A stretch of DNA of 64,000 nt, taken from the NCBI GenBank assembly GCA_025829515.1, contig GCA_025829515.1_4865.1; one strand, 5' to 3'. Positions 1 to 64,000 of the stretch are shown here, one piece after another. The translations under genes and the position numbers were made by a program. Origin of the DNA: a phage. Below the pieces are notes generated by a model. The model searched no databases. It was not told the DNA's origin and saw only the letters and a program-made list of their open reading frames with translations. Positions within the stretch are counted from its first letter, which is position 1; each line of letters opens with the position of its first letter.

Positions 1-55
1 ATGATACGATTATGAAACGTATTGAGTACGCTTATAGAGCCCGAGGAGGTCGCTA

Positions 56-1369
56 ATGTCGTTTGGTCGGTTACAACAGATGGCGAACGGTCACATCGCT
101 AATGCTCGGGGGTTACCGGCTATCGACTACGGGATATTCCTCACGGTACACGGTGCCCCAGTGACGGTGTTGAAGATGCTGTCTATCATTCACACCGGTC
201 ACTTTACGCGTGATATCTGTTTATTGACACATCTCACCTTGGCTATACCCTACAGCCACATGCGAATGATCACGTCGTCCGCAGAAGGGGATTTGAAGGT
301 AAAGCTGTTATTGCGTCGTGGACAGAAAATCGCGGGGGTCTTTAACTACCGCGGCATCGTGATAAATAACCGCGACCACAACGCGGAATCACCAACGATG
401 TTCTTGAGTCAGTCTGATGAGAAATCTATCGCTTTGGTAACATTGGAGCTGATGGATGAGTCGATGTGGTTCCTGCGTAATCGTCAAGTGGGCGGCATCT
501 ACCACGAAACAGATGGGTTAACAGTGGCACGCTCGATACTGGCGGATACGTTACCGGAAGGGGTGGCTGCAGAGGGGCAGTTGAAAGGGATTGAATACGA
601 TGAAGAAGAACAGCAGGCATATCGGGACATCGTTATACCAGACTCTGAAGACTTCTTAAGCGTGTTTGATTATCTGCAGAACCATTACGGTGTTTACAGC
701 AAAGGTATTGGGGTCTTCCAATACCTACAACGATGGTATCTGTATCGACCTTGGGACTCGTTGAAGTTTAATAACACAACGAAGCCTAAACTGGTCATCT
801 ATAATCTGCCTCGTGAACAGGCTGCTCACATTGACCGCACCACCGATATCGCGGGTAATGTTATCTATCTGATTTGTGGCGGCGACACCAGTAGTTTGGA
901 ATACCGTGACCAGGCCGCGCTTAACCATGGTACGGGTTACCGGGTAGGGTCTGTACGTGTGTTGGATGGGCGTAGTAGTTCATTTACGCCTGGCGACATC
1001 AGTATGACCACACCTGATAAGTTTGTGGCGCAGGCCGACCCTGCTGCGTATCCAGGCGGCGTGGTTAACGCACCAATCGATCCTGATAAGCACTTTAGCG
1101 ATACCGATAAACCGCAGCGGTCTAAACTGGAGATGAGTCTGGGTACGATTGTGCAAACAACCTGGAACCGTTCAACGCACGGCATCCTATATCCCGGTAT
1201 GCCGGTAAAATACGTTTTTGCCAACGAGTATGGGGTCTATACCCGCTACGGCACGTTGGTGGGTGAAGTGTTCCAGTCTGCTGTCGACGGTCAAACGATG
1301 GCATCAGGACGCTATAACACCCAATCACAACTGAGTCTTTGGCTCAAAGATGAAAAATTTACAGCTTAG
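56..1369 (+). CDS. hypothetical protein (437 aa)
   Basis: Long ORF; SD GAGGAGG at 43-49, 6 nt before ATG. No recognisable motif. Confidence 0.75.
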   Translation: MSFGRLQQMANGHIANARGLPAIDYGIFLTVHGAPVTVLKMLSIIHTGHFTRDICLLTHLTLAIPYSHMRMITSSAEGDLKVKLLLRRGQKIAGVFNYRGIVINNRDHNAESPTMFLSQSDEKSIALVTLELMDESMWFLRNRQVGGIYHETDGLTVARSILADTLPEGVAAEGQLKGIEYDEEEQQAYRDIVIPDSEDFLSVFDYLQNHYGVYSKGIGVFQYLQRWYLYRPWDSLKFNNTTKPKLVIYNLPREQAAHIDRTTDIAGNVIYLICGGDTSSLEYRDQAALNHGTGYRVGSVRVLDGRSSSFTPGDISMTTPDKFVAQADPAAYPGGVVNAPIDPDKHFSDTDKPQRSKLEMSLGTIVQTTWNRSTHGILYPGMPVKYVFANEYGVYTRYGTLVGEVFQSAVDGQTMASGRYNTQSQLSLWLKDEKFTA

Positions 1370-1412
1370 TCATCTAGTATGACCCGTAAGTAACCTTAAG
1401 GAAAATATTGCA

Positions 1413-2210
1413 ATGAAAGCGATTCACACCTTTCGCATGACCGGCCAAACTGTTCTCGACATTGATGCGTACGAAGCCGCTAACTTCACCAAACCGACCA
1501 AGCTCTGGGATCGCCTGGTTAAGGTACTACCGCAAAGCGGTGAGGTGCAGTTGGATTTTGTCATGGCATCGACGTTGGATAAAACAGTGGCAGTTATTTA
1601 TACTGCTGACGGTGTGCAGAGTAAGAAGGACCTGGCAATCGAAGATAAAGGCGGGCTGGGTTATCACTTGTTCCTGCACTGCGTAACCACTGCACCGATT
1701 TCAGCTGCGCTGGCGGGACAGTACGGTTTCGCGAATGCGTATTTCCTGGCACAGAAACTCGCCGTGAATGTTATTCCGGGTGACGTGACCACTTACCCTG
1801 AATACGTACAGCGTATCCTGCCAGAGCACTTCGCTGCAGACGACTACGATTTCAACGTGTTCCGTTTCGCATTGATCGGCGAATCGCGCGATCCAGAATA
1901 CACCGTTGGCTTGCGTGCCTGTCTGCGTCACTCCGTTATCTCTTCGGATGAAGGGATGTCGAATAACGTGAACGAAGTGTTCCCGATGATGCAAGTCGGT
2001 CCGTATATCACTTTCAACTCGTACATTCCGTTCCCGGCACAGATTCTGCCGCCGCAGAACGATAACAGTGTACTGCCAATCGCCGACAAGTATTCACTGC
2101 GTGCGAGCGAAGCAGTTGAAGTGATTAACGATCGTCGCTTTACATTGTCAGTGACCAGCGGCATCAGTGAACCGGAAGTTGCGGTCTCTCAGAGCCTGGA
2201 TTTGATGTAA
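1413..2210 (+). CDS. hypothetical protein (265 aa)
   Basis: Long ORF with AAGGA upstream; followed by strong terminator. Confidence 0.75.
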   Translation: MKAIHTFRMTGQTVLDIDAYEAANFTKPTKLWDRLVKVLPQSGEVQLDFVMASTLDKTVAVIYTADGVQSKKDLAIEDKGGLGYHLFLHCVTTAPISAALAGQYGFANAYFLAQKLAVNVIPGDVTTYPEYVQRILPEHFAADDYDFNVFRFALIGESRDPEYTVGLRACLRHSVISSDEGMSNNVNEVFPMMQVGPYITFNSYIPFPAQILPPQNDNSVLPIADKYSLRASEAVEVINDRRFTLSVTSGISEPEVAVSQSLDLM

Positions 2211-2217
2211 ATGTGTG

Positions 2218-2252
2218 CCTGGTCTCCTTGTGAGACCAGGTCTCTTTATTTT
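2218..2252 (+). terminator. rho-independent terminator
   Basis: Perfect 9 bp stem cctggtctc/gagaccagg, loop cttgt, then tctctttatttt. Confidence 0.8.
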
Positions 2253-2304
2253 AGCCCTCTAAACGCACTCACAACCTTCTAAAGCCACTCTAACGGTAGA
2301 ACGA

Positions 2305-2356
2305 CCCTCTATAGTGATAAAAGCTCTCAAAACGCGTTTGAGAGCGTTATAGAGGG
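2305..2356. repeat. imperfect nested palindrome (structured element upstream of promoter-like motif)
   Basis: ccctctata...tatagaggg outer arms with inner gctctcaaaacg/cgtttgagagc arms; sits between terminator and promoter motif. Confidence 0.5.
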
Positions 2357-2376
2357 TGTACTCTGAATAAAAATAA

Positions 2377-2400
2377 TTTCAGATATATATTACCTAGGTG
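2377..2400 (+). promoter_or_regulatory. conserved promoter-like motif, copy 1 (TTTCAGATATATATTACCTAGGTG)
   Basis: One of three near-identical copies (also 30881, 49652), each after a terminator and before a conserved leader ending in AAGGAG-ATG; contains TATATTAC. Confidence 0.55.
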
Positions 2401-2452
2401 ATAGAAGACAATCTATCAACTCAATCGACTATTAATCTAAAGGAGTATTGCC

Positions 2453-2596
2453 ATGTTAACTCGTAACCATAAACGTGCCATCTTTGCCATCGTTGCTGTT
2501 GTTGCTTTCGCGGTACTGTCTATCACTGTAACTCAAGATTACAATAAGTGTATCGATAACGGTAACTCTGTTGCCATGTGTACAGGTCGCGGCTAA
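2453..2596 (+). CDS. small membrane protein (47 aa, one TM helix)
   Basis: Not in ORF track (<60 aa). AAGGAG 8 nt before ATG; hydrophobic core AIFAIVAVVAFAVLSITV; stop overlaps next start (TAATG). Confidence 0.6.
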   Translation: MLTRNHKRAIFAIVAVVAFAVLSITVTQDYNKCIDNGNSVAMCTGRG

Positions 2597-2778
2597 TGGA
2601 CTTTTCTGATGCGCAGTTTGCCGAGTTCTTATCTCACCCGCGTGTTAAACGTGAGTGGGATAATCTCACTAACAGTGTTCGTCGTCAGGACGAAGAAGAA
2701 ATCGTTCACGTTACCGCACAAGTCTTACTCGTCTCACCGACAGGTAATGTGTTTCCAATGCAGCAGGAGATTTACTAA
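2596..2778 (+). CDS. hypothetical small protein (60 aa)
   Basis: ATG overlapping upstream stop (TAATG); same frame as track ORF 2578-2778, whose annotated start is GTG. Confidence 0.55.
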   Translation: MDFSDAQFAEFLSHPRVKREWDNLTNSVRRQDEEEIVHVTAQVLLVSPTGNVFPMQQEIY

Positions 2779-2966
2779 TGGGTGTTTTAGTTAATTACGA
2801 TGGTAAAAACGGAATCGTGCTTCGTGAAGTGGAAGATAACGAAGCAGTAGAGGTGAATCCGCAAACCTCAGAACGCACATTTATCGTGGGGCCGAAAAGC
2901 GCACTACCGAAGCCGGACTGGAAAGAAGAGCTGGCGAAGTTCCGTGGGGAACTCGGGAAGAAGTAG
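2778..2966 (+). CDS. hypothetical small protein (62 aa)
   Basis: ORF with TAATG start overlap; followed by terminator. Confidence 0.6.
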   Translation: MGVLVNYDGKNGIVLREVEDNEAVEVNPQTSERTFIVGPKSALPKPDWKEELAKFRGELGKK

Positions 2967-2978
2967 TATAGCTAATTT

Positions 2979-3007
2979 AATACCACCTACGGGTGGTATT
3001 ATTTTTT
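2979..3007 (+). terminator. rho-independent terminator
   Basis: Stem aataccacc/ggtggtatt, loop tacg, then T-run. Confidence 0.75.
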
Positions 3008-3025
3008 GCCTAAGGAACGTGAAAA

Positions 3026-3442
3026 ATGATTAATGAGAAGCTCCAAAAGTATTTAAAGAATGACACCGACTGGATGGTCCTTGACCAGTACGGACGATTT
3101 GTTCCGCTATCCAAGGATTCCCCTATACCCCGTGACAAGGCGATTTATATTCCTGACGGTAAGGGCGGTTATCGTTTCTGGGAAGGCCAGGAAGTAAAAG
3201 AGGAAATGTTCTACATGGAGCCGAAGTTCCGTGCGGCGTTCCCATCGAAAAATATCAACGGCTATGTTTACAACGCAATTCCGCCAATTACGCATCCTAA
3301 CTTTGAGGTTGTGAACTACCCCGCAACTGTTCTGGATTGGCAACGTGCCATTAGTGAACACTACACGATCCCGCTTGAAGGTGTTTACTTCCCATTCCGT
3401 GATATTAGTTTAGATGACTTTATTAACTCTCTTAAGGACTAA
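3026..3442 (+). CDS. hypothetical protein (138 aa)
   Basis: ORF with AAGGA upstream. Confidence 0.7.
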   Translation: MINEKLQKYLKNDTDWMVLDQYGRFVPLSKDSPIPRDKAIYIPDGKGGYRFWEGQEVKEEMFYMEPKFRAAFPSKNINGYVYNAIPPITHPNFEVVNYPATVLDWQRAISEHYTIPLEGVYFPFRDISLDDFINSLKD

Positions 3443-3444
3443 AA

Positions 3445-4305
3445 ATGTACAGCATTACTGATTTCATCAAAAGTTCAGATTTCCCCCTACCTCCCGACCA
3501 CGAAGTATTGGCTAGCGATCCGTTAACCGATGCGGCCATTGTCCAGCTGGACCGCGACAAACGTCGTACTTACGTCGTGTTGGTCGAAGGGCAGAGCTAC
3601 GGCCTGTCTTCTTACGACCTGGAGCAGCAGGAGCGTTTCCTCGATGAAAACCGCAAAACGTCAATGTATAGCGCTATCTCGCGTGCGCTGTGCAAGGTAA
3701 TGGCAACCGTTACAGACAGCAAAAAGCGTATCGCTGTGTTACAGGGTATCAATGCACTAACGACCAAAATCCAACAACTTGAAGGTTTCCATTGCCCGCG
3801 ATTGGAAGCCGCACAGAAGGATGCTAAGGGCGATGAGGCCATGGCACTGTTTGAAGGCAATACTGTCTTTGCAACAGCTGAAGCTTGTTATCTCACCTAT
3901 CCAACTTTTAACTATACGCCAATCAGCGACACCGTAGACGGGATTAAAGTAGAGAACGTCGTGCAATGGGGTCGTGCAAATCTCAAGTTTGTGATGTCCC
4001 ATGAAGAAGAAAATCAAGATGGCCTTGGGCAGAAGATTCAACGTTGGTTCACGGCGCGTTTGGACGCCGACTGGGAAGCGCATGTTAACGCAGAGCTTCG
4101 TAAATTTCACGCGGTAGTCGCATTGTTAAAAGAAGACGCTCCCGCCCCGAAACAATCGAAGGCACCAGTGGTTGGCTGGACGTGTTCCGGCTGTAACCGC
4201 AACCATGTCGCTACAGTACCGAGAACTCATCGCTACACTTCGCAGACGATGAACATTGCTTGCCCGGCTTGCGGTAAGATCAACGAAGTTGATTATAAAC
4301 CGTAG
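3445..4305 (+). CDS. hypothetical protein with C-terminal zinc-ribbon-like CxxC...CxxC (286 aa)
   Basis: C-terminus CSGCNRNH...CPACGKINEV; coupled to upstream gene. Confidence 0.7.
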   Translation: MYSITDFIKSSDFPLPPDHEVLASDPLTDAAIVQLDRDKRRTYVVLVEGQSYGLSSYDLEQQERFLDENRKTSMYSAISRALCKVMATVTDSKKRIAVLQGINALTTKIQQLEGFHCPRLEAAQKDAKGDEAMALFEGNTVFATAEACYLTYPTFNYTPISDTVDGIKVENVVQWGRANLKFVMSHEEENQDGLGQKIQRWFTARLDADWEAHVNAELRKFHAVVALLKEDAPAPKQSKAPVVGWTCSGCNRNHVATVPRTHRYTSQTMNIACPACGKINEVDYKP

Positions 4306-4312
4306 TAGTACC

Positions 4313-4351
4313 CCCTCTTACCTTCGGGTAAGAGGGTTTTATATTTATTTT
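4313..4351 (+). terminator. rho-independent terminator (UUCG tetraloop)
   Basis: ccctcttacc-ttcg-ggtaagaggg plus ttttatatttatttt; hairpin identical to the one at 30800-30823. A second hairpin gctctctcc-cgaa-ggagagagc follows at 4372-4393. Confidence 0.8.
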
Positions 4352-4419
4352 CCGAAAAGAAAATAAAAGGCGCTCTCTCCCGAAGGAGAGAGCTTATTCA
4401 CATCCACTTAGAGGTTAAC

Positions 4420-4566
4420 ATGAATACCTTTATACAACAACTGCGTCAGCAACAGCTGAAACAAGTCGCTTTTCAACAACGTCTGCAAGAGGTTAGCCGC
4501 CAACCGCAGACTTCCACCCGTACCATTAAAGGACTAGGAGGTGACATCATCTTCAATAAGAAGTAA
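4420..4566 (+). CDS. small Gln-rich protein, paralog 1 (48 aa)
   Basis: Not in track (<60 aa). GAGG 5 nt before ATG; same length and about 40% identity to 4679-4825 with shared C-terminal IKGLGG(D/E)I motif; own terminator. Confidence 0.55.
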   Translation: MNTFIQQLRQQQLKQVAFQQRLQEVSRQPQTSTRTIKGLGGDIIFNKK

Positions 4567-4575
4567 CACTAACCA

Positions 4576-4597
4576 GGGGTGCTCGAACACCCCTTTT
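4576..4597 (+). terminator. terminator hairpin
   Basis: ggggtg-ctcgaa-cacccc followed by tttt. Confidence 0.6.
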
Positions 4598-4678
4598 AAC
4601 TCCCGTGACAGTATATCAGTGCATTGTGTACCACCACAGCGCAGCGATATATTAACAACCTGCCTAAGGAGGCACTAC

Positions 4679-4825
4679 ATGGAACAACTACGTTCGCAAA
4701 TACTTAACCATTACGTTAAGCAAACCCAATTCAACCAACGTGTACAACAGTTGACTGCGCCCAAGCAGAACACTGTTCGTCGTATCAAGGGTTTAGGAGG
4801 TGAAATACTACTAAACAAAAGTTAA
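4679..4825 (+). CDS. small Gln-rich protein, paralog 2 (48 aa)
   Basis: AAGGAGG 6 nt before ATG; the track ORF 4541-4825 is a read-through extension across the terminator. Synonymous third-position differences relative to paralog 1 (att/atc, aaa/aag, gga/ggt). Confidence 0.6.
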   Translation: MEQLRSQILNHYVKQTQFNQRVQQLTAPKQNTVRRIKGLGGEILLNKS

Positions 4826-4838
4826 CATGAAATAACTC

Positions 4839-4866
4839 TTACCCGAGTGTTCCAGCACTCGGGTAA
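4839..4866 (+). terminator. hairpin, probable terminator
   Basis: 11 bp stem ttacccgagtg/cactcgggtaa; T-run lies about 27 nt downstream (4894-4901), so efficiency is uncertain. Confidence 0.45.
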
Positions 4867-4957
4867 TTCCATGCATATAAATAGTTCGTCGTATTTTTTT
4901 TGATCTTGGCAGGACGCATAAACTGCCCGTAGGGGAGCCTAAGCTCCCCAGTGTTCG

Positions 4958-6520
4958 TTAGAACAAATCATCACCCATTCCACCGGTGAAGAAGTTGATA
5001 GACGACGCTGTTACGGTTTCTTCTTTATCACAATCCCAAGGCAGGATGCCAACATCCTGGAAAGGTATCACTGTGTAGTGATAAGATTCTTTAGTATCGA
5101 TAATGGTGCGGTGCTTACCGCGTTGAACTTCTAAGAAGCTATGGCCGTTGACCACACGCTTGTTAAAATACATTTCACCATCGGCCTCGTTATCAAGGCT
5201 CGAACAACTATCGTAAAGACCACGACCAGGTAAGTTCTTACAGAAACCTACCGGGTCTAACGCTTTTAAGCGCTTACCTTCTGGGGAAATCTGGTGTGGG
5301 GCAATTAAGAACCCACGGTTGCGTACCACTTGAATGTTACGAGCAATACGATAAATTTCTTTGATATCACTCCCGGCAATGCCGTTGCCGTGTCCTGCTT
5401 TGCTGATTGTGCCTAAGTAGTCTGCGCGAATGCCAACAACATGATAACCGCGACGACGTAAGTCGAGAATAAGGTCGTTGATGTAGTGCACTTTAAAATC
5501 GGAGTTGGTGTGCTTTTGGAAAACGTAGTCCCAACCGTTTGCGCGAATCTTACCACAGAGGTAATCAGACATTGCTGTTGTGTGTGCTAACTTCTCTTCA
5601 GCGGTCGCATCTTGGGCAATGGTCATCTGTGGAACTTGTCCTTCAAAATGACCGTACAGTGCTTGATAGCCGTAAGCTAAGTTAACGTCGAGTTCGTTTT
5701 CTAAACTCAAGTCAAGAATAATTGGTTGCAGTGTGCCCTTCACATCCGCCATTACTTTCTCAGGCGTGTTGAAGATAGGAATCGACAAGCTCAGTAAGAG
5801 ACTGAACAAAGACTTACAGTTAAAAGGTAACGCCGGCATTAGCCACAGTTCTTCGGTAATCCCTTTGTTACAACCGAGCATTTGGTTAATGGCTTTCCAG
5901 CCCGTCTGCAAACCATTACCTGCTGCTTTCTTGTTAATCGAGTCGAACACTTTAACAAACGGAGCACGATTATCCGTAACCAGCTCACCAACCAGTGATG
6001 GAATCTTATTATGAGAGCGTTCACCGAACGTAGATAGCGCCTCTTTGAGTTCGAGCACTGCGGTGTTCAGATCAACACGTGTCTCAGTTCCATTCAATGC
6101 TCCGAACGCGCGACCCATTTTTGTTTTGAGTTCGACGCTCTGTAAACATTGACGTAATTGGAAATAATATTGAGACAGTTGTCGATTAAGATGCTCGGTA
6201 CGTTTGTCTTCTTCCTCGGGCAAATCGTCTTCGAGGAATTTGGTAATCGTATCGTATAGAGGACGTACTTGAGTGGTGGCCAGCTTCAAGCGCTTCATAA
6301 CGCTCGCGTGGTCGTATTCCATGCCGCCGTCTATGATAGATGTGATAATGTCCTTGATCTCGATGAGTGCAAAGCGCTCTTCGCCATCTTCCGCATATTC
6401 CGGAAGCTTGATCTGCATCAGAACTTTTCTTATGACATCATGATCCTTGCTAGGGTCCGTCAGCATAGATTCTGTATACAGTGCGGCTAAGGCGGTTATC
6501 AACATCATTTTACTATTCAT
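4958..6520 (-). CDS. hypothetical protein (520 aa), hydrophobic N-terminus
   Basis: Long - strand ORF; AAGGA 6 nt before ATG on - strand; N-terminus MNSKMMLITALAALYTESMLT is signal-peptide-like; hairpin 4932-4949 at 3' end. Confidence 0.75.
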   Translation of the reverse strand: MNSKMMLITALAALYTESMLTDPSKDHDVIRKVLMQIKLPEYAEDGEERFALIEIKDIITSIIDGGMEYDHASVMKRLKLATTQVRPLYDTITKFLEDDLPEEEDKRTEHLNRQLSQYYFQLRQCLQSVELKTKMGRAFGALNGTETRVDLNTAVLELKEALSTFGERSHNKIPSLVGELVTDNRAPFVKVFDSINKKAAGNGLQTGWKAINQMLGCNKGITEELWLMPALPFNCKSLFSLLLSLSIPIFNTPEKVMADVKGTLQPIILDLSLENELDVNLAYGYQALYGHFEGQVPQMTIAQDATAEEKLAHTTAMSDYLCGKIRANGWDYVFQKHTNSDFKVHYINDLILDLRRRGYHVVGIRADYLGTISKAGHGNGIAGSDIKEIYRIARNIQVVRNRGFLIAPHQISPEGKRLKALDPVGFCKNLPGRGLYDSCSSLDNEADGEMYFNKRVVNGHSFLEVQRGKHRTIIDTKESYHYTVIPFQDVGILPWDCDKEETVTASSINFFTGGMGDDLF

Positions 6521-6534
6521 GGAGCATCCTTAAA

Positions 6535-7059
6535 ATGCAAATTCGTTTTAGTCCACCGTGGGAAGTTCAATCTAACATAGATAAAGGGGCTGGCGTTAAA
6601 AAGTTGGAGGAACTCCAAGCAAGCTTCTTTAACTGGTTATATGACTGCTCGTCGGGCTTTAGTTCCATCATACTGCCAGTGAGTGACCCTATTTCGATTT
6701 ATAAATCGATTATGGCACCACCTGCACTTCCGACTCTTTATTATGACCAGGTCTTAAACCTGGTTGAGAAAGGTACGAATGAAACCCTTGCTGATTTATA
6801 TGGGGAATCATTCGACGGTCGTTTACGTTGGGTGTTCTCACAACGTGGCGATGTTGTTGTGGCGTCTTTTGCAGAAGCTAAATCCGGACCGGGTTTTTCT
6901 TTAAGTGAAGACCACGCTGCGAAAAAGATGTTCTGCGCAGAACTTTTTAAATATATGCGTCCCAAGACTCGTGTCGTGGATGATACGTTCAGTACGTCGA
7001 CGCAGTTTGCTGCGCACGAAGTGCTGACGCAGTTGTACGCATGTCATTTATCTAAATAA
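6535..7059 (+). CDS. hypothetical protein (174 aa)
   Basis: ATG at 6535 preferred over track start 6481, which would overlap the divergent - strand gene; GGAG at 6521-6524. Confidence 0.6.
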   Translation: MQIRFSPPWEVQSNIDKGAGVKKLEELQASFFNWLYDCSSGFSSIILPVSDPISIYKSIMAPPALPTLYYDQVLNLVEKGTNETLADLYGESFDGRLRWVFSQRGDVVVASFAEAKSGPGFSLSEDHAAKKMFCAELFKYMRPKTRVVDDTFSTSTQFAAHEVLTQLYACHLSK

Positions 7060-7071
7060 GGTAAACTTGAA

Positions 7072-9369
7072 ATGAAAGATACCCGTATCGCTAGTCTGGA
7101 CCAGCTGGTTCAGCAGGGCAATGCTCTGGTCGCTGCTGCCAAGGCAGGCTCTTCCGCTAATGACGTATGGCAAACCGTAGCCGTTGGCGAATCTGTACGT
7201 AAAAATGCTGCCGGCTTCACCAACCTGCGTGACACTGCTCAGCAGCACTACGAAGCTGTAAACCCTGGCAAAACCATGAGCCACGCTGCTCAGGTTGCTT
7301 CTGCGATGATTCTGGCTGCTGCCGGTCACGAAGATGACTTCATGACCCGTGTTGCTGCTGAGAGCGCGAAGCCGGAATATGCCAGCTACATGCCGATCGC
7401 TATTTCTGGTGCAGCATCTCTGGCTGCTGACTACGGTAAAACTCCGCTGGTCGCAACCGAATACTACACCAACAAAGACCTGGACAAAAACCTGGGTCTG
7501 ACCTGGACGCTGAACGTGCGTGCTCTGGAAACTCAATCCAAGTTTGCAGAAACCCTGTTCCCGACCATCACTGTGGACACCAACGACGTCGGCATCACCG
7601 TTCGTACCAAAGTTACTACTGTAACTCGCGGTATCCTGAACGCCCTGCTGACCAAAGACGTGGTTGAAGACAACCGTCAGCCGCTGCATAACGCGCTGTC
7701 TAACCACAAAGTCCTGCAGGACGATGCTATCCGTATCGTACCTTACGTGATGGAAACCGGTGAGAACGCGAAGTTCTTCGTATCCGAAGACATCATCGAA
7801 AACGAAAACGTTCAGCTGGGTCGTGTGCCGGCGTATCCGACCAACTACCTGAGCTTCTCTGAACGTCGTCTGAACCTGTTCCAGCTGTCTGCCCATCCGG
7901 GTATCGTGCAGGAAGGTTACGATGAAACCGACGAAATCGCACCGGGTGCGGCGCTGGGTAGCCTGCTGCTGTCTGTGCGTAAGCCGACTGAAGAAGCGAA
8001 AGATGGCGCGCTGATCAAACTGAACGTACGCGACATGCAGTTCGCTACCTTCCAGCGTCCTCCTGAAGGTGATGGCCGTGAGCTGGTCCTGCAGTTCCGT
8101 CGCACTGTGTTCTCCCTGAACGCCAAGTCTCTGGACTGGAAAGGTGCTGAAATCCCGGCACTGGCCGCTCTGGCACAGAACGATTACACCATTCGTTATT
8201 CCATGAACATCAGCATGTCTCTGTTCACCAACGGTCAGTTCTCTGGTCGTGTTGACGTGACTGCACCGTCTCTGGAAATCGAAGGTCTGTACGACGCAAC
8301 TGGTACTGCTGTTGATATCGAAAGCGGCACCGGCAAAGTCATCATCGACAACCTGAAACTGGAGCTGCTGGGCTGGCGCTTCGACGGTACTCGTACCAAC
8401 GAGAACCGGAGAACCCAGGGCCTTCTGCTCGACCCGATTTGGGAACAAGAGAACTACAAACTGCAGTACGGTTCTCCGATCATGACCAAATCTCCGGTTG
8501 GCGTTGAATACGACGACACCGAACGTCTGGACGACCTCGTTTCTGCGGTTAACATCCGTAACGAAATGCTGGCTATCACTCAGACTCTGTCTTACACCGA
8601 AGCGGTTAAGAACGCAGCTGCGTCCATGATCACTCCGTGGGACAAACCTGCTATCCGCGGCCTGGGCCGTCACTGGGTTGCTCCGTGGTACAGCGAAAGC
8701 GACTACGAAGTGGACAAAGTGATCCAGTCTCTGGATACCAAAGATGCGCTCATCAACGCCCGTCAGGGTCTGGTACAGCGTATCGGCGACCAGGTAACTC
8801 GTGCTATCCAGGATTCTCGTTTCATGCCGGCTCTGCGCCTGCTGACTGCGGACCCGAACGCACTGCCGAAAGTTGTTATCGCAACTGACGAACCGACTGC
8901 TGCAATGCTGCTGCTGGTTCAGGGTGACCAGCGTCTGCTGGGCGATCGCTACGAGTACGAAGTTATCACCACCAACGATGACCGCTGGCGTGTGAAGAAC
9001 GAAGCTGACGGCAGCTGGACTCGCCGCCTGCAGTGGGTTCTGAAAGTTCCAACCGCTGATGATGGTTCTTACTGTGTTCTGAACTGGGGTAACCACTTCT
9101 GGTCTCCGATCATGGTAACCAACATCAACATCCAGCGTAACGGCGCTACCAGCAAAGAGCTGGCAGTACAGCCTCGTAACGCGCACATCTGCCACTGCCC
9201 GATCACTGGTCTGATCTGGATTAAAGGTATCACCAAGTTCGTGGAAGAGAAACTGGCGTTCAACGTCACTACTACTTCCAACGGTACCGGCGGTACTGAC
9301 GGTGGTAATGCTGGTGATGTTGGCGGCGGTACCCAGCCAGGTACTGGCGGTGAAGGCGCTGGCGGCTAA
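7072..9369 (+). CDS. major structural protein, candidate major capsid protein (765 aa)
   Basis: Strongest high-expression codon bias in the window (CTG, CGT, GGT, ACC; antisense frame stop-free); size fits large-phage capsid/sheath proteins; Gly-rich C-terminal tail. Capsid vs sheath vs other abundant protein is not resolved. Confidence 0.45.
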   Translation: MKDTRIASLDQLVQQGNALVAAAKAGSSANDVWQTVAVGESVRKNAAGFTNLRDTAQQHYEAVNPGKTMSHAAQVASAMILAAAGHEDDFMTRVAAESAKPEYASYMPIAISGAASLAADYGKTPLVATEYYTNKDLDKNLGLTWTLNVRALETQSKFAETLFPTITVDTNDVGITVRTKVTTVTRGILNALLTKDVVEDNRQPLHNALSNHKVLQDDAIRIVPYVMETGENAKFFVSEDIIENENVQLGRVPAYPTNYLSFSERRLNLFQLSAHPGIVQEGYDETDEIAPGAALGSLLLSVRKPTEEAKDGALIKLNVRDMQFATFQRPPEGDGRELVLQFRRTVFSLNAKSLDWKGAEIPALAALAQNDYTIRYSMNISMSLFTNGQFSGRVDVTAPSLEIEGLYDATGTAVDIESGTGKVIIDNLKLELLGWRFDGTRTNENRRTQGLLLDPIWEQENYKLQYGSPIMTKSPVGVEYDDTERLDDLVSAVNIRNEMLAITQTLSYTEAVKNAAASMITPWDKPAIRGLGRHWVAPWYSESDYEVDKVIQSLDTKDALINARQGLVQRIGDQVTRAIQDSRFMPALRLLTADPNALPKVVIATDEPTAAMLLLVQGDQRLLGDRYEYEVITTNDDRWRVKNEADGSWTRRLQWVLKVPTADDGSYCVLNWGNHFWSPIMVTNINIQRNGATSKELAVQPRNAHICHCPITGLIWIKGITKFVEEKLAFNVTTTSNGTGGTDGGNAGDVGGGTQPGTGGEGAGG

Positions 9370-9400
9370 TAATCCGTAAGGATTACGTTGCCTAAGATTA

Positions 9401-9438
9401 GCTTACTCCCTTCGGGGAGTAAGCTTTTTCTTTTTTTC
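9401..9438 (+). terminator. rho-independent terminator (UUCG tetraloop)
   Basis: gcttactccc-ttcg-gggagtaagc plus tttttctttttttc. Confidence 0.85.
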
Positions 9439-9444
9439 TAAAAA

Positions 9445-9469
9445 TTTATAGATAGATATTATCTTAGGG
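9445..9469 (+). promoter_or_regulatory. promoter-like motif variant (TTTATAGATAGATATTATCTTAGGG)
   Basis: Shares the AGATA-N-ATATTA core with the three-copy motif; sits between terminator and AAGGAG-ATG of the next gene. Confidence 0.4.
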
Positions 9470-9504
9470 AGAGAGTCGTTCGGTTTTAACTTAAGGAGAC
9501 AGTA

Positions 9505-10203
9505 ATGGTAATCAATTTAGAAAAATCAAGATTAGTTGCGCCTATGTTCGACGGCAGAGGATTTATGGCAGCCGGCTTTTTTGCATCGGAATGCTCTGTT
9601 CCCTTCCGTGAAAATTCTGAAGAACCTACTAATTTTTATCTCAGTCACGATGCGGTAAGTGCGATATTGCAGTGGGTGAGGATGTGGGAACTTCATTTAC
9701 AAGGTGATGATAGTCTGCGGATGGATTATCCGCAGTTAAATATAAACGGTGTTGTGTTCACTCTATATTCCATCGCCGACTACGACTACAATGAGCTGAA
9801 AAATATACACCCTAGCCAGGCAACGCAAATATTCGACACCATACGTCAGAACTTCGCGACTGGGTTTACTGAACGGAAAGATTTGTGGGAAAAAGCCAAT
9901 CACCCATTTGGTAGTTATTCTGCGGAGTCGTTTAACGTTCTCGGCAGAAGGATGGAGTTTGACTACGATAACGCCGCAGTGCGTTATAATTACCAAATCG
10001 TGAATCAGCCGATCCCCGCCCCGTATGCGTCTCTCGAGTTAACGATGGTAAAGATAGCCGATGCACTCCTCTCAGTAGCAAACACGAACACGTATCCGCA
10101 AGCTGGATACGAGCTGGGTCTGAAGTTGGGCTTCGGCGACCAGAAGTTGGCCGATTTAACCCGCGACCAACTCCGCGAAATAGCCCAACGCCTAATACCC
10201 TAA
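9505..10203 (+). CDS. hypothetical protein (232 aa)
   Basis: ORF with AAGGAG 6 nt before ATG. Confidence 0.75.
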   Translation: MVINLEKSRLVAPMFDGRGFMAAGFFASECSVPFRENSEEPTNFYLSHDAVSAILQWVRMWELHLQGDDSLRMDYPQLNINGVVFTLYSIADYDYNELKNIHPSQATQIFDTIRQNFATGFTERKDLWEKANHPFGSYSAESFNVLGRRMEFDYDNAAVRYNYQIVNQPIPAPYASLELTMVKIADALLSVANTNTYPQAGYELGLKLGFGDQKLADLTRDQLREIAQRLIP

Positions 10204-10250
10204 AGTTTTTTACGTTACGGGCACTGGGTATGAACCCGTGCCCAAAGTAA

Positions 10251-10276
10251 TCTGAGATAGATATTATCTACGTGAA
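10251..10276 (+). promoter_or_regulatory. promoter-like motif variant (TCTGAGATAGATATTATCTACGTG)
   Basis: Same AGATAGATATTATCT core as 9451; preceded by hairpin 10219-10243. Confidence 0.4.
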
Positions 10277-10308
10277 TAATTCTTTTGGTATTATTACTGG
10301 GATGCTCA

Positions 10309-11313
10309 ATGAACCGTTATGATTTAGACGTTCAGCCAACGCTAACCCAGCGGCCCATGCACCGTGGTGCCGTGTCGAAGACTATCACGTACGAAAATAA
10401 TACCGGGTTTCCCATTTACGTCACTGAACTCAGTGGCGGGCATTTTGTTTTAGCCCCGTCGTCCACCACAGCGGCGGAATTTGGGATTGTTATTTACGTG
10501 ACCTATACGGTGTTTGCGAACGGTGCTAACCTATCTGGTTTGCGCGACGCACATTCGCCAAAGCAGTATGCGCAGATATGTAAGGAATTAACTACGAACG
10601 GCGAAACAACGCTGATGTATGTAGTTGATGATATCGGTGCATTAATGCGAGGCGACTTGGTGGTGTTGAAGAAGCTAGGAATGGCTTTCTCTACCCAACC
10701 AGTAAAACTCGATTCTGAGGTTATTGGTAAGCCTGGAGGGGATCGTAAAGAATTTGCCTTGGGCGTGGTAGTTGTGCAGAAGTACGAAGACCCAGCACCT
10801 TTAAAGTGGCTGAGGTTCTATACAACGATGTTGGAAGTCGAACCGATTCGATCGAAGTATTACGACGAGGGTATTTACATGGTAATCGGTGGTGCGGAGT
10901 GTGTCGAAGGGGGTAAGATGATAATGTACGCTTTCGATGACCCGATGTCCCCGTTCCGGGCGTTTGCATCTGAAGATGAAGCGAGGCGTTATCGGTGGCT
11001 CGATAACATTCCAGAGTTGCGAGATGTTCGTGCGAAGCTGGAAGCCACGTATCAGGCCAAGTTGCAAGATCTCGATGAGAAAAAGAATCGGCAAGACCTC
11101 GATTATCGTACGCAACTTAATAATCTGGCGCTGGAGAAGGAGAGGATTAACACCCTTAACGCAATCCAGACGAATGAGCTTAAGTTGCGTTCCGATGTTC
11201 GTAAAGACCAATACGAGTCCCGAGCTTATCAGCGAAAAGATAGCTCGGAGTTCTTGAAATCCATTCCCGCGTATTTGGCTGCAGGGGTAGCACTCGTTGG
11301 GATGATTCTCTGA
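10309..11313 (+). CDS. hypothetical protein with C-terminal coiled coil and TM anchor (334 aa)
   Basis: In-frame ATG at 10309 (track start 10285 is TTG); C-terminal heptad-like region ending in hydrophobic AYLAAGVALVGMIL. Confidence 0.65.
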   Translation: MNRYDLDVQPTLTQRPMHRGAVSKTITYENNTGFPIYVTELSGGHFVLAPSSTTAAEFGIVIYVTYTVFANGANLSGLRDAHSPKQYAQICKELTTNGETTLMYVVDDIGALMRGDLVVLKKLGMAFSTQPVKLDSEVIGKPGGDRKEFALGVVVVQKYEDPAPLKWLRFYTTMLEVEPIRSKYYDEGIYMVIGGAECVEGGKMIMYAFDDPMSPFRAFASEDEARRYRWLDNIPELRDVRAKLEATYQAKLQDLDEKKNRQDLDYRTQLNNLALEKERINTLNAIQTNELKLRSDVRKDQYESRAYQRKDSSEFLKSIPAYLAAGVALVGMIL

Positions 11314-11324
11314 GGGAGGCCGGT

Positions 11325-13103
11325 GTGTTTAAAGATGCGATTAGGAAGATTAAAGAGGCAGGCGAAATAGTGCCTTTTAATCGTGCAATTGCAGAAGGAG
11401 TTGGGTACACACAAGCTAAAGATGGGATACATGATCGTGTGGCAACCATTCTACGTCGTGAGTTGACGTATGATGAAATCGATAACCCGAAATTACCAGA
11501 AGGGTTAACGGTGTTAGGCTGCCGTCAGATGTCCCCGTTTGAAGCTTTTATCTTTAAGTTATCGAAGTCGGATAACAATTCACGAAACAATCGTGGCCGG
11601 TCAATTATTAACATCTCATCCACTGACACGTATATGGTAATGGCCTCGTTCCGAGTTCCAGGCGATCCTCGCCCGGTGCAACGACCAATGAGCCTGCCGT
11701 TTATTCGTCGTGGCGGCTTAATGAACTACTACGGTACAACGTACCACGTAGCACCTGTAATCCACCAACCTGGTATTTGTCGTGAGCACGGTGGTATCTT
11801 TATTAACTTTGACTTCACACGCAAGGTGTCTATCAAGTTCTGTAAGAAACCAACGAAGATTCTGGTGAATGGTCGCCCTGAGCAGCTGTTCTTGCCAGGT
11901 ACATCGAATCTGTTTGTCTCAACTGGACAGATTGGACACGACACCGATGAGAAGCCACTGATGTATTGGCTCTTTGGGCGTTATGGCTTTAAACAAGCCG
12001 TGAAGCGTTATGCGGGCGTTGATGTGACGATTTGGCCAGCGATTAAAGTACGTGATGTGGACTTAACGAAGTATGTGGTGATTCAATCTGGTGAGCCACA
12101 ACTCGCGAAGACCATCCAGTACGTACTGTTGGTTAAACGTGAAGATATGCCTAACACCGATGCAGGGCGTTGGGATCAAAACGAACATCTGTTGCTGGTA
12201 GCGACTGCCGCATTCTTCAAAGCGGCGCACTATTACGCAGGTAAACAGAACAGTAAGAACGGTCGTGCACCAACACTGCCGGGGCTGTTTACACAGATTA
12301 ACGAAATGGCAATGGACGAAGATATTGCGAACCTCAATTCTGCAGCCTCCTGGCGCGAAGTGTTGGGTCGTAGTATTCGCGGACTGAAGCCTTCGGATAT
12401 CGAACTGAGTCGCAGTATGGACAGCCACTTCCAGGAATGTGAACGCTATGTCAACAGCACCTTCCGTGGTGAGCTGATGGCAAACGATCCGTCCATCCCT
12501 GATGATTTGGATATGTTTGATTTCCTCTGGTACACCACGCAGCTGATGGTGCGTACTCGTCTTACCAAACAAGATGATATTCCGTCTATGTACGGAAAAC
12601 GTCTCACGGTAACCGATTACTTACTGTTGGGCCAACGTGGCTTTACCACAACGATCTCGAAAATACGTTGGAAGCTGGGGCAGTTGGAACATCGGACTCC
12701 AGAGACAGCGGCGAAGTCTATTCGAGACGCACTGAACAAACAGATCGTGCTCAATCTGGTGATGCGCACCATTACGAGCAACGGCGGTATCAGTTTCTTC
12801 AATGCCTCTACAGAATCAATGGTATTGGCAGTGTCTACGCACGCCATCGGTCAAACCGAAACCGATGCTAAGCGTTCGAAGAAAGGAGGCAAGACCGTTA
12901 ACTTGAACGACCGTACTAAGCACGCATCTGCGTCGCATCTGGAATGTGGTAACGTCTACTATATTCCTAAGTCGGCACCGTTTAAGGCGAACATCCTCAA
13001 CCCGTACATGAAGACCAACCCAAGTTTGGTAATGATGCGGAATCCTAAACTGGACCCGTACATCAGACCGACCGAAGAAGACATTGCTAAAATCGGCCGC
13101 TAA
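11325..13103 (+). CDS. hypothetical protein (592 aa)
   Basis: GTG start with GGGAGG 5 nt upstream, immediately after upstream stop. Confidence 0.75.
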   Translation: MFKDAIRKIKEAGEIVPFNRAIAEGVGYTQAKDGIHDRVATILRRELTYDEIDNPKLPEGLTVLGCRQMSPFEAFIFKLSKSDNNSRNNRGRSIINISSTDTYMVMASFRVPGDPRPVQRPMSLPFIRRGGLMNYYGTTYHVAPVIHQPGICREHGGIFINFDFTRKVSIKFCKKPTKILVNGRPEQLFLPGTSNLFVSTGQIGHDTDEKPLMYWLFGRYGFKQAVKRYAGVDVTIWPAIKVRDVDLTKYVVIQSGEPQLAKTIQYVLLVKREDMPNTDAGRWDQNEHLLLVATAAFFKAAHYYAGKQNSKNGRAPTLPGLFTQINEMAMDEDIANLNSAASWREVLGRSIRGLKPSDIELSRSMDSHFQECERYVNSTFRGELMANDPSIPDDLDMFDFLWYTTQLMVRTRLTKQDDIPSMYGKRLTVTDYLLLGQRGFTTTISKIRWKLGQLEHRTPETAAKSIRDALNKQIVLNLVMRTITSNGGISFFNASTESMVLAVSTHAIGQTETDAKRSKKGGKTVNLNDRTKHASASHLECGNVYYIPKSAPFKANILNPYMKTNPSLVMMRNPKLDPYIRPTEEDIAKIGR

Positions 13104-13134
13104 TTATTACATCTCTTAAGGAGTATTATTTACA

Positions 13135-14805
13135 ATGAGCATTACTGTTGAACAAATCAAAAACGTCATCGTTAAACATCTCGATCAGGACGCGGTACTG
13201 TCGCAGTTGAATAACGTGATGCGTAGTCGTAGCATTCCGCCAGATCAGGCGTTAAAGATTGCGACGTATGTTGCGGCATGGGCAGCATCCAAAGGGGGTA
13301 GTGAAGCACAGGTTATCGCATATGCAGTCGATGCGTATAAAGCAGCTGCCTATCAGCAAGTGCATAACGCAGGCGACGCGTATAACGACGATCGTCACAC
13401 CAAACTGGTTAATGCTTGGGAACAAGTCGGTAAGATTCTTGCCGAAATTCGTTCTCAGCAGTCCGGCGGTTTGGGTGGCAGTGGTGGTTTAGGTGGTGGT
13501 AGCAACGCAGGCGGGTTACTGGGCGGTAACAGTTCTGGCGGTGTGCGTGTTACTGACGGCTTGACTATGTCTTCTGCGCCATCCGGTGGTGTTAAGATTG
13601 GTAACACAGATGCGGCACTAACCGTGATTGCTGGCGGTGCAGGTCTTAACCTGGTCAGTGATCCTATTCTGAACCCACAGCCAGCGCAAGTAGCCCCAGC
13701 ACAACAGCCCCAGCCTGAACCAGCACCGGTGCCTGTACAACCAATGCCGGTGTCTAATGCTACAGTTAATAACCCAGTGCTTTCCCCACTCGGCGCAACA
13801 GAAGAAACCGAGAAGGACACTACCAATGGCCCAATTAACAACATTCTGCAGGAGATTGATTTGATGGAAGACTACGCACTTCACGAGCTGAAAACCCCCG
13901 AGCTTAAAATGTCGATTCCAGCGAAGGAAGCTAACAGTCGCATTAAGCAATCTGTTTACGCGGAAACGCGTGATTGGGCTACACCGTTGCAAGATATCTT
14001 TAACGGTAATGAAGAGGTTGTTTTCTACGACGGGGCTGACCTGATTGTGCGTGCACGGGATAGTTATCGCGCGTATCTGGTTGGTGTTAACACTGATATG
14101 TGCGAACGCATGAAGCAATTTGTTGCTAAGCACGACGCACTGAAATCCGATCTCGACAGCCTGGCGCTGGTAGAAGATGTTGAAACTATCATGGCTAAGG
14201 TGAAACGTACGATCGATGAGCTGCGTAAGAACACGAAAGAACTGCACGATTATGCGATTGCGAACAGCAGCGAAGCAGAAGTGGTTATCAGTGAGATTTC
14301 TCGCTTTGCTAACGCGTATCTGGCGAACATCACGTTCTTGGTACATAACGCGCTGTCGCTGGGCACTAAGCGTGGTAAAGATGTGCCGAAGTTCAAAGCC
14401 ATCGATTTCGAACGGAAAATCAGCGATATTGATTTCTTCGTAAAAGATCTGTTCACTGCAACCGCTGGCGACAATGGCGTAAGTGAATATGAAGATTGGT
14501 TCCGTGACCTGTTCCTGATGGTGGCGAACTCTCTGCGCAAACTGACTATCAAGCTGAGCGATTCTGGCAAGGTGGTTAATCTGATTCAGAGCCAGTTCAC
14601 CATCGTGATTCCAGGCATGTACCATTCTGTTGATAAACACGACGTAGTTACGGTAGCGTCTCTGGGCAATACCGCAGACCCGGTTGTGTCTATCTACGAA
14701 GCAGTACAGGAAAACGTGCCACATGCAATTGTATTGATGCAGCTGCCGCAGCACACTTACTTGCTTCTGAGCAATGGTGAGAAAACTGCACCAGTGTTGT
14801 ACTAA
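13135..14805 (+). CDS. hypothetical protein with Gly-rich and Pro/Gln-rich linkers (556 aa)
   Basis: AAGGAG upstream; low-complexity GGLGGSGGLGGG and PQPAQVAPAQQPQPEPAPVPV segments; terminator follows. Confidence 0.75.
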   Translation: MSITVEQIKNVIVKHLDQDAVLSQLNNVMRSRSIPPDQALKIATYVAAWAASKGGSEAQVIAYAVDAYKAAAYQQVHNAGDAYNDDRHTKLVNAWEQVGKILAEIRSQQSGGLGGSGGLGGGSNAGGLLGGNSSGGVRVTDGLTMSSAPSGGVKIGNTDAALTVIAGGAGLNLVSDPILNPQPAQVAPAQQPQPEPAPVPVQPMPVSNATVNNPVLSPLGATEETEKDTTNGPINNILQEIDLMEDYALHELKTPELKMSIPAKEANSRIKQSVYAETRDWATPLQDIFNGNEEVVFYDGADLIVRARDSYRAYLVGVNTDMCERMKQFVAKHDALKSDLDSLALVEDVETIMAKVKRTIDELRKNTKELHDYAIANSSEAEVVISEISRFANAYLANITFLVHNALSLGTKRGKDVPKFKAIDFERKISDIDFFVKDLFTATAGDNGVSEYEDWFRDLFLMVANSLRKLTIKLSDSGKVVNLIQSQFTIVIPGMYHSVDKHDVVTVASLGNTADPVVSIYEAVQENVPHAIVLMQLPQHTYLLLSNGEKTAPVLY

Positions 14806-14812
14806 GTAATAC

Positions 14813-14848
14813 GGAGACCTTCGGGTCTCCTATTATTATTTTTTATTC
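14813..14848 (+). terminator. rho-independent terminator (UUCG tetraloop)
   Basis: ggagacc-ttcg-ggtctcc followed by T-rich run. Confidence 0.8.
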
Positions 14849-14870
14849 TATCGTGAAAAGGAGTATTAAA

Positions 14871-15137
14871 ATGTCTAGTGTTGAAGCAGTAATCTATTTT
14901 GAAAACGATGGGGTCGCAGGGTGCGGCTTCCCGAAGACAGCTGGGGTTAAATCTCTGTTGGCAAAGTATAAAGAAGAGCTTAAGAAAACGGCAGGGCAGA
15001 ACCCTGGCGTGCCACTGCGTAGTGTTTTTCCTGAGATGGAGAAGGCTGCAAAAGTTGATCCGGTGTTGGGTATGTTCTGCGGGATGATCAAAGAGCGATT
15101 CCCTGACATTGATAAGTACCACATTACGCTGGTGTAA
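14871..15137 (+). CDS. hypothetical protein (88 aa)
   Basis: ATG at 14871 with AAAAGGAG 7 nt upstream (track start 14853 is GTG inside the terminator tail). Confidence 0.65.
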   Translation: MSSVEAVIYFENDGVAGCGFPKTAGVKSLLAKYKEELKKTAGQNPGVPLRSVFPEMEKAAKVDPVLGMFCGMIKERFPDIDKYHITLV

Positions 15138-15139
15138 TT

Positions 15140-15160
15140 ATTATAGAGTAGCTCTATAAT
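15140..15160. promoter_or_regulatory. perfect 9 bp inverted repeat, operator-like
   Basis: attatagag-tag-ctctataat immediately before the SD/ATG of 15172. Confidence 0.3.
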
Positions 15161-15171
15161 GAGGTTCGAGC

Positions 15172-15474
15172 ATGGTAAAGTTCATTGTTGTCAATATGGA
15201 TTTTGAGCGTAGTGTGCGTTTTCGCTTTGAGTTACCTGAAAACAAAGCGACTGAAGCTTTCTTAGCCGACTTCCACAAAGCCAAAACTGCGATCAGTCAT
15301 GGACGTCGCTGGCAAATCTTCTATAACGCCCGTAAAGGCCTCCTGAAGGCGTTAAAAGCAGCAAAGGATACAAAGGTATTGGAAAAGCTAGAACCTTTCC
15401 AGAACGACCCTCTGGCGATTGGTATCATGCTCGACGAATTGGTTAATAAACCTAAAGCTGCTACAGAAGATTAA
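15172..15474 (+). CDS. hypothetical protein (100 aa)
   Basis: ORF with GAGG upstream; ends at the bidirectional terminator. Confidence 0.65.
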   Translation: MVKFIVVNMDFERSVRFRFELPENKATEAFLADFHKAKTAISHGRRWQIFYNARKGLLKALKAAKDTKVLEKLEPFQNDPLAIGIMLDELVNKPKAATED

Positions 15475-15539
15475 AAAAAAAGAAAAGGTACCTCTCCCCG
15501 AAGGGAGAGGTAAACCTTATTTCTTTTTCTTTTTTTGTT
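15474..15539. terminator. bidirectional terminator between convergent genes
   Basis: Hairpin cctctccc-cgaa-gggagagg (15491-15510) flanked by an A-run upstream and a T-run downstream. Confidence 0.75.
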
Positions 15540-18283
15540 TAGAGGACGTTGTCTGGGTTGTCGTCGGTAGTTCCTTCACCGCCTTCTGTGCCTTCCGTTC
15601 CCTCGGTAGTTGTTTCCGTGGTTTCGGTCGACTCAGTAGTTTCCTCTGTACTATCGCCACCGGTGCCGTTATCCGTATCGAGATCGAGGTCTAAATCATC
15701 GTCACCCCCACCGCCGAGATCCCCATCATCACCACCAGTGTCACCGCCCGCATCAAAACCACCACCGAATCCGCCGGAAGCATCATTAGGATCAAGGTCG
15801 GCATTCTTCGCTAACGTTTCCAGTCGTCCGGTGAAACGTTTCGCCAATTGAATCAGCGTTTTCGAAGCAGCCATCGCTTCATCAGTCATCATGGTGATGT
15901 TGTCCTGACGAGAATCATCGTCGTAAACCAGATCGAAGAAGTCGGTTTCAATACCTTGTTTACGCAGCCAGTTGCGCGTATAGAAGGACTTGATCATCGT
16001 CTTCAGATCGTTCGGGTCCATCGAGATGCCTTCTTGCTGGAGTTGCGCAGCAATGTCATCCGTTACAACCAGATCAGCCAGCTTCTCAAAGAACTCCGTA
16101 CGTTTATCGAACAGCTCCATCTGCGAAGCTGCTGCCGATGTGTCGGGTGGTGGTAAGGTTACTTTCATACCGTTGATAAACGCAGCCAGATACTCAGAGA
16201 CCTTTTTCGTAATCTGGTCAGTAGTCATCCCATTGCCGTTAGCATTGATGTACTCTGCAATGATTTTAATCATCGCTGATTGCAACGACGGAGAGGCCAA
16301 CATCCCATTAACTACGTAACGTGTCAGTGGCTTAGAGAGAATCTCTTGCTTCTTAACAACCTGCTGGGTGACCAGTAACGATTTAGAGAAGATCTGTGAA
16401 GCAAACTCGATGTTCTCGGGGGTCATTACCAGGTCAGGGTCAACACCTGCGATGTGACAAGTGCGACGTAACAGACCTTCGTCGAAATCCTTATCCGGGT
16501 ATTTATAATCCGGCGTAGTGTCCGACACAGACACTTTGGTACTACCGTAGTAGTCGTTACCAATAACGTTAAACGCAATACCTGCGTTTGTCGTCATTGC
16601 CCAGGTGTCGTTCATGTCCCCCCACATCGGTTGACGACGGTTATAGGAGTTCATGATGTCTGTTTTCAGCTGGTCAATTGTTTTCTGACCGTTCATGTCG
16701 TCTGGTGCCAACTCAATGTCGTACTGCATGTGACGTGCAGAGTTCAGCACCGCAGAGTTCATGGTAGCGAACAACAGCGCCATACGGACAGTAGAGATAA
16801 CGAACGAGCGTTCGGTAATAGATACACCGATACCATCTTCATCAAAGTCCGTGGCAAAATAGCAAAGGTTTTCCGCAGGAATATAAATAACCTGCGTATG
16901 ACGTTTTGCCAGATGGCGCGCCAGCATGATACGGCTGAACGTTTCGGTTACTGTCATGCTAATCTCAGCACCACCCAACGCCTCACCCAACGCTTTTGTC
17001 AGCTGGTCTTCAGCAATCTCACCATAACGCGCTGTTAAGCGGTTAGCAATGTCTGGTGTGATTCGGGTTGTGTTGCCCATCCCCAGATTCGCGCGGTTGA
17101 TTGTCGAATCTACCATACCGTCGTTGTTCAGGTAGTTCATGAAGTTCGCATCCCCGTAAAGTGTGGAACGCGAGTTAATGAAGTTACCCATTTCGTCAAC
17201 GATGGCCAGATAACCTATGGGGTTACGAACATCGTCTCCGATAACGAGTGGGAGTGTGGACTCTGCTGGCAGTAATCGTTCCGTGTATTCGATTTTGTTG
17301 GCATCGGAGAAACTCATCTTCGGTACTTCGCCGTAAAGCTTTTGCTCAGGCGTTTTCTGGTACGCTTCGTTGAGGTCGCCGATGTTGATTAAACCGAGTT
17401 TTGCCTTCTCTTGTTCGCTGTCTGTGAACTGGTCAGCGTTATACTCTGACGCACCTGTCGGCGTAGAAGGTTGTTCATATGCGTACTGCTCTAACTGACC
17501 GAACAGGCCGGTGCGAGCATTCTCCTGTGCCACACGGCGATAAGCCTCTGGTAGCAGGGTAATACGCGGGTTGTCGGTGATAACGATATCCAGGGAAGCT
17601 AACATACCGTCTGCTTTAAACGGACTGTTAGGGGCTGCTGCAAAGTTAAGTTTAATGGTTTGTGGCTTGGTGGGCTTGTCAGCGCCACGTGCACGACCCA
17701 GAATACTTTCTACGCCAACCTTCGGTTTGTTTTCACCGCCAATCTTGCCCAGGATACCCAACTGACGTTCAAAGAAGTCAGATTGGCTACGGCGCAACGA
17801 TTCGGTTGCAACAGACGGCTTTAAGCCGAAGAGTTCATCGAATCCGGTATCTGAAATCAGCAACACCGGGCTCGCGCCTTTGGATTTCAGTGCATCGTAA
17901 ATCCACTGATACAGTTTGTTGGGTAACTGGCGCGTGTGGTCATGGAATTCACGCACAGGTTCCAATAACTGCTGACGCAGGTCGATCGGGATATCAGCCA
18001 CGTTGTCGTAAATCAGCGTGGTGTTAATCAAATCTTTTGTGGACAGGAGCGAGGAGGTCGCGATGGTAACAATGACCTCTAACTCAGGGAGCGCATCAAA
18101 GATACGTTCGGCATTTTTAACGGTGCGAATGCGGCTACTCGCAATGCCCGTGAGTTCTGTACGGGTTGGTGTAACGCCGCCATCTTCACGCTTACCGCGT
18201 TGCTGCTGAGCCGACGGGCTCGTGGACTTACGCAGTATGGCAGCTACCGCGGGGTCGCCCGTTAATTTACTAATATCTTCCAT
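15539..18283 (-). CDS. large virion-type protein with acidic disordered C-terminal tail, candidate portal (914 aa)
   Basis: Long - strand ORF; GGAGA 6 nt before ATG; C-terminal about 80 aa low-complexity acidic (DLDLDLD, TEETTESTETTETTTEGTEG). Portal assignment is inference from size and composition only. Confidence 0.3.
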   Translation of the reverse strand: MEDISKLTGDPAVAAILRKSTSPSAQQQRGKREDGGVTPTRTELTGIASSRIRTVKNAERIFDALPELEVIVTIATSSLLSTKDLINTTLIYDNVADIPIDLRQQLLEPVREFHDHTRQLPNKLYQWIYDALKSKGASPVLLISDTGFDELFGLKPSVATESLRRSQSDFFERQLGILGKIGGENKPKVGVESILGRARGADKPTKPQTIKLNFAAAPNSPFKADGMLASLDIVITDNPRITLLPEAYRRVAQENARTGLFGQLEQYAYEQPSTPTGASEYNADQFTDSEQEKAKLGLINIGDLNEAYQKTPEQKLYGEVPKMSFSDANKIEYTERLLPAESTLPLVIGDDVRNPIGYLAIVDEMGNFINSRSTLYGDANFMNYLNNDGMVDSTINRANLGMGNTTRITPDIANRLTARYGEIAEDQLTKALGEALGGAEISMTVTETFSRIMLARHLAKRHTQVIYIPAENLCYFATDFDEDGIGVSITERSFVISTVRMALLFATMNSAVLNSARHMQYDIELAPDDMNGQKTIDQLKTDIMNSYNRRQPMWGDMNDTWAMTTNAGIAFNVIGNDYYGSTKVSVSDTTPDYKYPDKDFDEGLLRRTCHIAGVDPDLVMTPENIEFASQIFSKSLLVTQQVVKKQEILSKPLTRYVVNGMLASPSLQSAMIKIIAEYINANGNGMTTDQITKKVSEYLAAFINGMKVTLPPPDTSAAASQMELFDKRTEFFEKLADLVVTDDIAAQLQQEGISMDPNDLKTMIKSFYTRNWLRKQGIETDFFDLVYDDDSRQDNITMMTDEAMAASKTLIQLAKRFTGRLETLAKNADLDPNDASGGFGGGFDAGGDTGGDDGDLGGGGDDDLDLDLDTDNGTGGDSTEETTESTETTETTTEGTEGTEGGEGTTDDNPDNVL

Positions 18284-18294
18284 TGGGGTCTCCG

Positions 18295-20478
18295 ATGCAG
18301 AGATTTAACATTTTTCGTGACCAGGCTATCCAGTTAGCGAAATCCCTGATTGTCAAATCAGAGAGCATCGCACAACAGATGAACCTGGCAATAACCAAAA
18401 ACGGCGGTTTCGTTTCCGAGAACCGTGAGACGTGGCGGTATTACCTACACTTAGCAGGTAAACGACATGCAATCGACAAGCCGATATACATTACGTCACT
18501 CGACACGCAAGAGCAGATAGAGTTAACGACGCAGAACCTCTCCCGTCATAAAAAGACCTCAAACGTATATCGTTCTAACCCGGAGTATATCGACGACTTA
18601 ATCGCCGAGTATCCGGACTACGCAGTATACATTCGCGGTACTTTCAATCCGATTGATATTGCATACGCGATACGTGTCGATGACTGCTCAATTTTGTATT
18701 ACGATCCTGCTTTAGTTGAACCGCAGGAGACGTCGTTAATTACACATATTGAGAACTTTATTCGTGCAGCACATGTGCGTTTCATGGCTGATGGCTGGAA
18801 AGTTCACAACGACTGTTTCGTACTGGCCTTTTACATGCAGCAGTACCCGGTGTGGCCGGGGCTTATCATGTACATCCGCAAACGGTTACAGTTTACGACC
18901 GAAACGCACTCCTACTACGTGACCGAGTTCTTGGCTTCGCACCAAGAACTGCACGAGTTCATGCCGTACCTGACCCTCAAGCAGAAATTCACACTGTATC
19001 GCAATATCCGTTACTGGGAACGTAACTCTGGTAAGGAAGAAATCTTTACCTGGATGATTGACACCCTGCTGACGGGTTGGGGTATGCCTGCTGTTGGATA
19101 TAAGGTCGCCCAGCAGATTCACGACCCGACGACGGGCAGTGACGATGACCTGACACCACTCCCGATCGGCTACCAGTCATCGCTTAACTATACTGAACGT
19201 GACTCGGGCCGTGACCTGGACATTGTTAGCACAACTGACATCATCCAGAAAGAAATCAATCTGGCGTACAATAACCCAGTGCACGAACCTGACTATCAGG
19301 AAGACCTCGATCGGCGTTTGAGCTTGACGCAGTATCCGAACCTGCCAACGAAGTTAGTTGAGGTAACGGCGATTGACCCAGAGGCCATCGAACGTTGGGA
19401 ATTTATGCATGGCTTGTTCAACGAGTGGATGCATATCGTGGCACGTGGACAGTACAACATTTACCACGAAATTCTTAACCCAACGAACGGGGATACGCTA
19501 AAGCTCACTTCAAAAGAGCTGCTGGCACTGTTCTTGTATGCGAGCTTCAAAGGTTATTCTGGCGTAGCACTGGATAAAATCCCGGTGTGGAATGTGTTTG
19601 GTGTGTTAATCAAACGCTGGGTTGGTTTTGATGAGATGGTGCAGCATCTGCCAAGCTCATGGCCCGGCCGTTTTAATGCGCTGATTAACTATTACACGGA
19701 CACGCATCATGAAGTTATCGGTAATTTGATGTCTGCAGATGAGTTGTACGATGAAATCAGCGAAATCATGGTGCAGAAGCGTCGTCGTTACCGTTACTCG
19801 TATAATCGACACAAGCTAGCCGACCGTGCTGCCGGCACAATGCTGTTTACCTACCATTACCGTGACTATAAGTGCGATCTTGACCTACCTTACCGCGATT
19901 ACGACGAGTTCTTCAAAACGTTTGGTTTTGATTACGAGTTAGTCTCCGCGGAAACCTGGCAGGACATCGCCACCGACGCTTTAAACGTGGCCACTAATCT
20001 GGAAACACGTGCGTCTGTCTCACAAGCTGAAATACAACGCGCGATGGTGCGGTTAATGACGAAACTCTCGTCGTATACTGTCCATTTTGCCGCACGTATG
20101 GGTTCTGACACCTACGATGTCACCGACCCAGTCATCCCGATTCTGGATGATATTCTCGCAGAGGCTGCCGATACAACAAATATCATTTACCCTCTGACAG
20201 ACGTGCAGCGCGTGAGCCGTAGTTCATTCATGACGACGGATAAACCCATCCCTGTCGCTCCCGTGATAAAGGAAATGGCAATCCCGCAACGTATTAAGTT
20301 GCGGATGAATGTCTACCCTGGTATCCGTGTGAAGGTCGAGCAGGATGTTGTGGTCGATACGGTACAACCGCCTATCGACGTTGTCCGTGTGCGGACGTCA
20401 TTTGAGGAGTGGACGCTTGCCGAGCGCGTGGCCGACCGTGACATGGATGGCTTCCGGCTAGACCAATTACCAAAGTGA
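18295..20478 (+). CDS. hypothetical protein (727 aa)
   Basis: ATG at 18295 (track start 18283 is TTG coinciding with the divergent gene start); no Walker A, so not a terminase large subunit. Confidence 0.7.
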   Translation: MQRFNIFRDQAIQLAKSLIVKSESIAQQMNLAITKNGGFVSENRETWRYYLHLAGKRHAIDKPIYITSLDTQEQIELTTQNLSRHKKTSNVYRSNPEYIDDLIAEYPDYAVYIRGTFNPIDIAYAIRVDDCSILYYDPALVEPQETSLITHIENFIRAAHVRFMADGWKVHNDCFVLAFYMQQYPVWPGLIMYIRKRLQFTTETHSYYVTEFLASHQELHEFMPYLTLKQKFTLYRNIRYWERNSGKEEIFTWMIDTLLTGWGMPAVGYKVAQQIHDPTTGSDDDLTPLPIGYQSSLNYTERDSGRDLDIVSTTDIIQKEINLAYNNPVHEPDYQEDLDRRLSLTQYPNLPTKLVEVTAIDPEAIERWEFMHGLFNEWMHIVARGQYNIYHEILNPTNGDTLKLTSKELLALFLYASFKGYSGVALDKIPVWNVFGVLIKRWVGFDEMVQHLPSSWPGRFNALINYYTDTHHEVIGNLMSADELYDEISEIMVQKRRRYRYSYNRHKLADRAAGTMLFTYHYRDYKCDLDLPYRDYDEFFKTFGFDYELVSAETWQDIATDALNVATNLETRASVSQAEIQRAMVRLMTKLSSYTVHFAARMGSDTYDVTDPVIPILDDILAEAADTTNIIYPLTDVQRVSRSSFMTTDKPIPVAPVIKEMAIPQRIKLRMNVYPGIRVKVEQDVVVDTVQPPIDVVRVRTSFEEWTLAERVADRDMDGFRLDQLPK

Positions 20479-20485
20479 GAGACTT

Positions 20486-21013
20486 ATGGGATACCGTATA
20501 GATTTATCAAAAACCCCGAAACAGATTCTGGTTGAGAGAATCAATTACGTTTTTAAGTTATCGTATAGTGAAAATAACTACGAGTTTAACCCACGTGGGG
20601 TGTGGCCGCTAACCCAAGCAGAGCGACGCGCTAAAGGTGTGGAGTCTAAAGTTGCGGCGCGCTTTGTAAATGGGGTACACGGCACTCAAGAGTTTTACCT
20701 GACTCGTGCGGACTTAAACAAGTTACTTAAAGACGTAACGGTTGAAGTCCCGAAGGGTGCGGCAGAATGGAGCCATGAATTAGTTCCGTATATTGTCGAT
20801 GAGCTGGGTCTCCAGCTTGACACCTACGATATCATGGTTGAACCGATTACCCCAGAAATGGAATCGTATGAGGCGCGCTTAATCCCGCACCATCTATCTT
20901 TCAAAGGCACGATTGCGATTACTTTTGTTGACCCAACTCCCCGTAAGCTGGCGCAGCTGGTAACTAAACGGGCACTCGACGGGTTTCGCCCAGGAGAATT
21001 TTTAAATGGCTAA
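20486..21013 (+). CDS. hypothetical protein (175 aa)
   Basis: ORF overlapping the next gene start by 8 nt. Confidence 0.7.
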   Translation: MGYRIDLSKTPKQILVERINYVFKLSYSENNYEFNPRGVWPLTQAERRAKGVESKVAARFVNGVHGTQEFYLTRADLNKLLKDVTVEVPKGAAEWSHELVPYIVDELGLQLDTYDIMVEPITPEMESYEARLIPHHLSFKGTIAITFVDPTPRKLAQLVTKRALDGFRPGEFLNG

Positions 21014-21893
21014 CACCAAAGTTTACGATGGTAAACTGTCAACAGTGACTCTTAACGCGATGCGACTTACGACCGCGTTATTGACAGGTGCTGACGTGCA
21101 GTACCCACAGAAATCCACGATGAACGAGTTTTATAAACTCATGACCTCGAAAGTTCCCGATGGCGCTACACGTCCGCATTTAGGATACATGTGCGTGGGT
21201 AACCGTGGTCACATCGTTGATCAGTCTGATGTTGTGGCAGACGTTGTTCCCGTCGCGAAATCCCCGATTGCGTCAGGGATGTTCTCGCGCGTTCCATTGG
21301 TACTGCGTACGTTGGATAATGACTTGTCTGATGAGCAACGTAAACAGTACGCTTTCCGTACTCGTGAAACTATCGGCGCGCGGGATTACTGGGCGTATTA
21401 TCTGAAACGTATCGACATGCGCGCAGTGAAGACCACTGACCTGGATATCACTCGCGAAAACGGTGTTGAAACCGTCAAAGATTTCGTCTATACCGATGCG
21501 GAACTGAACCCGGTACCGAAAGAACTCCCAGACTACGATTACGACGATGACGGCACTGTAGAGATCCCCGACGGTCGTTATGTTGAATCGGGCGCAGACC
21601 TGGTGATTCCATGGACTGAGTTTGATGTTCAGGAATACATGAACGTGACGGCGATTCTACGTGGTACGCCACGCAGTTCGATTATCTCTGAAATTGCGCT
21701 GTGCTCTGGCGTTGATACCCCTGAAACGGGTGAGTCGGCTACCGGTTCACAGTTCAGCTACGACGAAGCTATCGGTGTGCAGGCGTTGTACTACATCTCC
21801 CTGTTCACTAACCTGGCACAGACCAACGATCGTCTGTCACTGACCATCCGTATCGGCCAGCCGGCACCGTGGTTCTTAGGGACAGCTAACTGA
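21006..21893 (+). CDS. hypothetical protein (295 aa)
   Basis: ORF; stop overlaps next start (TGATG). Confidence 0.7.
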   Translation: MANTKVYDGKLSTVTLNAMRLTTALLTGADVQYPQKSTMNEFYKLMTSKVPDGATRPHLGYMCVGNRGHIVDQSDVVADVVPVAKSPIASGMFSRVPLVLRTLDNDLSDEQRKQYAFRTRETIGARDYWAYYLKRIDMRAVKTTDLDITRENGVETVKDFVYTDAELNPVPKELPDYDYDDDGTVEIPDGRYVESGADLVIPWTEFDVQEYMNVTAILRGTPRSSIISEIALCSGVDTPETGESATGSQFSYDEAIGVQALYYISLFTNLAQTNDRLSLTIRIGQPAPWFLGTAN

Positions 21894-22543
21894 TGCTGAT
21901 TCCCGAGCCGAGGTTACCCGACAGTATGGTGAGGATTGCGGCTGTTGACCCCGGTACTGCCCATCTTGGGATGGCGGTTATCGACTGGGAATTTGGCCAA
22001 CCTCAAGGTGAAGTTGTCTGGGCGGGCACGGCTCATGTTGCGGACCCTACGCACAATGGCTCTTTTGGTGAGTGCGTAGGGAAACGCGATGCGCGTTTGG
22101 TAGAATTAGAAGAACGCTTTCGTGAGTTTTTAAAACTGGCAAGGCCGACTTTTGTCGCTACCGAAACTCCGTTCATGCGAAGAGCTAAGCTCTCAGCGTA
22201 CGAATCTGGGGTGGAATTGCAACTGATGTTGCGGCGAACGCTTTGGGACGTGTTTCCCGAAAAATATCTCCATGGGTTTAATCCTATTATTGTGAAGTCG
22301 TACGTTGGTGTGGAAGCAAAGGGTACAGATAAATCGCATATGCAACAAGCGGTGACCAAACTCTACGCGAACCATACCCGGTGCGACTTATCGGTATTGG
22401 ATGAACACAGTATCGATGCCGTGGCGGTGGGTAATATCTTCGTCAGGGTCAACTTATTAAACCTAAATAGTCTTCTTCCGCCCAAGGTTAAAGTTCCTAA
22501 AGCTAAGGCCGGTAAGCAGAAAGGAAGACGCCGGAGGAAATAG
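21893..22543 (+). CDS. RuvC-like Holliday junction resolvase (216 aa)
   Basis: N-terminal VRIAAVDPGTAHLGMAV resembles the RuvC first catalytic Asp strand; later VATETPF and DEHSIDAVAVG resemble the Glu and Asp/His motifs; basic C-terminal tail. Confidence 0.5.
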   Translation: MLIPEPRLPDSMVRIAAVDPGTAHLGMAVIDWEFGQPQGEVVWAGTAHVADPTHNGSFGECVGKRDARLVELEERFREFLKLARPTFVATETPFMRRAKLSAYESGVELQLMLRRTLWDVFPEKYLHGFNPIIVKSYVGVEAKGTDKSHMQQAVTKLYANHTRCDLSVLDEHSIDAVAVGNIFVRVNLLNLNSLLPPKVKVPKAKAGKQKGRRRRK

Positions 22544-22545
22544 CG

Positions 22546-23118
22546 ATGTCGCAGTCTTTGCAAGAAGCCTCGACGGATGTGTTGGATGTTCTTATCCAGG
22601 CGGGCACCAATAAATTAAGCCTGGAAGAGAGTAACCGACTAAAAACAGCCGCCCAGACCGCTTTGGGAAGTGATGTTGAAATTGATGTCACTAAACCTGC
22701 TAACGTGATTCTTACTTCTTTACGCCCCCTCATTCTTGAGCAGGTGGGGAACATGGCGAAAACGTTTGAATCGCAAGCAAAAGCCGCTGTAGAAAGCATG
22801 GATGAAAAGCTCGCCAAAGAAACGTTATTGACCCTGTGGCCAAATTTGAAAGGTCCGCAGAAAGTCCTTATCGTTTTGTTGGTGCTGACCACTGTGGTGA
22901 TTACTGGCGCGATGGCCTGGGACACGCACCTGCATTATCCACAGGAGTTAACGGATGTGCTGATTGTGGCGCTCTTACCTTTGTTTGCTCAGGCCGTGTT
23001 CTTTACATGGCCGATTAAGACGCTTGCTTACAATTCGATGGCCATTGGTGCCAAGGTTGTTGAATACAAGCTGAATAAGAGCAACGCGAAGCAACAGACT
23101 ACCGCACCTAAAGAGTAA
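22546..23118 (+). CDS. membrane protein (190 aa)
   Basis: GGAGG upstream; two hydrophobic segments (VLIVLLVLTTVVITGAMAW, VLIVALLPLFAQAVFF). Confidence 0.7.
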   Translation: MSQSLQEASTDVLDVLIQAGTNKLSLEESNRLKTAAQTALGSDVEIDVTKPANVILTSLRPLILEQVGNMAKTFESQAKAAVESMDEKLAKETLLTLWPNLKGPQKVLIVLLVLTTVVITGAMAWDTHLHYPQELTDVLIVALLPLFAQAVFFTWPIKTLAYNSMAIGAKVVEYKLNKSNAKQQTTAPKE

Positions 23119-23122
23119 TTAA

Positions 23123-23167
23123 GCCCTCTTCTCCTCCTGGAGAAGAGGCTTCTTATTTTTTTTTATT
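23123..23167 (+). terminator. rho-independent terminator
   Basis: cctcttctcc-tcct-ggagaagagg followed by a long T-run. Confidence 0.8.
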
Positions 23168-23215
23168 ACGTCTACGTAAATTACTGTGTAAGCACGGCCC
23201 AAAAGGAATATAAAA

Positions 23216-23854
23216 ATGCAATTACAATTTCGTCAACGGTCTGTACTACTACCGTTTAGCGCTATATTAGGTTCGTTTACCAAAATGCTGTCTGTGGATT
23301 TTACTGCAGCTGAGAAAGAAGCGCTGTTATTGGCGGCAGTCGAAGAAGTATTGTGGGAGGCGTTTTACGTAGTGCCGTTTCGTAGATGCTTAAACGCCCC
23401 GTATGTTGAAGGGCAGTTTGTCAGCGCGCTTTCCGCTGCGATTACCAAACGTAAACTAAATGCCATGGCGCATGTCAAAGAGATCACCGCGCAACGAGGA
23501 CGGATATTCGCTACCATCAGAAATGTGTTAATTAAAGAAGGGTTTCTTGCAGATGCGTTAGGTCCCGAGGTTCCTTGGGAACCGGGTCATCCACCGCGTC
23601 AGTTTGACCACGGGTACAAGTTAAGTATAATTATGCCACGCGGTAAGCGTGACGTCTCATTGGGGAAATGGTTACAGATAAGTTGGGTTCGTCCTACTAT
23701 CGATTGGCAAGAAATGTCGGTCAATCGCTATCTGGAACACCTGGCAAAAACACCGGCACAGTTTCACCGTTCAACAATCCTGCCGCTACACTTGCTGTTA
23801 AAACCGTCCCTGTCATTGGCAGAAGCCAGATACCTGCTTAGTGGAGAGAAGTGA
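23216..23854 (+). CDS. hypothetical protein (212 aa), coupled to downstream GNAT
   Basis: AAGGA upstream; stop overlaps the GNAT start (ATGA). Confidence 0.7.
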   Translation: MQLQFRQRSVLLPFSAILGSFTKMLSVDFTAAEKEALLLAAVEEVLWEAFYVVPFRRCLNAPYVEGQFVSALSAAITKRKLNAMAHVKEITAQRGRIFATIRNVLIKEGFLADALGPEVPWEPGHPPRQFDHGYKLSIIMPRGKRDVSLGKWLQISWVRPTIDWQEMSVNRYLEHLAKTPAQFHRSTILPLHLLLKPSLSLAEARYLLSGEK

Positions 23855-24336
23855 TGCTTGTTATTAATGTGGTCGAGGATAAGATTCCCGCGAATGTTTA
23901 TCCTGAACTGGTTGAATGGGTACGCGACTTAAACAGTATTCGCGAGGAGCCTATTAAACTCACGATGTTTGTTGAGGATGATATCGTGCGGGGAATCATG
24001 GCATGGGAACCTGGCCATTTGGTCTATATGGTTGTGCCCGAAGAATCGCGGCGGGGCGGTGTCGGCAGATTTATGCTTAAGTATCTTCAGCAGAACTCCG
24101 ATCGTAAACACATCAGCTGTCGTGTTCACCCGACCAACATTCCCGCGCTAGGATTCTTTCACCAACAAGGCTTCCAGATTGACCGATGGTATATTGCTGC
24201 TGACGGCCAACGGTATTTTCGTATGACGAACTACAATGTTATTTCGTCACACACGCCGCCGGAGGAAAAGCTTTTAACTCATTACGCTGAAAGCGTTCCC
24301 ATTTTTCTTTCGATGGCAGAAGGTCATTTCGTCTAA
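23851..24336 (+). CDS. GNAT-family N-acetyltransferase (161 aa)
   Basis: Acetyl-CoA loop-like RRGGVGRFML and C-terminal GFFHQQGFQI. Confidence 0.65.
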   Translation: MMLVINVVEDKIPANVYPELVEWVRDLNSIREEPIKLTMFVEDDIVRGIMAWEPGHLVYMVVPEESRRGGVGRFMLKYLQQNSDRKHISCRVHPTNIPALGFFHQQGFQIDRWYIAADGQRYFRMTNYNVISSHTPPEEKLLTHYAESVPIFLSMAEGHFV

Positions 24337-24353
24337 ACGAGCGAGAGTGTATA

Positions 24354-24830
24354 ATGATACGTGTTGCTTACGAAACACGAGATACGGATGGAACCCGTAT
24401 AAACGTCATCCGCCGTGTGGAGCTTGTTCCTCAGCATGAACTGAATATTGCAGACAGTTCGCTTAGGGGCACTCCTGTTAAGATTCTGAATCTTACGAGA
24501 TGTTCTTTTCATCACAGTAAGACATCACCAGCAATACGGTCCAGTAAAAGAAAAAGTTATGCCGATTTAAAACGTCGGTTGTCCCGGCATTTTCGTCGGA
24601 GTGCCTGGAAGGCTTTAGTTGAGGTTTTGGTCGACGAGCACCTTATCCAGAGGTTGGAGTGGGAAGAAGTTCTCAGGGAAGCGGGCTATCCAACAAAACC
24701 TTTCTCTTATCACTGGCATCACTTCAAAAAACAGTTCCATGATGCCTTACAGGTATCGCCAAACACTCGCAACATGATTCACCGTTTGGAGAAAATGGAC
24801 TGGCTTCTACCCTATCTGGAAGAGGACTAG
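24354..24830 (+). CDS. hypothetical protein (158 aa)
   Basis: ORF in operon context. Confidence 0.65.
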   Translation: MIRVAYETRDTDGTRINVIRRVELVPQHELNIADSSLRGTPVKILNLTRCSFHHSKTSPAIRSSKRKSYADLKRRLSRHFRRSAWKALVEVLVDEHLIQRLEWEEVLREAGYPTKPFSYHWHHFKKQFHDALQVSPNTRNMIHRLEKMDWLLPYLEED

Positions 24831-24832
24831 AT

Positions 24833-25222
24833 ATGATGCGTGCTGTATTAGCTGTGTTTATAGTCTGCGTTACTGCGCCAGTAAACGCCTTTACCATTCA
24901 GGACTTCCCGCAGTATAAACCGATGTGGGAAACTGACGCACCTGTGAAATTCAGCGACAAAGATGAACCAGTCGTGACGGTGGAAAATGGTGAGTTTGCC
25001 GTGGTTAACTACGGACGTTCTGAACTGTGTCCAGGCGGTGGCTTTTATCTCGTTAACACAAAGCGCAAGACGTACCAGCCAATAGATGCGGGTACGTGTT
25101 CGTCGAAAGTTAAAGCGACAATTGCCCCGTCAGTACGAACACACTGCAGAGTTAATAACCTACGGTTAACTTTTTGGGTAGGTAAAGAAATTTCCGCACG
25201 GTATCCTTTGTACGATTATTAA
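24833..25222 (+). CDS. predicted secreted/periplasmic small protein (129 aa)
   Basis: Signal-peptide-like N-terminus MMRAVLAVFIVCVTAPVNA; terminator follows. Confidence 0.65.
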   Translation: MMRAVLAVFIVCVTAPVNAFTIQDFPQYKPMWETDAPVKFSDKDEPVVTVENGEFAVVNYGRSELCPGGGFYLVNTKRKTYQPIDAGTCSSKVKATIAPSVRTHCRVNNLRLTFWVGKEISARYPLYDY

Positions 25223-25229
25223 ACACAGC

Positions 25230-25268
25230 GTATAGGGGCTTCGGCCCCTATACTGTTTATTATTTTCC
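25230..25268 (+). terminator. rho-independent terminator (UUCG tetraloop)
   Basis: gtataggggc-ttcg-gcccctatac plus T-rich run. Confidence 0.8.
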
Positions 25269-25313
25269 TGTGAAGTATTATGACCCCCCTTAATCAAATA
25301 CCAGGAGCGAGGC

Positions 25314-25931
25314 ATGTCTTTTGTTATTGACTTTAACCACCATCATAGTCAAACCTTGCTCGATTTAGTCAATGCTTTTAATGCTGAAACCGTTTATACG
25401 CCCCTGACCACAGAACGTATCCGTGTGGAGAGTTATGGTCCACCGGAACCGGACGGTCGTGTAAGTGCTTTGCTGACTAATAAGAGTAAGCCAGATGACT
25501 ATGTGGTTGTGCGTTACCGCAAATTGAGCTTAAATGATATAATCACATTGGGACCTGAACATCTCACGTGGTTTGATTTGTCGAAAGGTAAACCGGCCGA
25601 TTTGCGCGTATGGTCTGAACCTGCAATGGCCAGTTTTGAATCGGCGTGTGCAGAACGCGGCATCGTTGTAAGTAAGGCGTGGGAAAACCCCGCGCAATGC
25701 CACGTAGAGTACGACATCCTGACCGATCGATATATCCTCGTCTATGAATGTGAATCGTTTGTTTACGAATCACGCACACGTATTACGCTACCGTACCATA
25801 TCGGCCAAGACTTAACCAAGACAACGCTGCCTGGTCTGGAATACGACTTGGCTGGTTTCTGGGGGCGTAAGCTGTTAGAAGAAGTGACTATCACGAAGCT
25901 TAACGGTTTTCGTTATCGTGTGTTTGTTTAA
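25314..25931 (+). CDS. hypothetical protein (205 aa)
   Basis: ORF with AGGAG upstream; flanked by terminators. Confidence 0.7.
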   Translation: MSFVIDFNHHHSQTLLDLVNAFNAETVYTPLTTERIRVESYGPPEPDGRVSALLTNKSKPDDYVVVRYRKLSLNDIITLGPEHLTWFDLSKGKPADLRVWSEPAMASFESACAERGIVVSKAWENPAQCHVEYDILTDRYILVYECESFVYESRTRITLPYHIGQDLTKTTLPGLEYDLAGFWGRKLLEEVTITKLNGFRYRVFV

Positions 25932-25936
25932 GACAC

Positions 25937-25978
25937 TACCCTCGCCCGTTTAGCGAGGGTAGGTATTTATTTTTTTCT
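25937..25978 (+). terminator. rho-independent terminator
   Basis: taccctcgc / gcgagggta stem followed by atttatttttttc. Confidence 0.75.
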
Positions 25979-26012
25979 TACGAATCGTCCACTCCGTATA
26001 GGAGGTAAGTCC

Positions 26013-26612
26013 ATGAAAAAGATTTATAAAATTGCGGTAATCGGTTCTCGGAAGACTGATGAAGATACCATGTCTGAAATGTACATGCGATTGTTACGTG
26101 GGTTTAATGCGCTGCACGCCAAAGATTACACGATTCATTTTTCCTCTGGCGGCTGCTGGTGTGGTCCAGACCAATTGCAATTCCGATTTGCCCGACAGTG
26201 GGCGAATACAATCGACCAAGATACCGGCAAGAAAGTGGTGTGGGATGATGAGTTCATTTGTTACCTACCCGATGAGAAAAAGCTCTGGCTCAAGAAACAG
26301 AATCCCAACGTAGAGTTCCGTGTAATCCCTCAGGATGACCGCTATCGTGAGATAGTAGGTAAGCTTCATCCCGCGCCAGAAAAGCTCCAGGAGTTCGCCT
26401 GGGCGCTTCATGGCCGTAATCTGAATATAATTATGGGCGATGATTTAGCAACGCCTGTAGACGCAGTTTATTACTCTGCGCCTTTAGATAAACAAGGTAA
26501 TCCGACCGGCGGTACTGCCATGGGCGTGAAATACGCTAAGCAGTGTGGTATTCCTTGTTACCACCATGCGCTTGAAGGACATCTGTGGCTTGAGAGCTTG
26601 TGCTTATTATGA
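26013..26612 (+). CDS. SLOG/DprA-like Rossmann-fold protein, putative (199 aa)
   Basis: AGGAGG upstream; pattern IAVIGSRK ... SSGGCWCGPD ... TGGTAMGVKYAKQCGIPCY resembles the Gly-rich loops of the DprA/LOG (SLOG) superfamily. Motif-level only. Confidence 0.35.
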   Translation: MKKIYKIAVIGSRKTDEDTMSEMYMRLLRGFNALHAKDYTIHFSSGGCWCGPDQLQFRFARQWANTIDQDTGKKVVWDDEFICYLPDEKKLWLKKQNPNVEFRVIPQDDRYREIVGKLHPAPEKLQEFAWALHGRNLNIIMGDDLATPVDAVYYSAPLDKQGNPTGGTAMGVKYAKQCGIPCYHHALEGHLWLESLCLL

Positions 26613-26642
26613 CCACGTTGCCTTTAATCAGAGGTCGCTATT

Positions 26643-26915
26643 ATGCAAACTACCAGTTTAGCTCGTCGTTTGTGGGAAGCATTCTTCCCTACGCCGTCAA
26701 AACCGATTAAGAAGGTGACTAGCCTTCGCTTGTTCCCAGGCTCCGAGGATGAGTTCTTCGATTACCTGGAACGCCACGGTTTTGATTCGAAAGTCGCACC
26801 ACAAGAAAATGACCCAATTCAGACAGTTTACACCACGCCGGATACGGGAGAGATATTTGCCTTGTGTGTTCGATGGCCACATCGCAACTACTACTATACT
26901 TTGACGCAGATGTAA
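26643..26915 (+). CDS. hypothetical protein (90 aa)
   Basis: ORF with GAGG upstream. Confidence 0.6.
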   Translation: MQTTSLARRLWEAFFPTPSKPIKKVTSLRLFPGSEDEFFDYLERHGFDSKVAPQENDPIQTVYTTPDTGEIFALCVRWPHRNYYYTLTQM

Positions 26916-26925
26916 GGAGCAGGGG

Positions 26926-28059
26926 ATGTCGACGCTCGATTTAGATTTAGAAGTCCTGACTGACGACTACGATCGCCTGGTCGCACTCGAAGGTCTGGGA
27001 GTTAAGCCCGACTTCCCTGCGGTTTGCGCGATCCGTCAGCGTTGGTGCTTAACCGACGACGGTGAAGATATGTTGGTTGCTCGTGAATCGCGCGAAGCGA
27101 TGGAGCGTGCTCAGTTTATGACTGATACTGACCCGCGGGCTGGCATCCATCGCGCAGCAGGGCGCATTACTGCGAAAGCTGTTAAAGGTACTGGAAAGTT
27201 AGTGGGTGCTGGACTAGGTGCAACCGCAAAGGGCGCGGGTAAACTCTCGAAAAAGCTCGCATTACGCTTTTACGATTTCGCGGAAGCGCTAGCGAAAGAA
27301 CAAGCCGACCGTTTGAAAGAAATAACTTCGAAAGCTGCTTTCATGGAACGTAAGCTCAATAAGCTTAAAACGCGAATGTCACTGCTAGATGACCACAAAA
27401 CACTCGCTGCGGTCGACGTTCACACGAGTAGCTGGACGTCTAAAATTTGCTTTGAAGATCGACCCGATTTTGAAGCGTGTGTTAAGTTTTCTAAACAAAC
27501 AAATGCGTACGAAGGCGTCGTGCAAAAGTACACGGTTTACACACGCACCGCTCTGAAGAAAAGCAAAGCATTCGAAGGGCCGGGCTTAAAACAAATCAGC
27601 AAGTCCACGAACTGGGCAGTTAAGCGTGCTGCTGGGTTGCTTGGCATCATCGATCCCTTTAAAAAGGTGGAAGCTTTTCCTGTCCCTGGAAATATCGTTG
27701 TGGTTGAGCACCATAGTGGTAAGGTCAGTTGGGCAATTGCGCGTGACGGTGAGTATGGTGAAACCATTAAATCGCTGGATATGCATCAGTGTGGGAAAGC
27801 AATAGAGGCTGTGGAAGCACTTATCAAATCTATTGCTGCACGTGGAACAAAGAACCGTGTTGTGGGCTACACCGGCATTTACGAAGAAGTGGAAGCGATG
27901 AAGTCCGAGCTTAAGAACCTAGAAGGGGATGAGCTGAAGGAGGCCACGTTACGTTACCGTAATGCAATGGCGATGGAAGACGCTTTCACCACGGCGTTGG
28001 TACGTGTGGCGGAGGGTCTAATGGAGTGGACGAAGCAATCGTTGGCTGAGGTGAAATGA
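26926..28059 (+). CDS. hypothetical protein (377 aa), coupled to downstream GNAT
   Basis: AAGGAG upstream; stop overlaps the GNAT start (ATGA). Confidence 0.7.
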   Translation: MSTLDLDLEVLTDDYDRLVALEGLGVKPDFPAVCAIRQRWCLTDDGEDMLVARESREAMERAQFMTDTDPRAGIHRAAGRITAKAVKGTGKLVGAGLGATAKGAGKLSKKLALRFYDFAEALAKEQADRLKEITSKAAFMERKLNKLKTRMSLLDDHKTLAAVDVHTSSWTSKICFEDRPDFEACVKFSKQTNAYEGVVQKYTVYTRTALKKSKAFEGPGLKQISKSTNWAVKRAAGLLGIIDPFKKVEAFPVPGNIVVVEHHSGKVSWAIARDGEYGETIKSLDMHQCGKAIEAVEALIKSIAARGTKNRVVGYTGIYEEVEAMKSELKNLEGDELKEATLRYRNAMAMEDAFTTALVRVAEGLMEWTKQSLAEVK

Positions 28060-28523
28060 TGAAAATTGTTTTTGTCACCAAGCCCAACTCTCCGTATGGA
28101 AAGAAATATTACGCCGACTTGTTAGGACTACACAACAAGTTATACGACGATCAGAAAATAAAACTTGCCGACTTAAACGGTCGTGAAGGGTTTAATCAAA
28201 TCTCAAAACTGGAGGAGGTTTGGGGTGAAGGTACGCTGTGCGCTTGCGCCGTTGATGACCGTGGTGTGGCTGTTGGCTTCATCACCTTTGGCTACACCAA
28301 AAAGGGACAACGTTTCCTCTGGGTATATAACTTTTTTGTAGATGAATCGGTTCGTTCACAAGGCGTTGGTCATGAACTGATCGAAGCCGTAGAGAACTAT
28401 GGCAAATCAAAAGGTTGCGCGTGGATGCAGCTTAACGTGCTCGGTAATAACGACCGTGCTATTGCGTTTTATGAACGTTTCGGATTCCGAACTGAATACC
28501 AGGATATGGTAAAGGAGCTTTAA
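28056..28523 (+). CDS. GNAT-family N-acetyltransferase (155 aa)
   Basis: VRSQGVGHELIEAV acetyl-CoA loop and C-terminal AIAFYERFGF. Confidence 0.7.
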   Translation: MMKIVFVTKPNSPYGKKYYADLLGLHNKLYDDQKIKLADLNGREGFNQISKLEEVWGEGTLCACAVDDRGVAVGFITFGYTKKGQRFLWVYNFFVDESVRSQGVGHELIEAVENYGKSKGCAWMQLNVLGNNDRAIAFYERFGFRTEYQDMVKEL

Positions 28524-28524
28524 C

Positions 28525-29133
28525 ATGGTAGCTGTCCGCAGCGTGCCACATCAGACTGGCTCGCGATATACTTTTTGTGTAAAGCGTTTTGGGGCAAGAA
28601 ATCGCCCTGGTTGGAAGGTGGTACGTGCGATGGGACAGTTCTGGCAATTACCGCCCGGCACGTTAAAATATTTTTCAGTAGACAGAATAACCCGGTTCTT
28701 AAATGCGGCTGACCCAAGTCAACGGTCCAGTTTTATAGCAGGGGTTGTTTGTCGTCCCGATGGGAAAACACGCGATGCAACCACACGTGGAATTTACTGG
28801 ACAGGACAGAACGCGTTTCAGGTTGGCTTACCTTGCCTGAAGTGTGAAGTGACGCCGTTTAATGGCCCCTATGCCGATGCGTACTTCACCGGTATCTTTG
28901 TGTCGTTCCCAGACGACCCGTCTTTAAACTACTTTCTATCGGTAGACAAAGACGTCAGTATTGATACCTTCTACAAATACTTGTTGTTTTACAGCCGGTA
29001 TATCCGCGTGACTCCTGTGCATGAAGATTGGTATTATAAAAATCCCTTGAACTATGGGAGGGACAGGAGACTAGAAGGATGTTCTATCGAGAGCTTCAAC
29101 TCTGTACCGCAGCGCTCCATGGCGCTAATGTGA
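28525..29133 (+). CDS. hypothetical protein (202 aa)
   Basis: ORF immediately after the GNAT gene; 3' end overlaps the next ORF by about 55 nt. Confidence 0.6.
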   Translation: MVAVRSVPHQTGSRYTFCVKRFGARNRPGWKVVRAMGQFWQLPPGTLKYFSVDRITRFLNAADPSQRSSFIAGVVCRPDGKTRDATTRGIYWTGQNAFQVGLPCLKCEVTPFNGPYADAYFTGIFVSFPDDPSLNYFLSVDKDVSIDTFYKYLLFYSRYIRVTPVHEDWYYKNPLNYGRDRRLEGCSIESFNSVPQRSMALM

Positions 29134-29450
29134 GCAAGAACGGGGACCTGGAAGACGTCGCGCAAGCCTTACGGACTGTGTCGGAGGTTGACCAGGTCGA
29201 TATCGACGCTAAGTATTTAGGCGGCGGTGTAAAGCGTATTCAGTTGACCGTGCGAGCCAAACATGGCAGCTGCTCGTTACATTTTCGAGTCAGTGCGGAT
29301 TATTTCCTGGTACTGCGCTCCACATTCAGTCACGATGGTCGGACTCACCGGGTTCGGTGGATGCACGACATTACTAAATTTGGCTACCCGCTTGCAGAAC
29401 AACGTAAAGTCGTGCATGACTTTATGGCTGCAGTCGTTGCGGGGTTTTAA
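29079..29450 (+). CDS. hypothetical protein (123 aa)
   Basis: ORF with GAAGG upstream; overlaps the previous gene in a different frame. Confidence 0.5.
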   Translation: MFYRELQLCTAALHGANVSKNGDLEDVAQALRTVSEVDQVDIDAKYLGGGVKRIQLTVRAKHGSCSLHFRVSADYFLVLRSTFSHDGRTHRVRWMHDITKFGYPLAEQRKVVHDFMAAVVAGF

Positions 29451-29462
29451 GGGGAGACTGTG

Positions 29463-30059
29463 ATGTCTGAGATGATTCTCGATTCGCTGTTTTTGATTAC
29501 GGTTGCAAACATCAATAAAAACGGCAATCTTCCAGAATACGTAGACATAAGTCGTCATGGCTTTAAGCGTCGTTATCAAATCGGTAAGGTACTAGAGATT
29601 GCCTGTTTAGTAACGAACATGCGTAGACCGGTGGAAGGCTGTAGCGTTAAACATGCACAGATGATACTCGGGCGTGCTATTTCAGAAGTACGTCGTAAGC
29701 GTCGTCGCGCACCGTATCGCTTTTATCCTAACTCCACCAAACAGGTGGTCGGTGAGGGGGAAGGTGTGGTTGATTTGCGTGAGGCCAGTTGCAATGTAGG
29801 TGGTATTGCACGTGACTGGTTAATGAGCATTATCAGTAAGCATCCACGTACGCCTACACCGCAAGAAGGGCAGGCGGTACTCGCACTTATGCGTAAGACC
29901 CATTTGGTGATTACTGACACACCAAACCAGGCAGCACGAATGCAGCACTATTTAGCATGTCGTGGATTTACCACACTTGCAGTACCTTCAGAATACGCAG
30001 CTGATATTAAACTTCCGACAGTTCCCGAGTGGTCTGAACCGAAAGTTGATCATCAGTGA
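29463..30059 (+). CDS. hypothetical protein (198 aa)
   Basis: ATG at 29463 with AAGGGGAG 6 nt upstream (track start 29460 is GTG). Confidence 0.65.
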   Translation: MSEMILDSLFLITVANINKNGNLPEYVDISRHGFKRRYQIGKVLEIACLVTNMRRPVEGCSVKHAQMILGRAISEVRRKRRRAPYRFYPNSTKQVVGEGEGVVDLREASCNVGGIARDWLMSIISKHPRTPTPQEGQAVLALMRKTHLVITDTPNQAARMQHYLACRGFTTLAVPSEYAADIKLPTVPEWSEPKVDHQ

Positions 30060-30065
30060 GTTATA

Positions 30066-30109
30066 CCCACTCCTTCGGGAGTGGGTCGACTCTATTCTTT
30101 TTTTTCTTT
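30066..30109 (+). terminator. rho-independent terminator (UUCG tetraloop)
   Basis: cccactcc-ttcg-ggagtggg plus a T-run. Confidence 0.8.
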
Positions 30110-30169
30110 ACGTCTGGTCGCTATATTGTGACACCACTACAATTAATTAAACTTTTGGGGAAGAATAAA

Positions 30170-30793
30170 ATGTTAAACTCAGTGGCGCTGGATGGTCCAG
30201 ATTTTTCTGGCAAATCAACACTCGCTATAACGATTCAAGCGATGTTGCGCTCCGCTGGCGTTAATGCCATCATCGTCAATCACCCGACGAATACCACTGA
30301 AGCCGGTATTAGTGCACGCTCTCTGGTTATCCAGCACGCCTCTAATGAACGTATTGCCAAAGCGATGTGTCTGGATTTCCAATACACGATGGATTTCGTT
30401 GTACCAGAGCACGATGTCGTTATTTTTGACCGTTTTTGTCAATCGACTATTGTCTACCAGGGCGTAGATGGTAAAGGGGAAGTTTTCCGTTCGCGGGTAT
30501 TAGACCACATTAACGCACCAAAGCTTTACGTGGCAACCGATGTATCTTACGAAACCGCCACAGAACGCTTTAAGAAGCGCGTAGAAGCACAAGGTAAGCA
30601 CTGGGATGATGAGGTACTGACAGCGAAGTATCTGCGCACACAGACCGATTGGGACGCCTTACGCGACCATTACCGTTTTGCGTTCCACATCACTACAGAC
30701 GGTGGTGATAAGTTTCCACTGATGCGAATTACAGCAGACGACGATATGGCGTTACAAGCCGCCCGTATCGTTGAACGTATTCTGGCAGGTTAG
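30170..30793 (+). CDS. tmk: thymidylate kinase-like nucleoside monophosphate kinase (207 aa)
   Basis: P-loop LDGPDFSGKST near the N-terminus and DRFCQSTIVYQG matching the Tmk DR(H/Y)xxSxxAYQG motif; internal ATG 30170 chosen because track start 30056 lies inside the terminator. Confidence 0.6.
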   Translation: MLNSVALDGPDFSGKSTLAITIQAMLRSAGVNAIIVNHPTNTTEAGISARSLVIQHASNERIAKAMCLDFQYTMDFVVPEHDVVIFDRFCQSTIVYQGVDGKGEVFRSRVLDHINAPKLYVATDVSYETATERFKKRVEAQGKHWDDEVLTAKYLRTQTDWDALRDHYRFAFHITTDGGDKFPLMRITADDDMALQAARIVERILAG

Positions 30794-30798
30794 TTGTA

Positions 30799-30836
30799 CC
30801 CCTCTTACCTTCGGGTAAGAGGGCATTGTCTTTTTT
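30799..30836 (+). terminator. rho-independent terminator (UUCG tetraloop)
   Basis: ccctcttacc-ttcg-ggtaagaggg, identical 24-nt hairpin to 4313-4336, then a T-run. Confidence 0.8.
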
Positions 30837-30880
30837 ACAGATCAGAACAGTCCTATGCTTTTTGCTTCCAGTCCACTAAA

Positions 30881-30908
30881 TTTCAGATATATATTACCTT
30901 AGTGAGAG
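30881..30908 (+). promoter_or_regulatory. conserved promoter-like motif, copy 2
   Basis: TTTCAGATATATATTACCTTAGTGAGAG; same downstream leader (aatcgactattaatctaaaggagtatt) as copy 1. Confidence 0.55.
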
Positions 30909-30955
30909 TTGTCGTTAAACTCTCTAATCGACTATTAATCTAAAGGAGTATTCTA

Positions 30956-31321
30956 ATGCGTTTTAAACATCAAACCGTTGTGTTGGCAAAGAAAGCATTT
31001 CTGGTTCGTCTCTCTTACATTATTACTCGTGTCACTGCGAAGGATGTTACGCAGAAAGACATTGCATTGTTGGTAGGCTGCTCACCGTCACAAATCTCTG
31101 CGATTAAAAATGAACGCGAGAAAGCCGTGACTATCGAAACTCTGATGCGTGTTGCCGATACACTGCGCCTGAATTACGAAATCGTTTACCGTTCCATCAA
31201 CGGCAAATGCCGCCATAGCTTCAAAATTGAATCCTGCATCGACTACATGAACAACTGTCCTATCCGGGTACGAGAAACAGGACTTAAAGTCATGGCACGT
31301 AAACCTTCTGCAGTGATGTAA
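30956..31321 (+). CDS. XRE-type helix-turn-helix DNA-binding protein (121 aa)
   Basis: QKDIALLVGCSPSQISAIKNE matches the HTH_XRE pattern; first gene after promoter cassette copy 2. Confidence 0.55.
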   Translation: MRFKHQTVVLAKKAFLVRLSYIITRVTAKDVTQKDIALLVGCSPSQISAIKNEREKAVTIETLMRVADTLRLNYEIVYRSINGKCRHSFKIESCIDYMNNCPIRVRETGLKVMARKPSAVM

Positions 31322-31358
31322 ATTAAGGAGCATTTATGAACATAGATGAGGGCTTCGA

Positions 31359-31748
31359 ATGAACTGGTATGTGAGCGGTATCACCCGTCGTGTAATGACG
31401 GAAGAGGATGATCGATGTAAACATCTTAAAGTGGGGTCTATAGCTCCACGTTATACGGCAGAGTGCGACCCATGGGGCCGCGAAACGTATTACATGTGCG
31501 AGAACTGCTGGGAAAAGCTGCAGGCTGAAATTGCAGCTGAAGAAGTGGTCTGCGACGATTGCAAAGGTACCTTCCCGAAACGGGATACTGTTGAGTGGAA
31601 ATGGCACGACTTTGACCCCAGTCAAGGGGATAAAGGACTTTGTATCTGTAATAACTGCGTGTCTTTACCGACACATTTAAACCGTGTAGAGAATGACCGT
31701 CGGGCATTTGAACACGACTGTCCAGAAGCAGCTTTCTGGGATAACTAG
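31359..31748 (+). CDS. Cys-rich zinc-finger-like protein (129 aa)
   Basis: Paired cysteines CENCW, CDDCKG, CICNNC; preceded by an 8-codon micro-ORF (31336-31362) that carries the strong SD and overlaps the start as ATGA. Confidence 0.6.
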   Translation: MNWYVSGITRRVMTEEDDRCKHLKVGSIAPRYTAECDPWGRETYYMCENCWEKLQAEIAAEEVVCDDCKGTFPKRDTVEWKWHDFDPSQGDKGLCICNNCVSLPTHLNRVENDRRAFEHDCPEAAFWDN

Positions 31749-31770
31749 TATAACCCTTAAGGAGTATATC

Positions 31771-32427
31771 ATGGCGAAGGCCCCTAAAACTGTAGCAAAA
31801 GATTCAATGGCAAGCAACGCGATTAAAGCCACAAAAACGCGTACTACCGAATCTCCACGCTCACCTACCATTCCTAAACCGGATGTAATTGTACCAATCA
31901 GTGAACGTCTGAAAACAATTCACATCGAGCGCGAATATCCGATTGACCTTGGTCAGGAAATCGTTGCGGTTAACCTTGGTAGCGACGTACGCTTTACCAT
32001 CTATAAAGGCGCGCATCTGAACAACATGGTGCTAACCCGCGGTGATGAAGTTATCGGTCTGTCTCGTTACGACACGCAAATCGAAAACATCTATCCGGTG
32101 TTTGCAGTAGCGATGTTGCGTTTGTTCATGCAGGATAAAGCCGACCTTTGTGGTCAGCTTGCGGGTATGGCGGATCGTGTTGGTCATATTCTGCCGACGC
32201 TGGTGAAACTGTACCCAGTTACGATTGACGTGGCGTTTACTACTGTAGACAACAACCACGGTTATATCGTGCTGACCAAAGACGGTAAAGTTATCGCTGG
32301 TAATCTGACTGATAACGAAGTGCAGAAGCATATGGACAAATTTGCGTTCATGGTGAATCGCTTGGCGCACGTCAGTGTCAAACATTCTGAAACTTGGACG
32401 ACGCTTGTCTCCAAACCTGAACTGTAA
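31771..32427 (+). CDS. hypothetical protein (218 aa)
   Basis: ATG at 31771 with AAGGAG upstream (track start 31693 is upstream in frame); terminator follows. Confidence 0.7.
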   Translation: MAKAPKTVAKDSMASNAIKATKTRTTESPRSPTIPKPDVIVPISERLKTIHIEREYPIDLGQEIVAVNLGSDVRFTIYKGAHLNNMVLTRGDEVIGLSRYDTQIENIYPVFAVAMLRLFMQDKADLCGQLAGMADRVGHILPTLVKLYPVTIDVAFTTVDNNHGYIVLTKDGKVIAGNLTDNEVQKHMDKFAFMVNRLAHVSVKHSETWTTLVSKPEL

Positions 32428-32430
32428 TCA

Positions 32431-32468
32431 TTAAGGGGTCTTCGGACCCCTTAATTTTTTGTCTTTTT
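32431..32468 (+). terminator. rho-independent terminator (UUCG tetraloop)
   Basis: ttaaggggtc-ttcg-gaccccttaa plus ttttttgtcttttt. Confidence 0.85.
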
Positions 32469-32516
32469 ACGCGTTATCCTCATGTTGTGACAGCATTACC
32501 TTTTGAGGGCATTACA

Positions 32517-33518
32517 ATGAAAACTGTGGCTAAATTGTTCCGCAGCAGCATTCGCTCTGCCGAGTTCCAAAATAACGTCGGTACCGATACTGTACGAGCA
32601 CGCCGCCTAAAAGAGTTTCTAAAGGACGAGACTTATTCTGTTTACGTGGTCCGGAATAAAGAAACCTGGGAGGGTTATTTAGTGGCCACCTATCGACACG
32701 GTGACCCTACACTAACCTGTCACTATTTTGAGGAGTTTGTACCTGGGGCGTTCGATAAAGTTGGTTTGGCCCTTGTGCTCGACCATACCGGATTCGAATA
32801 TATGTCGTGCCCAGCACCTACTGACGATGTTGAACAAAAACTGGTCGAAAAAGGGTTTGTTCTTTCAGATATCGTTTGGGCATGTCATTCTAAACTGTTT
32901 GACAAAGTAATCACCGCATCAGAAATCAAGATTATTTCTGGTGATGCATACGCAGAACTTACCAAGGAAGATAAAGACGTTATCCTGAATTTGATTAGCG
33001 GTGCAATTTGCGAAGAGTTAGAGTACGATGTGCGCGGCTACTATACACACATTGGTCCGTTAGCAGAAACAGTAATAGCAAGAATTCAGCACGCTAATGT
33101 GGAGACTGCAATTTGGCGAGACGGTCATGATATCGTCGGTATTGCCCAGATGCGCTTGGTTACACCAGGCGTCGTTGAACTTTCTGGTTTAACCGTTGCA
33201 CCTACGCACCGTAAACGTGGCATTGGTCGCCGGCTAATGGGCGCGCTATTCGATTTCGCACAACGTCATTCCGACCAAGTCTATATTGAAACAGCTGCTG
33301 ATAATAATCCAGCAAATCACCTGTACGGCAACATCTTACGTTGCAAGCAGGTACTGCGTACACTAACGTTGAAACGCGATCCTGAACTTATTAGCTGGAA
33401 ACGGGTGAATGGGAACCGCGCCGATCGAGTGCTGAAAGAAGAACCTAGCATTCCGGTGGAGACTACAACCAGGCTGACTATCAGTGATATGTTTCAATCT
33501 GGCATGAGAGGATGTTAA
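32517..33518 (+). CDS. two-domain protein with C-terminal GNAT acetyltransferase domain (333 aa)
   Basis: C-terminal VELSGLTVAPTHRKRGIGRRLMGALFDFA is a GNAT acetyl-CoA-binding motif; N-terminal about 200 aa unassigned. Confidence 0.6.
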   Translation: MKTVAKLFRSSIRSAEFQNNVGTDTVRARRLKEFLKDETYSVYVVRNKETWEGYLVATYRHGDPTLTCHYFEEFVPGAFDKVGLALVLDHTGFEYMSCPAPTDDVEQKLVEKGFVLSDIVWACHSKLFDKVITASEIKIISGDAYAELTKEDKDVILNLISGAICEELEYDVRGYYTHIGPLAETVIARIQHANVETAIWRDGHDIVGIAQMRLVTPGVVELSGLTVAPTHRKRGIGRRLMGALFDFAQRHSDQVYIETAADNNPANHLYGNILRCKQVLRTLTLKRDPELISWKRVNGNRADRVLKEEPSIPVETTTRLTISDMFQSGMRGC

Positions 33519-33521
33519 CGG

Positions 33522-34340
33522 GTGATAAAACCAATTTTAAAATGGATGGGTGGTAAGAGTCGTGTACTGCCCGAGCTGCTACAGGTGTTTCCGGATGCTG
33601 AGTATTTCGTTGAACCTTTTGTGGGCGCAGGGTCAGTGTTTTTAAACACTAAATACCCGAACTATATTCTCGGCGACACGAACCCGGACTTAATCGAGTT
33701 ACTGACCATGGCGCGCGATCGTCCGGAAGCGCTGATTCTGGAAGCAAAGGCGCTCTTTGCAAATGGGACGGACCGCGGTCTCTACATGGAACGGCGCGAG
33801 GGATTTAACAGCGAAGCAACCACGGGGAAACCTAATCTCCAGCGCGCCGCGATGTTCCTGTATCTTACACGTCATGGTTACAATGGTTTGTGCAGATACA
33901 ATCAGTCGGGTGGGTTTAACGTGCCCTATGGTCAACACCCGAACGGTGTCTATTTCCCTGAAGAGGAAATTCTGGCGTGGGCAAAACGTTGTTCGGAAAC
34001 CAACGTCGAGCTGCTCTGCGCGGACTTCCGCGACATCCTAAATAAGTGCCCATCTAACGCTGTGATATACGCCGACCCGCCCTACATCCCACTTTCGGAT
34101 ACGGCTAAACATGCGCAGTATCACAGCAAAGAATTTTCACAAGCTGACCACCGCGAGTTAGCGAAACTTTTAAAACAACAAGCTGCCGATGGCAATAAGG
34201 TCGTTCTGTCAAACGCAGATACGTTACTCACACGTGACATCTACTACGGTTTTACCTGGCGTGAAGTTCAGGTGGGCCGATATATGTCCGCCGATGCGAA
34301 TAAACGTAAAGCGGTGACAGAGCTAATCGGCACCTTATAA
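33522..34340 (+). CDS. dam: Dam-type DNA N6-adenine methyltransferase (272 aa)
   Basis: Dam signature blocks LKWMGGK, VEPFVGAGSVFLNT, LYLTRHGYNGLCRYN, FNVPYG and catalytic DPPY; GTG start. Confidence 0.92.
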   Translation: MIKPILKWMGGKSRVLPELLQVFPDAEYFVEPFVGAGSVFLNTKYPNYILGDTNPDLIELLTMARDRPEALILEAKALFANGTDRGLYMERREGFNSEATTGKPNLQRAAMFLYLTRHGYNGLCRYNQSGGFNVPYGQHPNGVYFPEEEILAWAKRCSETNVELLCADFRDILNKCPSNAVIYADPPYIPLSDTAKHAQYHSKEFSQADHRELAKLLKQQAADGNKVVLSNADTLLTRDIYYGFTWREVQVGRYMSADANKRKAVTELIGTL

Positions 34341-34349
34341 GGTACCAAC

Positions 34350-35153
34350 ATGCAACTATTTAATCTATACGGTATGGACAAAAATGACCTGACCGTAGAG
34401 TTTAGTGGTCGATTGACCACCTTGGGGCAACTCCGTGAACGGATTCAAGATTTGCGACCCGTCGCAGACCAAGAAGACGATCATTGGTTAGTGTTGAGCA
34501 ATAGCGGTCGTGCGCAAATGTATTTTCGTGGATGTCGTTCAGGTATTGTTTACTACATCTACGAGTTGCACGTGCTTTCCGAGCCCCTGTTCCACGAGTG
34601 GAAGCGTTTAACGCGACTCCTGGAAGTGCAGATGCTTGATATCACCTGTTTTCCGCATGACACCGAACATGCGGCATTGTACCAACGTCTGGGGTTCGAA
34701 GCTGTAACGAAGCGTGTGGAGATTACTGTCAGTCCGAAATACGGTTTTACGTCAGACCCATCGGTTGTCCCGTTGGAGACATTGTCATTAGAACAAACCC
34801 AAGATGTTTGCTATCTAATGCGACCTACGCTAAAAGACGCAGGAACGCGTGAGATGTTGGGTGAATTAGCAAATGGTTTTGTCTCTGCGTTCGTGGGGCT
34901 GCACGGCCAGAAACCGTTTTCATTAATGCTTTATAAGGAGTTCCCGAAGAGCATCATTACTGAGCAATTCTGCTGCCAAACTTTTGACCCGGTTGCTTAC
35001 TCGGTAGAGTTTCTAAAACACTACCACGCCATTTTGCATTTGGCGGGACAGAAAGGTAAGAAGGTCAACATGGGCGTTGCGATAGAGCACGAGTTTCCTT
35101 CTATCGAAGGGTTAGAGTATCGTGTAATCACGCATCACTACACCCTTGCGTAA
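34350..35153 (+). CDS. hypothetical protein (267 aa)
   Basis: ORF in operon; contains AALYQRLGFE, weakly GNAT-like. Confidence 0.65.
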   Translation: MQLFNLYGMDKNDLTVEFSGRLTTLGQLRERIQDLRPVADQEDDHWLVLSNSGRAQMYFRGCRSGIVYYIYELHVLSEPLFHEWKRLTRLLEVQMLDITCFPHDTEHAALYQRLGFEAVTKRVEITVSPKYGFTSDPSVVPLETLSLEQTQDVCYLMRPTLKDAGTREMLGELANGFVSAFVGLHGQKPFSLMLYKEFPKSIITEQFCCQTFDPVAYSVEFLKHYHAILHLAGQKGKKVNMGVAIEHEFPSIEGLEYRVITHHYTLA

Positions 35154-35162
35154 GGAGAGAAT

Positions 35163-35975
35163 ATGCTGAGAGTTATCGAACGCACGGAGAGGATTCTGGA
35201 CCGAACGTGGTTGGAAGACCGTAAAGCGTTATCGTTGTTAAACGATATCGATCCTTCCACGTTACAAGATGAACGTCGTCTTTACTACCGAATCTTTGAA
35301 GTTTTCAGTCGGGACACAGTTGCGCCCGACGCGATCGTGCTCTGTCTGGACCACGGATACATGTTAGAAGTTATCAACATGGTTCGTGCTTTAGACGCCC
35401 AGTTAACCTCGCTTGCGGATGCTTTACTCCGCTCAGCGGGGTGTAACTACGCGATGCATTTTACTCGTTCGGAAGGGGACGAATATGCTCGCATGGGCTT
35501 TTGTTGCGAAACGATAAACTACCGCAAAATTAATACATCGGTGCCAAGTCACGATGAGGATTTCTGTGGGGATGTCAGTTCGCTGTTCGATAGTAAGAAA
35601 GCGTTCTTGGATTGGGTTAGAATGCTTTACGGTACAAGCTCTATCTACTCAACGCTCGTCATGGGCGGGAGGATGATGTCATGGCGGAGCAGCGATAGTT
35701 ACAAACTGACAGTGCTCTCACATCGTGGACAACGCTGGGTTATTGGTGGATGGTTTACCGCAGAAGGGGTGGTTACCCTAAGCCGTGAGGAGTTCGGACT
35801 GTTGATGCACTGTATCCAGTCTGAATTACCGGTGGGGGATGAATTAGTTTACACTTACCACCAATATACTGGGGGACCAGCCGCAATGTGGTTATTAGAA
35901 AACGGTTGGCTACCCGAAAGTTATGTGTACGGACGTGCCCTGAAAACTACTAATGGAGAAAATAATGCAAATTAA
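35163..35975 (+). CDS. hypothetical protein (270 aa)
   Basis: ORF with AAGGAG upstream. Confidence 0.65.
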   Translation: MLRVIERTERILDRTWLEDRKALSLLNDIDPSTLQDERRLYYRIFEVFSRDTVAPDAIVLCLDHGYMLEVINMVRALDAQLTSLADALLRSAGCNYAMHFTRSEGDEYARMGFCCETINYRKINTSVPSHDEDFCGDVSSLFDSKKAFLDWVRMLYGTSSIYSTLVMGGRMMSWRSSDSYKLTVLSHRGQRWVIGGWFTAEGVVTLSREEFGLLMHCIQSELPVGDELVYTYHQYTGGPAAMWLLENGWLPESYVYGRALKTTNGENNAN

Positions 35976-36243
35976 TCGTACAGTGTCGAAGTCTAAAGAA
36001 GTCGTTTACAACGTTGAGGACGGCGACGTAATGCAGTTCCGTGCCGTTATTGACGAACAGCACGTACTCCAAGTTGTTTATTCGAAAGAAGAGATGACTC
36101 GTGCACATAGTCGCGTGTTGGAAAAGCTCGTCGCGAAAGCCAAACAACGCGACGGCATTAAATCCTACAACGTTATGTACGGTTATCAGTTACGTGAGGT
36201 GGAAGGGGAGCTGTTAATCACCCCTGTTCCGGTAACGGCGTAA
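35965..36243 (+). CDS. hypothetical protein (92 aa)
   Basis: ATG at 35965 with GGAG upstream (alternative in-frame ATG at 35953). Confidence 0.55.
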   Translation: MQINRTVSKSKEVVYNVEDGDVMQFRAVIDEQHVLQVVYSKEEMTRAHSRVLEKLVAKAKQRDGIKSYNVMYGYQLREVEGELLITPVPVTA

Positions 36244-36283
36244 TTCGCCATTGTATGACCCTTAAACACCGTTGAGGTTAACT

Positions 36284-36766
36284 ATGGATATGATCGAATT
36301 AGGTCAGCTCCCTCAGCACGATTTCGATTTAGGCGTGCGCCATGAGGAAGGGGCCGACGCGAACACACTAATGGCCCGCTACTACGAGCTACTGACCGGT
36401 CAACCGTTGGACGATGAACACATCAACCGTTTTGAAAAACTGTTGGCACAACTCATCACCTCTAACGCAGAACGCATTGGCATGTTGAACGAAATGAACT
36501 TTGCCGATGTAGAGCCGTCTGACGCTCAGAAGATTCTTATCGATGGCCCTGTGCCAAGCGATGAAGTACAAGACCTTCTGGCAGGTATCCGTGCAGGCTT
36601 CGATGAAGCTGCTGAGAAATACGCGGAAGAGCTGGCAGATGTCGATTTGGCTGCGCCGGTTGACCCGAATCCATCTGCAGAGGAGACTGCAGCTGCGAAA
36701 TTGAAACTCGCACGCTTTATCTGTGCTGCTGTCTTGACAGACGACCGTGAAGAAAACCAACTGTAA
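36284..36766 (+). CDS. acidic hypothetical protein (160 aa)
   Basis: ATG at 36284 with GAGG 6 nt upstream (track start 36272 is TTG); Asp/Glu-rich. Confidence 0.6.
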   Translation: MDMIELGQLPQHDFDLGVRHEEGADANTLMARYYELLTGQPLDDEHINRFEKLLAQLITSNAERIGMLNEMNFADVEPSDAQKILIDGPVPSDEVQDLLAGIRAGFDEAAEKYAEELADVDLAAPVDPNPSAEETAAAKLKLARFICAAVLTDDREENQL

Positions 36767-36809
36767 GGCCCGCCTCCTTGCCCACGGGTGAGGAGGTCCC
36801 TTTTTATTT
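36767..36809 (+). terminator. rho-independent terminator
   Basis: cctcct ... aggagg stem with GC-rich loop, then tccctttttattt. Confidence 0.7.
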
Positions 36810-36862
36810 ACATCAGTCCACTAACTTATGTGAAACAACCCACGTAATGAGGAATTAAGAGA

Positions 36863-37180
36863 ATGTGGTTAAGTGCTATTCATCGTGACCTGCCAAAACG
36901 TGAAGTGACTCTTTCTGTCGATGCGGAACCGATTACCGTTGGTGTCGCTAACTTCGACCGTATGGAAGAAGGGCAGTATGTCGTGGTGGACAACGATGAA
37001 AACGAATTCATGTTATTCCATCCCGAAGTTGATGCGTCTGAAATCCGCGAGGGTTCTATCTTGTTTTCTTGGCAAGACAAAGAAACTAAACAGTGGATGT
37101 GGTGCGTTGCTAACACAACCAATGAAAAAGGTACCGCGTATGCCCCAGGACAGCTTCATGTCGAACCTAAACCCCATTGA
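36863..37180 (+). CDS. hypothetical protein (105 aa)
   Basis: ORF with GAGG upstream. Confidence 0.6.
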   Translation: MWLSAIHRDLPKREVTLSVDAEPITVGVANFDRMEEGQYVVVDNDENEFMLFHPEVDASEIREGSILFSWQDKETKQWMWCVANTTNEKGTAYAPGQLHVEPKPH

Positions 37181-37472
37181 GCCCACACTGACGCACCAGG
37201 AACTGCACGTCCGTTTTATTCGGGCGTTCACACCCCCGTTAGGTGGTGAGGTACACGATCGTTCCGTGGTTGCAGAAGTTAAAGGTATCGGCGAAGAACT
37301 AATGACACTGTCTAATATTGTGACGGGTGTTGAGTTCACGTTACCGTTAAACGTATTTCGGTTTATTCCGCGCGTAAACGAAACGCTGCTCATCGACCGT
37401 GTACATCATCGGATTATGGCGCAGGTACATCCTAGCCGTAAAGAGTATGTGCGCTTAGAGATGATGGTCTAA
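37140..37472 (+). CDS. hypothetical protein (110 aa)
   Basis: Internal ATG of track ORF 36921-37472, chosen to minimise overlap with 36863-37180; start uncertain (alternative ATG at 37158). Confidence 0.45.
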   Translation: MPQDSFMSNLNPIEPTLTHQELHVRFIRAFTPPLGGEVHDRSVVAEVKGIGEELMTLSNIVTGVEFTLPLNVFRFIPRVNETLLIDRVHHRIMAQVHPSRKEYVRLEMMV

Positions 37473-37480
37473 CGCACGAC

Positions 37481-37510
37481 TTTTCAGATAGATGTTATTT
37501 TACTGAACCT
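37481..37510 (+). promoter_or_regulatory. promoter-like motif variant (TTTTCAGATAGATGTTATTTTACTGAACC)
   Basis: Shares TTTCAGATAGATGTTAT-N-TGAACC with the copy at 45886; lies just upstream of the 37535 gene. Confidence 0.4.
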
Positions 37511-37534
37511 AACTGTAAAGAAAGGAAAAAGTAG

Positions 37535-37840
37535 ATGGCTAAACAATACACAATTGTTAAACGCGCAGGTACGACTCTGCTGTACGTGGAGAAAGGTTGT
37601 GAGAACACTGCAACCGCCAAGAAACTGAACCTGCAAGGGTTTCTGTATCAAGGTCTCCGCGCGGGTTTGACCATCACTTTCAAAGGCTTACCACAGGCGA
37701 AGAATCTGCGCGTCGTGCGTGCAGACGGTGTAGAGCGTGCCTTGGTAGCCGACACCCCGGTTGATACTATCCCTGCCACTAAGAAGGCAGCGAAAGCAAC
37801 CAAGAAAGTCGTCGATAAACGCAAACGCGCTGTCGCTTAA
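37535..37840 (+). CDS. small basic protein, possibly nucleic-acid binding (101 aa)
   Basis: Lys-rich C-terminal tail KKAAKATKKVVDKRKRAVA; terminator follows. Confidence 0.6.
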   Translation: MAKQYTIVKRAGTTLLYVEKGCENTATAKKLNLQGFLYQGLRAGLTITFKGLPQAKNLRVVRADGVERALVADTPVDTIPATKKAAKATKKVVDKRKRAVA

Positions 37841-37845
37841 GTAGT

Positions 37846-37888
37846 CCCCTACCTAACTTCGGTTAGGTAGGGCTCTTTTTATTTTTAA
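37846..37888 (+). terminator. rho-independent terminator (UUCG tetraloop)
   Basis: ccctacctaac-ttcg-gttaggtaggg plus ctctttttattttt. Confidence 0.85.
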
Positions 37889-37906
37889 CCCTCTGGGGGA
37901 TATACC

Positions 37907-38359
37907 ATGTTTCAATGTTCAGTCGTCAATGATGCGGAATTGGCCGTGTACAAGCAGCGCACAATCCGGGCGCTGGATGCTGAAAAACCAGTCGATGTTA
38001 AAACGCGTGCAATCATTAGGGCATTTAGCGAATGGCCGAATATCGCAACCGTTTGGGCATTCACGGGAGAAGTTCGCAAAGACGGAGACAAGCTTCGTAC
38101 ACGTAGACACCACAGCTTAACATTTGTGGCAACCGAGGCGGGTCTTAAAGACATTAATCATTTATTAGAAGGATGGCAGCCGCACGAATACGGGAAACGT
38201 TTTCAGTTAAACTTTACTTGGCTGCGTCAAGAAGGCAACGCGAATCTCTGTTATCCAAGCTGGACGTTTAGACTCAACTATCGACCTGACCCAGATGTGA
38301 TGGAAAGAGTGATGGAGCACTGGCTCGCACTCGCAATTTTTACAGAACACAACCATTAA
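37907..38359 (+). CDS. hypothetical protein (150 aa)
   Basis: ORF after terminator. Confidence 0.65.
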   Translation: MFQCSVVNDAELAVYKQRTIRALDAEKPVDVKTRAIIRAFSEWPNIATVWAFTGEVRKDGDKLRTRRHHSLTFVATEAGLKDINHLLEGWQPHEYGKRFQLNFTWLRQEGNANLCYPSWTFRLNYRPDPDVMERVMEHWLALAIFTEHNH

Positions 38360-38387
38360 ATGAAGACACCCTTAAGGAGAATTAAAG

Positions 38388-38858
38388 ATGCCAGTTTTAT
38401 ACGGTGGTGTGGATCTGAAAGTTTTGGATCGGTTTAAACTACGGGCATCCGAAGCGCTCGTAAACGGTTGGGTCGAGCGTGGGGTACGGGATGCGTGTGA
38501 AGTTATTTGCCGTTACCCCGGCGCGACGACAATGTGGTCATGTCATGGACACGGACCATATTCTAAAAAGAACTCGCCAGGGGAGTTCCATGTAGTGTTT
38601 GTTCTTGGTGTTGGCTTTGAGCACAAAGCGCATGAGCTAGTTGCTGAGTTAATGAAAGCGGATATTCCACCGTTGTGGGATTTATCCATGGCGAGACTCA
38701 TGTACCCTGATGATGATTTCGTTTATGACCTCAGCGAAATCACCCTGAAAAACACGTATAACGCGTGGAAGATAACGTATCGTTATCTGCACACCGAACA
38801 ATCCCTTCGTGAAATTCGTAAAGTATTCCACACAGTTTGCAAAAAGGTTTTTAACTAA
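38388..38858 (+). CDS. hypothetical protein (156 aa)
   Basis: AAGGAG upstream; TAATG coupling to next gene. Confidence 0.7.
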   Translation: MPVLYGGVDLKVLDRFKLRASEALVNGWVERGVRDACEVICRYPGATTMWSCHGHGPYSKKNSPGEFHVVFVLGVGFEHKAHELVAELMKADIPPLWDLSMARLMYPDDDFVYDLSEITLKNTYNAWKITYRYLHTEQSLREIRKVFHTVCKKVFN

Positions 38859-39556
38859 TGGCTAAGCAAAAGAAACCCCGTAACAAAAAGTATAACCCGA
38901 AAGTTGCCACAGAACGTACGGCACACACCGTCGCTGAAAACGCTCTGAATCGTATCACGTTTATCGGCAGTTCGATTCGTCGCCTCGGGCCGTACGCGGG
39001 CCGTGGTTTTCACTTTACGGCAAGTCCTCGTATTCGTGCTATCGCCACAGATATGTTAGTCGGTGGGCTGTTCGACCAACCGCGACCATGGCATCTTTGG
39101 GTGATGCACCTCACTGAACTCGACACCGGTGAAATTGTAACAGAAACCGCAGTTGCCACACTCGACGATTATACTTTGGCGGACTTCTGTGAACACGCTG
39201 AGAAGTTAGTTAAATCGTTACGCCCTGAACAGGAAGAGGGGAAGTATTTCGGTTATGCATTTGTGGCCGCCCCGAACGAGCGGTACGACTTCAAAGCGGA
39301 AGAAGACCAACTCATTGAAAACTTCATGCATTCTGGACTACTTGATACGTCGTTACATCTGTCGGAAGAGCAACAGTTCGTTAGTCGTGCAGAAATGGCC
39401 AACCTGCTCGTTGGTTATACTCGGAAGTTTGACGTGACCGTTGAACATGTCAAAGAAGTACCAGAGATTGTGAGCAAGAAAGACGAGGTGGTGCTTCCGG
39501 TTGACGAGGTTGTCAGTAAAGTAGCGACTGCGATAGGGGCAACGGGGGATTACTGA
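38858..39556 (+). CDS. hypothetical protein (232 aa)
   Basis: ORF in coupled operon. Confidence 0.7.
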   Translation: MAKQKKPRNKKYNPKVATERTAHTVAENALNRITFIGSSIRRLGPYAGRGFHFTASPRIRAIATDMLVGGLFDQPRPWHLWVMHLTELDTGEIVTETAVATLDDYTLADFCEHAEKLVKSLRPEQEEGKYFGYAFVAAPNERYDFKAEEDQLIENFMHSGLLDTSLHLSEEQQFVSRAEMANLLVGYTRKFDVTVEHVKEVPEIVSKKDEVVLPVDEVVSKVATAIGATGDY

Positions 39557-39765
39557 TGAATCTACGTTGGCCGATCGTGGCTGCTGTGTTGTTTTGTATT
39601 TATATCGCCATCAGCACCAGTACCCGCACTGCAGAACGTCGCGAGACCGCAACCAGTACGTTCAGAATGTGCATTGACCGCATAGACCCGAACAGCACCA
39701 CTTATCCTGACGCGGTGAATGCGTGCCGTAAAGCAGTTGCTGAGATATTGAAAGAGGAAAATTAA
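39556..39765 (+). CDS. small membrane protein (69 aa)
   Basis: TGATG coupling; N-terminal TM helix WPIVAAVLFCIYIAIS. Confidence 0.6.
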   Translation: MNLRWPIVAAVLFCIYIAISTSTRTAERRETATSTFRMCIDRIDPNSTTYPDAVNACRKAVAEILKEEN

Positions 39766-39992
39766 TGGAAAACCTCACACCGATTGAGATAGTGTCGCCA
39801 TTCGACCGTTACGTATATGGACAAACGCAAGCAAAGAAAATGCTGGCGATTGCGCTACGTAATCGATATCGTGCCAACAAACTCAACGTAGTGGACCGTA
39901 TGTCGGTCCACAAACAGAACCTTTTAATAGAAGGTCCAACAGGCACGGGTAAAATGGCGCTGATGCGTGAAGAAAAACAGAAACAAAAGTGA
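39765..39992 (+). CDS. truncated HslU-like AAA+ ATPase N-terminal fragment (75 aa)
   Basis: Aligns by eye to the first about 70 residues of HslU as recalled ([32 protein letters not shown] ... ILMIGPTGVGKT versus PIEIVSPFDRYVYGQTQAKKMLAIALRNRYRA ... LLIEGPTGTGKM); ORF stops right after the degenerate P-loop; TAATG-coupled. Confidence 0.6.
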   Translation: MENLTPIEIVSPFDRYVYGQTQAKKMLAIALRNRYRANKLNVVDRMSVHKQNLLIEGPTGTGKMALMREEKQKQK

Positions 39993-40000
39993 GGTAAAGG

Positions 40001-41008
40001 ATGGCGAAGCTCGTTTCGTTTTCAGCAGGGTTGGATTCCACCTGGATAATGTATCAGCTGCTATGCAAAGCACCGGCCAATGAAGCACGACATGTCCGTC
40101 CTGCGTATTTCTCCATGTGGAATGGAGGTAACGCGAACTTCATGGAAATTCTTTGTAGCGTGGCCATTGTTGAACGGTTGATGGATAGACACCATGCACA
40201 AACCGATCATGTTACATGGGCGGTGCTCGGGGAAGAGAACTTCCCGCCTGTCGTTAGCGCTGGATATGCTAACGGCTGGTCGCCTCTGGTTCAGCAGGGC
40301 AATGTTGTTAACGGTCTCGCTAAACTGATGTGTGGTATTACGCGCAAACAGCACCACGCCTATGCAGTTGTTGGTTGGAATAAGCTAGATGCGTTGGAGA
40401 ATAGTCTAGAGCTGGGAGATTGGACATTAGACGAGTACGCTCGCTTAAAGAACCTCTATAGCGAATTGATGTATTTCCAAGATCATGCCGGTCGCGTTCC
40501 ACCGCTTCTAACACCTGCGTGGGATAAAGAGAAACTGGAAATGTGGCAGGAGTTGCCGGAAGATATTCGTAGGTTGGTACAGGTCAGTAACTACAACAAC
40601 TACGAATTCGCGATAGACCGTGAGAATAACGTGCTCATCGTTTATGCCAATCCGTCAGCAAAGTCGCAGAATTATCGTAGTCTTGGTATTACACCGTCAG
40701 TGGGATGGGAGATTAAAATCAACGATGCTTACAGACGGGTATGGTGTTCTGCTCTTGGTAGTGCTATTTCTGCTATGGGTTTGGACGTGCCGGCTTTTGC
40801 TAACTTTAAGGACACGGAAAGAAACCACACGACCTTTACGGTAAGTGAAGATACTGACCGGTTATGTATCACATCGTTTACCGCGGAAGAGTGGTGCGAG
40901 TATGCGCCACATTTTAAAGCGCTTCAGGAGAAAGAAAAAGAGATAGCGAAAAATGCCAAAGCAAGTAAAGCTGTGGACGCTCCAACTGGCGAAGTGGCGG
41001 ATAGCTGA
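40001..41008 (+). CDS. PP-loop ATP pyrophosphatase superfamily protein, QueC-like N-terminus (335 aa)
   Basis: N-terminal LVSFSAGLDSTW resembles the SGGxDS PP-loop (QueC VVVFSGGQDSTT); no QueC-type C-terminal Cys cluster seen. Confidence 0.4.
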   Translation: MAKLVSFSAGLDSTWIMYQLLCKAPANEARHVRPAYFSMWNGGNANFMEILCSVAIVERLMDRHHAQTDHVTWAVLGEENFPPVVSAGYANGWSPLVQQGNVVNGLAKLMCGITRKQHHAYAVVGWNKLDALENSLELGDWTLDEYARLKNLYSELMYFQDHAGRVPPLLTPAWDKEKLEMWQELPEDIRRLVQVSNYNNYEFAIDRENNVLIVYANPSAKSQNYRSLGITPSVGWEIKINDAYRRVWCSALGSAISAMGLDVPAFANFKDTERNHTTFTVSEDTDRLCITSFTAEEWCEYAPHFKALQEKEKEIAKNAKASKAVDAPTGEVADS

Positions 41009-41336
41009 AAAACGGAATTTGCCAAAGCTGGATATAACGGTTAAGTCGGGGCTGAAATATTTGGCACCCGACTGGGACTTTCTGATGGACTACAAGAAGT
41101 CTGACAAAGGCCCCGACGCAGAAGCTGCGTATACCAAACGCTACCTGCAGAAACTTAGTCGGTTGTTTGATGAAGACACTGATAAGTTGATAGAGATTCT
41201 CCGCCAGGGCGAGGTCGTACTAATGTGCTATTGCCCACCGGGGAAATTCTGTCATCGCCACTTGCTAGTTTCTTACCTTATTGAAATCGGTGAGTGGTTC
41301 GGTTATGAAGTAATTTACATGGGCGAATTATCGTAA
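40953..41336 (+). CDS. hypothetical protein with CYC-x6-CHRH motif, DUF488-like? (127 aa)
   Basis: Overlaps the 3' end of the PP-loop gene by 56 nt; motif VVLMCYCPPGKFCHRHLL. DUF488 attribution is from recollection and weak. Confidence 0.45.
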   Translation: MPKQVKLWTLQLAKWRIAEKRNLPKLDITVKSGLKYLAPDWDFLMDYKKSDKGPDAEAAYTKRYLQKLSRLFDEDTDKLIEILRQGEVVLMCYCPPGKFCHRHLLVSYLIEIGEWFGYEVIYMGELS

Positions 41337-41347
41337 GGAGAGTCCTC

Positions 41348-41743
41348 GTGAAATTGATTATGCCTAAAACAGTTCCTAATCAGGATATGGTTACGACTAC
41401 ACTGTTTTCTGAATCATTACGTAACTCTGTACGTCAGACCGCTTCACGTCTAGACGTAGCAGTTGAAGAACTCGACCCAGAAATCTTCATGAAGTATGCG
41501 TTTATTGCAGAAGGTTACGCGATCGCCCTGAGTTATGCGCGGTATGTCGATGACGTGACAGAAGCTAAACGTTATTTAGAAGGCTGTTGTCAAGTTTTCC
41601 GTGAAGAAATCACCGAGATGGAGATGGTTGACCGCGGCTTACCTGAATTTGTAAAGGTGGGTTACGATAAGCTGTTGCAATCCATCGCGGATGAAATCGG
41701 ACGTCGCGGGTTAACTGTAGTGCACAGCGCTACACTGCACTAA
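41348..41743 (+). CDS. hypothetical protein (131 aa)
   Basis: GTG start with AAGGAGAG 6 nt upstream; terminator follows. Confidence 0.6.
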   Translation: MKLIMPKTVPNQDMVTTTLFSESLRNSVRQTASRLDVAVEELDPEIFMKYAFIAEGYAIALSYARYVDDVTEAKRYLEGCCQVFREEITEMEMVDRGLPEFVKVGYDKLLQSIADEIGRRGLTVVHSATLH

Positions 41744-41756
41744 CACCGTACGAGTA

Positions 41757-41798
41757 GGCTACCACACGATCATATGTGTGGTAGCTTATTTTTTTTGT
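41757..41798 (+). terminator. rho-independent terminator
   Basis: ggctaccacac-gatcatat-gtgtggtagc plus ttattttttttg. Confidence 0.85.
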
Positions 41799-41812
41799 TT
41801 CTGGAGGCGTTA

Positions 41813-42346
41813 ATGGCAGACCGCTATCAGCCCGACCTAACACTCTCGTCGAAAGCGCTTGTCGTGGCGTTGATTAATCACGATAACGGCTTGTCATTAT
41901 CGCCTGACGAGATTGTGATAAGCGGGGTAGGGCCTATCGACTTAGGTGTTGAAAGTGCCCGTACCACGCAAGCGTACATTGCAAAAGCACGTAAACCTAA
42001 CGGTAAGAAGATTACCGTCTATTACGACCGTCTAGCTGCTAATAAGATTATCGACCCGCAAGGACCGATACTGGTTACTGTAGCTCCCGGCGACACCTAT
42101 GCTGATTTAGCGACAGTTGTAAACCAGTTGTGCGGTTTAAACTTGTCACGTGAGGACATCTCGACAGGGGTTATTACACCAACAAACGAGCCGTTGATTG
42201 CACCGATGAGTGACGATTCGCCGGCTTGGACGGCTACCTTTACATTCACGGCGTTTAATGAAAAAGAAGCTGTGGCAAGTCTGGATGAAGAAACTGTTTT
42301 ATGCATCGGTGATGATGCAGTGTTAACCTACGGAGACGATGCATAA
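41813..42346 (+). CDS. hypothetical protein (177 aa)
   Basis: ATG at 41813 with GGAGG 5 nt upstream (track start 41774 lies inside the terminator). Confidence 0.7.
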   Translation: MADRYQPDLTLSSKALVVALINHDNGLSLSPDEIVISGVGPIDLGVESARTTQAYIAKARKPNGKKITVYYDRLAANKIIDPQGPILVTVAPGDTYADLATVVNQLCGLNLSREDISTGVITPTNEPLIAPMSDDSPAWTATFTFTAFNEKEAVASLDEETVLCIGDDAVLTYGDDA

Positions 42347-42819
42347 TGGCAACTGTAGTCAAAAAGAAACGTTTGCATGAACTCGATTCTTACAACGGTG
42401 ATAAGTCGAGCGCAGTAGCGCTTATCAGCGTTGATGAAAAGGAGTACAAACTTCCTCTCAGTGAAATCGGCGGTGGTGGGGCAGATGCAAACCCTATCCA
42501 AAACTTATCCGGTGCTGACGGTGTCGTTGAAATAGATCCCAATATTGCGGACGACTTCATTATCCGTTTAGGTGACCCCACCACTGCGCTTTCTATCACA
42601 CCTATTACCGACCCGGTTCCGGGTACGCGATATGAGTTATTACTGACGCTACGTCAGGGTACCGGTGCAAACAAAATCACCTGGCCGGCTTCGGTTAAAT
42701 GGCCTAACGGTGCAGAACCTCCGTTATCGTACACGCTGGACGCCGAGGATGTGTTGTCTTTGTCATCTACGGATGGCGGCACAACCTGGAAAGGGGCCAT
42801 TTGCGGAACAGGATACTAA
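42346..42819 (+). CDS. hypothetical protein, possible virion component (157 aa)
   Basis: TAATG-coupled; Gly/Thr-rich; precedes the 1005 aa protein. Confidence 0.6.
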   Translation: MATVVKKKRLHELDSYNGDKSSAVALISVDEKEYKLPLSEIGGGGADANPIQNLSGADGVVEIDPNIADDFIIRLGDPTTALSITPITDPVPGTRYELLLTLRQGTGANKITWPASVKWPNGAEPPLSYTLDAEDVLSLSSTDGGTTWKGAICGTGY

Positions 42820-42822
42820 GCC

Positions 42823-45800
42823 ATGCGCAAATTTAAAATCTCTGCTAAACGACATGCGCTGAACTACGCACTGTCGCTGGCTTACGGACATCAGGACTTT
42901 GTTCGTCGAAACACCGGCTTAACTAACGACGCCCACAATGACCATTATCTGATTAACCCAGAAGGGGTGCTATCTAATAACCGGCATTTCATTGCTGACT
43001 CCATGGCAGTGTATCAACCTAATGGTGACGCCACCACAGAAGGTCAATCGTTGCTGATTATTGGCTACTGTCACATGTACATTGCTACCAAAAACCAGAT
43101 GTGGTTAGATGCGGCGATTCGTGCATGGGAAGCGTACGCTACCTACTATTACGCAGGTCAGGCCATTCCCGATTCACCACAACGTTGGATTTGTAACTGG
43201 CTAGTTAACGGTAAAGAGCCAGTGCTGGCAGACTATCCGGTGCATCCGACCGAGCCAACCCACGGTGGTTATAAGTGTGTACCGGTAACGTTTACGAACG
43301 GGCGTTGCCAGATACCCCAAGGCGCACCATTCTTTGGTGAATATCTGAACAATTTCTTTTCTGCGCATCGTGGCCATCCTACTTGGGGTGCGGTTAATGC
43401 CGACGTACAGAAAATTAAGGAATCGGAAGACGGGTTAATTGACTGGTCTAAAGTCCCTGATTACTTAATCGTCAATCCAGAGAAACCTTACGATGTAAAA
43501 GCGTGGGTGGACTGGAACACGATGCTAAACGACCCAACCGGATATACACCAATGTGGGGCGGTTCTACCTCGAAAGGTCCGCGGTACGAACCTGACTGGT
43601 TTGTTGTGTGGACGGGTGAGAAGGTTCAAGACGGCGATGTCATCGAATCCGGTTTACCTGATGCCCAGAAAGGAACCGTACAATTAAAGGACACTAGTAT
43701 TAACGGTGTATATTTGATTAACTACGCTTCCCAGGTACCTGTAGAGCACGGCGGATATTTGTTTGACCGCAATGAGCCGTGGCACAACCGTCCGGTTCAT
43801 ACCCCGTTAAAAGGGTCTGTTAACCAGATGGGTAACGCGGCAGATGCGGAAGTGTGGTTTATTGATGCCTGTTATCTGCTCTGGCGTATCACGGGTGAAC
43901 CGCGCTATAAAGCCGCATTAGACTCTGTGTTCTATACAGCGCACGAGTACACGTATATCGATGCGAAGGACAAGTTTTTCCGTCGTTCTAAGCTAGCCGA
44001 AACGCCATTTACAGATGGTATCTCGTACGACTATAAATACCCCAGCACTGTTGAGGTCGCTTACAGTCGTGATGAAAATGGTGATATTGTGTTCCGTTCT
44101 GAGGAAGCTGTGCAGAACTTTATGGAACAGCAAGCCGTGCGTTTCAGGATAAACAGTCAATCGAAGTTACGTGTGACATATGGCGGTGTTTGCGACAACG
44201 GTGATGCACTGGCGTGTAAAGTGATGGTGGATATTAACCCCGTCAAAGCGGATACTGAAGAAGTAAACTGGTACGGCTGTACGCTTCCGGGATCAACATC
44301 GATGGAAGTAGAACAGCATGACATCGATTTAGGGCATCTGGCCAGAATGACCAATCCGGCCAACGGCGAAGATTACATCATTGCCGATGCGCGAGCATGT
44401 TCGGACTACGGTGGGTGTACGTGGCAGGAGAAGTTTGAGAACAACATTTACGATGGTCGTTCAGGCACAATCGTAGAAGCGTTATTCCCGAACGACGATG
44501 CGGGTTTCATTATCGGTTTCTGGTTAACCGATGCCGGCGTTGCACCCCCGCAGTCAATTGTCTATCGTGCCGATGCTGATTTCAACTTCCGTTTCGAAGA
44601 TACCGACAAGTGGCGTTGGTGGTGGATGTTGCCCGCGACTAACGGGGAATGGAAACAGGTTATTATTCGCCCTGAAGACGCAACACTCTCGGGCTATCAA
44701 CCTGACCACGATACTGATGTCGAAACAAAACCGGCTGCGCCAAACTACACAACTATCGATCAGGTAACCATACTGCCCGATTCGGCTGTGGAGAATGCGC
44801 ACTTTAGCTGGTATTGCGTAAACGATGTTCCGCCACTGTTTAATGCAGATGATGGTTGGACGTTAACGTTCCGTATTGTAATTCGGGGAGGTTCTGCATT
44901 TACGGGTAAAGTGGGCGATTGTACGATAAAAGATTACCGTCTTGACTCGCTCGCGTATTGTCCAGGTACGATACCGTTCTCGAACATTTATTCGGAAGGA
45001 ACGTATCAGCTAGGTGCATGGCACGGGATGCCGTATCCCGGCTATCAGTATCCGTTTATGTACACCATACACACCGATGATCGCTACAAAGACTGGCTCT
45101 TAAATCAGATTCGGTTTATGCACGATTCACAAACCAACTACCAAACGCAGATAGGTGAGTTAGGTCCAGGTTGTGCGGCGTATATTTGGAACCGTTGGGA
45201 TAACTACTCTTACGGCCCGGCAGATACGTGGACAACGTTCCATTGGGGCGATGGACATCCGTGGGCAGGTTATCAGCCGCGCGCGTATAACGCCGCTGCG
45301 CGTTGTTGGTACGAATTAGTTGTGCGTGGTAAAGAGGTTCCACCTGAGCTAGTAGTGTACGTTGAAAATTGGGCTAAGTGGCTCGTAGGGTTCTTAGACC
45401 GCTTTGACAACCACACCCCGAATGAATTCCCTACGGCACCAAATAAACCGGTATGGGTAGAGAATGATTTCACAGCACATATGTGTGCGCTCTGGATAGC
45501 AGGCAGTGCTTACGCAGCAATGGCCGGCTGTACAGTGGAAGGGTTGAGCCGTATTATGGATATGGGGATGAAGGAGATGGGTGATAACTTCACCGTCACC
45601 GACATTCCAGGAAAAGCCATTAACGGTGCCTGGTCTCCGTGGGCAAATCCTACCACGGATAACGGTCAGGCTTTTGGGTTTTATACTGGAGAAGCGATGC
45701 GCGCCATCGGATTGTATCTCCTCTATAAAGAACACGGCCCAGGGCATGATATTTATCGTGACTTGGCAATCCCCGACCACACAACAGCCTCGCTCGATAT

Positions 45801-45840
45801 AACGTTTACTATCCCAGACGATCCGCTCGAAACTAATTAA
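42823..45840 (+). CDS. large Trp/Tyr-rich protein, possible tail-associated enzyme (1005 aa)
   Basis: Very long ORF rich in aromatic residues; N-terminal region loosely resembles alpha/alpha-toroid glycosidase-like folds. Function is speculative. Confidence 0.3.
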   Translation: MRKFKISAKRHALNYALSLAYGHQDFVRRNTGLTNDAHNDHYLINPEGVLSNNRHFIADSMAVYQPNGDATTEGQSLLIIGYCHMYIATKNQMWLDAAIRAWEAYATYYYAGQAIPDSPQRWICNWLVNGKEPVLADYPVHPTEPTHGGYKCVPVTFTNGRCQIPQGAPFFGEYLNNFFSAHRGHPTWGAVNADVQKIKESEDGLIDWSKVPDYLIVNPEKPYDVKAWVDWNTMLNDPTGYTPMWGGSTSKGPRYEPDWFVVWTGEKVQDGDVIESGLPDAQKGTVQLKDTSINGVYLINYASQVPVEHGGYLFDRNEPWHNRPVHTPLKGSVNQMGNAADAEVWFIDACYLLWRITGEPRYKAALDSVFYTAHEYTYIDAKDKFFRRSKLAETPFTDGISYDYKYPSTVEVAYSRDENGDIVFRSEEAVQNFMEQQAVRFRINSQSKLRVTYGGVCDNGDALACKVMVDINPVKADTEEVNWYGCTLPGSTSMEVEQHDIDLGHLARMTNPANGEDYIIADARACSDYGGCTWQEKFENNIYDGRSGTIVEALFPNDDAGFIIGFWLTDAGVAPPQSIVYRADADFNFRFEDTDKWRWWWMLPATNGEWKQVIIRPEDATLSGYQPDHDTDVETKPAAPNYTTIDQVTILPDSAVENAHFSWYCVNDVPPLFNADDGWTLTFRIVIRGGSAFTGKVGDCTIKDYRLDSLAYCPGTIPFSNIYSEGTYQLGAWHGMPYPGYQYPFMYTIHTDDRYKDWLLNQIRFMHDSQTNYQTQIGELGPGCAAYIWNRWDNYSYGPADTWTTFHWGDGHPWAGYQPRAYNAAARCWYELVVRGKEVPPELVVYVENWAKWLVGFLDRFDNHTPNEFPTAPNKPVWVENDFTAHMCALWIAGSAYAAMAGCTVEGLSRIMDMGMKEMGDNFTVTDIPGKAINGAWSPWANPTTDNGQAFGFYTGEAMRAIGLYLLYKEHGPGHDIYRDLAIPDHTTASLDITFTIPDDPLETN

Positions 45841-45845
45841 GTGTA

Positions 45846-45888
45846 TACCAGCTATCCTTCGGGGTGGCTGGTACGCTTTATTTTATTT
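45846..45888 (+). terminator. rho-independent terminator
   Basis: taccagc / gctggta stem enclosing a cc-ttcg-gg mini-hairpin, then tttattttattt. Confidence 0.7.
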
Positions 45889-45913
45889 CAGATAGATGTT
45901 ATCTCAGTGAACC
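45886..45913 (+). promoter_or_regulatory. promoter-like motif variant (TTTCAGATAGATGTTATCTCAGTGAACC)
   Basis: Matches 37481 variant; overlaps the terminator T-run; upstream of 45968 gene. Confidence 0.4.
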
Positions 45914-45967
45914 TCTGAAATTTACGTTTCAATCAGAGCTTATGTCATGTATTAAGGAGCACTTAAA

Positions 45968-46300
45968 ATGTCTAAAGTCTATCACATTGCGGTATTGCGT
46001 CAGGCAACTGACCTTGAAAGCGACGGTGAACTTCGAATGCAGGAAGCCATTCTGAGCACTGTTAAAGAACTTAACCAAGCAAACAATTTCGATGCACGCT
46101 TCGAAGCGCTGCCTGTAAGCCGTGGTGCTTTCTACGGCAGTCAAATACTGGCAACCCAGTATGCGATGGCGTTAAGTGAATTGCGTAATAACCCTAGCCC
46201 AGAGACCGCAGCGAAGATGAACAAGCTGTCGTTATGGATGAATAACCTGGATGTCCCCGCAGCATCCACTGTAAGTGGTTTGGGGGTGGTTAATGGGTAG
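45968..46300 (+). CDS. hypothetical protein (110 aa)
   Basis: AAGGAG upstream. Confidence 0.65.
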   Translation: MSKVYHIAVLRQATDLESDGELRMQEAILSTVKELNQANNFDARFEALPVSRGAFYGSQILATQYAMALSELRNNPSPETAAKMNKLSLWMNNLDVPAASTVSGLGVVNG

Positions 46301-46628
46301 AGTAATCGGTGTTGCCAGACCAATGCGTCTCAATAGGACACCGATGATAAAACGTGATATCGGTGAAGCTGTAAAACAGTTGTCGAATATCGACGGTTAC
46401 ACCTTTAAAGTGATAACACTGTACGACTACCCAGAAGGTAAAGTTCCGCAAGAGGCGCTGGATATATTCGTTAATGTATTAGACGATTGCCTTAAGAGTC
46501 CAACGGACGTAAATCTTATCAAACTAAACACCATGTCCCTTGAACTGTACCGGCTGCGTAAAATGGGCATTCATGCTCGCATCGGTAAAGGTGACCAAAC
46601 GTTAGCCGAATACTGGGCTAAACAGTAA
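46293..46628 (+). CDS. hypothetical protein (111 aa)
   Basis: ATG overlapping upstream stop by 8 nt (track start 46275 is GTG). Confidence 0.6.
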   Translation: MGRVIGVARPMRLNRTPMIKRDIGEAVKQLSNIDGYTFKVITLYDYPEGKVPQEALDIFVNVLDDCLKSPTDVNLIKLNTMSLELYRLRKMGIHARIGKGDQTLAEYWAKQ

Positions 46629-46655
46629 GCTATTTTAAATCCTAAGGAGCATTAA

Positions 46656-47174
46656 GTGAATATTATCATGAACCTGTATACCAAACGGGAACGTAACGTT
46701 TTAGAATCGGGCGTTGCCCCGGAAGTATTGGCTGCGGGGGATATTAGTATCGACCCATTGAAAGTGAAAGTCGCGGAACTGTTCCCTCGTGATGAATGGG
46801 ACATCTGGTATTTCCGTTGTTCGTCGGTATTAAATGCAATCAAGCAACTGTCTGATTATCAGCCTGGTCCGTATATCGGTACTTGGCACTGGTACGTTCC
46901 ACGCACACCAAACTTCCTTTACCTGCACGACGATGATAAACGTACTCATATTCGCACTGTAGCGACGCCTGCGCGTTTGGAGCGTTATCTGGAGCTAATC
47001 CACGACCGGCCTCGTAACGAGCTGCAGAGCATCGTAGAGGTGCTCAGACAGGTACCTTTAGACGGTATACTGGAACTGGACATGAAAATCGCCGATCGTC
47101 CGAGACATTACTGGGAATTTTCCTGGGTAGACGCGAAGTACGAAAACCATAACGTTATCTATCTGAAACGTTAA
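46656..47174 (+). CDS. hypothetical protein (172 aa)
   Basis: GTG start with AAGGAG 6 nt upstream (alternative ATG at 46668). Confidence 0.65.
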   Translation: MNIIMNLYTKRERNVLESGVAPEVLAAGDISIDPLKVKVAELFPRDEWDIWYFRCSSVLNAIKQLSDYQPGPYIGTWHWYVPRTPNFLYLHDDDKRTHIRTVATPARLERYLELIHDRPRNELQSIVEVLRQVPLDGILELDMKIADRPRHYWEFSWVDAKYENHNVIYLKR

Positions 47175-47184
47175 GGGGGACAGG

Positions 47185-47505
47185 ATGTTGAACTGGTTAC
47201 TTGCGCTGATTAACAAGCGACAAAAACAACTGTACGAAGAAAACCGAGAATTAGCTGCCGCTAACCGTCGTGTACAGGCCGATAACTTGCAGTTAAGACA
47301 CGACCTCGCGAAACTGGACGTTAATGCGAGTAGGCTCTGCACGCACATAAGTCGCTGTCACGACATTATCGAACGTATTGGGCACTACCATCTTACGTCC
47401 CCTGCGCGTCGTGCCTATGACGCGGCCGTTCAGGGATTAAAAGATACCAGGAGTGCGTACGACGAGATGTTAGAAGAATTTAGTAAACGTGAGGATAAAA
47501 ACTAA
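47185..47505 (+). CDS. coiled-coil protein (106 aa)
   Basis: N-terminal heptad-like region; TAATG coupling to the next gene. Confidence 0.6.
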   Translation: MLNWLLALINKRQKQLYEENRELAAANRRVQADNLQLRHDLAKLDVNASRLCTHISRCHDIIERIGHYHLTSPARRAYDAAVQGLKDTRSAYDEMLEEFSKREDKN

Positions 47506-47888
47506 TGGAAATGCCAATGAACACCGACTTAGCACTGGCAATCGAACACATGAAAAACCATCAGCTGACGTTACTGAATGCAAGCACAGACGGACAACGT
47601 CAAGGGTATGCACTCGTTGCAAAAGCAGCGTTAGAACTTAACAAAATCCTGCTCGCTAAACTCTACAGCCTGGAGAACAGCGTGCTTCACGCAACGCATC
47701 TGGGTGAGGCCAGCGAGCTGGTTACAGACGTGCGCCTATATGCATCGCGCGAAATGGAGCGCTTAGTCAACGAGTGGAACCTTCAGTGTAACAGTGAGCG
47801 TGCTGATAACGATCCACGTAAAGTTGCACTGACGCCAGGCGTGTATATCAAGGACGGTAGCATCAACGAATATACCGGATTTAACTGA
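47505..47888 (+). CDS. hypothetical protein (127 aa)
   Basis: Coupled ORF. Confidence 0.6.
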   Translation: MEMPMNTDLALAIEHMKNHQLTLLNASTDGQRQGYALVAKAALELNKILLAKLYSLENSVLHATHLGEASELVTDVRLYASREMERLVNEWNLQCNSERADNDPRKVALTPGVYIKDGSINEYTGFN

Positions 47889-47911
47889 TCGGTAGATAAG
47901 GGTGATTGTGA

Positions 47912-48337
47912 ATGGTAACCATAGACGTAGCTATCTCTATCGAGCTTCAACGCATCGGTGTAGGTACACTAAAACTTCGTTATCGCGATTTACCGCATTA
48001 CAACAAGATGTTTGATGTTGGGGTGATAAAGTTTTATAACCGGTACGGGCCAAGAGAACTATGTCTATGGTTTGTTGAGTTAGCGATAACCTACGGCGAG
48101 TTCTATCATCCTAACATACCACATGTCAGACATGTGTCAAGAGGGCACCTGGAAACTTCCAGAGAGTTCTGTCAGCGATTGTATAGCGCGATGGAGGAGT
48201 CCGCACCCATCGACTATGACGTGCCACCTGAACTGTTATTAATCGACCACGAAGGAGAAGCTGGTGTCTATTTCATTACGGGGACTGACTATTCACGAGA
48301 TTCAGAAATATTTACTCGAGGGCGGGAAACTGACTGA
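47912..48337 (+). CDS. hypothetical protein (141 aa)
   Basis: ORF; 3' end overlapped by the next ORF. Confidence 0.6.
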   Translation: MVTIDVAISIELQRIGVGTLKLRYRDLPHYNKMFDVGVIKFYNRYGPRELCLWFVELAITYGEFYHPNIPHVRHVSRGHLETSREFCQRLYSAMEESAPIDYDVPPELLLIDHEGEAGVYFITGTDYSRDSEIFTRGRETD

Positions 48338-48569
48338 CGACTATCAAACCGCAGATATGTTGCTACAGTCATTTGTACCGTTACGTGCTGAGTATTACGA
48401 AATCGCGTTCCTGGGCGATGAATATTGTGTCCGTACACAAGGTCGCGAGTACGAAGCAGTTCGCGTACCACGAACACTCGGCGGGGTGATGATACTTATC
48501 GCTAATATCGAAGCACTCAATGCGAAATGTGCGTTATACATCGCACATGGAGGTCGCAATGGATTTTAA
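48264..48569 (+). CDS. hypothetical protein (101 aa)
   Basis: GTG start with GGAG at 48254-48257; overlaps upstream gene by 74 nt in another frame. Confidence 0.45.
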   Translation: MSISLRGLTIHEIQKYLLEGGKLTDDYQTADMLLQSFVPLRAEYYEIAFLGDEYCVRTQGREYEAVRVPRTLGGVMILIANIEALNAKCALYIAHGGRNGF

Positions 48570-48634
48570 GTGGGAACCGTTAACGTTAGCAGAAATTCGT
48601 AACAGAATCGATAGAGCTATTGCAAGGAGAAAAC

Positions 48635-49036
48635 ATGTTCGGCCTGTTTCAGGAGAAAAAACAGTTGCGTCGCCAATTAGAAATACTGGAATTGGAACTC
48701 AGCCTATCAAAGACTGAGTTGGAAATTTCGAAAGAAGCGTGGAAAAGAAATCTTGATGAATCTTTCGAAGAACGCCGTAAGCTTACACGACTACTTTCTG
48801 AGGAACAGTCTAAGAACCGGAAACTCGAAGATGAGCTACGGGATGCCCGACGAGATGCGGATCTGCGTGACAAGATGTTAGGACGGAACCTGGGTGCCCT
48901 AATCTATTTCATAGAGCAACGTTGGGAACCAAAAACACTCCTTGAGTTGCTCTATGAAAAACTCTCCTGTGTAGGTAAACGTTCTGCGGCCATCGAGTAT
49001 TTCCGTAGTCACGGTTTCGAGGTAAAAGATGAGTAA
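48635..49036 (+). CDS. coiled-coil protein (133 aa)
   Basis: ATG at 48635 with AAGGAG 5 nt upstream (track start 48620 is TTG); charged heptad repeats. A competing 52 aa ORF (48559-48717, GGAGG SD) overlaps its start. Confidence 0.6.
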   Translation: MFGLFQEKKQLRRQLEILELELSLSKTELEISKEAWKRNLDESFEERRKLTRLLSEEQSKNRKLEDELRDARRDADLRDKMLGRNLGALIYFIEQRWEPKTLLELLYEKLSCVGKRSAAIEYFRSHGFEVKDE

Positions 49037-49113
49037 ATTAGAGGTTGGCAGGCTGTTCGTTAATCCTTAAAAGCAACAGTTTCAAATTAGTTACGACCAT
49101 AAGGAGTATTAAA

Positions 49114-49554
49114 ATGTTAAAGCCACGCAAACAGAAAAGATTACAGTTTGTCAAAATAGTACATCCGGAGTCCCGTCGTGTTACAGGTGGACGTCTCTAC
49201 GTGGGTAAACACCGTAGTCGTCTTATCAGCTGGTCGGCAATGGCCAACGTAGCCACCCAACTCCAGGCAATGGTTGAAGACCGTTGTCAGTTAAAAGGTG
49301 ATTTCTTTCAAGAGAAGAAACCCTATCGTGATATCTTCCGTACACTAAAAGCGTGCTGGGTACTCAGCTGGGTGCCTGGCCGCGAACAACTTTATTTTCT
49401 GCGTAAGTTCCCACGCCCTATGCCGAAGGAAAACATTAGCGTTTTCTTAGACAAACTAAAACGCTTTAATGACATCGGCATTAACGCTAATAAAGAGCAA
49501 GTTTCTGCTACAGTAGCAGCCCGGAAACTCTTACGCGATTACGTGGCCGATTGA
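49114..49554 (+). CDS. hypothetical basic protein (146 aa)
   Basis: ATG at 49114 with AAGGAG upstream (track start 49045 extended). Confidence 0.65.
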   Translation: MLKPRKQKRLQFVKIVHPESRRVTGGRLYVGKHRSRLISWSAMANVATQLQAMVEDRCQLKGDFFQEKKPYRDIFRTLKACWVLSWVPGREQLYFLRKFPRPMPKENISVFLDKLKRFNDIGINANKEQVSATVAARKLLRDYVAD

Positions 49555-49595
49555 CTTGAGAGGCACTTATCCCAAAAGAGGTCAATAAAGCAGCA

Positions 49596-49631
49596 CCCTA
49601 CTCCTTCGGGAGTAGGGTTTCTTCTTTTTTT
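49596..49631 (+). terminator. rho-independent terminator (UUCG tetraloop)
   Basis: ccctactcc-ttcg-ggagtaggg plus tttcttcttttttt. Confidence 0.85.
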
Positions 49632-49651
49632 GTCTAGTCCGATTACAATTA

Positions 49652-49680
49652 TTTTCAGATATATATTACTTAGGTGAGAG
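49652..49680 (+). promoter_or_regulatory. conserved promoter-like motif, copy 3
   Basis: TTTTCAGATATATATTACTTAGGTGAGAG; leader ctaatcgaccattatcttaaggag related to copies 1 and 2. Confidence 0.55.
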
Positions 49681-49729
49681 TTAACCATTAACTCTTATCT
49701 AATCGACCATTATCTTAAGGAGTTTTAAC

Positions 49730-50176
49730 ATGTACATTCTGAATAACGAACTTACTAAGTACGCTAGCAAAAACCCGATTATGATTTCTTTCCTAATCGT
49801 GATGGCGGCCAACAAACAAGACCCTAGCGAATTCACTACTGAGGACTTCGAAGAGATTATCGCTAACGCCAAAGAAGCCACGTTCCAGACCACAGAGCCT
49901 ACTCGCGACGAGTTCCCCCTAGGTGAAGCCGGCGATGTAATGTTTAACGACATGGTTGCTTCGTACTACATCAATAGACGTGGTATGGAAATCGAATACG
50001 ATGAACTTCCTACTAGCAGCTTTGCTGAAATGATTCGTGATTATCGTCGTCAAGTTGTCTCTGACGATATCGTAAAGAAATACATGGCACAAATCAGCCC
50101 ATTCAGTCTTGAATTCGAAAACCGCGCGGTTGCCTTAGCAACACATCGCCTGCGTTTAGAAAAAGAAGTACACTAA
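49730..50176 (+). CDS. hypothetical protein (148 aa)
   Basis: First gene after promoter cassette copy 3; AAGGAG upstream. Confidence 0.7.
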   Translation: MYILNNELTKYASKNPIMISFLIVMAANKQDPSEFTTEDFEEIIANAKEATFQTTEPTRDEFPLGEAGDVMFNDMVASYYINRRGMEIEYDELPTSSFAEMIRDYRRQVVSDDIVKKYMAQISPFSLEFENRAVALATHRLRLEKEVH

Positions 50177-50237
50177 TAATAACCCGGCGGGCAAAGTCCC
50201 GCCAATCAACCTGCAATCTACAAAAAAGGAATATCCC

Positions 50238-50456
50238 ATGCGCAACCTCTTCTCCAAATCTGAAATCAAACCTGTTGTTGAAACCACCGCCAAACGTAAG
50301 CCTGACATGATTGACCTGCTGCTGAAAATGTCTGCAGCAGAAGCCAAAGCTTTCATGAAAACAATGAAAGACGGCGATAAAATGATTGACAATGTTGAAG
50401 TAACCTACGGTGTTAAAGACCGCCCAAAGAATAACGGCCTCGTGTGGGTCTGTTAA
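50238..50456 (+). CDS. small protein, probably abundant (72 aa)
   Basis: AAAAGGA upstream; high-expression-type codon usage. Confidence 0.6.
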   Translation: MRNLFSKSEIKPVVETTAKRKPDMIDLLLKMSAAEAKAFMKTMKDGDKMIDNVEVTYGVKDRPKNNGLVWVC

Positions 50457-50477
50457 TCGACGATTGAGGATAAAGTC

Positions 50478-50909
50478 GTGAACGTAATCAAAAAGCTGAA
50501 CGGCGATACTTTCCATGCTCTGATGCCGAAGGGTGCACGTATTCGGATAAACAACAAAAACAAACCCTATAAGACGGACTACACGTTCGACACCACTGAC
50601 CACGCATTCGGTATCTGCGACGAAGGGACGAACGATGTCAAATGGATTATCGTGGTATACGAAACGTCTAGTGGGTATAAGTTCTGGGATGCCTATGAAC
50701 TGCAGAAGGGCTATTGGTGGTATGTCAGTTGGGAAGCTTTCAATGACAAGGTATCTTATTCGTGGAACGACTTCCCGCACTTTTGCTGGGATAGTTGGTT
50801 TCATGATTGCGGGGATAAGATTTCTGATCTTGTCCAGGAACTCTACAAACACTACAAAGAACACAATGGAAACTTCGTCTATCCTGAATGGGAACTGCCG
50901 AAGTCGTGA
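50478..50909 (+). CDS. Trp-rich hypothetical protein (143 aa)
   Basis: GTG start with GAGGA upstream; terminator follows. Confidence 0.6.
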   Translation: MNVIKKLNGDTFHALMPKGARIRINNKNKPYKTDYTFDTTDHAFGICDEGTNDVKWIIVVYETSSGYKFWDAYELQKGYWWYVSWEAFNDKVSYSWNDFPHFCWDSWFHDCGDKISDLVQELYKHYKEHNGNFVYPEWELPKS

Positions 50910-50914
50910 AGAAA

Positions 50915-50960
50915 AGGGAGCTTCGGCTCCCCTTCTTTTTTGTTTCCTTTTCTTTTTTTG
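50915..50960 (+). terminator. rho-independent terminator (UUCG tetraloop)
   Basis: gggagc-ttcg-gctccc followed by a very long T-rich run. Confidence 0.8.
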
Positions 50961-51062
50961 TTTGCTCTTGTTCGGATTCTGGTACGCACTACGCTTTTAA
51001 TATGCTGGCAGGGGGTCTAAAAATCTTACGACCTCAATAATCCCTTAACTCGAGTTAACGCG

Positions 51063-51860
51063 ATGTCTTTTACTTCAAAACAGAATCTGCTAAAACTCAT
51101 CAACGAAGAGAATAAGATAAGCCCACCGCTTACCTTTGACGATGTTGATATCGGACTGCCGGAGGTTGTGTCAGTAGACGGTCGTGATTCGGAGGTAGTC
51201 CTTACCTCGAAGATGCGCGGTGATGAAGGTACGCAAGTGATTGTGGACTACCATCGTCGCCCATTAGAGGACTACCTTACAGGCGATGTTGCCTTTGGAG
51301 ACGAGGACGTGCAAACCACGCACGACTTACTCGCGGCGATTAACGAGCGTTTTAATCTGTCTATCTTACCTGAGGATATCGAAGATAACCCCATTGATGG
51401 ACAGACGCACACAGTCGTTGCTGTTGAAACTTCCCACGAGTGGCGAAGTCAAGCGGTCATCGAGCTGAAACCTGCTACACCTCTGGCAGAAGTAGTAACC
51501 AATACAGAGTTGAGCGGTCTTCTGTACCCGGATCACCAGGACATCCAGTTGGGTCAGGCGTATATCTATTCGCGTGACATCGATTGTAGCCACATCTCTC
51601 GTTTCCTGAGCCTCTTAGCGGTCGGTATCGAGGTAGATGACACGGCGTTGGCAATCGAACTCAACAAATGTGTTCCTGAGATTTGGGTAGCTGAAGATAC
51701 CCCATCCCCGTATAACCTGCGTGGTGCCACTGTCGTATTCGACGGCGTACCTGCAGACTTGCCGGGAGCAAATACGGCGTTCGCGAATGTCGTGTCAGTG
51801 CAACTGACCGATAAATGTACGAACTTCCAGGGCAGCCTCAACCTACACTTTAACAACTAG
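51063..51860 (+). CDS. paralog family 1 member 1, virion/fibre-like (265 aa)
   Basis: Shares an N-terminal domain of about 90 aa (LL..IN..N ... NT ... YDR ... L) and a C-terminal LH(F/Y)N motif with six downstream paralogs. Confidence 0.7.
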   Translation: MSFTSKQNLLKLINEENKISPPLTFDDVDIGLPEVVSVDGRDSEVVLTSKMRGDEGTQVIVDYHRRPLEDYLTGDVAFGDEDVQTTHDLLAAINERFNLSILPEDIEDNPIDGQTHTVVAVETSHEWRSQAVIELKPATPLAEVVTNTELSGLLYPDHQDIQLGQAYIYSRDIDCSHISRFLSLLAVGIEVDDTALAIELNKCVPEIWVAEDTPSPYNLRGATVVFDGVPADLPGANTAFANVVSVQLTDKCTNFQGSLNLHFNN

Positions 51861-51870
51861 GAGGGTATAG

Positions 51871-52713
51871 GTGTCTATTTACGATAAGCCCTCGAAAGAG
51901 ATGTTGTTAGATGCTATTAACCGACAGAACGGATTAACGGCCAATCCACTCACATGGGAGCAGGTTGCAACTGGCTTCCCTGAGTCTGTCCAAACGCCTG
52001 GCGCTGACCGGAATACGCGTGTGCTCTTATACGGGTTGAACGGCAAGGGCTACAAAGGCAACGTTACGCTCGAATACGACCGTATCGAAATGGAAATTCT
52101 GTTCAGGAACGTAATACCGGTAGTCGTTGCCGACCCGGTAAATAAACTCTCTGAGTTGTTGCCGTTTCTGAATGCGAAATACGGCTTGTCTTTAGTTGCC
52201 GATGATATCGTTGACCAGTCAGTAAAAGATTTGGGAGAAAGCTGGTTAATCGATGTGACTATTAAGCCCGGTTGCTTGGCCTGGCAAGGTGGTTTCCGTT
52301 TACGCTTTGCGAAGTTCTTCCCGAACTTGGCGGATGTGGTGACGGATGTTGACCTCAGCGCAATAATCGCACCGTTCGTGGTTGCTAGTAAACCACAGGC
52401 CGAGTATGTGGCGTATGGTTACGATTGGACTGAACTGCAAAAACAGTTCACCACCGATTGGGTTTACAACCGTGCAATCACTGCAGCGGATGTTGAGTTG
52501 TTGAATGAAGTGGTGCCATTAAAGTTTGCATATGTGACGGGGGCGAATGCGCAACCTGAACAAATTGCACTCCAAGGTGCACGATTTATGGGGATAACTT
52601 CAGTCACACCGAACGATAGTTACAACCCCGATTATCAGCGTGTGGCGATTATCAAGCTAGCTGCGGACAGCAACTACGCCGGTAATCTCATCCTTCATTA
52701 TCTCCCGATATAA
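51871..52713 (+). CDS. paralog family 1 member 2 (280 aa)
   Basis: GTG start with GAGGG 5 nt upstream; family N-terminal domain; ends LHYLPI. Confidence 0.7.
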   Translation: MSIYDKPSKEMLLDAINRQNGLTANPLTWEQVATGFPESVQTPGADRNTRVLLYGLNGKGYKGNVTLEYDRIEMEILFRNVIPVVVADPVNKLSELLPFLNAKYGLSLVADDIVDQSVKDLGESWLIDVTIKPGCLAWQGGFRLRFAKFFPNLADVVTDVDLSAIIAPFVVASKPQAEYVAYGYDWTELQKQFTTDWVYNRAITAADVELLNEVVPLKFAYVTGANAQPEQIALQGARFMGITSVTPNDSYNPDYQRVAIIKLAADSNYAGNLILHYLPI

Positions 52714-52723
52714 GGATTTTGAC

Positions 52724-53569
52724 ATGCCACTTTTAGCCACAGCTGAAAAGATTATTATCGCGGAAGTTAACGTCGAAAACAATCTCGATTTAAAAGTCGA
52801 GGATGTTGTTTTTGGTGTCCCTGCGATTCCAACGTCTGACGAAGACTTGGCAAAAGCTAACGGTCACAACGCGATGGTGCGCATTCAGGCATTGGCCACG
52901 GCTAATGCTATCGGTGCCACTACCGTGTATTACGATCGTGTTGACTTCGCAGACATGTTTACCGATCCGGACGGGATTCAACCTTTACGTGTTCCTGCGC
53001 GTCTCGATGCTGTTTACCAGATGCATGACGTGGTCGGGTTAATTAACCAGTATTACGGTCTCAGCCTTAAACCTGCAGATGTGGTGAATACCGAAATCGA
53101 CAGGAAGACATGGCGTGTGGATCTGGTTGCCACGCCCACTTCTTTAGGTTGGATAGGGCAACAACAGGTACAGCTGTTACCAGGCGATGCCTTGCTTCCT
53201 GCAAACTTCGAACCGTTAACAGTGACACCTTACGAGTACCCGTATTTCAACATCAAGGTCGGTCAAGGTGCAGTTTATTCGTATCCCTGGCGCTTTGATA
53301 ATTTCGCGGAGGAATTTCAACGACTAGGTGCTGCGATAACCACAGAACGTCTGGCACAGATTCTCAAAACGGTCACCGGGGATAACTGGACAACGTACCG
53401 TAACCCTATCGACTTTAACCTTCGTGAAGCCGTCGTCGTCTATAACGGGCGTAACAAAGCGGAATTACCAACCAACCCAGCAGTCGACAACGTGCTGATT
53501 GTGGAGCTGTCGTTGTACTGTCTGAATTTTGGCGGGCGTTTGTATTTGCATTACAACGACCCTGATTAA
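52724..53569 (+). CDS. paralog family 1 member 3 (281 aa)
   Basis: Family member by position and C-terminal LHYN motif. Confidence 0.65.
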   Translation: MPLLATAEKIIIAEVNVENNLDLKVEDVVFGVPAIPTSDEDLAKANGHNAMVRIQALATANAIGATTVYYDRVDFADMFTDPDGIQPLRVPARLDAVYQMHDVVGLINQYYGLSLKPADVVNTEIDRKTWRVDLVATPTSLGWIGQQQVQLLPGDALLPANFEPLTVTPYEYPYFNIKVGQGAVYSYPWRFDNFAEEFQRLGAAITTERLAQILKTVTGDNWTTYRNPIDFNLREAVVVYNGRNKAELPTNPAVDNVLIVELSLYCLNFGGRLYLHYNDPD

Positions 53570-53590
53570 TCCTGAGTAAAGGAAGTAAGA

Positions 53591-54502
53591 ATGAAACCTT
53601 TAAACAAAACGTCCGATCAGCTGGTTCTGGATTTTATTAATGAGAAAAACCCAGACGCAGAACTGGAACTTTCTAAAATAACGCTCGGCACACCGACCCC
53701 TATTGTCGATGAAGGTGCCGATCGCAATACCAGCATGACCCTGACTGCGAAAAAGAACTCCGGGTACATCGGTACTCAGGACGTGACTTATAATCGCCTG
53801 GAAGGCGGTGCGCTGTTCCGTAATGTAACCGCATACCTCGACGTTAAACTGCCGAAAACCACCACCGACCTGCTGACGACCCTGAACACCCAATACGGAT
53901 TGAAGCTGACCGAAGACGATATCGTTCCGGCGGCTATTCCGGAAAATACCAACCCGCCGCTGACTAACCCGAACGATCCGGACCCAGCACCGGTTGACCA
54001 TGTCATTACCTTCAAAGAAGACTGCTACGCTTATCTGGGCAGCATCCCGGTTAAAATCGGTGCTAAGCCTCAGGTTGGTGAACGTCTGAGTCTGGTGGTA
54101 ACACAAACCAAGCTCGACGGCCTGGTTTACCCAGATGGTCCAAGCGAAGCGAAGGGTCAGGGCTACATCTACTCTTACGGTGTAGACTGCACAGCAATCG
54201 CAGCATTCCTGAAAGTACAGACGAAAGGTGTTATCGCTGGCGACTCTGCATTCCCGGTTGAGCTGAATAAAGTTGTGCCGGAACTGTGGGTTGCATCTGA
54301 TGAGCCTGCGGATTATAACCTGAAAGGTGCTAACGTGTTGTACGTTGGTTCTACTACTGACGATGGCACTGCTTCAGGCGACGATCCTAAGAAACCGGTT
54401 GAAGGTGCAAACACTGCTTACAACCAGGTTCTGCTGCTGCAGCTGGATGACACTCTGTGCACCAACTTCCAGGGCGTCATGTACCTGCACTTTAATGCCT
54501 AA
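53591..54502 (+). CDS. paralog family 1 member 4, codon-optimised and probably the abundant member (303 aa)
   Basis: Family N-terminal domain; markedly stronger high-expression codon bias than its neighbours; the only member followed directly by a terminator. Confidence 0.7.
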   Translation: MKPLNKTSDQLVLDFINEKNPDAELELSKITLGTPTPIVDEGADRNTSMTLTAKKNSGYIGTQDVTYNRLEGGALFRNVTAYLDVKLPKTTTDLLTTLNTQYGLKLTEDDIVPAAIPENTNPPLTNPNDPDPAPVDHVITFKEDCYAYLGSIPVKIGAKPQVGERLSLVVTQTKLDGLVYPDGPSEAKGQGYIYSYGVDCTAIAAFLKVQTKGVIAGDSAFPVELNKVVPELWVASDEPADYNLKGANVLYVGSTTDDGTASGDDPKKPVEGANTAYNQVLLLQLDDTLCTNFQGVMYLHFNA

Positions 54503-54514
54503 TTAGGCCTCGCT

Positions 54515-54556
54515 GGGAGGAGGAAATCCTCCTCCTGGCTACTCCTTTCTTTTTTG
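54515..54556 (+). terminator. rho-independent terminator inside the paralog array
   Basis: ggaggagg-aaat-cctcctcc plus T-rich run. Confidence 0.75.
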
Positions 54557-54571
54557 GCCGAGGAGGCTATT

Positions 54572-55411
54572 ATGGCTTTATATAGTCTGTCTCAGCGACA
54601 ATATCTGTACGATGCGATTAATGCCGAAAACCCGGATGCTGTTCTACCGATGGGTTTAGACAATGCTATCATCGGTACGCCGAAAGCAATCACACCGACA
54701 GCAAGCGGTGCCAATACTGAGATTATCATTCGTGGTCGTCAAGGTCGTGGCTATATCGGTCCTCAGACGTTCCGTTATAAGCGCTTGTCGCTGAACGACT
54801 TATTTAAGAACATGACACCTCAGGTAACTGCACCGAATGCCTACGGTTGGTTGAACGTGGAGTCGAAACGTACTGCGTTTGCGCAGAACCTGAACGGTCG
54901 TTATGGATTAAACCTGGTTGCAGACGATATCCCAGAACAATACGTTTATCTGAACGTAAACAACACGATGCGCATTAACGCTAGCTGTATCCAATACACT
55001 GGCAGCATCACCTTTATGTCTATCCGGGGTAAGAATAGTCTCGAAGACCTCGTGGTAAACGACATCTTGTTGGCTTTGAACCACCCTGCAGCAGCAAGCA
55101 CTGGTAAGAAATACATGGGCTTCTTGACGTACGGGGAAGACTTTACCGATGAAGTGCAGGTTATGGCCTCGTTTAAGAACGGGCGAATGGATGTAGGAAG
55201 TAACTTTGATTTGGGTTACACGTCCAATCTGATGGCCACATTGGTCGCACGTGGGGTACCGTCGTTTGATCCGACGAACTGCACAATTACCCGCTACAAA
55301 ACGAGTGAGTTGGCGACCGCCAATAAAGCGTACGATAACGTATTGCTGATTACCGGCATTCAGAACGACCCGAAAGTAATCGGCGAGTGTATGTTGCACT
55401 ACAACAACTAG
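54572..55411 (+). CDS. paralog family 1 member 5 (279 aa)
   Basis: ATG at 54572 with GAGGAGG upstream (track start 54554 is TTG inside the terminator tail). Confidence 0.7.
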   Translation: MALYSLSQRQYLYDAINAENPDAVLPMGLDNAIIGTPKAITPTASGANTEIIIRGRQGRGYIGPQTFRYKRLSLNDLFKNMTPQVTAPNAYGWLNVESKRTAFAQNLNGRYGLNLVADDIPEQYVYLNVNNTMRINASCIQYTGSITFMSIRGKNSLEDLVVNDILLALNHPAAASTGKKYMGFLTYGEDFTDEVQVMASFKNGRMDVGSNFDLGYTSNLMATLVARGVPSFDPTNCTITRYKTSELATANKAYDNVLLITGIQNDPKVIGECMLHYNN

Positions 55412-55421
55412 GAATTAGCGA

Positions 55422-56309
55422 ATGGCTATTTATCAACCTTCTAAAGACGTCCTGTTGGCAGCAGTGAACGCACAGAACTCGCTTGCTGTTAAGATGACTG
55501 ACATCATCTGGTCCTCGCCAAAGGACATCCGTGGTACGGAGAAGGAAACGCTGACTAACCGTAACACGCAAATTAAAATTACGGCAGATGGGGTAACGGG
55601 CTCTACCTGGTCGGGTAAGAAAAATGTCTTCTACAACCGCATGAAAGTCGAAGACTTGTTAGTGCTGATTGGTGACACGTTGGCGATCGGCCCATCCAAC
55701 GAAACCTTGTATGCGGCCATTCCTGGACTGAACCAACGTTACGGTTTTGTTCTGGAAGAAGCTGACCTGCAGGACGCAGATATCGAATGGAACGGTGATA
55801 AGACCGAAGGTACTGTGCGCGTTGTTGCACATCCGGAGTCTATCGGCTGGGTTGGACAGGCGACATTTAAAGTCGTGAAAGGCGATGAGTCGTTAGTCTC
55901 TGCGGTCACTACTAACGTCCTGACCGGTCTGAAATACCCGAACGGTCAGATGGGTTCCGAAACCGTTACTGCGGTCATTGCAGAGGTTTATTCCTACCCG
56001 TACAACTTCACCAAATACCGTGATGAGTTGCTGGCATACGTGCCGGGTATTCTGTCCGGGCAGCCGTTAACGGATATGGTTAACCTGCTGAAAGATATCA
56101 CGGGTACTGCATGGGTAGCGACCACCTCCGCTTCCTACGGTTTGGCGGGCGCGGAGGTTATCAGCGTTGGTCTGAATGACCCTGTTGCAATGCCGACAAA
56201 CGCGAAGTACAAGTATGCGCTGGTGTTGAAACTGCCTGTTACCTGTACCACCATCGTCGGAACGTTGTATCTCCAGTTCAACGATCTGGACGATCCAAGC
56301 GAGGTATAA
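55422..56309 (+). CDS. paralog family 1 member 6 (295 aa)
   Basis: Family N-terminal domain; ends LYLQFNDLDDPSEV. Confidence 0.7.
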   Translation: MAIYQPSKDVLLAAVNAQNSLAVKMTDIIWSSPKDIRGTEKETLTNRNTQIKITADGVTGSTWSGKKNVFYNRMKVEDLLVLIGDTLAIGPSNETLYAAIPGLNQRYGFVLEEADLQDADIEWNGDKTEGTVRVVAHPESIGWVGQATFKVVKGDESLVSAVTTNVLTGLKYPNGQMGSETVTAVIAEVYSYPYNFTKYRDELLAYVPGILSGQPLTDMVNLLKDITGTAWVATTSASYGLAGAEVISVGLNDPVAMPTNAKYKYALVLKLPVTCTTIVGTLYLQFNDLDDPSEV

Positions 56310-56312
56310 TTG

Positions 56313-57140
56313 ATGATCAACTATGCTAAGCCGTCAAACGAGTTGGTCTTTGACCTCATTAACCGGGATAACCCAAACCTACCTATTAAAGCGTCGCCGG
56401 CAAACTGCTACGTGGAGAAAGTGACACAGGTTCCCGTTAATGCAGCTTCCAACAACCGCAATACGTCGGCACGCTTGCGCGGTATTCAGGGTTCTGGATT
56501 TCGAGACGCAATCACCGTTTACTACGACCGTGTGAACTTAGCGCGGTTATTGCCGTGGGGGCCTTCCGTCCAGGCGCAGTTCGTCACGTTTGACGCACCC
56601 AACCTCCACTCAGCCTTTTCGGTGCTCTTGGATACCTACGGAGTAAACTTCTCCGCAATCGATATCCAAAACTACTCACTGTTTGGTGCCAATACCCCAA
56701 ATTACACCAATACACAGACCATTGCAGCGCTATCGACATCTCCGGCTTATATCGGTTCTGCGACGTTGCGTTATAACCGTGGTTTACCGGTACTAGACAC
56801 TTCGGTGAAATCGGATGTCTTGAATGCGATTCAAGAGCCTATTTCACCGTCTCTCGGTAAGAAGTGTATTGATTTGTTGACGTACGGTATTGACTTTACC
56901 GCGTATAAAAACCTACTGACAGTAGATGCTTCTGGCCTACCGCAGTGGGCTGGTTTGCGTAAGGTGTTGGATGACCTGGGTATTCCGAACTACGCGGGGC
57001 CACTGAACAGCAACACCGTTCAGGATGTGCCGACTTCCACCGCTCAGTTCGCTAACAAATCGTACGACCGCGTGGTTATCCAAACGGGTATCGATGAGGA
57101 AGGCGTGAAAGGCGTGGCGTACTACCACTATAACAGCTAA
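56313..57140 (+). CDS. paralog family 1 member 7 (275 aa)
   Basis: ATG at 56313 (track start 56310 is TTG); family N-terminal domain; ends YYHYNS; terminator follows. Confidence 0.7.
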   Translation: MINYAKPSNELVFDLINRDNPNLPIKASPANCYVEKVTQVPVNAASNNRNTSARLRGIQGSGFRDAITVYYDRVNLARLLPWGPSVQAQFVTFDAPNLHSAFSVLLDTYGVNFSAIDIQNYSLFGANTPNYTNTQTIAALSTSPAYIGSATLRYNRGLPVLDTSVKSDVLNAIQEPISPSLGKKCIDLLTYGIDFTAYKNLLTVDASGLPQWAGLRKVLDDLGIPNYAGPLNSNTVQDVPTSTAQFANKSYDRVVIQTGIDEEGVKGVAYYHYNS

Positions 57141-57145
57141 GTGTA

Positions 57146-57170
57146 GGGGCTCTTCGGAGCCCCATCTTTT
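57146..57170 (+). terminator. terminator hairpin (UUCG tetraloop)
   Basis: ggggctc-ttcg-gagcccc followed by atctttt. Confidence 0.7.
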
Positions 57171-57187
57171 GGCGATGCGGAGTCCCT

Positions 57188-58600
57188 ATGCTATTTTACT
57201 CGAAGGAGTCGGCACTGCTTGTATACGACCAAGTCAATCGGGATAACCCTGATTTAGTTATTAAGCTGACGCCGGCTATCGCTGCTTTAACCAGTGGCCC
57301 AACCTCAGTTACGTTAAACCAACGTAACACCAAAGCTGTTTTCACCGGGTATCCAGGGACAGGTGTACAAGGTAATGTTACCGTGTACTACGACCGGATT
57401 AACCTGGCCACCTTATTTAATTTTGTGCCGACTGTGGCTATCAAAGACACAGTCTTAACGGTACGAGACGCGTTACCTGCAATAAACGACGCATTAGGAC
57501 TTACATTAGTTGCTTCTGATTTGCAGTCACCTGACGCAAGTTTACCTAAACCGAGCGTTTCGCCGCAGACGTTGAAATTAAATATCTCAGGCAATTGCCC
57601 TGCGTTTACAGGCAGCTTAACGATACGTTATACCGTCCCGAGTGGTGCAATTTACCCCGATTCTGGACCTGGCCCTAAAACGTTGCTGCAAGGTAACACT
57701 ATCGCGGGTTATTTCGGAACAACCAGAACTGCAGAGTTGTTTACACACTCTCAACTTCTTAATGCCACTATATCGGCCGGTGCGTTACCACCGGTACATT
57801 CTGGTGCCGAAGGTTGGTACAAGTTCTTTTACCAGGGTAGGGTTATTTACCTCCCGATCAGTCCTGTCGCTGGCTCCATCTCCTGGAATACGTTATATAC
57901 AAACGGACTCGTTTACGGAACAGACGATAACGGTAAATACCCTGCAGCGACGCCCGTTAACCAGGGACGCATCATTAGCTTTACAGGCGCAGACAACAAA
58001 AGGTTTTACTTCCGTGTTCGTCTACCTAGTGCCGGGAAAGACCCATACGTCAGCGGCACCCCAACTGCCGCTGAGTTAGCAGGTAGTGAGTTTGAGATGT
58101 TCAACTTTCTGTATAATGGAACGTGGGACAAACCGATTAACAGTTACTGGACGCTGTTCTGTTTATTGAAAGATACACTGAAGACCAACGTCGCCCATCA
58201 TCGCATGGCGACGTTGTCTGGAGCAAGTTGGACAAACTTAGAAAAATCATCGAGTGCGGGCAACTACTACTGGTTCCCGGTGCTGGAGTTGGTGGATAAG
58301 TCCACAGTTACCTTGGGTTTAGAAGATATCCACGGTACGGCAGATTACAGTCTCCAACCGTGCAGCGTGTCCGCAGAAAACACATTTAGTCTCAAGCCGT
58401 TAGTGCTCGGTAATCCGGATACTACCGATTTCGAACCGGTAGTTGTTACTTCAGAAAACAGTTTCGCACTGCATCCGCCTGCTTTAATGCTGCCGAAGAC
58501 AGTCGACTTCCAACCTATTGCGGCTACCGCTGAAATGTATACGCCCCCTGACAAGACAACGTTAACGTCTCTTAACGGTGAACTGGACGGCTTTAAGTAG
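57188..58600 (+). CDS. cassette gene A1: family 1 N-terminal domain plus GPGP module, fibre/receptor-binding candidate (470 aa)
   Basis: N-terminus homologous to family 1; central GPGP...GYFG...ELF...YGTDD...RLP module; C-terminal NGELDGFK shared with A2. Confidence 0.7.
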   Translation: MLFYSKESALLVYDQVNRDNPDLVIKLTPAIAALTSGPTSVTLNQRNTKAVFTGYPGTGVQGNVTVYYDRINLATLFNFVPTVAIKDTVLTVRDALPAINDALGLTLVASDLQSPDASLPKPSVSPQTLKLNISGNCPAFTGSLTIRYTVPSGAIYPDSGPGPKTLLQGNTIAGYFGTTRTAELFTHSQLLNATISAGALPPVHSGAEGWYKFFYQGRVIYLPISPVAGSISWNTLYTNGLVYGTDDNGKYPAATPVNQGRIISFTGADNKRFYFRVRLPSAGKDPYVSGTPTAAELAGSEFEMFNFLYNGTWDKPINSYWTLFCLLKDTLKTNVAHHRMATLSGASWTNLEKSSSAGNYYWFPVLELVDKSTVTLGLEDIHGTADYSLQPCSVSAENTFSLKPLVLGNPDTTDFEPVVVTSENSFALHPPALMLPKTVDFQPIAATAEMYTPPDKTTLTSLNGELDGFK

Positions 58601-58611
58601 AGGTATCATCT

Positions 58612-59610
58612 ATGTCTTTTACTTTGCGTTGGAAAAATCCAAACGTAATCTCTACGGTAGTAAAAATCTACCGTGATGTTAAAGATATCACACCAAGCGC
58701 TTTGCCTGAACCGATTGCAACGCTCTCAAACGGCGAGACAGAATGGCGTGATACCACCGCCACACCAGGCGCAACCTATTATTACCTTCTGACGGTAACC
58801 GCCAACGGTAAAACAGTGGCATCGTCTAGCCAGAAATATACCATTGAACTGAAGCGGGGAATCGGTCCAATGACTATTCTAAACGGTGACGACCGTTTAG
58901 GGTTTATGGGTGCGGTTCCTTACGACGAACAGTGGCTTCCGTCGCAAATGCCACCTGCATTTTTGGCGATGTTCCCTAACCTACTAACCGATCGTGTGGC
59001 GTTGTATAAATTTACCCGAAACGGGAAGATCTATTACATGCTATCTAGCACGTCGCAGTTCCCGAATACGCCTGTGGACTGGGCTTCCCTCTATCAAGCT
59101 GGTTTAGTCTACGGTACAGGCGATGCTGGCCCAGAGAACGGCCATGGAACGCTACCGGCCACTCCACAAGACGCTAAGATAGTCCACAGAGGGGATACGT
59201 ACATTATGCGTCTTCCTCGCGGCCTGACGACGTCTAGCGAGTCTCCTGCGTATCCTTTCGTGGCTGACTACAATGGGAAAACCCACGATGAAATCGCTTC
59301 TCTAACCAACCCGTGCGAGTATAACGATTTACTTTACACGATGGTTAACGAGGTGCCGAAGAAACAACGTTGGGCTAACTGGGCAACAATCGGTTATACT
59401 TATCTGGGACAGGGTACTTTGGGAACCTTGGCACAGTATTTCGGCGGTGGTGTTCTCTGTATGGAACACGACACCGCGGAAGACCGTGTGCTCCATCGTG
59501 GTATTTTTAACAATGCCGGTGGAACACCCGTATCCACGATTCAGCGTATAAACTATTTATCACCCACCACGAAAGGGCGCTACTACCCTATCTTTGAACT
59601 GGTCGAGTAA
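58612..59610 (+). CDS. cassette gene B1: FN3/Ig-like N-terminal domain plus shared module (332 aa)
   Basis: FN3-like N-terminus (W..P ... KIYRD ... TYYY..TVTA); paralog of 61988-62974. Confidence 0.7.
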   Translation: MSFTLRWKNPNVISTVVKIYRDVKDITPSALPEPIATLSNGETEWRDTTATPGATYYYLLTVTANGKTVASSSQKYTIELKRGIGPMTILNGDDRLGFMGAVPYDEQWLPSQMPPAFLAMFPNLLTDRVALYKFTRNGKIYYMLSSTSQFPNTPVDWASLYQAGLVYGTGDAGPENGHGTLPATPQDAKIVHRGDTYIMRLPRGLTTSSESPAYPFVADYNGKTHDEIASLTNPCEYNDLLYTMVNEVPKKQRWANWATIGYTYLGQGTLGTLAQYFGGGVLCMEHDTAEDRVLHRGIFNNAGGTPVSTIQRINYLSPTTKGRYYPIFELVE

Positions 59611-59619
59611 GGGGCAGTC

Positions 59620-60543
59620 ATGACTATACGGTTAAGCTGGCCGTCCCAAGCCAGCAAAGGTCTTACCGCGATTGAAATCTACCGCAAGGAAGGATGGAAC
59701 GCAACAATCGACGTTTACAACCCAGGCACACCCCACGCCACCTTATCCGGTAGCGCGGTAGAGTTCGTAGATAATATCGATACCCTGACGAAGAATACAA
59801 CTTATCGTTACTGGGTAGCTGCTGTGAAAGATAATGAACGACTTATCGGCAATCCGATTACGCAAGGGTTCTATCCGGACACTGGACCGGGGCCACAAAC
59901 TATTTTGCGTGGCGATTGGGCGTCAGGCTATTTCGGTACGGTATCTAATACCGAGTTCTTTAATACTGCCGAGTTAAAACTCATGTTAACCGCGCAGCAG
60001 GGAAACATGTTTACTTACGACCCTCAGGAATGGCACAAGTTTATTTTCCGTGGGCGAATTGTCTTCTTCCCAGCGACGATGCATTCGAAAAGCAACTCGG
60101 TACAAATGGCGTATCAGTACGGCATGATGTACGGGACCGATGATGTCGGAAGTATTGTTCCGCAGGGAGCCACGGCGACTAAACAAGATTGTAAGGTCAC
60201 GAAGGATGGTCGTACGTACCGTATCCGATTACCTTACGCAGTCCCGTACGACGCGGCACTCTCAGGACAGGATTACAACAACGGTGAATGGCGAAACACA
60301 ATGGGCCGTTTGTATCCTGTCGGTGCACAGTACGCAGCCCTCGGTCTTGGTGCGATTGACTCACTTGAAAGACAAGGCGCGACTGCGCAGCCGAATGAGT
60401 CAGGTGCCGCTGTATTAGCTCCTTTGTGGAGCAACAACATATTCGCTTATGCGTATGGCACCGTGCCTATGGGGATTAGTAACACCGCAGGTGTCGGGAA
60501 CTCGGCCACGATATTCTTTGCTTTTGAATTAGTCTTACCGTAA
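59620..60543 (+). CDS. cassette gene C1: FN3/Ig-like N-terminal domain plus GPGP module (307 aa)
   Basis: IEIYRK ... TYRYWVAAVKD FN3-like; DTGPGPQ..GYFGTV..ELF module; paralog of 62977-63876; ends ELVLP. Confidence 0.7.
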   Translation: MTIRLSWPSQASKGLTAIEIYRKEGWNATIDVYNPGTPHATLSGSAVEFVDNIDTLTKNTTYRYWVAAVKDNERLIGNPITQGFYPDTGPGPQTILRGDWASGYFGTVSNTEFFNTAELKLMLTAQQGNMFTYDPQEWHKFIFRGRIVFFPATMHSKSNSVQMAYQYGMMYGTDDVGSIVPQGATATKQDCKVTKDGRTYRIRLPYAVPYDAALSGQDYNNGEWRNTMGRLYPVGAQYAALGLGAIDSLERQGATAQPNESGAAVLAPLWSNNIFAYAYGTVPMGISNTAGVGNSATIFFAFELVLP

Positions 60544-60556
60544 TGGAGTAAATACC

Positions 60557-61975
60557 ATGGGGTTGTATACAGAACCTTCAATGGAACTGCTCTGCCAACA
60601 AATTGTGCGTGACAATCCCGGTTTAGCAGGAAAAATCACCCCTGACTCCATTGGGGTCAGGGGTGTTCCTGTTGCGAAAAACGTTAACGGACGAAACACT
60701 CAGATTACGTTGGTAGGAAAACCCGGTAAAGGATTTGCTGGGGAAATAACGGTATATTACGACCGGTTGAATCTGGCCAGTCTATTTAAGTCTGGCCCGA
60801 ATATGGTGAGTATTCCACGTAGCGCACAAACCCATGCGGAAGCGTTACCGGCGTTCAATGAATTGAACGGGTTGAACTTAACCGCGAGTGACATCACCAG
60901 TCCAAACGTTGCATTAATGAAATACGCTACGCCGGAAACTGTAACTCTGACGGCGCACGCTAACTCCTTGTGTTATACCGGGTCATGCAAGATGACCTAT
61001 GTTTACGAACCGATTGCGATGTATCCGAAGTCGGGTCCTGGGCCAAAAGGATTAATGGCCGGTAATGAGTTATACGGATTCTTTGGGCTGGTAAGCGCGG
61101 AAGAGTTATTCACATCTGATGAAATGGTGTATGCCCTCTATAACGGCACCAACTGGCCTAACCGCTACGCTATCAAGTGGCTCAAATTCTTTCTGAATGG
61201 GGCGGTAGTGTTTGTTCCGACCCGTGCGATTTGCAACGTTACCTGGGCAGACCTGTACAACAAGGGTGCAATATTTGATTCCGGAGACGCAGGACCTCGC
61301 CCGAAGTCGACTTACACACCTGTCGATGTTGAACAGTTGAAATACATGGTAAAACGGGATGATGAAGGAACGCATTATTTCAGAATGTCTATCCCGTATT
61401 ACACCGAGAACGCCGCCGCGCCTGATTGGAGTAAACCGCCGTCAATCACCTCTATCCTGTCACTGACCAGCAAATTGGGGTCGGTGAACGTATATGGGGA
61501 GTGGGGAACTCTTAGCACGACTGATGCTAACTTCCTGGATTACGTGTGGTTACGACATCAGTTCGGTGCCGACCAAGCGTATTACCAGTCTATCAGTGGG
61601 AGCTATCGTTCATACACCTACATCTACACCTCTTCTGGCTTTTGGCCAATCCTGGAGATGTTTGATGTTGCCAATGAACCTGTGCCGTTGATTGACGAAG
61701 GTGCAGAGCTAACATGGGCACCGTCCGTGGTTACTCTGACGGACATCGACCAAAATGAATCGCTTCGTGTGGTGCCTATTACGGAAACCTCCGCTGCAGC
61801 GAATCCACGTCCTCTGCTTGCCGCGACGGACAATGATGAACGTGCATATTCCGTCGCGGTAACAGGCATGGCTAGCGTTAAGATTAGACCGATTATTCTC
61901 ACGACTGACCAAATCGCCCAACCTTCAAAAATTACTCTGGGCGATACTAACGGTGAGTTGGATGGATTCCAATAA
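60557..61975 (+). CDS. cassette gene A2 (472 aa)
   Basis: Paralog of A1 (shared N-terminal domain, GPGP module, C-terminal NGELDGFQ). Confidence 0.7.
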   Translation: MGLYTEPSMELLCQQIVRDNPGLAGKITPDSIGVRGVPVAKNVNGRNTQITLVGKPGKGFAGEITVYYDRLNLASLFKSGPNMVSIPRSAQTHAEALPAFNELNGLNLTASDITSPNVALMKYATPETVTLTAHANSLCYTGSCKMTYVYEPIAMYPKSGPGPKGLMAGNELYGFFGLVSAEELFTSDEMVYALYNGTNWPNRYAIKWLKFFLNGAVVFVPTRAICNVTWADLYNKGAIFDSGDAGPRPKSTYTPVDVEQLKYMVKRDDEGTHYFRMSIPYYTENAAAPDWSKPPSITSILSLTSKLGSVNVYGEWGTLSTTDANFLDYVWLRHQFGADQAYYQSISGSYRSYTYIYTSSGFWPILEMFDVANEPVPLIDEGAELTWAPSVVTLTDIDQNESLRVVPITETSAAANPRPLLAATDNDERAYSVAVTGMASVKIRPIILTTDQIAQPSKITLGDTNGELDGFQ

Positions 61976-61987
61976 GAGGTAACGACA

Positions 61988-62974
61988 ATGGCTTTTACAA
62001 TTCGTTGGACGAACAATAACCCTGGGGCTTCGACCGTGAAGCTGTACCGCGACACCAAACCTCTGGTGCGTACGGCATTACCTGAACCTCTGGCAACGTT
62101 CACTGACGGGGAAACTGAGTATACTGACCGAACGGCGATACTGGGGACAACGTATTACTACATGACCACCGTGACAGTGGGAAGCCGGACACTGTTCAGT
62201 CCGCAGAAATCAATTCTGATTCAGAACCGTCGCGGTATCGGCATCGTGGCTCCACAGTACGGTGATGACCGCTTTGCGTATTACGGGTATGTGGCGTACG
62301 GTGAATTACCTAGCGCGGGTGATTATCCGCCAGGGTTTGTGGCCCTTTCTGGATACGACCCAACTGTTAAGCCGGGCTTGATGAAGTTCCAGCTAGACGG
62401 TAAAATTCTGTATCTGTTTAGTGGTCTTCGTGTGAACGGCAACACGCTGTATAGCCGTGATGCGATTTATAACGCGGGTTTGCTGTACGGTGTGGCGGGA
62501 CCTGGTCCGGAAGGCGGTCATGGCGATTTACCTGACGTTGACCAGGCTGGGGAGTTTACGTGGTTGGGTGACCGCTATCGGATGCGCCTGCTGCGCGGTT
62601 TAACACTCGACAGTGAAAGCCCGGTCATGACACTCGATGCACAGTGGAACGGTAAACTCCATGACGCGTCACCGTATACTGCCGATAGCGAATACAACCG
62701 ACTCATCTATGGGATAAGTAGCTGGTTCCCAGAAAAGAAAAAAGTGATGTCCCTGATAAAGTGGTCGAACTCCAGCATATTCGGAAGTGGATCGCTGGTG
62801 GCAGGCCGTGGGGCGCATTGTCAGGAGTTTGACCCAGACCGTAAGTTGGGGCTGACGCGCGGATGGGCGGCGGCGGATTCCACTGATACCGTGGATAACC
62901 TCCAGCGTATACAACATGTCCCTGGTGCGACCGGCGGTATTTGGATTCCAGTAATCGAGCTTATCGAGGATTAA
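61988..62974 (+). CDS. cassette gene B2 (328 aa)
   Basis: Paralog of B1 (FN3-like N-terminus, GPGPEGGHG, ends IELIED). Confidence 0.7.
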   Translation: MAFTIRWTNNNPGASTVKLYRDTKPLVRTALPEPLATFTDGETEYTDRTAILGTTYYYMTTVTVGSRTLFSPQKSILIQNRRGIGIVAPQYGDDRFAYYGYVAYGELPSAGDYPPGFVALSGYDPTVKPGLMKFQLDGKILYLFSGLRVNGNTLYSRDAIYNAGLLYGVAGPGPEGGHGDLPDVDQAGEFTWLGDRYRMRLLRGLTLDSESPVMTLDAQWNGKLHDASPYTADSEYNRLIYGISSWFPEKKKVMSLIKWSNSSIFGSGSLVAGRGAHCQEFDPDRKLGLTRGWAAADSTDTVDNLQRIQHVPGATGGIWIPVIELIED

Positions 62975-62976
62975 TC

Positions 62977-63876
62977 ATGCCTATTACATTAAACTTTGCA
63001 CAACGGAAGCCACAGGCGCTCGATAACATTGAAATCTATCGCAAGACGCCGGGCAACGCCACCATTGATGTTAATGCACCGGGAACGCCTCTGGCAACCC
63101 TTCCGGGTGACGCTACATCGTACGAAGACAACGCTGTGGAAAACAACACCACTTACCGTTATTGGATTGCTGCGGTTAAAGACGGTGAGCGTGTCTTCAA
63201 CACCCCTACCGCCCAAGGGTTCTTTTTAGACACCGGGCCTGGCCCCCAGAAACTGTTATACGGCGACTGGCACGCTGGATACTTTGGAACAGTAACGCCA
63301 GCAGAGTTATTCACTAACGCGGAACTGAACAGCCTCGTGGTGAATATGTTCAGTTCCGCCGTTGGTGCCTGGCATAAGTTCATTTACAAAAACCGTATTC
63401 TGTTTATGTCCGATAACTCGATAATATACGCTAGCCCGCAGTTCATTTATAACCAGGGGCTGATGTACGGCCAGGATGGCAACGGATATGTGCCGAGCTG
63501 GGCTAGTGCACGTAACCAACGCCGCACGGTGACGAAAAACGGTTACGAATACGTGGTGCGCTTGCCGTATTTGTTCGACTACAAATACTGGACGTCTTTC
63601 GTTGGAGGCGGTAACACCGAGTTGTATCTCGACGGTGAGTGGTTTAACACCTTCGCGCGCCTGTACAACTACAGTGGGCAGTTTCCGCGCTTTGACGACC
63701 TTCCGGTCGGTTCAATCGATTCGGTTACTGCCCAACAATCTGCATTCTTTGCGGCTATGAATAACTCGTTCAGTCAGTGGTACAACCGTCCACCTTACCC
63801 AGAGTCGCCGACATGGAGTAACTACGGTACCACTACAGTGCGTTCTATTGCGGTACTTGAACTCGTTCTGCCTTAA
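62977..63876 (+). CDS. cassette gene C2 (299 aa)
   Basis: ATG at 62977 with GAGGA 6 nt upstream (track start 62941 is TTG inside B2); paralog of C1. Confidence 0.7.
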   Translation: MPITLNFAQRKPQALDNIEIYRKTPGNATIDVNAPGTPLATLPGDATSYEDNAVENNTTYRYWIAAVKDGERVFNTPTAQGFFLDTGPGPQKLLYGDWHAGYFGTVTPAELFTNAELNSLVVNMFSSAVGAWHKFIYKNRILFMSDNSIIYASPQFIYNQGLMYGQDGNGYVPSWASARNQRRTVTKNGYEYVVRLPYLFDYKYWTSFVGGGNTELYLDGEWFNTFARLYNYSGQFPRFDDLPVGSIDSVTAQQSAFFAAMNNSFSQWYNRPPYPESPTWSNYGTTTVRSIAVLELVLP

Positions 63877-63887
63877 CAGGAGACTTC

Positions 63888-64000
63888 ATGGGATTGTATA
63901 GCGCACCCGAACTGGAATTACTCTGCCAACAAGTCGTAAGGGATAACCCTGAACTCGCAGGAAGAATCAGCGCTGATTCGATTGGGGTGAGGGGTGTTCC
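63888..64000 (+). CDS. cassette gene A3, 5' partial (runs off the window)
   Basis: N-terminus MGLYSAPELELLCQQVVRDNPELAG is nearly identical in pattern to A2; GGAG upstream. Confidence 0.65.
   Translation, partial: MGLYSAPELELLCQQVVRDNPELAGRISADSIGVRGV

What the first reader, a model, noticed from the sequence alone, without database searches (positions are those of the whole stretch)
6481..6560. Back-to-back divergent start codons (6520/6535 and 18283/18295): isolated - strand genes embedded in a + strand genome
The only two - strand genes (520 aa and 914 aa) each begin 11-14 bp from the start of a divergent + strand gene, with the two SD sequences on opposite strands of the same short spacer. 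There is no room for intergenic promoters, so transcription must initiate inside the neighbouring coding sequences. Both - strand genes end at hairpins facing the convergent + strand genes.
Basis: seen in the sequence. Interest (0 to 1): 0.45.

Follow-up and report, generated by a model that had tools for sequence, protein, structure and literature searches.

The report
Head-to-head jumbo-phage genes, promoters inside neighbours
In this SPN3US-like jumbo phage, two ancient gene pairs start back to back only 11-14 bases apart, and conserved four-base TATG motifs suggest each gene is transcribed from a small phage-polymerase promoter hidden inside its neighbour's coding sequence, a layout already documented experimentally for the portal gene of the related phage phiKZ.

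Summary
The window is a Seoulvirus, an SPN3US-like jumbo phage related to phiKZ. Its only two minus-strand genes are a DnaB-like helicase (4958-6520) and the portal (15539-18283). Each starts 14 or 11 bp from a divergent plus-strand gene, and the spacer holds little more than two opposed Shine-Dalgarno sequences.

The geometry (spacers of 11-15 bp), the spacer sequences and the protein N-termini are conserved in nine genomes from five genera. Both pairs also exist in phiKZ (gp118/gp119 and gp128/gp129), so they are ancestral units, not recent single-gene inversions.

Antisense TATG, the core of the phiKZ late promoter, is invariant at five sites in the four junction genes: plus-strand starts at 6434, 6013 and 17481, minus-strand starts at 6576 and 18547. 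Five of 14 such motifs are invariant, against 3% of all 4-mers and 0 of 17 in 27 control genes. Rare codons are fixed at these sites. In phiKZ, a published start site (P070) lies 71 nt inside gp128 and drives a portal-only mRNA.

No start site has been mapped in this clade. The J1 sites are convincing; the J2 sites imply long leaders and are less certain. Overall this is a new instance of a known arrangement, of modest interest.

The parts
4958..6520 (-). DnaB-like replicative helicase gene (520 aa), homologous to phiKZ gp118
   Evidence: Pfam PF20307 divDNAB scores 1e-124 and PHROG 3213 aligns to residues 1-520. It is 27% identical to phiKZ gp118, E = 2e-44.
6521..6534 (.). J1 spacer of 14 bp carrying two opposed Shine-Dalgarno sequences: plus-strand GGAG at 6521-6524, and minus-strand AAGGA as the complement of 6527-6531
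   Evidence: Read directly from the sequence. The core GGAGCA(T/A)CCTT is conserved in nine genomes, with spacers of 11-14 bp.
6535..7059 (+). 174-aa gene of unknown function (PHROG 8266) that immediately precedes the major capsid gene (7072-9369). It is the positional counterpart of phiKZ gp119.
   Evidence: Sequence homology to gp119 was not detected (hhalign probability 0.15).
6431..6434 (+). Candidate late-type promoter core TATG, with putative start G at 6434. It lies 86 nt inside the helicase CDS and 101 nt upstream of the 6535 ATG.
   Evidence: Invariant in 9 of 9 genomes as TTCTTATGAC. The helicase codons over it, GTC ATA AGA, are fixed although their usage is only 0.17, 0.11 and 0.045.
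6576..6579 (-). Candidate promoter core TATG on the minus strand, with putative start G at 6576. It lies 41 nt inside the 174-aa gene and 56 nt upstream of the helicase ATG.
   Evidence: Invariant in 9 of 9 genomes, with the rare Ile codon ATA fixed. In six of the nine genomes it is the only antisense TATG in that gene. phiKZ has TATGTTTAG 26 nt upstream of the gp118 start.
6010..6013 (+). Second invariant antisense TATG inside the helicase gene (+507). It could be an upstream promoter or an antisense-RNA promoter.
   Evidence: It sits in the longest invariant run in the helicase alignment, 15 nt, reading GGAATCTTATTATGA on the plus strand.
6742..6802 (+). Two sense-strand TATG motifs (6742-6745 and 6799-6802) inside the 174-aa gene, invariant in nine genomes. 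They are candidate internal promoters for the capsid gene.
   Evidence: In phiKZ, start sites P064-P068 lie inside gp119.
15489..15512 (.). Bidirectional intrinsic-terminator hairpin between the convergent gene 15172-15474 (plus strand) and the portal gene (minus strand), flanked by an A-run and a T-run
   Evidence: Folding energy is -28 to -31 kcal/mol, and the same architecture occurs with different sequences in all nine genomes.
4932..4949 (.). GC-rich hairpin immediately after the helicase stop codon
   Evidence: A hairpin is present in all nine genomes, but no T-run follows it on the minus strand.
15539..18283 (-). Portal protein gene (914 aa): SPN3US gp81, homologous to phiKZ gp129
   Evidence: PHROG 3004. 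tblastn matches phiKZ gp129 at 24% identity, E = 2e-34. Identified as the portal in PMC5105663 and PMC5694885.
18284..18294 (.). J2 spacer of 11 bp. The quasi-palindrome GGGGTCTCC serves as a Shine-Dalgarno sequence on both strands.
   Evidence: It is conserved, reading GGAGTTGTCTCC in CR5, with spacers of 11-15 bp.
18295..20478 (+). 727-aa protein gene annotated as a virion structural protein, homologous to phiKZ gp128
   Evidence: PHROG 3222. It is 29% identical to gp128, E = 1e-88.
18547..18550 (-). Candidate promoter core TATG on the minus strand (TTTTTATGAC), with putative start G at 18547. It lies 252 nt inside the 727-aa gene and 264 nt upstream of the portal ATG.
   Evidence: Invariant in 9 of 9 genomes. 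Its CAT is the only invariant His codon among ten invariant His columns. It is the only antisense TATG in the first 1 kb of this gene in Huxley and Kwan.
17478..17481 (+). Invariant antisense TATG inside the portal gene (+802). It is a candidate distant promoter for the 727-aa gene (814-nt leader) or for an antisense RNA.
   Evidence: Present in 9 of 9 genomes. The base before it is kept even where the amino acid differs (GCA Ala versus TCA Ser). It is the only antisense TATG in the first 1 kb of the portal gene in six of nine genomes.
11325..13103 (+). Context: homologue of phiKZ gp123, the beta-like subunit of the non-virion RNA polymerase
   Evidence: blastp gives 22% identity over 534 aa, E = 2e-20. 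The role of gp123 is taken from PMC7618050.

Best explanation
These are two ancient divergent gene pairs of a phiKZ-like (SPN3US-type) jumbo phage: helicase against the capsid operon, and portal against a 727-aa virion protein. In this lineage the shared intergenic DNA has shrunk to 11-15 bp, enough only for two opposed ribosome-binding sites.

Transcription does not need that space. The phage's own non-virion RNA polymerase starts at minimal promoters whose only sequence signature is TATG at the start site. Here those promoters sit inside the partner gene's coding sequence, on its antisense strand.

**Proposed start sites.**
- G 6434 (plus strand) for the 174-aa gene and capsid operon.
- G 6576 (minus strand) for the helicase.
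- G 18547 (minus strand) for the portal.
- G 17481 (plus strand, less certain) for the 727-aa gene.

Each start site lies beyond the partner's start codon. The paired transcription units therefore cross, and their mRNAs carry complementary 5' leaders of about 143 nt at J1 and up to about 1,067 nt at J2. The portal mRNA would be monocistronic, running about 3 kb from 18547 to the bidirectional terminator at 15489-15512.

**Shown:** gene identities, geometry, conservation of the spacers and TATG sites, and terminator structure.
**Inferred:** that the TATG sites are used as start sites, and any regulatory consequence of the overlap.
For: **Identity of the phage.**
- The region tested (4900-20500) is 99% identical to Seoulvirus genomes.
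- It encodes a homologue of phiKZ nvRNAP subunit gp123.

**The arrangement is old.** It is conserved in nine genomes from five genera. In phiKZ the same pairs are gp118(-)/gp119(+)-gp120, with a 211-bp spacer holding the well-studied late promoter P119L, and gp128(-)/gp129(+), with a 35-bp spacer.

**What is known about phiKZ late promoters.**
- The consensus is only T(-3)ATG(+1). All four bases are required in vitro (PMC4666361; PMC7598289).
- Published ONT-cappable-seq places late start site P070 at 130258. That is 71 nt inside the gp128 CDS and 107 nt upstream of the portal ATG.
- P070 gives a 2,841-nt portal-only transcript, TU100 (bioRxiv 10.1101/2023.10.13.562163, supplement).

**TATG is conserved in non-coding DNA of this clade.** It is kept upstream of several plus-strand genes across genera while the flanking bases vary.

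**Antisense TATG is conserved specifically in the four junction genes.**
- Five of 14 antisense TATG motifs are invariant in nine genomes, against 3.0% of all 4-mers. That is the highest rate of any 4-mer.
- In 27 other plus-strand genes compared across five genera, 0 of 17 are invariant (Fisher p = 0.012; binomial p = 3e-4).
- In an initial control of five genes compared across nine genomes, 0 of 4 antisense and 0 of 23 sense TATG motifs were invariant.

**The conservation is at the nucleotide level, not the protein level.**
- Rare codons (ATA 11%, AGA 4.5%, GTC 17%) are fixed at the site.
- Only 8-13% of invariant degenerate amino-acid columns keep the same codon in three of the four genes, and 39% in the 174-aa gene.
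- In many genomes the conserved site is the only antisense TATG in the first kilobase.
- Antisense TATG is otherwise depleted in the window: 62 observed against 146 expected.

**Alternatives near the junctions are absent.**
- The early-type motif CAGATAKATRTTAY gives seven close matches (0-1 mismatch), all plus-strand and intergenic. None of these lies on the transcribing strand upstream of either junction.
- Sigma-70-like sites are fewer than in shuffled sequence.
Against: - No 5'-end mapping exists for any Seoulvirus or related Erwinia or Cronobacter phage in the searchable literature. Every start site here is inferred.
- TATG is necessary but not sufficient in phiKZ, and the additional determinants are unknown.
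- The J2 sites imply long leaders of 264 and 814 nt. Leaders from the intergenic TATG sites in this window are typically 24-60 nt.
- The embedded positions are not homologous to phiKZ P070.
- A helicase would be expected to be an early or middle gene, yet its candidate promoter is of the late type.
- phiKZ ONT-cappable-seq reported no start site for gp118 or gp128.
- The control sample of antisense TATG motifs is small (17), because the motif is depleted.
- TATG is only 1.8-fold enriched 15-65 nt upstream of plus-strand start codons in the window.
Confidence: 0.62

Rival explanations
1. The genes are transcribed from promoters of another, unrecognised class near the junction, such as middle promoters, which have a weak AT-rich motif near -24 in phiKZ. 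Alternatively they are read from long read-through or antisense transcripts that start far away. In either case the conserved TATG sites have another role, for example as promoters of regulatory antisense RNAs.
For: - About a fifth of phiKZ start sites (32 of 149) have no recognisable motif.
- phiKZ has an antisense start site, P069, inside the capsid gene. Its reads run toward gp118 and reach 117511.
- The sites at helicase +507 and portal +802 lie too far from any start codon to look like ordinary mRNA promoters.
- A replication helicase would be expected to belong to the middle class.
Against: - The J1 TATG sites lie at ordinary leader distances (56 and 101 nt) and are the most conserved nucleotides in their neighbourhood.
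- No other conserved non-coding-like element was found in the first 300 nt on either side. The TTTACT motifs and the TATG at 18236 are not conserved.
- A bidirectional terminator and a plus-strand terminator-like hairpin (4839-4866) stand upstream of the antisense paths.
Confidence: 0.25
2. Host sigma-70 RNA polymerase transcribes the pairs from overlapping divergent promoters that straddle the start codons, as in compact bacterial divergent operons.
For: A weak sigma-70-like match, TTTACT-16-TAAAAT, lies at 6509-6536.
Against: - That match would start transcription after the ATG.
- Its -35 part is not conserved in CR5, Phobos or EarlPhillipIV.
- Sigma-70-like sites number 12, against 19.7 expected from shuffles.
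- phiKZ-type phages develop independently of the host polymerase (PMC7598289, PMC4666361), and the window carries an nvRNAP subunit gene.
Confidence: 0.03
3. The tight spacing is an annotation artefact. The true start codons lie further downstream, which would leave normal intergenic regions.
For: Phage genome annotations often misplace start codons. SEGD1 annotates the capsid gene and the portal gene differently.
Against: - Amino-acid conservation begins at Met1 in all four genes across nine genomes, while the spacer is conserved as Shine-Dalgarno-like DNA.
- PHROG profiles align from residue 1, or residue 4 for the portal.
- Peptides from the cleaved N-terminal region (propeptide) of the portal were detected by mass spectrometry (PMC5694885).
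Confidence: 0.02

Closest known systems
phiKZ late promoter P070 and transcription unit TU100 (portal gp129), mapped by ONT-cappable-seq (Putzeys et al., bioRxiv 10.1101/2023.10.13.562163; Microlife 2024)
   Same: It involves the orthologous gene pair, portal against the gp128 or 727-aa protein, arranged divergently with a tiny spacer. A TATG(AC) promoter is embedded in the partner's 5' coding sequence. The portal mRNA is monocistronic and ends at a terminator shared with a convergent gene.
   Different: - The phiKZ spacer is 35 bp, against 11-15 bp here.
- P070 lies 71 nt inside gp128. Here the conserved site lies 252 nt inside the partner, at a non-homologous position.
- The whole pair is inverted relative to the flanking genes.
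- The phiKZ site is mapped experimentally; the sites here are only inferred.
phiKZ late promoter P119L (gp119-gp120 capsid operon)
   Same: The synteny is the same: helicase on the minus strand, then a small head-associated gene and the capsid gene on the plus strand. The TATG start-site motif is the same, and the promoter is recognised by the five-subunit non-virion RNA polymerase.
   Different: In phiKZ, P119L sits in a 211-bp intergenic spacer, 47 nt before the ATG. Here the spacer is 14 bp and the candidate promoter lies inside the helicase ORF, 101 nt before the ATG. Sequence homology between gp119 and the 174-aa protein was not detected.
Crossed or back-to-back late promoter pairs in phiKZ (P043/P044 at 81932+/81969-, P072/P073 at 134420+/134428-)
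   Same: These are divergent TATG-type promoters whose start sites overlap, so the two transcripts share complementary 5' ends.
   Different: In phiKZ the overlaps are 9-38 nt. Here they would be about 143 nt and up to about 1 kb, and both promoters would lie inside protein-coding sequence.
Compact divergent operons of bacteria with overlapping sigma-70 promoters
   Same: Two genes are read outward from a shared control region.
   Different: Those need roughly 50-150 bp or more of intergenic DNA holding -35 and -10 elements for the host polymerase. Here the spacer holds only ribosome-binding sites, and the polymerase is phage-encoded.

Membership tests
phiKZ-type non-virion-RNAP late promoter (T-3 A T G+1) | The phage encodes the phiKZ-like multisubunit non-virion RNA polymerase | tested here: met
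   Window gene 11325-13103 is homologous to phiKZ gp123 (E = 2e-20). Only this one subunit lies in the window. The phage is 99% identical to SPN3US-type genomes.
phiKZ-type non-virion-RNAP late promoter (T-3 A T G+1) | A TATG motif on the transcribed strand upstream of the gene, under selection | tested here: met
   Invariant in 9 of 9 genomes at 6431-6434 (+), 6576-6579 (-), 18547-18550 (-), 17478-17481 (+) and 6010-6013 (+). Conservation is well above background and above controls.
phiKZ-type non-virion-RNAP late promoter (T-3 A T G+1) | Transcription actually starts at the G of TATG and depends on all four bases | not testable with these tools
   This needs 5'-end mapping or in vitro transcription. 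No such data for this clade were found.
phiKZ-type non-virion-RNAP late promoter (T-3 A T G+1) | The promoter drives late, mostly virion, genes | tested here: inconclusive
   The portal, the 727-aa virion protein and the capsid operon fit. The helicase is a replication gene, and its temporal class is unknown.
Jumbo-phage virion-RNAP early promoter (AT-rich consensus near -10) | A match to the clade's conserved early motif upstream on the transcribed strand | tested here: not met
   CAGATAKATRTTAY gives seven close matches (0-1 mismatch), all on the plus strand in intergenic DNA. None of these lies upstream of either junction on the transcribing strand. The only match in a junction gene is a two-mismatch plus-strand site at 18481, inside and downstream of the start of the 727-aa gene. 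That this motif is the early promoter is inferred from its resemblance to phiKZ early promoters.
Sigma-70 divergent promoter region | -35 and -10 hexamers placed so that transcription starts upstream of each Shine-Dalgarno sequence | tested here: not met
   The 11-14 bp spacers cannot hold them. The only nearby match (6509-6536) would start after the ATG. Sites are fewer than in shuffles.
Conserved phiKZ-like (Chimalliviridae) gene pairs gp118/gp119 and gp128/gp129 | Sequence homology of each member and a divergent orientation | tested here: met
   Helicase matches gp118 at 2e-44, the 727-aa protein matches gp128 at 1e-88, and the portal matches gp129 (blastp E = 2.6e-40; tblastn 2e-34). All are divergent. 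Exception: the 174-aa protein against gp119 gives hhalign probability 0.15, so that correspondence rests on position and size only.
Bidirectional intrinsic terminator | A GC-rich stem-loop flanked by an A-run upstream and a T-run downstream, between convergent genes | tested here: met
   Seen at 15489-15512. It is structurally conserved in all nine genomes. The helicase hairpin at 4932-4949 lacks the T-run on the minus strand, so it does not meet this definition.

The most novel reading that the evidence does not exclude
Each promoter lies beyond its partner's start codon, so the paired mRNAs must carry perfectly complementary 5' leaders that include both ribosome-binding sites and both start codons. 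The overlap is about 143 nt for helicase against capsid operon, and up to about 1 kb for portal against the 727-aa protein. This crossing could be a selected, built-in antisense or transcriptional-interference switch. Such a switch could shut off the helicase as capsid transcription rises, or hold portal output low relative to its partner. That function, rather than simple genome compaction, would explain why the layout is frozen across five genera.
Probability: 0.2. Interest if true: 0.55.

Novelty: new member of a known kind. Interest (0 to 1): 0.32.

Why it matters
Promoters of the phiKZ-type non-virion RNA polymerase are poorly defined. The only consensus is four bases, which is necessary but not sufficient. 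Here, comparative data across five genera single out a handful of TATG sites that are held fixed against synonymous drift inside coding sequences. These sites, with their flanks, are a ready-made natural test set for what else the polymerase recognises.

The result also gives concrete predictions for how SPN3US, a genetic model for jumbo phages, expresses four genes, at least two of which (capsid and portal) are central to virion assembly. It shows that the extreme compaction at these junctions is ancestral and conserved.

If the crossed leaders turn out to be regulatory, this would be a simple, conserved antisense circuit in a nucleus-forming phage. Otherwise the finding is an orderly instance of known jumbo-phage transcription biology.

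Tried and rejected
- **TATG at 18236-18239**, 56 nt before the 18295 ATG, looked like the obvious promoter. It is present only in the window genome, in 1 of 9.
- **TTTACT motifs** lie 26-29 nt upstream of both plus-strand ATGs and resemble the phiKZ middle-promoter 'ATACT'. They are simply the antisense of Ser-Lys codons and are not conserved in the Kwan or CR5 groups.
- **Sigma-70 scan:** fewer sites than in shuffled sequence.
- **Early-promoter motif:** none of the seven close matches lies upstream of a junction on the transcribing strand.
- **Synonymous-site profile of the first 130 codons:** raised only in the first 12-24 codons of three genes. That is suggestive, but it is also expected from translation-initiation constraints.
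- **TATG enrichment upstream of plus-strand starts:** only 1.8-fold, so not decisive on its own.
- **hhalign of the 174-aa family against phiKZ gp119:** no homology.
- **Xoo-sp14 as an outgroup:** the pair is divergent with a spacer of about 44 bp, but there is no TATG within 1 kb in this 59% GC genome, so it is uninformative.
- **Rfam on 4000-21000:** no hits.
- **Literature:**
  - No transcriptome of SPN3US or its relatives was found.
  - Ceyssens et al. 2014 is not held in the library.
  - No supplements are held for the published Microlife version of the phiKZ study or for the 201phi2-1 paper.
Full report
**What the window is.** The region tested (4900-20500) is 99% identical to Salmonella, Escherichia and Proteus phages of the genus Seoulvirus, the SPN3US type. 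These are phiKZ-related jumbo phages. Window gene 11325-13103 is homologous to phiKZ gp123, a beta-like subunit of the non-virion RNA polymerase, or nvRNAP. According to the literature, such phages transcribe independently of the host. An injected virion polymerase reads early genes from a conserved AT-rich promoter. The nvRNAP reads late genes from promoters whose only consensus is T(-3)ATG(+1). All four bases are required, but they are not sufficient (PMC7598289; PMC4666361; PMC7618050).

**Checking the observation.**
- The two junctions are as described. At J1 the minus-strand ATG ends at 6520 and the plus-strand ATG is at 6535, a 14-bp spacer. At J2 the corresponding positions are 18283 and 18295, an 11-bp spacer.
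- Each spacer is a quasi-palindrome that reads as a Shine-Dalgarno sequence on both strands: GGAGCATCCTT at J1 and GGGGTCTCC at J2.
- The minus-strand genes are a divergent DnaB-like helicase (Pfam PF20307, 1e-124) and the portal protein (SPN3US gp81, a phiKZ gp129 homologue).
- The plus-strand partners are a 174-aa protein of unknown function that precedes the major capsid gene, and a 727-aa protein annotated as a virion structural protein.
- Annotations of related genomes show no other minus-strand genes in this 64 kb. The remaining long minus-strand ORFs match no PHROG family, while two of the four plus-strand genes they overlap do, and a third is the major capsid gene.
- The portal gene ends at a textbook bidirectional terminator (15489-15512), whose structure is conserved in nine genomes. 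The helicase gene ends at a conserved hairpin (4932-4949) that lacks a T-run on its own strand.

**Conservation and ancestry.**
- I compared nine genomes from five genera: Seoulvirus, Erskinevirus, Machinavirus, Wellingtonvirus and Derbicusvirus. They are roughly 65-85% identical to the window in DNA.
- In all nine, both pairs are divergent, with spacers of 11-14 bp at J1 and 11-15 bp at J2. The spacer cores are conserved, and the proteins are conserved from Met1. The start codons are therefore right and the compaction is selected.
- The same pairs exist in phiKZ. gp118 (helicase homologue, 2e-44) is divergent from gp119-gp120 (capsid) across a 211-bp spacer that holds the classic late promoter P119L. 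gp128 (homologue of the 727-aa protein, 1e-88) is divergent from the portal gp129 across 35 bp.
- In Xoo-sp14 the portal pair is divergent with a spacer of about 44 bp once the start codon is corrected.
- The minus-strand genes are therefore halves of ancient divergent units, not isolated inversions. Relative to phiKZ, the portal unit is inverted as a block.

**Where transcription could start.**
- Neither spacer contains TATG.
- The clade's early-type motif, CAGATAKATRTTAY, gives seven close matches (0-1 mismatch). All are on the plus strand in intergenic DNA, and none lies upstream of either junction on the transcribing strand.
- Sigma-70-like sites are fewer than in shuffled sequence.
- TATG does behave as a promoter core in this clade. 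In non-coding DNA upstream of plus-strand genes 26643, 36284, 36863, 51063, 29463 and 25314 it is conserved across genera while the flanks drift. It often appears as TATGAC(C), 27-33 nt before the ATG.

**The key result.**
- I built codon alignments of the four junction genes from the nine genomes and looked for TATG on the antisense strand, the strand that points toward the partner gene.
- Five sites are invariant:
  - helicase +86 (window TATG 6431-6434);
  - helicase +507 (6010-6013);
  - 174-aa gene +41 (minus-strand TATG, 6579-6576);
  - portal +802 (17478-17481);
  - 727-aa gene +252 (minus-strand TATG, 18550-18547).
- That is 5 of 14 antisense TATG motifs, against 3.0% of all 4-mer positions. 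It is the highest invariance of any 4-mer.
- In five neighbouring control genes, 0 of 4 antisense and 0 of 23 sense TATG motifs are invariant.
- In 27 other plus-strand genes compared across five genera, 0 of 17 antisense TATG motifs are invariant (Fisher p = 0.012; binomial p = 3e-4).
- The constraint acts on nucleotides, not amino acids:
  - At helicase codons 29-31, GTC ATA AGA is fixed in all nine genomes, although these codons make up 17%, 11% and 4.5% of their families.
  - Only 13% of invariant degenerate amino-acid columns in the helicase keep one codon.
  - The Ile at codon 15 of the 174-aa gene is the rare ATA in all nine.
  - At portal +802, the base before TATG is kept even where Ala (GCA) becomes Ser (TCA).
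- In many genomes the conserved site is the only antisense TATG in the first kilobase of the gene.
- Antisense TATG is generally depleted in the window, 62 observed against 146 expected. This fits selection against stray antisense promoters.
- All five sites share a T-rich -4 to -8 segment.

**Experimental precedent.**
- The supplement of the phiKZ ONT-cappable-seq study lists late start site P070 at 130258 (...AAATTTTATGA). By my coordinates it lies 71 nt inside the gp128 ORF and 107 nt upstream of the portal ATG.
- P070 gives TU100, a 2,841-nt portal-only transcript that ends at a terminator.
- The same table shows crossed divergent late promoters: P043/P044 overlap by 38 nt and P072/P073 by 9 nt. 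It also shows several start sites inside gp119 upstream of the capsid gene. These parallel the two invariant sense TATG motifs at 6742 and 6799 here.
- phiKZ also has an unmapped TATGTTTAG 26 nt upstream of the gp118 start. It resembles the TATGTTAG at 6576.

**Model.** The nvRNAP starts at G 6434 (plus strand, 101-nt leader) for the 174-aa gene and capsid operon, and at G 6576 (minus strand, 56-nt leader) for the helicase. It starts at G 18547 (minus strand, 264-nt leader) for a monocistronic portal mRNA of about 3 kb that ends at 15489-15512. Less certainly, it starts at G 17481 (plus strand, 814-nt leader) for the 727-aa gene. Translation uses the opposed Shine-Dalgarno sequences in the spacers. 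Because each start lies beyond the partner's start codon, the units cross and the leaders are complementary, over 143 nt at J1 and up to about 1,067 nt at J2. Whether this has regulatory use is unknown.

**Caveats.**
- No start site has been mapped in this clade.
- TATG alone does not make a promoter.
- The J2 leaders are long.
- The sites are not positionally homologous to P070.
- A late-type promoter for a helicase is unexpected.
- phiKZ data show no start site for gp118 or gp128.
- The sites at +507 and +802 may drive antisense RNAs rather than mRNAs.

**Verdict.** This is a new, comparatively well-supported instance of a known jumbo-phage arrangement. It is of modest interest, and somewhat higher if the crossed leaders prove regulatory.

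Noticed in passing
window 2380-2393, 9449-9462, 10254-10267, 30884-30897, 37485-37498, 45889-45902, 49656-49669 (all + strand): The motif (T)TTCAGATA(T/G)AT(A/G)TTAY recurs in intergenic DNA, often just after a terminator hairpin. There are 10 matches at two or fewer mismatches, against 2.0 expected. It resembles phiKZ early promoters (...GAGATCTATATTAC) and is probably this clade's virion-polymerase early promoter.
   Followed up: partly
window 6930-6952 (and TATG at 6955-6958): A 23-nt stretch, GTTCTGCGCAGAACTTTTTAAAT, is invariant in all nine genomes. It is the longest invariant run in the four junction genes. It contains a perfect 14-bp palindrome followed by a T-run and lies inside the 3' part of the 174-aa gene, about 120-140 nt before the capsid gene start. 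TATG follows it in six of nine genomes. It may be a regulator-binding site, an attenuator, or part of the main capsid promoter.
   Followed up: partly
window 4917-4920 (- strand), also 4874-4877: In non-coding DNA just downstream of the helicase hairpin, a minus-strand TTTATG(CGTCC) is present in all nine genomes. It points into the antisense of two small plus-strand genes and toward the reverse of the 4839-4866 hairpin. It could be a promoter for a short antisense or non-coding RNA. The same TATGCGTCC also occurs on the plus strand at 6955.
   Followed up: partly
window 7048-9195 (- strand ORF, 715 aa) antisense to the capsid gene 7072-9369: The codon-aligned antisense frame of the major capsid gene has no stop codon, or almost none, in eight of nine genomes. 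This is a by-product of extreme codon bias. In the capsid gene 66 of 70 Leu codons are CTG, and TTA, CTA and TCA are absent (24.6 expected, P = 1e-11). Kwan has stops in this frame, and the ORF matches no protein family.
   Followed up: yes
window 4420-4566 and 4679-4825 (+): These are two tandem paralogous 48-aa genes with a shared C-terminal motif, (T/R)IKGLGG(D/E)I(I/L)(F/L)NK. Each is followed by its own GC-rich hairpin, and they lie just upstream of the convergent helicase gene.
   Followed up: no
whole window: CATA on the plus strand, which is TATG on the strand antisense to nearly all genes, is strongly depleted: 62 observed against 146 expected from a Markov model. Plus-strand TATG is also depleted (186 against 295). 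This fits selection against stray promoters for the phage polymerase.
   Followed up: partly
L002 (phage SEGD1) 15648-18388: In the SEGD1 record the portal gene is annotated as two overlapping ORFs (SEGD1_082 and SEGD1_083), and the capsid gene has a later start with a spurious antisense ORF (SEGD1_074). These are probably sequencing or annotation errors, not biology.
   Followed up: no
window 18236-18239 (+): This TATG, 56 nt upstream of the 727-aa gene's ATG, looks like an ideal promoter. It is unique to the window lineage (1 of 9 genomes). It could be a lineage-specific extra promoter or a chance occurrence.
   Followed up: yes

What the first reader, a model, noticed from the sequence alone, without database searches (positions are those of the whole stretch)
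15539..15800. Acidic, low-complexity disordered C-terminal tail on the 914 aa - strand protein
The last about 80 residues are almost entirely D, E, G and T (DLDLDLD, TEETTESTETTETTTEGTEG), a polyanionic tail that could mimic nucleic acid or mediate packaging interactions. If the protein is the portal, the tail would face the capsid interior.
Basis: partly seen in the sequence, partly recalled or inferred. Interest (0 to 1): 0.35.

Follow-up and report, generated by a model that had tools for sequence, protein, structure and literature searches.

The report
Acidic disordered tail of jumbo-phage portal
The 914-residue protein is the already known portal (DNA gateway) of an SPN3US-like giant Salmonella phage, and its floppy, strongly negative 88-residue end is real, shared by the whole portal family and points into the capsid, but nobody has yet shown what it does.

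Summary
Observation confirmed. The minus-strand ORF 15539-18283 ends in 88 residues (827-914; nt 15542-15805) with no K/R, net charge -28 and 75% D/E/G/T. This is the most acidic stretch among 13,268 windows from the window's 72 ORFs.

The protein is the orthologue of Salmonella phage SPN3US gp81 (body 99.5% identical). Published proteomics identify gp81 as the virion portal, cut at AQE-254. It matches solved dodecameric portals: phiKZ gp129 (E 6e-48) and Goslar gp36.

The tail starts where the last predicted crown helix ends, is predicted disordered (pLDDT ~26), and corresponds to residues beyond Goslar's described crown domain.

New here:
- 131 of 136 non-redundant homologues (found without using the tail) have an acidic tail; mean net charge -24 over the last 80 residues.
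- The tail evolves 10-20 times faster than the body (dN/dS ~0.2 vs ~0.015) while keeping its charge.
- It carries a D-hydrophobic-x-hydrophobic-D motif and a hydrophobic last residue, both above expectation.

It is not a geometric DNA mimic. Most likely it is an electrostatic brush and tether at the channel mouth, excluding DNA and/or holding basic internal head proteins. The mechanism is inferred. Known protein; undescribed, moderately interesting feature.

The parts
15539..18283 (-). Portal protein gene (914 aa plus stop), orthologue of SPN3US gp81
   Evidence: ORF. PHROG 3004, E=0. 96-99% DNA identity to SPN3US-like phages, two of which annotate it as 'portal protein'. PDB sequence hits: phiKZ gp129 portal 6e-48 and Goslar gp36 portal 3.5e-26. 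Foldseek top hits are all portals.
17522..18283 (-). N-terminal propeptide, residues 1-254, ending in the prohead-protease site A-Q-E254 (nt 17522-17530)
   Evidence: The AYRRVAQE|NARTG site is present. E254 is invariant and A252 is at least 90% conserved in 33 homologues. Cleavage at AQE-254 was shown for SPN3US gp81 by mass spectrometry (PMC5694885, PMC10052503).
15806..17521 (-). Mature folded portal body, residues 255-826 (wing, stem, clip, crown)
   Evidence: Aligned with phiKZ gp129 residues 270-873. AF2 model with Foldseek match to 9xpe_M at 6.8e-24. dN/dS 0.007-0.035.
15803..15910 (-). Last predicted crown helix, residues 792-827 (conserved LIQLAKRxxGKxETxAK), from which the tail emerges
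   Evidence: AF2 secondary structure H792-827. Conserved in alignment A1.
15542..15805 (-). The finding: disordered polyanionic C-terminal tail, residues 827-914, net charge -28, no K/R
   Evidence: Family-wide conservation of composition.
15704..15778 (-). Gly-rich hinge of the tail, residues 836-860 (SGGFGGGFDAGGDTGGDDGDLGGGG)
   Evidence: Sequence. A G-rich proximal segment with an F/L residue recurs in homologues.
15677..15703 (-). Acidic-hydrophobic motif DDDLDLDLD, residues 861-869
   Evidence: Invariant among five Seoulvirus genomes although the tail is otherwise variable. The alignment column block 'DDLxLD / DDFxxD' is kept down to about 45% identity. The [DE]-hydrophobic-x-hydrophobic-[DE] motif is found 49 times in 140 non-redundant tails, against 25.1 +/- 4.9 in shuffles; none of 500 shuffles reached it.
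15572..15676 (-). Variable Thr/Glu/Gly/Asp-rich distal segment, residues 870-904
   Evidence: Sequence. Most substitutions between close relatives fall here and in the hinge, with charge-compensating D/G swaps.
15542..15571 (-). C-terminal end TTDDNPDNVL, residues 905-914, with hydrophobic last residues
   Evidence: Nearly invariant in five Seoulvirus genomes. The last residue is hydrophobic in 59 of 140 non-redundant homologues, against 14% expected (binomial p 4e-16). Pro is at position -3 in 26%.
15489..15512 (.). 10-bp GC-rich hairpin with T-runs on both strands, 27 nt downstream of the portal stop, between convergent genes: candidate bidirectional terminator
   Evidence: Consensus scan. 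A pattern match only.

Best explanation
SHOWN OR STRONGLY SUPPORTED. The protein is the portal of an SPN3US-like (Seoulvirus) giant Salmonella phage. Its last 88 residues are an intrinsically disordered polyanionic extension that leaves the final helix of the crown domain. Twelve copies (about 1,056 residues, about -336 charges) therefore project from the top of the portal ring into the capsid interior, around the mouth of the DNA channel. The tail has no A-x-E protease site, and the published gel mass of the mature SPN3US portal fits a protein that keeps it. Across the whole phiKZ/SPN3US portal family selection maintains length (about 80-110 residues), negative charge and lack of K/R. Most of the sequence is not maintained. 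The exceptions are an acidic-hydrophobic motif (DDDLDLDLD here) and a hydrophobic C-terminal end.

INFERRED MECHANISM. The twelve tails form an electrostatic and entropic brush-and-tether at the channel mouth.
(i) As a polyanion the brush excludes packaged DNA from the crown and the channel entrance. This extends the negatively charged upper surface already noted for other portals.
(ii) Through charge, the embedded hydrophobic motif and the terminal anchor, it holds basic segments of internal head or ejection proteins next to the channel. Candidates are the basic stretches of about +12 per 40 residues that begin 18 residues after the maturation cut in the two most abundant SPN3US internal proteins, gp53 and gp54. 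Holding would occur during prohead assembly and in the virion, so that these proteins are placed to leave first.

Role (ii) parallels the part-disordered C-terminal barrel of the P22 portal, which offers binding sites for ejection proteins.
For: Identity:
- 96-99% DNA identity to SPN3US-like phages. Gene order and numbering place it as gp81.
- SPN3US gp81 is the virion portal, processed at AQE-254 (PMC5694885 and PMC10052503).
- Sequence hits to the solved dodecameric portals 9xpe (phiKZ gp129, 6e-48) and 11ed (Goslar gp36). Foldseek hits are all portals.

Position and disorder:
- AF2 puts the last helix at 792-827, followed by coil with pLDDT ~26.
- The Goslar crown domain is described as residues 778-923 of 969, at the top of the portal. 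Its last ~46 residues, acidic in the alignment, lie beyond that domain description.
- Only 633 of 896 phiKZ gp129 residues are modelled.

Retention:
- A-x-E sites occur only at residues 159, 252, 268 and 278.
- The mature mass is 72.5 kDa with the tail and 63.9 kDa without it. SPN3US gp81 runs in gel slice 7 with 70-76 kDa proteins, while a 61 kDa protein runs in slice 6.

Selection:
- A search with the body alone found 1,122 homologues. Of 136 non-redundant full-length ones, 131 have net charge <= -10 in the last 80 residues (mean -24, against -2.4 per 80 in the body). All 60 closer homologues score -24 to -47 over the last 90.
- dN/dS is 0.14-0.33 in the tail and 0.007-0.035 in the body, with net charge held at -27/-28.
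- Motif and terminal hydrophobic enrichment.

Partner candidates: gp53 and gp54 have acidic propeptides (-15, -26) followed by basic stretches of +12 and +11.

[quoted passage not shown] The disordered part of the P22 barrel binds ejection proteins near the crown (PMC4992974).
Against: - No experiment or structure shows the tail contacting anything. No tail peptide could be found in the proteomics text held here, and none is expected: the last tryptic peptide is 88 residues, 8.6 kDa.
- Gel-mass evidence for retention is weak, because acidic proteins run anomalously.
- The tail's 336 charges are negligible next to about 480,000 DNA phosphates, so any DNA-exclusion effect is strictly local.
- gp53 and gp54 are candidates chosen only by charge.
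- Motif and terminal-residue enrichments were tested against shuffles and a binomial expectation, not with a phylogenetic correction.
- P22 and T7 carry ejection or core proteins, yet their portals lack an acidic tail. An acidic tail is therefore not a general requirement for organising such proteins.
Confidence: 0.45

Rival explanations
1. Pure DNA-repellent brush or headful sensor. The tails only provide negative charge. They keep DNA off the crown and channel mouth and transmit the electrostatic pressure of the filling capsid to the crown, so the portal switches from packaging to neck attachment. No specific protein partner is involved.
For: Charge, K/R exclusion and length are conserved, while most positions are free to vary. 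The tail lies in the capsid interior. T4 work attributes portal switching to packed DNA pushing on the wing and crown (PMC12929629), and attributes negative upper portal surfaces to DNA avoidance (PMC4493910).
Against: It does not explain the over-represented acidic-hydrophobic motif, the hydrophobic C-terminal residue, or the invariance of exactly these blocks among close relatives.
Confidence: 0.25
2. Assembly-only hub. In the prohead the tails recruit scaffold or core components (for example the scaffold candidate gp22, the protease gp245, or precursors of ejection proteins) to nucleate the internal core on the portal. They have no role after maturation.
For: Portals nucleate proheads in T4 and P22 (established knowledge). 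The SLiM-like features of the tail. The SPN3US authors propose an anchoring role for the portal's N-terminal propeptide, so anchoring functions are expected on this portal.
Against: There is no evidence for any partner. The tail lacks a protease site and appears to be kept in the virion. An assembly-only element would more typically be removed, as the propeptides are.
Confidence: 0.15
3. Nucleic-acid mimic or plug. The tails occupy the portal channel or terminase-binding surfaces in place of DNA, gating the channel before packaging or after ejection.
For: The contour length of about 317 A would let a tail reach through the channel. Acidic tails that compete with DNA for basic surfaces are known from HMGB1 and, from memory, from T7 gp2.5.
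Against: The tail is disordered and has about one charge per 11 A, against one per 1.7 A for dsDNA. It therefore lacks the defining geometry of DNA mimics. The portal channel surface is itself described as predominantly negative in T4 and other portals, which would repel the tail.
Confidence: 0.07
4. Functionless low-complexity drift. The tail is an expansion tolerated because the C-terminus points into free space.
For: It diverges fast and has many indels. Tail length ranges from about 40 to more than 400 residues in the family.
Against: It is present in 131 of 136 non-redundant homologues with mutual identity below 50%. dN/dS is about 0.2, clearly below 1. K/R are strictly depleted, net charge is held constant by compensating substitutions, and there is no DNA tandem repeat.
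Confidence: 0.06

Closest known systems
Salmonella phage SPN3US gp81 (portal protein; Seoulvirus)
   Same: It is the same gene. The body is 99.5% identical, the tail 85% identical with net charge -27, the genomic position is the same, and the AQE-254 maturation site is the same. gp81 is documented in virions as the portal.
   Different: Thirteen substitutions and a one-residue indel in the tail. The SPN3US papers read here discuss the N-terminal propeptide; none of the gp81 or portal passages retrieved from them mentions the C-terminal tail.
phiKZ gp129 and Goslar gp36 portals (solved: PDB 9xpe, 11ed)
   Same: Homologous across the mature body (E 6e-48 and 3.5e-26). Both also end in G/D/E/T-rich acidic tails that align loosely with this one. 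Both are dodecamers at the unique vertex, with the crown on top.
   Different: Only about 24% identical. The portal passages retrieved from the two structure papers do not mention the tail. Goslar's crown description stops at residue 923 of 969, and 633 of 896 phiKZ residues are modelled.
T4 gp20 portal crown C-terminus
   Same: T4 gp20 is described in the papers as structurally similar to the phiKZ and Goslar portals. Its last 40 residues have net charge -11 and it ends in a hydrophobic residue (...QEQEDF). Negative upper surfaces are proposed to avoid DNA binding.
   Different: T4's acidic end is mostly ordered crown helix, with only 8 disordered residues. Here 88 residues are disordered, Gly/Thr-rich and carry -28.
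P22 gp1 portal barrel
   Same: A C-terminal extension beyond the crown into the capsid interior. It is partly disordered in the virion, and the disordered part binds ejection proteins positioned to exit through the channel (PMC4992974).
   Different: The P22 extension is an alpha-helical coiled-coil barrel with no net acidity (net -2 over the last 80 residues). Here there is no predicted helix, and the extension is an extreme polyanion.
Acidic disordered C-terminal tails that compete with nucleic acid for basic surfaces (HMGB1 tail; T7 gp2.5 and gp4 tails ending in Phe, the latter from memory)
   Same: A disordered run of D/E at the C-terminus, with a hydrophobic terminal residue in the T7 cases. 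It acts as a polyanion that binds basic patches (for HMGB1).
   Different: Those tails are 20-30 residues long on soluble DNA-binding proteins. Here the tail sits on a structural ring protein, is 88 residues long, occurs in twelve copies and is confined inside a capsid. No binding has been shown.

Membership tests
phiKZ/SPN3US-type phage portal protein (PHROG 3004) | Significant sequence homology to portals whose structure is solved | tested here: met
   phmmer against PDB: 9xpe_M PHIKZ129 6e-48; 11ed_J 'Portal Protein gp36' 3.5e-26; 36za_o8 5e-20 with 12 chains. PHROG 3004 E=0.
phiKZ/SPN3US-type phage portal protein (PHROG 3004) | Portal fold (wing, stem, clip, crown) | tested here: met
   The AF2 model (mean pLDDT 62.7) matches the phiKZ portal at 6.8e-24. 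The next 50 hits are all phage or archaeal-virus portals, but with weak E-values.
phiKZ/SPN3US-type phage portal protein (PHROG 3004) | Present in virions at low copy number (12) as a dodecamer at one vertex | not testable with these tools
   Literature for the orthologue: SPN3US gp81 was detected in virions with 27 unique peptides and 47% coverage. Dodecamers are solved for phiKZ and Goslar.
phiKZ/SPN3US-type phage portal protein (PHROG 3004) | N-terminal propeptide removed at an A-x-E site by the prohead protease | tested here: met
   The motif AQE252-254 is present and conserved (E254 invariant). Cleavage itself is known only from SPN3US mass spectrometry.
DNA-mimic proteins (Ocr/ArdA type) | Folded scaffold presenting carboxylates with the spacing and geometry of the DNA backbone | tested here: not met
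   Predicted coil with pLDDT ~26. On the disordered side of the charge-hydropathy plot, with one charge per ~11 A against 1.7 A for DNA.
Acidic C-terminal tail with hydrophobic terminal anchor (T7 gp2.5/gp4-like module) | Disordered D/E-rich C-terminus ending in a hydrophobic residue | tested here: met
   The tail ends ...DNVL. The last residue is hydrophobic in 42% of 140 non-redundant homologues, against 14% expected.
Acidic C-terminal tail with hydrophobic terminal anchor (T7 gp2.5/gp4-like module) | Binds a basic patch on a partner or competes with DNA | not testable with these tools
   Only candidate partners were identified by charge: the basic stretches of gp53 and gp54.
P22-type portal barrel | C-terminal extension beyond the crown forming an alpha-helical coiled-coil tube | tested here: not met
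   No helix is predicted after residue 827. The tail is 25% Gly.
Simple tandem-repeat (slippage) low-complexity region | Head-to-tail DNA repeats | tested here: not met
   TRF at minimum score 30 finds no array inside 15542-15805.

The most novel reading that the evidence does not exclude
The disordered polyanionic tail would be the jumbo-phage counterpart of the P22 portal barrel: a conserved electrostatic tether. Through its D-hydrophobic-x-hydrophobic-D motif and hydrophobic end, it would hold the basic segments of the ejection and inner-body proteins at the channel mouth. This would dictate where the internal protein mass nucleates during prohead assembly, and would ensure that proteins leave before or with the DNA at infection.
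Probability: 0.3. Interest if true: 0.6.

Novelty: new variant of a known kind. Interest (0 to 1): 0.35.

Why it matters
The gene itself is known, so it adds nothing. The tail is different. It is a feature of essentially every phiKZ/SPN3US-type portal, more than 1,000 homologues, yet cryo-EM cannot see it and trypsin-based proteomics cannot detect it. I found no discussion of it in the papers read or in the keyword searches.

Two things remain unresolved for giant phages. One is how the tens of megadaltons of internal and ejected proteins are organised relative to the portal. The other is why the 'inner body' is not seen in recent asymmetric maps. A portal-anchored polyanionic tether with a small conserved motif offers a concrete handle that can be tested genetically: tail deletion, charge neutralisation or motif mutation in SPN3US, which already has an amber-mutant system. 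If the tail proves to be only a DNA-repellent brush, it is a modest elaboration of a known principle.

Tried and rejected
- Pfam gave no hit for the portal, so identification rests on PHROGs, PDB sequences and fold search.
- I searched the text-held supplements of two SPN3US proteomics papers for tail peptides and found none. This says little, because the tail gives an 8.6-kDa tryptic peptide and a 46-residue chymotryptic peptide.
- No supplement is held for the phiKZ atlas paper, so the modelled residue range of gp129 could not be read.
- The phiKZ TnSeq paper says only that gp129 is essential and gives nothing on the tail. The Avs5 paper tested the portal as an activator with a modest effect, which is not relevant to the tail.
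- I looked for extra domains after the acidic region in unusually long family members, hoping they would reveal what is being tethered. Eight of nine simply have longer acidic tails. Only P0103 has about 95 further residues, and these have no Pfam hit. My impression that it resembled a ParB-like segment was not confirmed and is dropped.
- The portal's own N-terminal propeptide is not basic (about +2 over 254 residues). Intramolecular masking of the tail is therefore unlikely.
- Rejected: tandem-repeat slippage; C-terminal removal by the prohead protease, since the tail has no A-x-E site; structural DNA mimicry.
- A literature search combining 'portal protein' with acidic-tail terms listed no portal paper among the top 15 of 278 hits.
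Full report
OBSERVATION. The minus-strand ORF 15539..18283 encodes 914 residues. After the last basic residue (K826) come 88 residues, 827-914 (nt 15542-15805). They contain 22 Gly, 19 Asp, 16 Thr, 9 Glu and no Lys or Arg. Net charge is -28, and D/E/G/T make up 75% against 28% in the rest of the protein. As a null I took 72 non-overlapping ORFs of the window and all 13,268 of their 88-residue windows. Mean net charge is -1.9 (sd 4.6). The portal tail is the minimum, and the next most acidic gene reaches only -17. The stretch lies on the disordered side of the charge-hydropathy boundary. AlphaFold2, run with a 33-sequence alignment, gives coil with pLDDT 24-30 from residue 828 to the end, directly after a long helix at 792-827. 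Tandem Repeats Finder sees no DNA repeat in the tail.

WHAT THE PROTEIN IS. The region is 96-99% identical in DNA to SPN3US-like giant Salmonella phages (Seoulvirus); two records annotate the gene as portal protein. In SPN3US it is ACQ60_gp185, which is gp81 in the original numbering: the two numbering schemes sum to 266 for both the major capsid protein and the portal. Published mass spectrometry identifies SPN3US gp81 as the portal. It was detected in virions with 27 unique peptides and 47% coverage. It is matured by the prohead protease gp245, which removes a 254-residue N-terminal propeptide at AQE-254 (PMC5694885, PMC10052503). The same AYRRVAQE|NARTG site is present here, and E254 is invariant in 33 homologues.

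Pfam has no model for the protein, but PHROG 3004 matches end to end. A sequence search of the PDB finds three solved portals: phiKZ gp129 (9xpe, E 6e-48), Goslar 'Portal Protein gp36' (11ed, 3.5e-26) and a third 12-chain entry. The AF2 model matches the phiKZ portal at 6.8e-24, and every other listed Foldseek hit is a viral portal.

WHERE THE TAIL SITS. [quoted passage not shown] Its last ~46 residues, which are acidic in the alignment, lie beyond that domain description. For phiKZ gp129, 633 of 896 residues are in the model; which ones are missing could not be read with these tools. In the window protein the tail begins exactly where the last predicted crown helix ends. Twelve tails therefore emerge around the inner mouth of the DNA channel. 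That amounts to about 1,056 residues and about -336 charges, and each tail has a contour length of about 317 A.

IS THE TAIL KEPT IN THE VIRION? The SPN3US protease cuts after A-x-E. Such sites occur only at residues 159, 252, 268 and 278, and none is in the tail. The mature chain is 72.5 kDa with the tail and 63.9 kDa without it. SPN3US gp81 peaks in gel slice 7 together with 70.4 and 75.7 kDa proteins, whereas a 61 kDa protein runs in slice 6. This favours retention, but weakly, because acidic proteins migrate anomalously. Direct peptide evidence is not expected: the last tryptic peptide is the whole tail (8.6 kDa), and the distal half forms a 46-residue chymotryptic peptide. None was found in the supplements held as text.

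CONSERVATION. All 60 full-length homologues from the word-indexed search (42-99% identity) have net charge -24 to -47 in their last 90 residues, although the tails cannot be aligned residue by residue. To avoid circularity I searched 1.84 billion cluster representatives with residues 1-826 only. This gave 1,122 hits at E<=0.001. Of the 136 full-length proteins among the top 150, which are from clusters at 50% identity, 131 have net charge <= -10 in the last 80 residues. The mean is -24, against -2.4 per 80 residues in their bodies. In 123 of them the most acidic 60-residue window lies at the C-terminal end. Typical tail length is 80-108 residues; a few members have 260-430 acidic residues.

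Among five Seoulvirus genomes the body is 99.3-99.8% identical in protein, while the tail is 85-92% identical. Nei-Gojobori dN/dS is 0.007-0.035 in the body and 0.14-0.33 in the tail for nine of ten pairs. The tail is thus 10-20 times less constrained but still under purifying selection. Net charge stays at -27/-28 through compensating D/G swaps.

NOT PURELY COMPOSITIONAL. Within the variable tail, two blocks are invariant or nearly so in the five close genomes: DLGGGGDDDLDLDLDTD and EGTTDDN(P/S)DNVL. In 140 non-redundant homologues the pattern [DE]-hydrophobic-x-hydrophobic-[DE] occurs 49 times, against 25.1 +/- 4.9 in composition-preserving shuffles; the maximum over 500 shuffles was 39. The last residue is hydrophobic in 42%, against 14% expected (binomial p 4e-16), and Pro is frequent at position -3. 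These tests are not phylogenetically corrected. The resulting anatomy is:
- a conserved last helix;
- a Gly-rich hinge;
- an acidic-hydrophobic motif;
- a variable Thr/Glu/Asp/Gly stretch;
- a short end with hydrophobic residues.

COMPARISON WITH OTHER PORTALS. T4 gp20 is described in the phiKZ and Goslar papers as structurally similar to their portals. It has a short acidic end, net -11 over 40 residues, ending ...QEQEDF. That end is mostly ordered crown helix, with only eight disordered residues (PMC4493910). The P22, T7 and lambda portals have no acidic tail. [quoted passage not shown] In P22 the C-terminal barrel is partly disordered in the virion, and the disordered part offers binding sites for ejection proteins clustered just inside the crown (PMC4992974).

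MECHANISM. What is shown is the identity, position, disorder, charge, conservation and selection regime of the tail. What follows is inference. A structural DNA mimic is unlikely, because the tail is disordered and carries about one charge per 11 A against one per 1.7 A for dsDNA. Drift is unlikely, given the conservation and dN/dS. I favour a brush-and-tether model. The twelve polyanionic chains exclude DNA locally from the crown and channel mouth, which extends the known negative-surface principle. They also bind basic segments of internal head proteins through charge, the embedded motif and the terminal anchor.

Candidate partners exist. The two most abundant SPN3US internal (ejection) proteins, gp53 and gp54, have strongly acidic propeptides (net -15 and -26). 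Eighteen residues after the maturation cut each has a basic stretch of +12 or +11 per 40 residues. The other head proteins checked are neutral or acidic overall: paralog family B in the window, and gp45-gp52. This model fits two facts. This portal family belongs to phages that pack tens of megadaltons of internal protein. The inner body has not been resolved relative to the portal in recent maps. The rivals (pure brush or headful sensor, assembly-only hub, channel plug, drift) are listed with their evidence. Brush and tether are not mutually exclusive, and my confidence in the combined mechanism is about 0.45. Identity and topology I hold at above 0.9.

NOVELTY AND VERDICT. The gene is already known. 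The tail is visible in every deposited sequence, but I found no discussion of it in the SPN3US, phiKZ or Goslar papers read, nor in a keyword search. Its family-wide conservation, selection pattern and embedded motifs are new observations of modest weight. It is a new variant (a long disordered polyanion) of a known theme (negatively charged portal crowns, and C-terminal portal extensions that organise the capsid interior). Interest is 0.35: a specialist would not be very surprised, but the feature gives a simple genetic handle on how giant phages organise and eject their internal proteins.

Noticed in passing
Public records LR5359xx (Salmonella phages SPFM1, 6, 7, 8, 9, 12, 20); protein P0062: These records match the portal gene only as about 40 pieces of about 60 nt. 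The annotated 822-aa 'protein' of SPFM20 is the portal cut into 20-residue blocks in exactly reversed order. This indicates that the 60-nt sequence lines were deposited in reversed order: a database artefact, not biology.
   Followed up: partly
window 15489-15512: A 10-bp GC-rich hairpin with T-runs on both strands lies between the convergent gp80 orthologue (ends at 15474) and the portal gene (stop at 15539). It is a candidate bidirectional terminator, found by consensus scan only.
   Followed up: no
window 18283-18295: The portal is one of only three minus-strand genes among 72 ORFs in the window. Its ATG lies 11 nt from (SPN3US annotation), or overlaps (longest-ORF rule), the start of the divergent gp82 orthologue. 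Both promoters must therefore lie inside the neighbour's coding sequence.
   Followed up: no
window 15549-15851 (+): A 100-aa Ser/Pro/Val-rich ORF lies antisense to the tail. It is the mirror image of the tail's low-complexity codons and almost certainly not a gene.
   Followed up: no
L009 23607-24884 and 24962-26221 (SPN3US gp53, gp54; outside the window): Both abundant internal head proteins have strongly acidic propeptides (net -15 and -26). Eighteen residues after the maturation cut each has a basic stretch of +12 or +11 per 40 residues, both ending in GKQKK. This suggests that the propeptide masks a basic, possibly DNA-binding, segment until maturation.
   Followed up: partly
proteins P0103, P0187, P0198 (distant family members): P0103 carries about 95 non-acidic residues after its acidic stretch, with no Pfam hit. 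P0187 and P0198 have acidic tails of about 260 and 430 residues.
   Followed up: partly
window 13135-14805 (+): The 556-aa gp78 orthologue (PHROG 8185, unknown function) has a Gly/Ser-rich and then Pro/Gln-rich low-complexity middle, at about residues 100-230.
   Followed up: no
window 51063-62974 (+): An array of about 12 consecutive ORFs of 265-472 aa appears, from its position, to correspond to SPN3US head-protein paralog family B (gp138-152). All are neutral or acidic overall.
   Followed up: no
window 1-64000: The whole 64-kb window contains no tRNA gene and no Rfam family above gathering threshold.
   Followed up: yes

Follow-up and report, generated by a model that had tools for sequence, protein, structure and literature searches.

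Three separate GNAT acetyltransferase genes in a conserved segment of an SPN3US-type jumbo phage genome

The 64,000-nucleotide stretch of phage DNA analysed here (the window) belongs to an SPN3US-like jumbo phage, a near-copy of the giant Salmonella phage SPN3US, and the region between positions 23216 and 35975 contains three GNAT acetyltransferases and a Dam methyltransferase as separate, catalogued genes. We read the region as a conserved collinear segment of such a genome, with five predicted transcription units and three separate GNATs. One of these, GNAT2, is a virion enzyme present in a few copies per head. The explanation that we favour for the region as a whole, with moderate confidence, is that each GNAT has its own context and that GNAT2 is a capsid-delivered enzyme brought by its neighbour gp94.

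The full stretch shares 96-99% nucleotide identity with published SPN3US-like genomes, and the region maps gene by gene to gp87-gp107 of SPN3US (JN641803 / NC_027402), with identical genes and gene order. GNAT2, GNAT1 and gp94 are 100%, 98.8% and 98.9% identical to the SPN3US proteins; SPN3US gp99, 759 nt long and located between gp98 and tmk, is missing from the window, and otherwise the two show point differences only. The block is also present in SPFM, SPLA and SEGD1 and in Erwinia phages of Machinavirus, Erskinevirus and Wellingtonvirus. Acetyltransferase, Dam and thymidylate kinase are already annotated in SPN3US-type genomes, and each component was previously known from the literature or from annotation. 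The original prediction had described an 'accessory' cluster, a poor label for a block whose gene order is kept in at least four phage genera and which includes tail and head structural genes. Four acetyltransferases are annotated in SPN3US and three of them fall within 17 genes, a clustering of marginal significance (P ~0.04, simulation).

Transcription units and gene junctions

Five hairpin terminators with 10-11-bp stems and T-runs divide the region into units A-E, all genes named here lying on the + strand. The first terminator (23125-23148, + strand; 10-bp stem with 6 GC pairs, T-rich tail) precedes gp87 and marks the start of unit A (gp87-gp90), which contains gp89 (24354-24830, phrog_9187) and gp90 (24833-25222, phrog_5248) in addition to the GNAT1 pair and is closed by a terminator at 25230-25253. 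Unit B, flanked by terminators on both sides, consists solely of gp91 (25314-25931), a tail protein according to mass spectrometry (MS), with 41 peptide-spectrum matches (PSM) in SPN3US virions and none in tailless heads (PMC10052503). Unit C begins with gp92 (26013-26612) and contains, downstream of the GNAT2 pair, gp96 (28525-29133), the head protein gp97 (29079-29450; SPN3US MS, PMC10052503) and gp98 (29460-30059), each assigned to a PHROG of unknown function. It ends with the thymidylate kinase gp100 (30170-30793; Pfam PF02223, E=6.8e-15) and a terminator at 30800-30823. The kinase ORF starting at GTG 30056 is probably over-extended: the PF02223 match begins at its residue 45, and the annotated kinase of relatives has 207 aa. 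Unit D comprises the HTH protein gp101 (30956-31321; HTH_3, E=2e-7) and the PHROG members gp102 (31359-31748) and gp103 (31771-32427), followed by a terminator at 32430-32455.

The proposed presence of three GNAT domains is borne out by Pfam scores of 26.2 (GNAT1), 65 (GNAT2) and 53.6 bits (GNAT3) and by a motif A in each. The GNAT genes occupy three of the five hairpin-delimited units, and pairwise BLASTP detected no similarity among the three GNATs, nor among the region's 20 proteins. Thus, the three GNATs do not form one module. The suggestion that several neighbours carry a SLOG/DprA-like fold or GNAT-like motifs is correct for gp92, which is DprA-like/SLOG-type (phrog_768, E=1.8e-47), but was not confirmed for the motifs. 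Profiles built from the families of gp106, gp107 and the N-domain of gp104 matched no GNAT among PDB sequences, and neither gp106-family members nor gp107 had a GNAT match in Pfam. Compared with the true GNATs, neighbouring proteins reach hhalign probabilities of at most 13%, and their AlphaFold models are of low confidence (pLDDT 40.7 and 47.5).

GNAT1 and GNAT2 had been described as coupled by ATGA overlaps to their upstream partners, with starts at 23851 and 28056. Stop and start do overlap, with the junction sequences aagTGATGctt (gp87/GNAT1) and aATGATGaaa (gp94/GNAT2). However, the construct of PDB entry 7DQG, a near-identical GNAT1, begins with MLVINV, and the intact N-terminus of SPN3US gp95 was verified by MS as M-K (PMC10052503), which moves the starts to 23854 and 28059 and reduces the overlaps to 1 nt (TGATG). 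Overlaps of 1 nt occur at 5/35 junctions of the homologous SPN3US stretch, so those at the GNATs are unremarkable. What looked like repeated pairing of a GNAT with a partner is better described as ordinary tight packing within conserved operons.

GNAT2 and gp94 in the phage head

GNAT2 (gp95, 154 aa; 28059-28523) has a motif A, RSQGVG, that is conserved across its family, and is identical to SPN3US YP_009153389. In SPN3US, MS detected gp95 with 41 PSM in virions and 32 in heads, and gp94 with 48 and 34, respectively (PMC10052503). These counts were reproducible in triplicate, both for virions purified twice and for tailless heads, and the head/virion ratio was ~1, which argues against contamination. 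Copy numbers of ~4-7 per head were estimated crudely, from spectral counts relative to the portal protein. GNAT2 lacks both a propeptide and a cleavage site, and the prohead protease leaves it unprocessed; this is not special to it, since 42 SPN3US head proteins are without propeptides. With no such signal, GNAT2 would need a carrier.

The candidate carrier, gp94 (377 aa; 26926-28059), belongs, as a divergent protein of low copy number, to the internal-head/ejection-protein family of the major ejection proteins gp53 and gp54. It matches phrog_2497 (E=4e-88), to which both also belong, while its Pfam phiKZ_IP score of 18.8 bits is under the cut-off. Like gp53/gp54 and phiKZ internal proteins, it begins with a propeptide that contains prohead-protease sites (VALE22, VARE54). 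The V-A-x-E↓S sites are kept in all nine gp94-family members from four genera and agree with the published logo of the protease gp245. An IRxRW...VAxE↓S motif is common to gp94, gp53 and gp54, and the gp54 counterpart of the gp94 site, E124, is experimentally cleaved. In 10/10 IMG/VR loci with a full-length GNAT2 orthologue, gp94 and GNAT2 are adjacent with a gap of at most 20 nt; however, the gp92-gp97 block is likewise kept in 10/10 loci carrying the orthologue, and as the whole block is collinear, adjacency is not independent evidence for loading. The GNAT2 family was seen only in SPN3US-like phages, and two distant GNAT relatives, the validated SAT of Goslar and a GNAT of Moabite, have no head-protein neighbour.

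The syntenic orthologues of GNAT2 in phiEaH2 and Caitlin (72% and 53% identical) also have a gp94-type head protein encoded immediately upstream and share with GNAT2 all 21 columns that are invariant in the alignment, among them motif A and the AFY tyrosine. They are described as spermidine N-acetyltransferases by Li et al. (PNAS 2023, PMC9992855), where Caitlin YP_009292176 and the phiEaH2 orthologue yield N-acetylspermidine in E. coli. In the same assay, the SPN3US protein, which is identical to the window's GNAT2, was negative for N-acetylspermidine, so its substrate may differ from that of the orthologues.

On our favoured reading, GNAT2 would be brought into the prohead by gp94, would exit with the DNA and other ejection proteins, and might act as soon as infection begins, acetylating either a small amine (spermidine in the orthologues) or a protein. 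The ejection proteins in SPN3US heads, which enter the cell, amount to >40 MDa (PMC7411985). T4 Alt and internal proteins, and the ejection proteins of phiKZ and SPN3US, are head-packaged and injected with the DNA; GNAT2 and gp94 are likewise head components, and injection is predicted for GNAT2, whose chemistry is acetyl transfer and not ADP-ribosylation. The original proposal of host takeover is plausible for GNAT2, given that the identical SPN3US protein is head-packaged.

Polyamines serve as counter-ions to the DNA inside phage heads. GNAT2 could reside in the head incidentally, or work there while the head is assembled, with co-packaged polyamines or head proteins as targets of acetylation, instead of being an injected effector. 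Its low copy number, the missing propeptide and the activity of the orthologues on spermidine are compatible with this, but the reproducible PSM counts in three replicates of virions and tailless heads at a ratio of ~1, and a presumably doubtful supply of acetyl-CoA within the capsid, make it rather improbable.

GNAT1 and the toxin-antitoxin comparison

GNAT1 (gp88, 160 aa; 23854-24336) is a stand-alone, non-virion enzyme specific to this phage clade. Its Pfam Acetyltransf_1 score exceeds the cut-off of 20.7 bits, and motif A (R-x-x-G-x-G/A), here RRGGVG, is invariant together with other residues across 14 family members, all seen in SPN3US-like phages only; the C-terminal tail is conserved too. 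PDB 7DQG_A, a 'Putative acetyltransferase', is identical at 158/160 residues, with the two substitutions I86V and H158Q, and the structure of GNAT1 is thus already solved as a deposited crystal structure, for which no paper, ligand or function was found in the literature searched. The partner gp87 (212 aa; 23216-23854, phrog_8034) is a clade-restricted ORFan with no Pfam or NCBIfam match; a search of 1.84 billion representative proteins gave only 12 relatives, each of ~200-220 aa except for one 1,903-aa partial match. It was never detected in SPN3US virion MS (PMC10052503). GNAT1 is predicted to be made together with gp87 and is probably active.

The original prediction likened these pairs to acetyltransferase toxin modules. 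On such a reading they would be toxin-antitoxin-like or abortive, host-killing modules, with charged tRNA as the target of acetylation and the upstream protein as the neutralising partner of the GNAT. In TacT/TacA, AtaT/AtaR and KacT/KacA, a GNAT toxin paired with an RHH antitoxin, a small GNAT is encoded downstream of, and overlapping, another gene, an arrangement matched by the ~155-160-aa GNATs here. Moreover, the nuclear-shell protein of such phages has an AtaT-like fold (PMC9365700), so that toxin-antitoxin-derived GNAT folds do occur in the lineage. However, the partners (212 and 377 aa) have no RHH/DUF1778 or other antitoxin-type Pfam match, and the pairs lack specific sequence similarity to these systems and their bacterial distribution: gp87 has its 12 relatives, the GNAT1 family is confined to SPN3US-like phages, and no bacterial two-gene cassettes were found among the relatives of either. 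The PDB sequence matches of all three GNATs include no TacT/AtaT-type chains. gp94 is a structural, processed internal head protein and GNAT2 itself is packaged. In the available sections of the E. coli study, in which GNAT2 orthologues were expressed and a metabolite scored, toxicity is not mentioned. Taken together, a TacT/AtaT-type module is extremely unlikely.

GNAT3 and the dam gene string

GNAT3 (gp104, 333 aa; 32517-33518) is a non-virion two-domain protein, the first gene of unit E, and opens a conserved GNAT3-dam-gp106-gp107 string. Its C-terminal GNAT domain covers residues 205-280 of a 343-aa ORF, and the N-terminal domain measures ~130 aa. Motif A reads RKRGIG, and in the narrower GNAT3 family only the G-I-G core is invariant.

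A further proposal holds that all three GNATs are host-takeover acetyltransferases acting on RNA polymerase, ribosomal or other host proteins, like the phiKMV-type Rac. Jumbo-phage GNATs in general have been proposed as host-protein modifiers in the comparative review by Iyer et al. (PMC7824862). GNAT1 and GNAT3 have weak best matches to protein N-terminal or lysine acetyltransferases (RimI, YjaB-like PRK10514, Naa20/30), and delivery of GNAT2 with the genome would suit early host modification. Nevertheless, these matches lie far under the family cut-offs (e.g. rimI 23-43 bits versus 86.4) and thus do not indicate a class of substrate; the GNAT2 orthologues show small-molecule (spermidine) activity; and the phages carry their own RNA polymerases, which makes the need to retarget that of the host questionable. 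We regard this proposal as possible but unlikely.

The predicted Dam is confirmed as a Dam-family N6-adenine DNA methyltransferase (gp105; 33522-34340; PF02086, 182.7 bits), with a TIGR00571 score of 255.6 bits versus a cut-off of 114.85 and a DPPY motif, and dam begins 3 nt after the end of GNAT3. Downstream lie gp106 (34350-35153, phrog_9941) and gp107 (35163-35975, phrog_13677). In the window, gaps within the string are 3-9 nt; Caitlin and ChrisDB have an overlap of 4 nt. GNAT3, dam and a gp106 homologue follow one another directly in Caitlin, ChrisDB, Kwan and SPAsTU, and a gp107 homologue comes next in Caitlin, ChrisDB and SPAsTU; the Kwan protein at this position is of similar size, with no similarity to gp107 by BLASTP.

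This tight order, GNAT3-dam-gp106 in four genera and gp107 in three, might point to a DNA-modification module in which GNAT3 would acylate a base in the manner of phage Mu Mom, alongside adenine methylation, and Mom-type GNATs acting on DNA have been reported in other jumbo phages (PMC7824862). Yet GNAT3, gp106 and gp107 have no profile match to Mom or to a DNA-binding or -modifying family, phiEaH2 retains dam-gp106-gp107 without GNAT3, and unit E extends to the head protein gp109, so that being co-transcribed is no sign of a common function. Such a module is therefore very unlikely. Between gp106 and gp107, a weak mutual similarity is seen (hhalign 54-61% over 32 columns).

Organisation of the gp87-gp107 block

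The 12.8-kb region at 23216-35975 is matched over its full length by 23 published jumbo-phage genomes with 95-99% identity, including the Salmonella phages SPFM, SPLA, SEGD1 and SPN3US (genus Seoulvirus). Comparison with the SPN3US records identifies it as gp87 to gp107 (SPN3US_0087-0107). Although the original prediction described these genes as an accessory cluster, an accessory island is rejected, because at least four genera share the collinear block and structural genes form part of it. The sole structural difference from SPN3US is the lack of gp99 in the window. This site is an indel hot spot (30060-30169, between gp98 and the thymidylate kinase gene tmk), where SPN3US carries the 759-nt gene gp99, the window contains no gene, and Caitlin, ChrisDB and phiEaH2 have two or three other genes. 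The tmk reading frame as listed, starting from a GTG at 30056, is probably over-extended, and the likely start is the ATG at 30170. In SPFM1, 6-10, 12, 14, 15 and 20 (LR535901, LR535904-08, LR535911-13 and LR535917), the GNAT and neighbour proteins are matched only as 3-6 broken pieces with 65-98% amino-acid identity, carried by 'hypothetical proteins' of odd length, which suggests error-rich assemblies rather than real divergence.

Five strong, GC-rich hairpins of 10-11 bp, each with a T-run, are found on the plus strand at 23125-23148, 25230-25253, 25936-25962, 30800-30823 and 32430-32455, and another is located just past 36766 (~36767-36800). They are very regular, with frequently TTCG-like tetraloops, T-runs and then a T-rich stretch ending in TTAC, and they appear to mark where units of the phage's own transcription system begin and end. 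Their positions divide the genes into five hairpin-delimited plus-strand units: A (gp87-gp88-gp89-gp90), B (gp91), C (gp92-gp93-gp94-gp95-gp96-gp97-gp98-tmk), D (gp101-gp103) and E (gp104-dam-gp106-gp107-gp108-gp109). Counts of shared promoter-like motifs 3' of the terminators (TCCACT.., TATGACCC, TATATTAC) are not above chance. TATGACCC is present at 25279-25286 and 36254-36261, in short intergenic regions immediately 5' of gp91 (tail) and gp109 (head), and also at 1378-1385; it could be a candidate late-promoter element, with three copies being too few for statistics, and a looser version of the pattern gives 6 matches versus 3.9 expected. By eye from the translations, gp90 starts with a signal-peptide-like sequence (MMRAVLAVFIVCVTAPVNA, 24833-24900), and gp86 (22546-23118) contains two long hydrophobic stretches.

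Two of the acetyltransferase genes had been described as translationally coupled to their upstream genes by ATGA overlaps. The junction sequences are aagTGATGctt for gp87/gp88 and aATGATGaaa for gp94/gp95. The crystallised 7DQG construct, which corresponds to gp88, begins with MLVINV, and the N-terminus of gp95 is intact by virion mass spectrometry, with K at the second position, which places the true starts at 23854 and 28059. Thus, the overlaps are real, but they comprise 1 nt instead of the ATGA form, and they are ordinary for this genome: in the homologous SPN3US stretch, 1-nt overlaps occur at 5 of 35 junctions and gaps of at most 12 nt at 18 of 35.

Three GNAT domains and their neighbours

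The presence of three GNAT domains is confirmed by Pfam Acetyltransf_1, with 26.2 bits for GNAT1 (gp88, 23854-24336), 65.0 bits for GNAT2 (gp95, 28059-28523) and 53.6 bits for GNAT3 (gp104, 32517-33518) in its C-terminal part, all exceeding the curated cut-off of 20.7 bits. The acetyl-CoA pyrophosphate-binding motif A (R/Q-x-x-G-x-G/A) is found in all three (RRGGVG, RSQGVG and RKRGIG, respectively); family alignments show that it is kept throughout GNAT1 and GNAT2, and all six members of the narrower GNAT3 family have its G-I-G core. The Dam methyltransferase (gp105) is unambiguous (TIGR00571, 255.6 bits versus a cut-off of 114.85; PF02086, 182.7 bits) and contains the catalytic DPPY motif within YADPPYIP. 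The proposed DprA-like neighbour is also borne out, as gp92 matches phrog_768 with E=1.8e-47.

A repeated pairing of an acetyltransferase with a partner protein had been described for this region. The three GNATs share no similarity in pairwise BLASTP, and their genes belong to three different units (A, C and E), so that a single GNAT module is rejected. At the profile level, GNAT1 and GNAT2 show the relationship common to GNATs, with an hhalign probability of 92%; the value for GNAT2 and the C-terminal domain of GNAT3, a true GNAT pair, is only 61%, indicating a low power of local hhalign. Three independent enzymes are the best reading of these data. A fourth annotated SPN3US acetyltransferase, gp191, is encoded far outside the window, and the location of three of the four within 17 genes has a P of ~0.04 under random placement. 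gp191 (SPN3US JN641803, 172536-173024; locus L081, 1037-1525) is a GNAT-type protein of 162 aa that shares a PHROG with GNAT2 (phrog_3810, E=1.3e-42) at 22% identity. It may be inactive because its motif A is degenerate (RRRKTM), and mass spectrometry of SPN3US detected it as a non-virion trace only.

Further neighbours, namely gp106, gp107 and the N-terminal ~130 residues of gp104, appear GNAT-like by eye, but neither profile nor structural matches to GNATs were obtained for them. There is no Pfam or NCBIfam match for gp106 and gp107, Pfam scans of other gp106-family members are likewise empty, and all such matches of gp104 fall inside its C-terminal GNAT. The family profiles of all three retrieve no GNAT among PDB sequences, their hhalign probability with real GNAT families is at most 13%, and motif A is absent from each. 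hhalign links the N-halves of gp106 and gp107 with 54-61% over 32 columns. The AlphaFold models of the neighbours (pLDDT 40.7 and 47.5) are unreliable because the families are very narrow. The two-domain architecture of gp104 is kept in Erwinia phages at ~29-31% identity. Caitlin, ChrisDB, Kwan and SPAsTU all have the order GNAT3-dam-gp106. A gp107 homologue comes next in each of them but Kwan; the Kwan gene at this position shows no BLASTP similarity to gp107. phiEaH2 contains dam-gp106-gp107 without GNAT3. No link of GNAT3, gp106 or gp107 to DNA chemistry was found.

GNAT1 is identical in 158 of 160 residues to PDB 7DQG, a 'Putative acetyltransferase' for which no paper was found in the literature searched. 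Its family consists of 28 clusters, all of them 158-160-aa proteins of SPN3US-like phages, with the invariant sequences VEDD, R66-x-x-G69 and YFRMTN. A 30-residue C-terminal tail beyond the GNAT core (24240-24336), with the sequence TP(P/S)EE..L..F..VPIFLS, is near-invariant in four genera and may serve as a docking or regulatory peptide. The best matches of GNAT1 are weak and far below family thresholds; they comprise the protein acetyltransferases RimI, YjaB-like and Naa20. Its upstream partner gp87 has no domain match, and a set of 1.84 billion representative proteins contains just 12 relatives. The two genes are adjacent in six genomes of four genera; the junction varies between a 14-nt overlap and a gap of 8 nt.

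Such pairs had been likened to acetyltransferase toxin modules, but the analogy with toxin-antitoxin pairs of the TacT/AtaT type fails at each testable point. No small RHH antitoxin (DUF1778/TacA/AtaR-type) is encoded upstream, as neither gp87 (212 aa) nor gp94 (377 aa) has such a Pfam match at E<=0.1, and one of these partners, gp94, is a capsid protein. TacT/AtaT chains are missing from the PDB matches of GNAT1 (E<=1), GNAT2 (E<=0.01) and GNAT3 (E<=0.1), and the relatives of gp87 and GNAT1 do not show a bacterial distribution. GNAT1 and GNAT3 are predicted to be intracellular enzymes that are probably active.

Head location of GNAT2 and probable processing of gp94

In doubly purified virions and tailless heads of SPN3US, proteomics identified gp94, gp95 and gp97 as head proteins, and their counts were reproducible (Scheuch et al. 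2023, PMC10052503). The peptide-spectrum matches were 48 in virions and 34 in heads for gp94, and 41 and 32, respectively, for gp95. gp91 was assigned as a tail protein, gp87, gp88 and gp92 were never detected, and gp104 was a non-virion trace only (PMC10052503). The same study reported gp95 to be unprocessed and flagged gp94 as a probable prohead-protease substrate. The window proteins are 100% (gp95) and 98.9% (gp94) identical to those of SPN3US. For GNAT2, confidence in identity and virion location is high. Crude spectral counting relative to the 12-copy portal protein suggests ~4 copies of gp94 and ~7 copies of gp95 per head.

gp94 matches phrog_2497, annotated 'internal head protein', with E=4e-88; gp53 and gp54, which are the most abundant pair among the ejection proteins of SPN3US (L077, 3606-4883 and 4961-6220), fall into this PHROG as well. 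The published paralogue family A comprises gp53/gp54 only; BLASTP does not detect the relationship of gp94 to them, and the match of gp94 to Pfam phiKZ_IP reaches 18.8 bits, below the cut-off of 27. All three proteins share the propeptide motif IR(K/Q)RW-x7-12-(V/L)A(R/Q)E|S, located in the N-terminus of gp94 (26926-27090), and in gp54, cleavage at the glutamate of this motif (E124) has been mapped by experiment (PMC10052503). Two prohead-protease sites are predicted in gp94, VALE22|G and VARE54|S. All nine members of the gp94 family, which represent four genera and include second paralogues of phiEaH2 and Kwan, keep VALE22 and VA(R/G/H)E~54|S. The sites fit the published prohead-protease logo V-A-x-E|S, an A-x-E core with P4 occupied by V and P1' by S (PMC10052503), and the mass-spectrometric coverage of gp94 is confined to sequence C-terminal of both. 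Table S6 of PMC10052503 lists a gp94 site as 'ARE-51', versus glutamate 54 by our count.

Full-length GNAT2 orthologues were found on only ten contigs, of ~240 kb, in a scan of IMG/VR. The block gp92-gp93-gp94(x1-2)-GNAT2-gp96-gp97 is present in 10/10 of them, and GNAT2 starts at most 20 nt from a head-protein gene in every case. The gp94-type genes occur in tandem in phiEaH2 (L005, 3876-4865 and 4878-6029) and Kwan (L007, 6821-7819 and 7832-8974); the copy adjoining the GNAT gene alone is the closer gp94 relative, and in the upstream copy the propeptide is not followed by the Gly/Ala/Lys-rich segment.

Activity and possible role of GNAT2

The genes of this region already carry annotations in SPN3US and in dozens of relatives and are catalogue knowledge; the crystal structure of one GNAT is public, and another GNAT has been assayed and seen in virions. 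The original observation is largely correct and in the public record, and its interpretation is partly supported. The link that separate papers did not make is that a GNAT with spermidine-acetylating orthologues is a head component, and that its gene overlaps the one for gp94, which is processed and belongs to the ejection-protein family. What remains useful is a hypothesis, specific and testable, of a capsid-delivered acetyltransferase and its adaptor.

Candidate phage spermidine/spermine N-acetyltransferases (SATs) were expressed in E. coli BL21 delta-speG by Li et al. (PNAS 2023, PMC9992855). N-acetylspermidine was produced by Caitlin YP_009292176 and a 154-aa phiEaH2 protein, and SPN3US YP_009153389, which is identical to GNAT2 of the window, yielded no product above background in the E. 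coli assay. GNAT2 shares 72% identity with the validated phiEaH2 enzyme and 53% with that of Caitlin, and all three occupy the same genomic position, each beside a gp94-type gene. Membership of GNAT2 in the SAT functional class is not established, since the identical SPN3US protein gave no product. No conserved residue of the family alignment is lost in the SPN3US/window protein, and the negative assay may therefore be due to expression, to the lack of a partner or to another substrate. A polyamine substrate is possible for GNAT2, if somewhat less likely than not. It is also possible that jumbo-phage GNATs in general modify host proteins, an idea put forward in PMC7824862.

In the mechanism that we propose, gp94 would carry GNAT2 into the prohead, GNAT2 would enter the cell with the other ejection proteins, which in SPN3US total >40 MDa (PMC7411985), and it would act, as infection begins, on spermidine or on a protein. 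This proposal is drawn from the head packaging of GNAT2, its intact N-terminus, the gene overlap with an ejection-protein paralogue and the polyamine activity of its orthologues. Loading through gp94 is, by itself, a tentative step that is less likely than not. The most far-reaching version of this scheme is rather unlikely: gp94/gp95 would constitute a dedicated loading pair, in which a low-copy, divergent gp53/gp54 paralogue imports the GNAT by means of its cleaved propeptide, and the injected enzyme acetylates spermidine or a host protein before phage expression.

The nearest functional analogy is provided by T4 Alt and other head-packaged, injected proteins, although GNAT2, in contrast to the Alt-type proteins, lacks a targeting propeptide of its own. 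If the proposal is true, GNAT2 would be a virion-delivered acetyltransferase effector and a counterpart of T4 Alt with different chemistry, in which an adaptor replaces the enzyme's own targeting peptide. The literature searched contained no report of a jumbo-phage acetyltransferase packaged in virions. The gp94-gp95 pair bears on the capsid targeting of the 42 unprocessed SPN3US head proteins, and on the enzyme activities that jumbo phages inject before the early vesicle and the nucleus form. Both questions are testable on a small scale via this pair, owing to SPN3US amber-mutant genetics and established virion proteomics.

A Moabite GNAT with 30% identity to GNAT2 has no head-protein neighbour, and the validated SAT of Goslar is only a distant relative of GNAT2 whose neighbours are regulator paralogues instead of head genes. 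The pairing of a head protein with a GNAT thus characterises the SPN3US-like clade.
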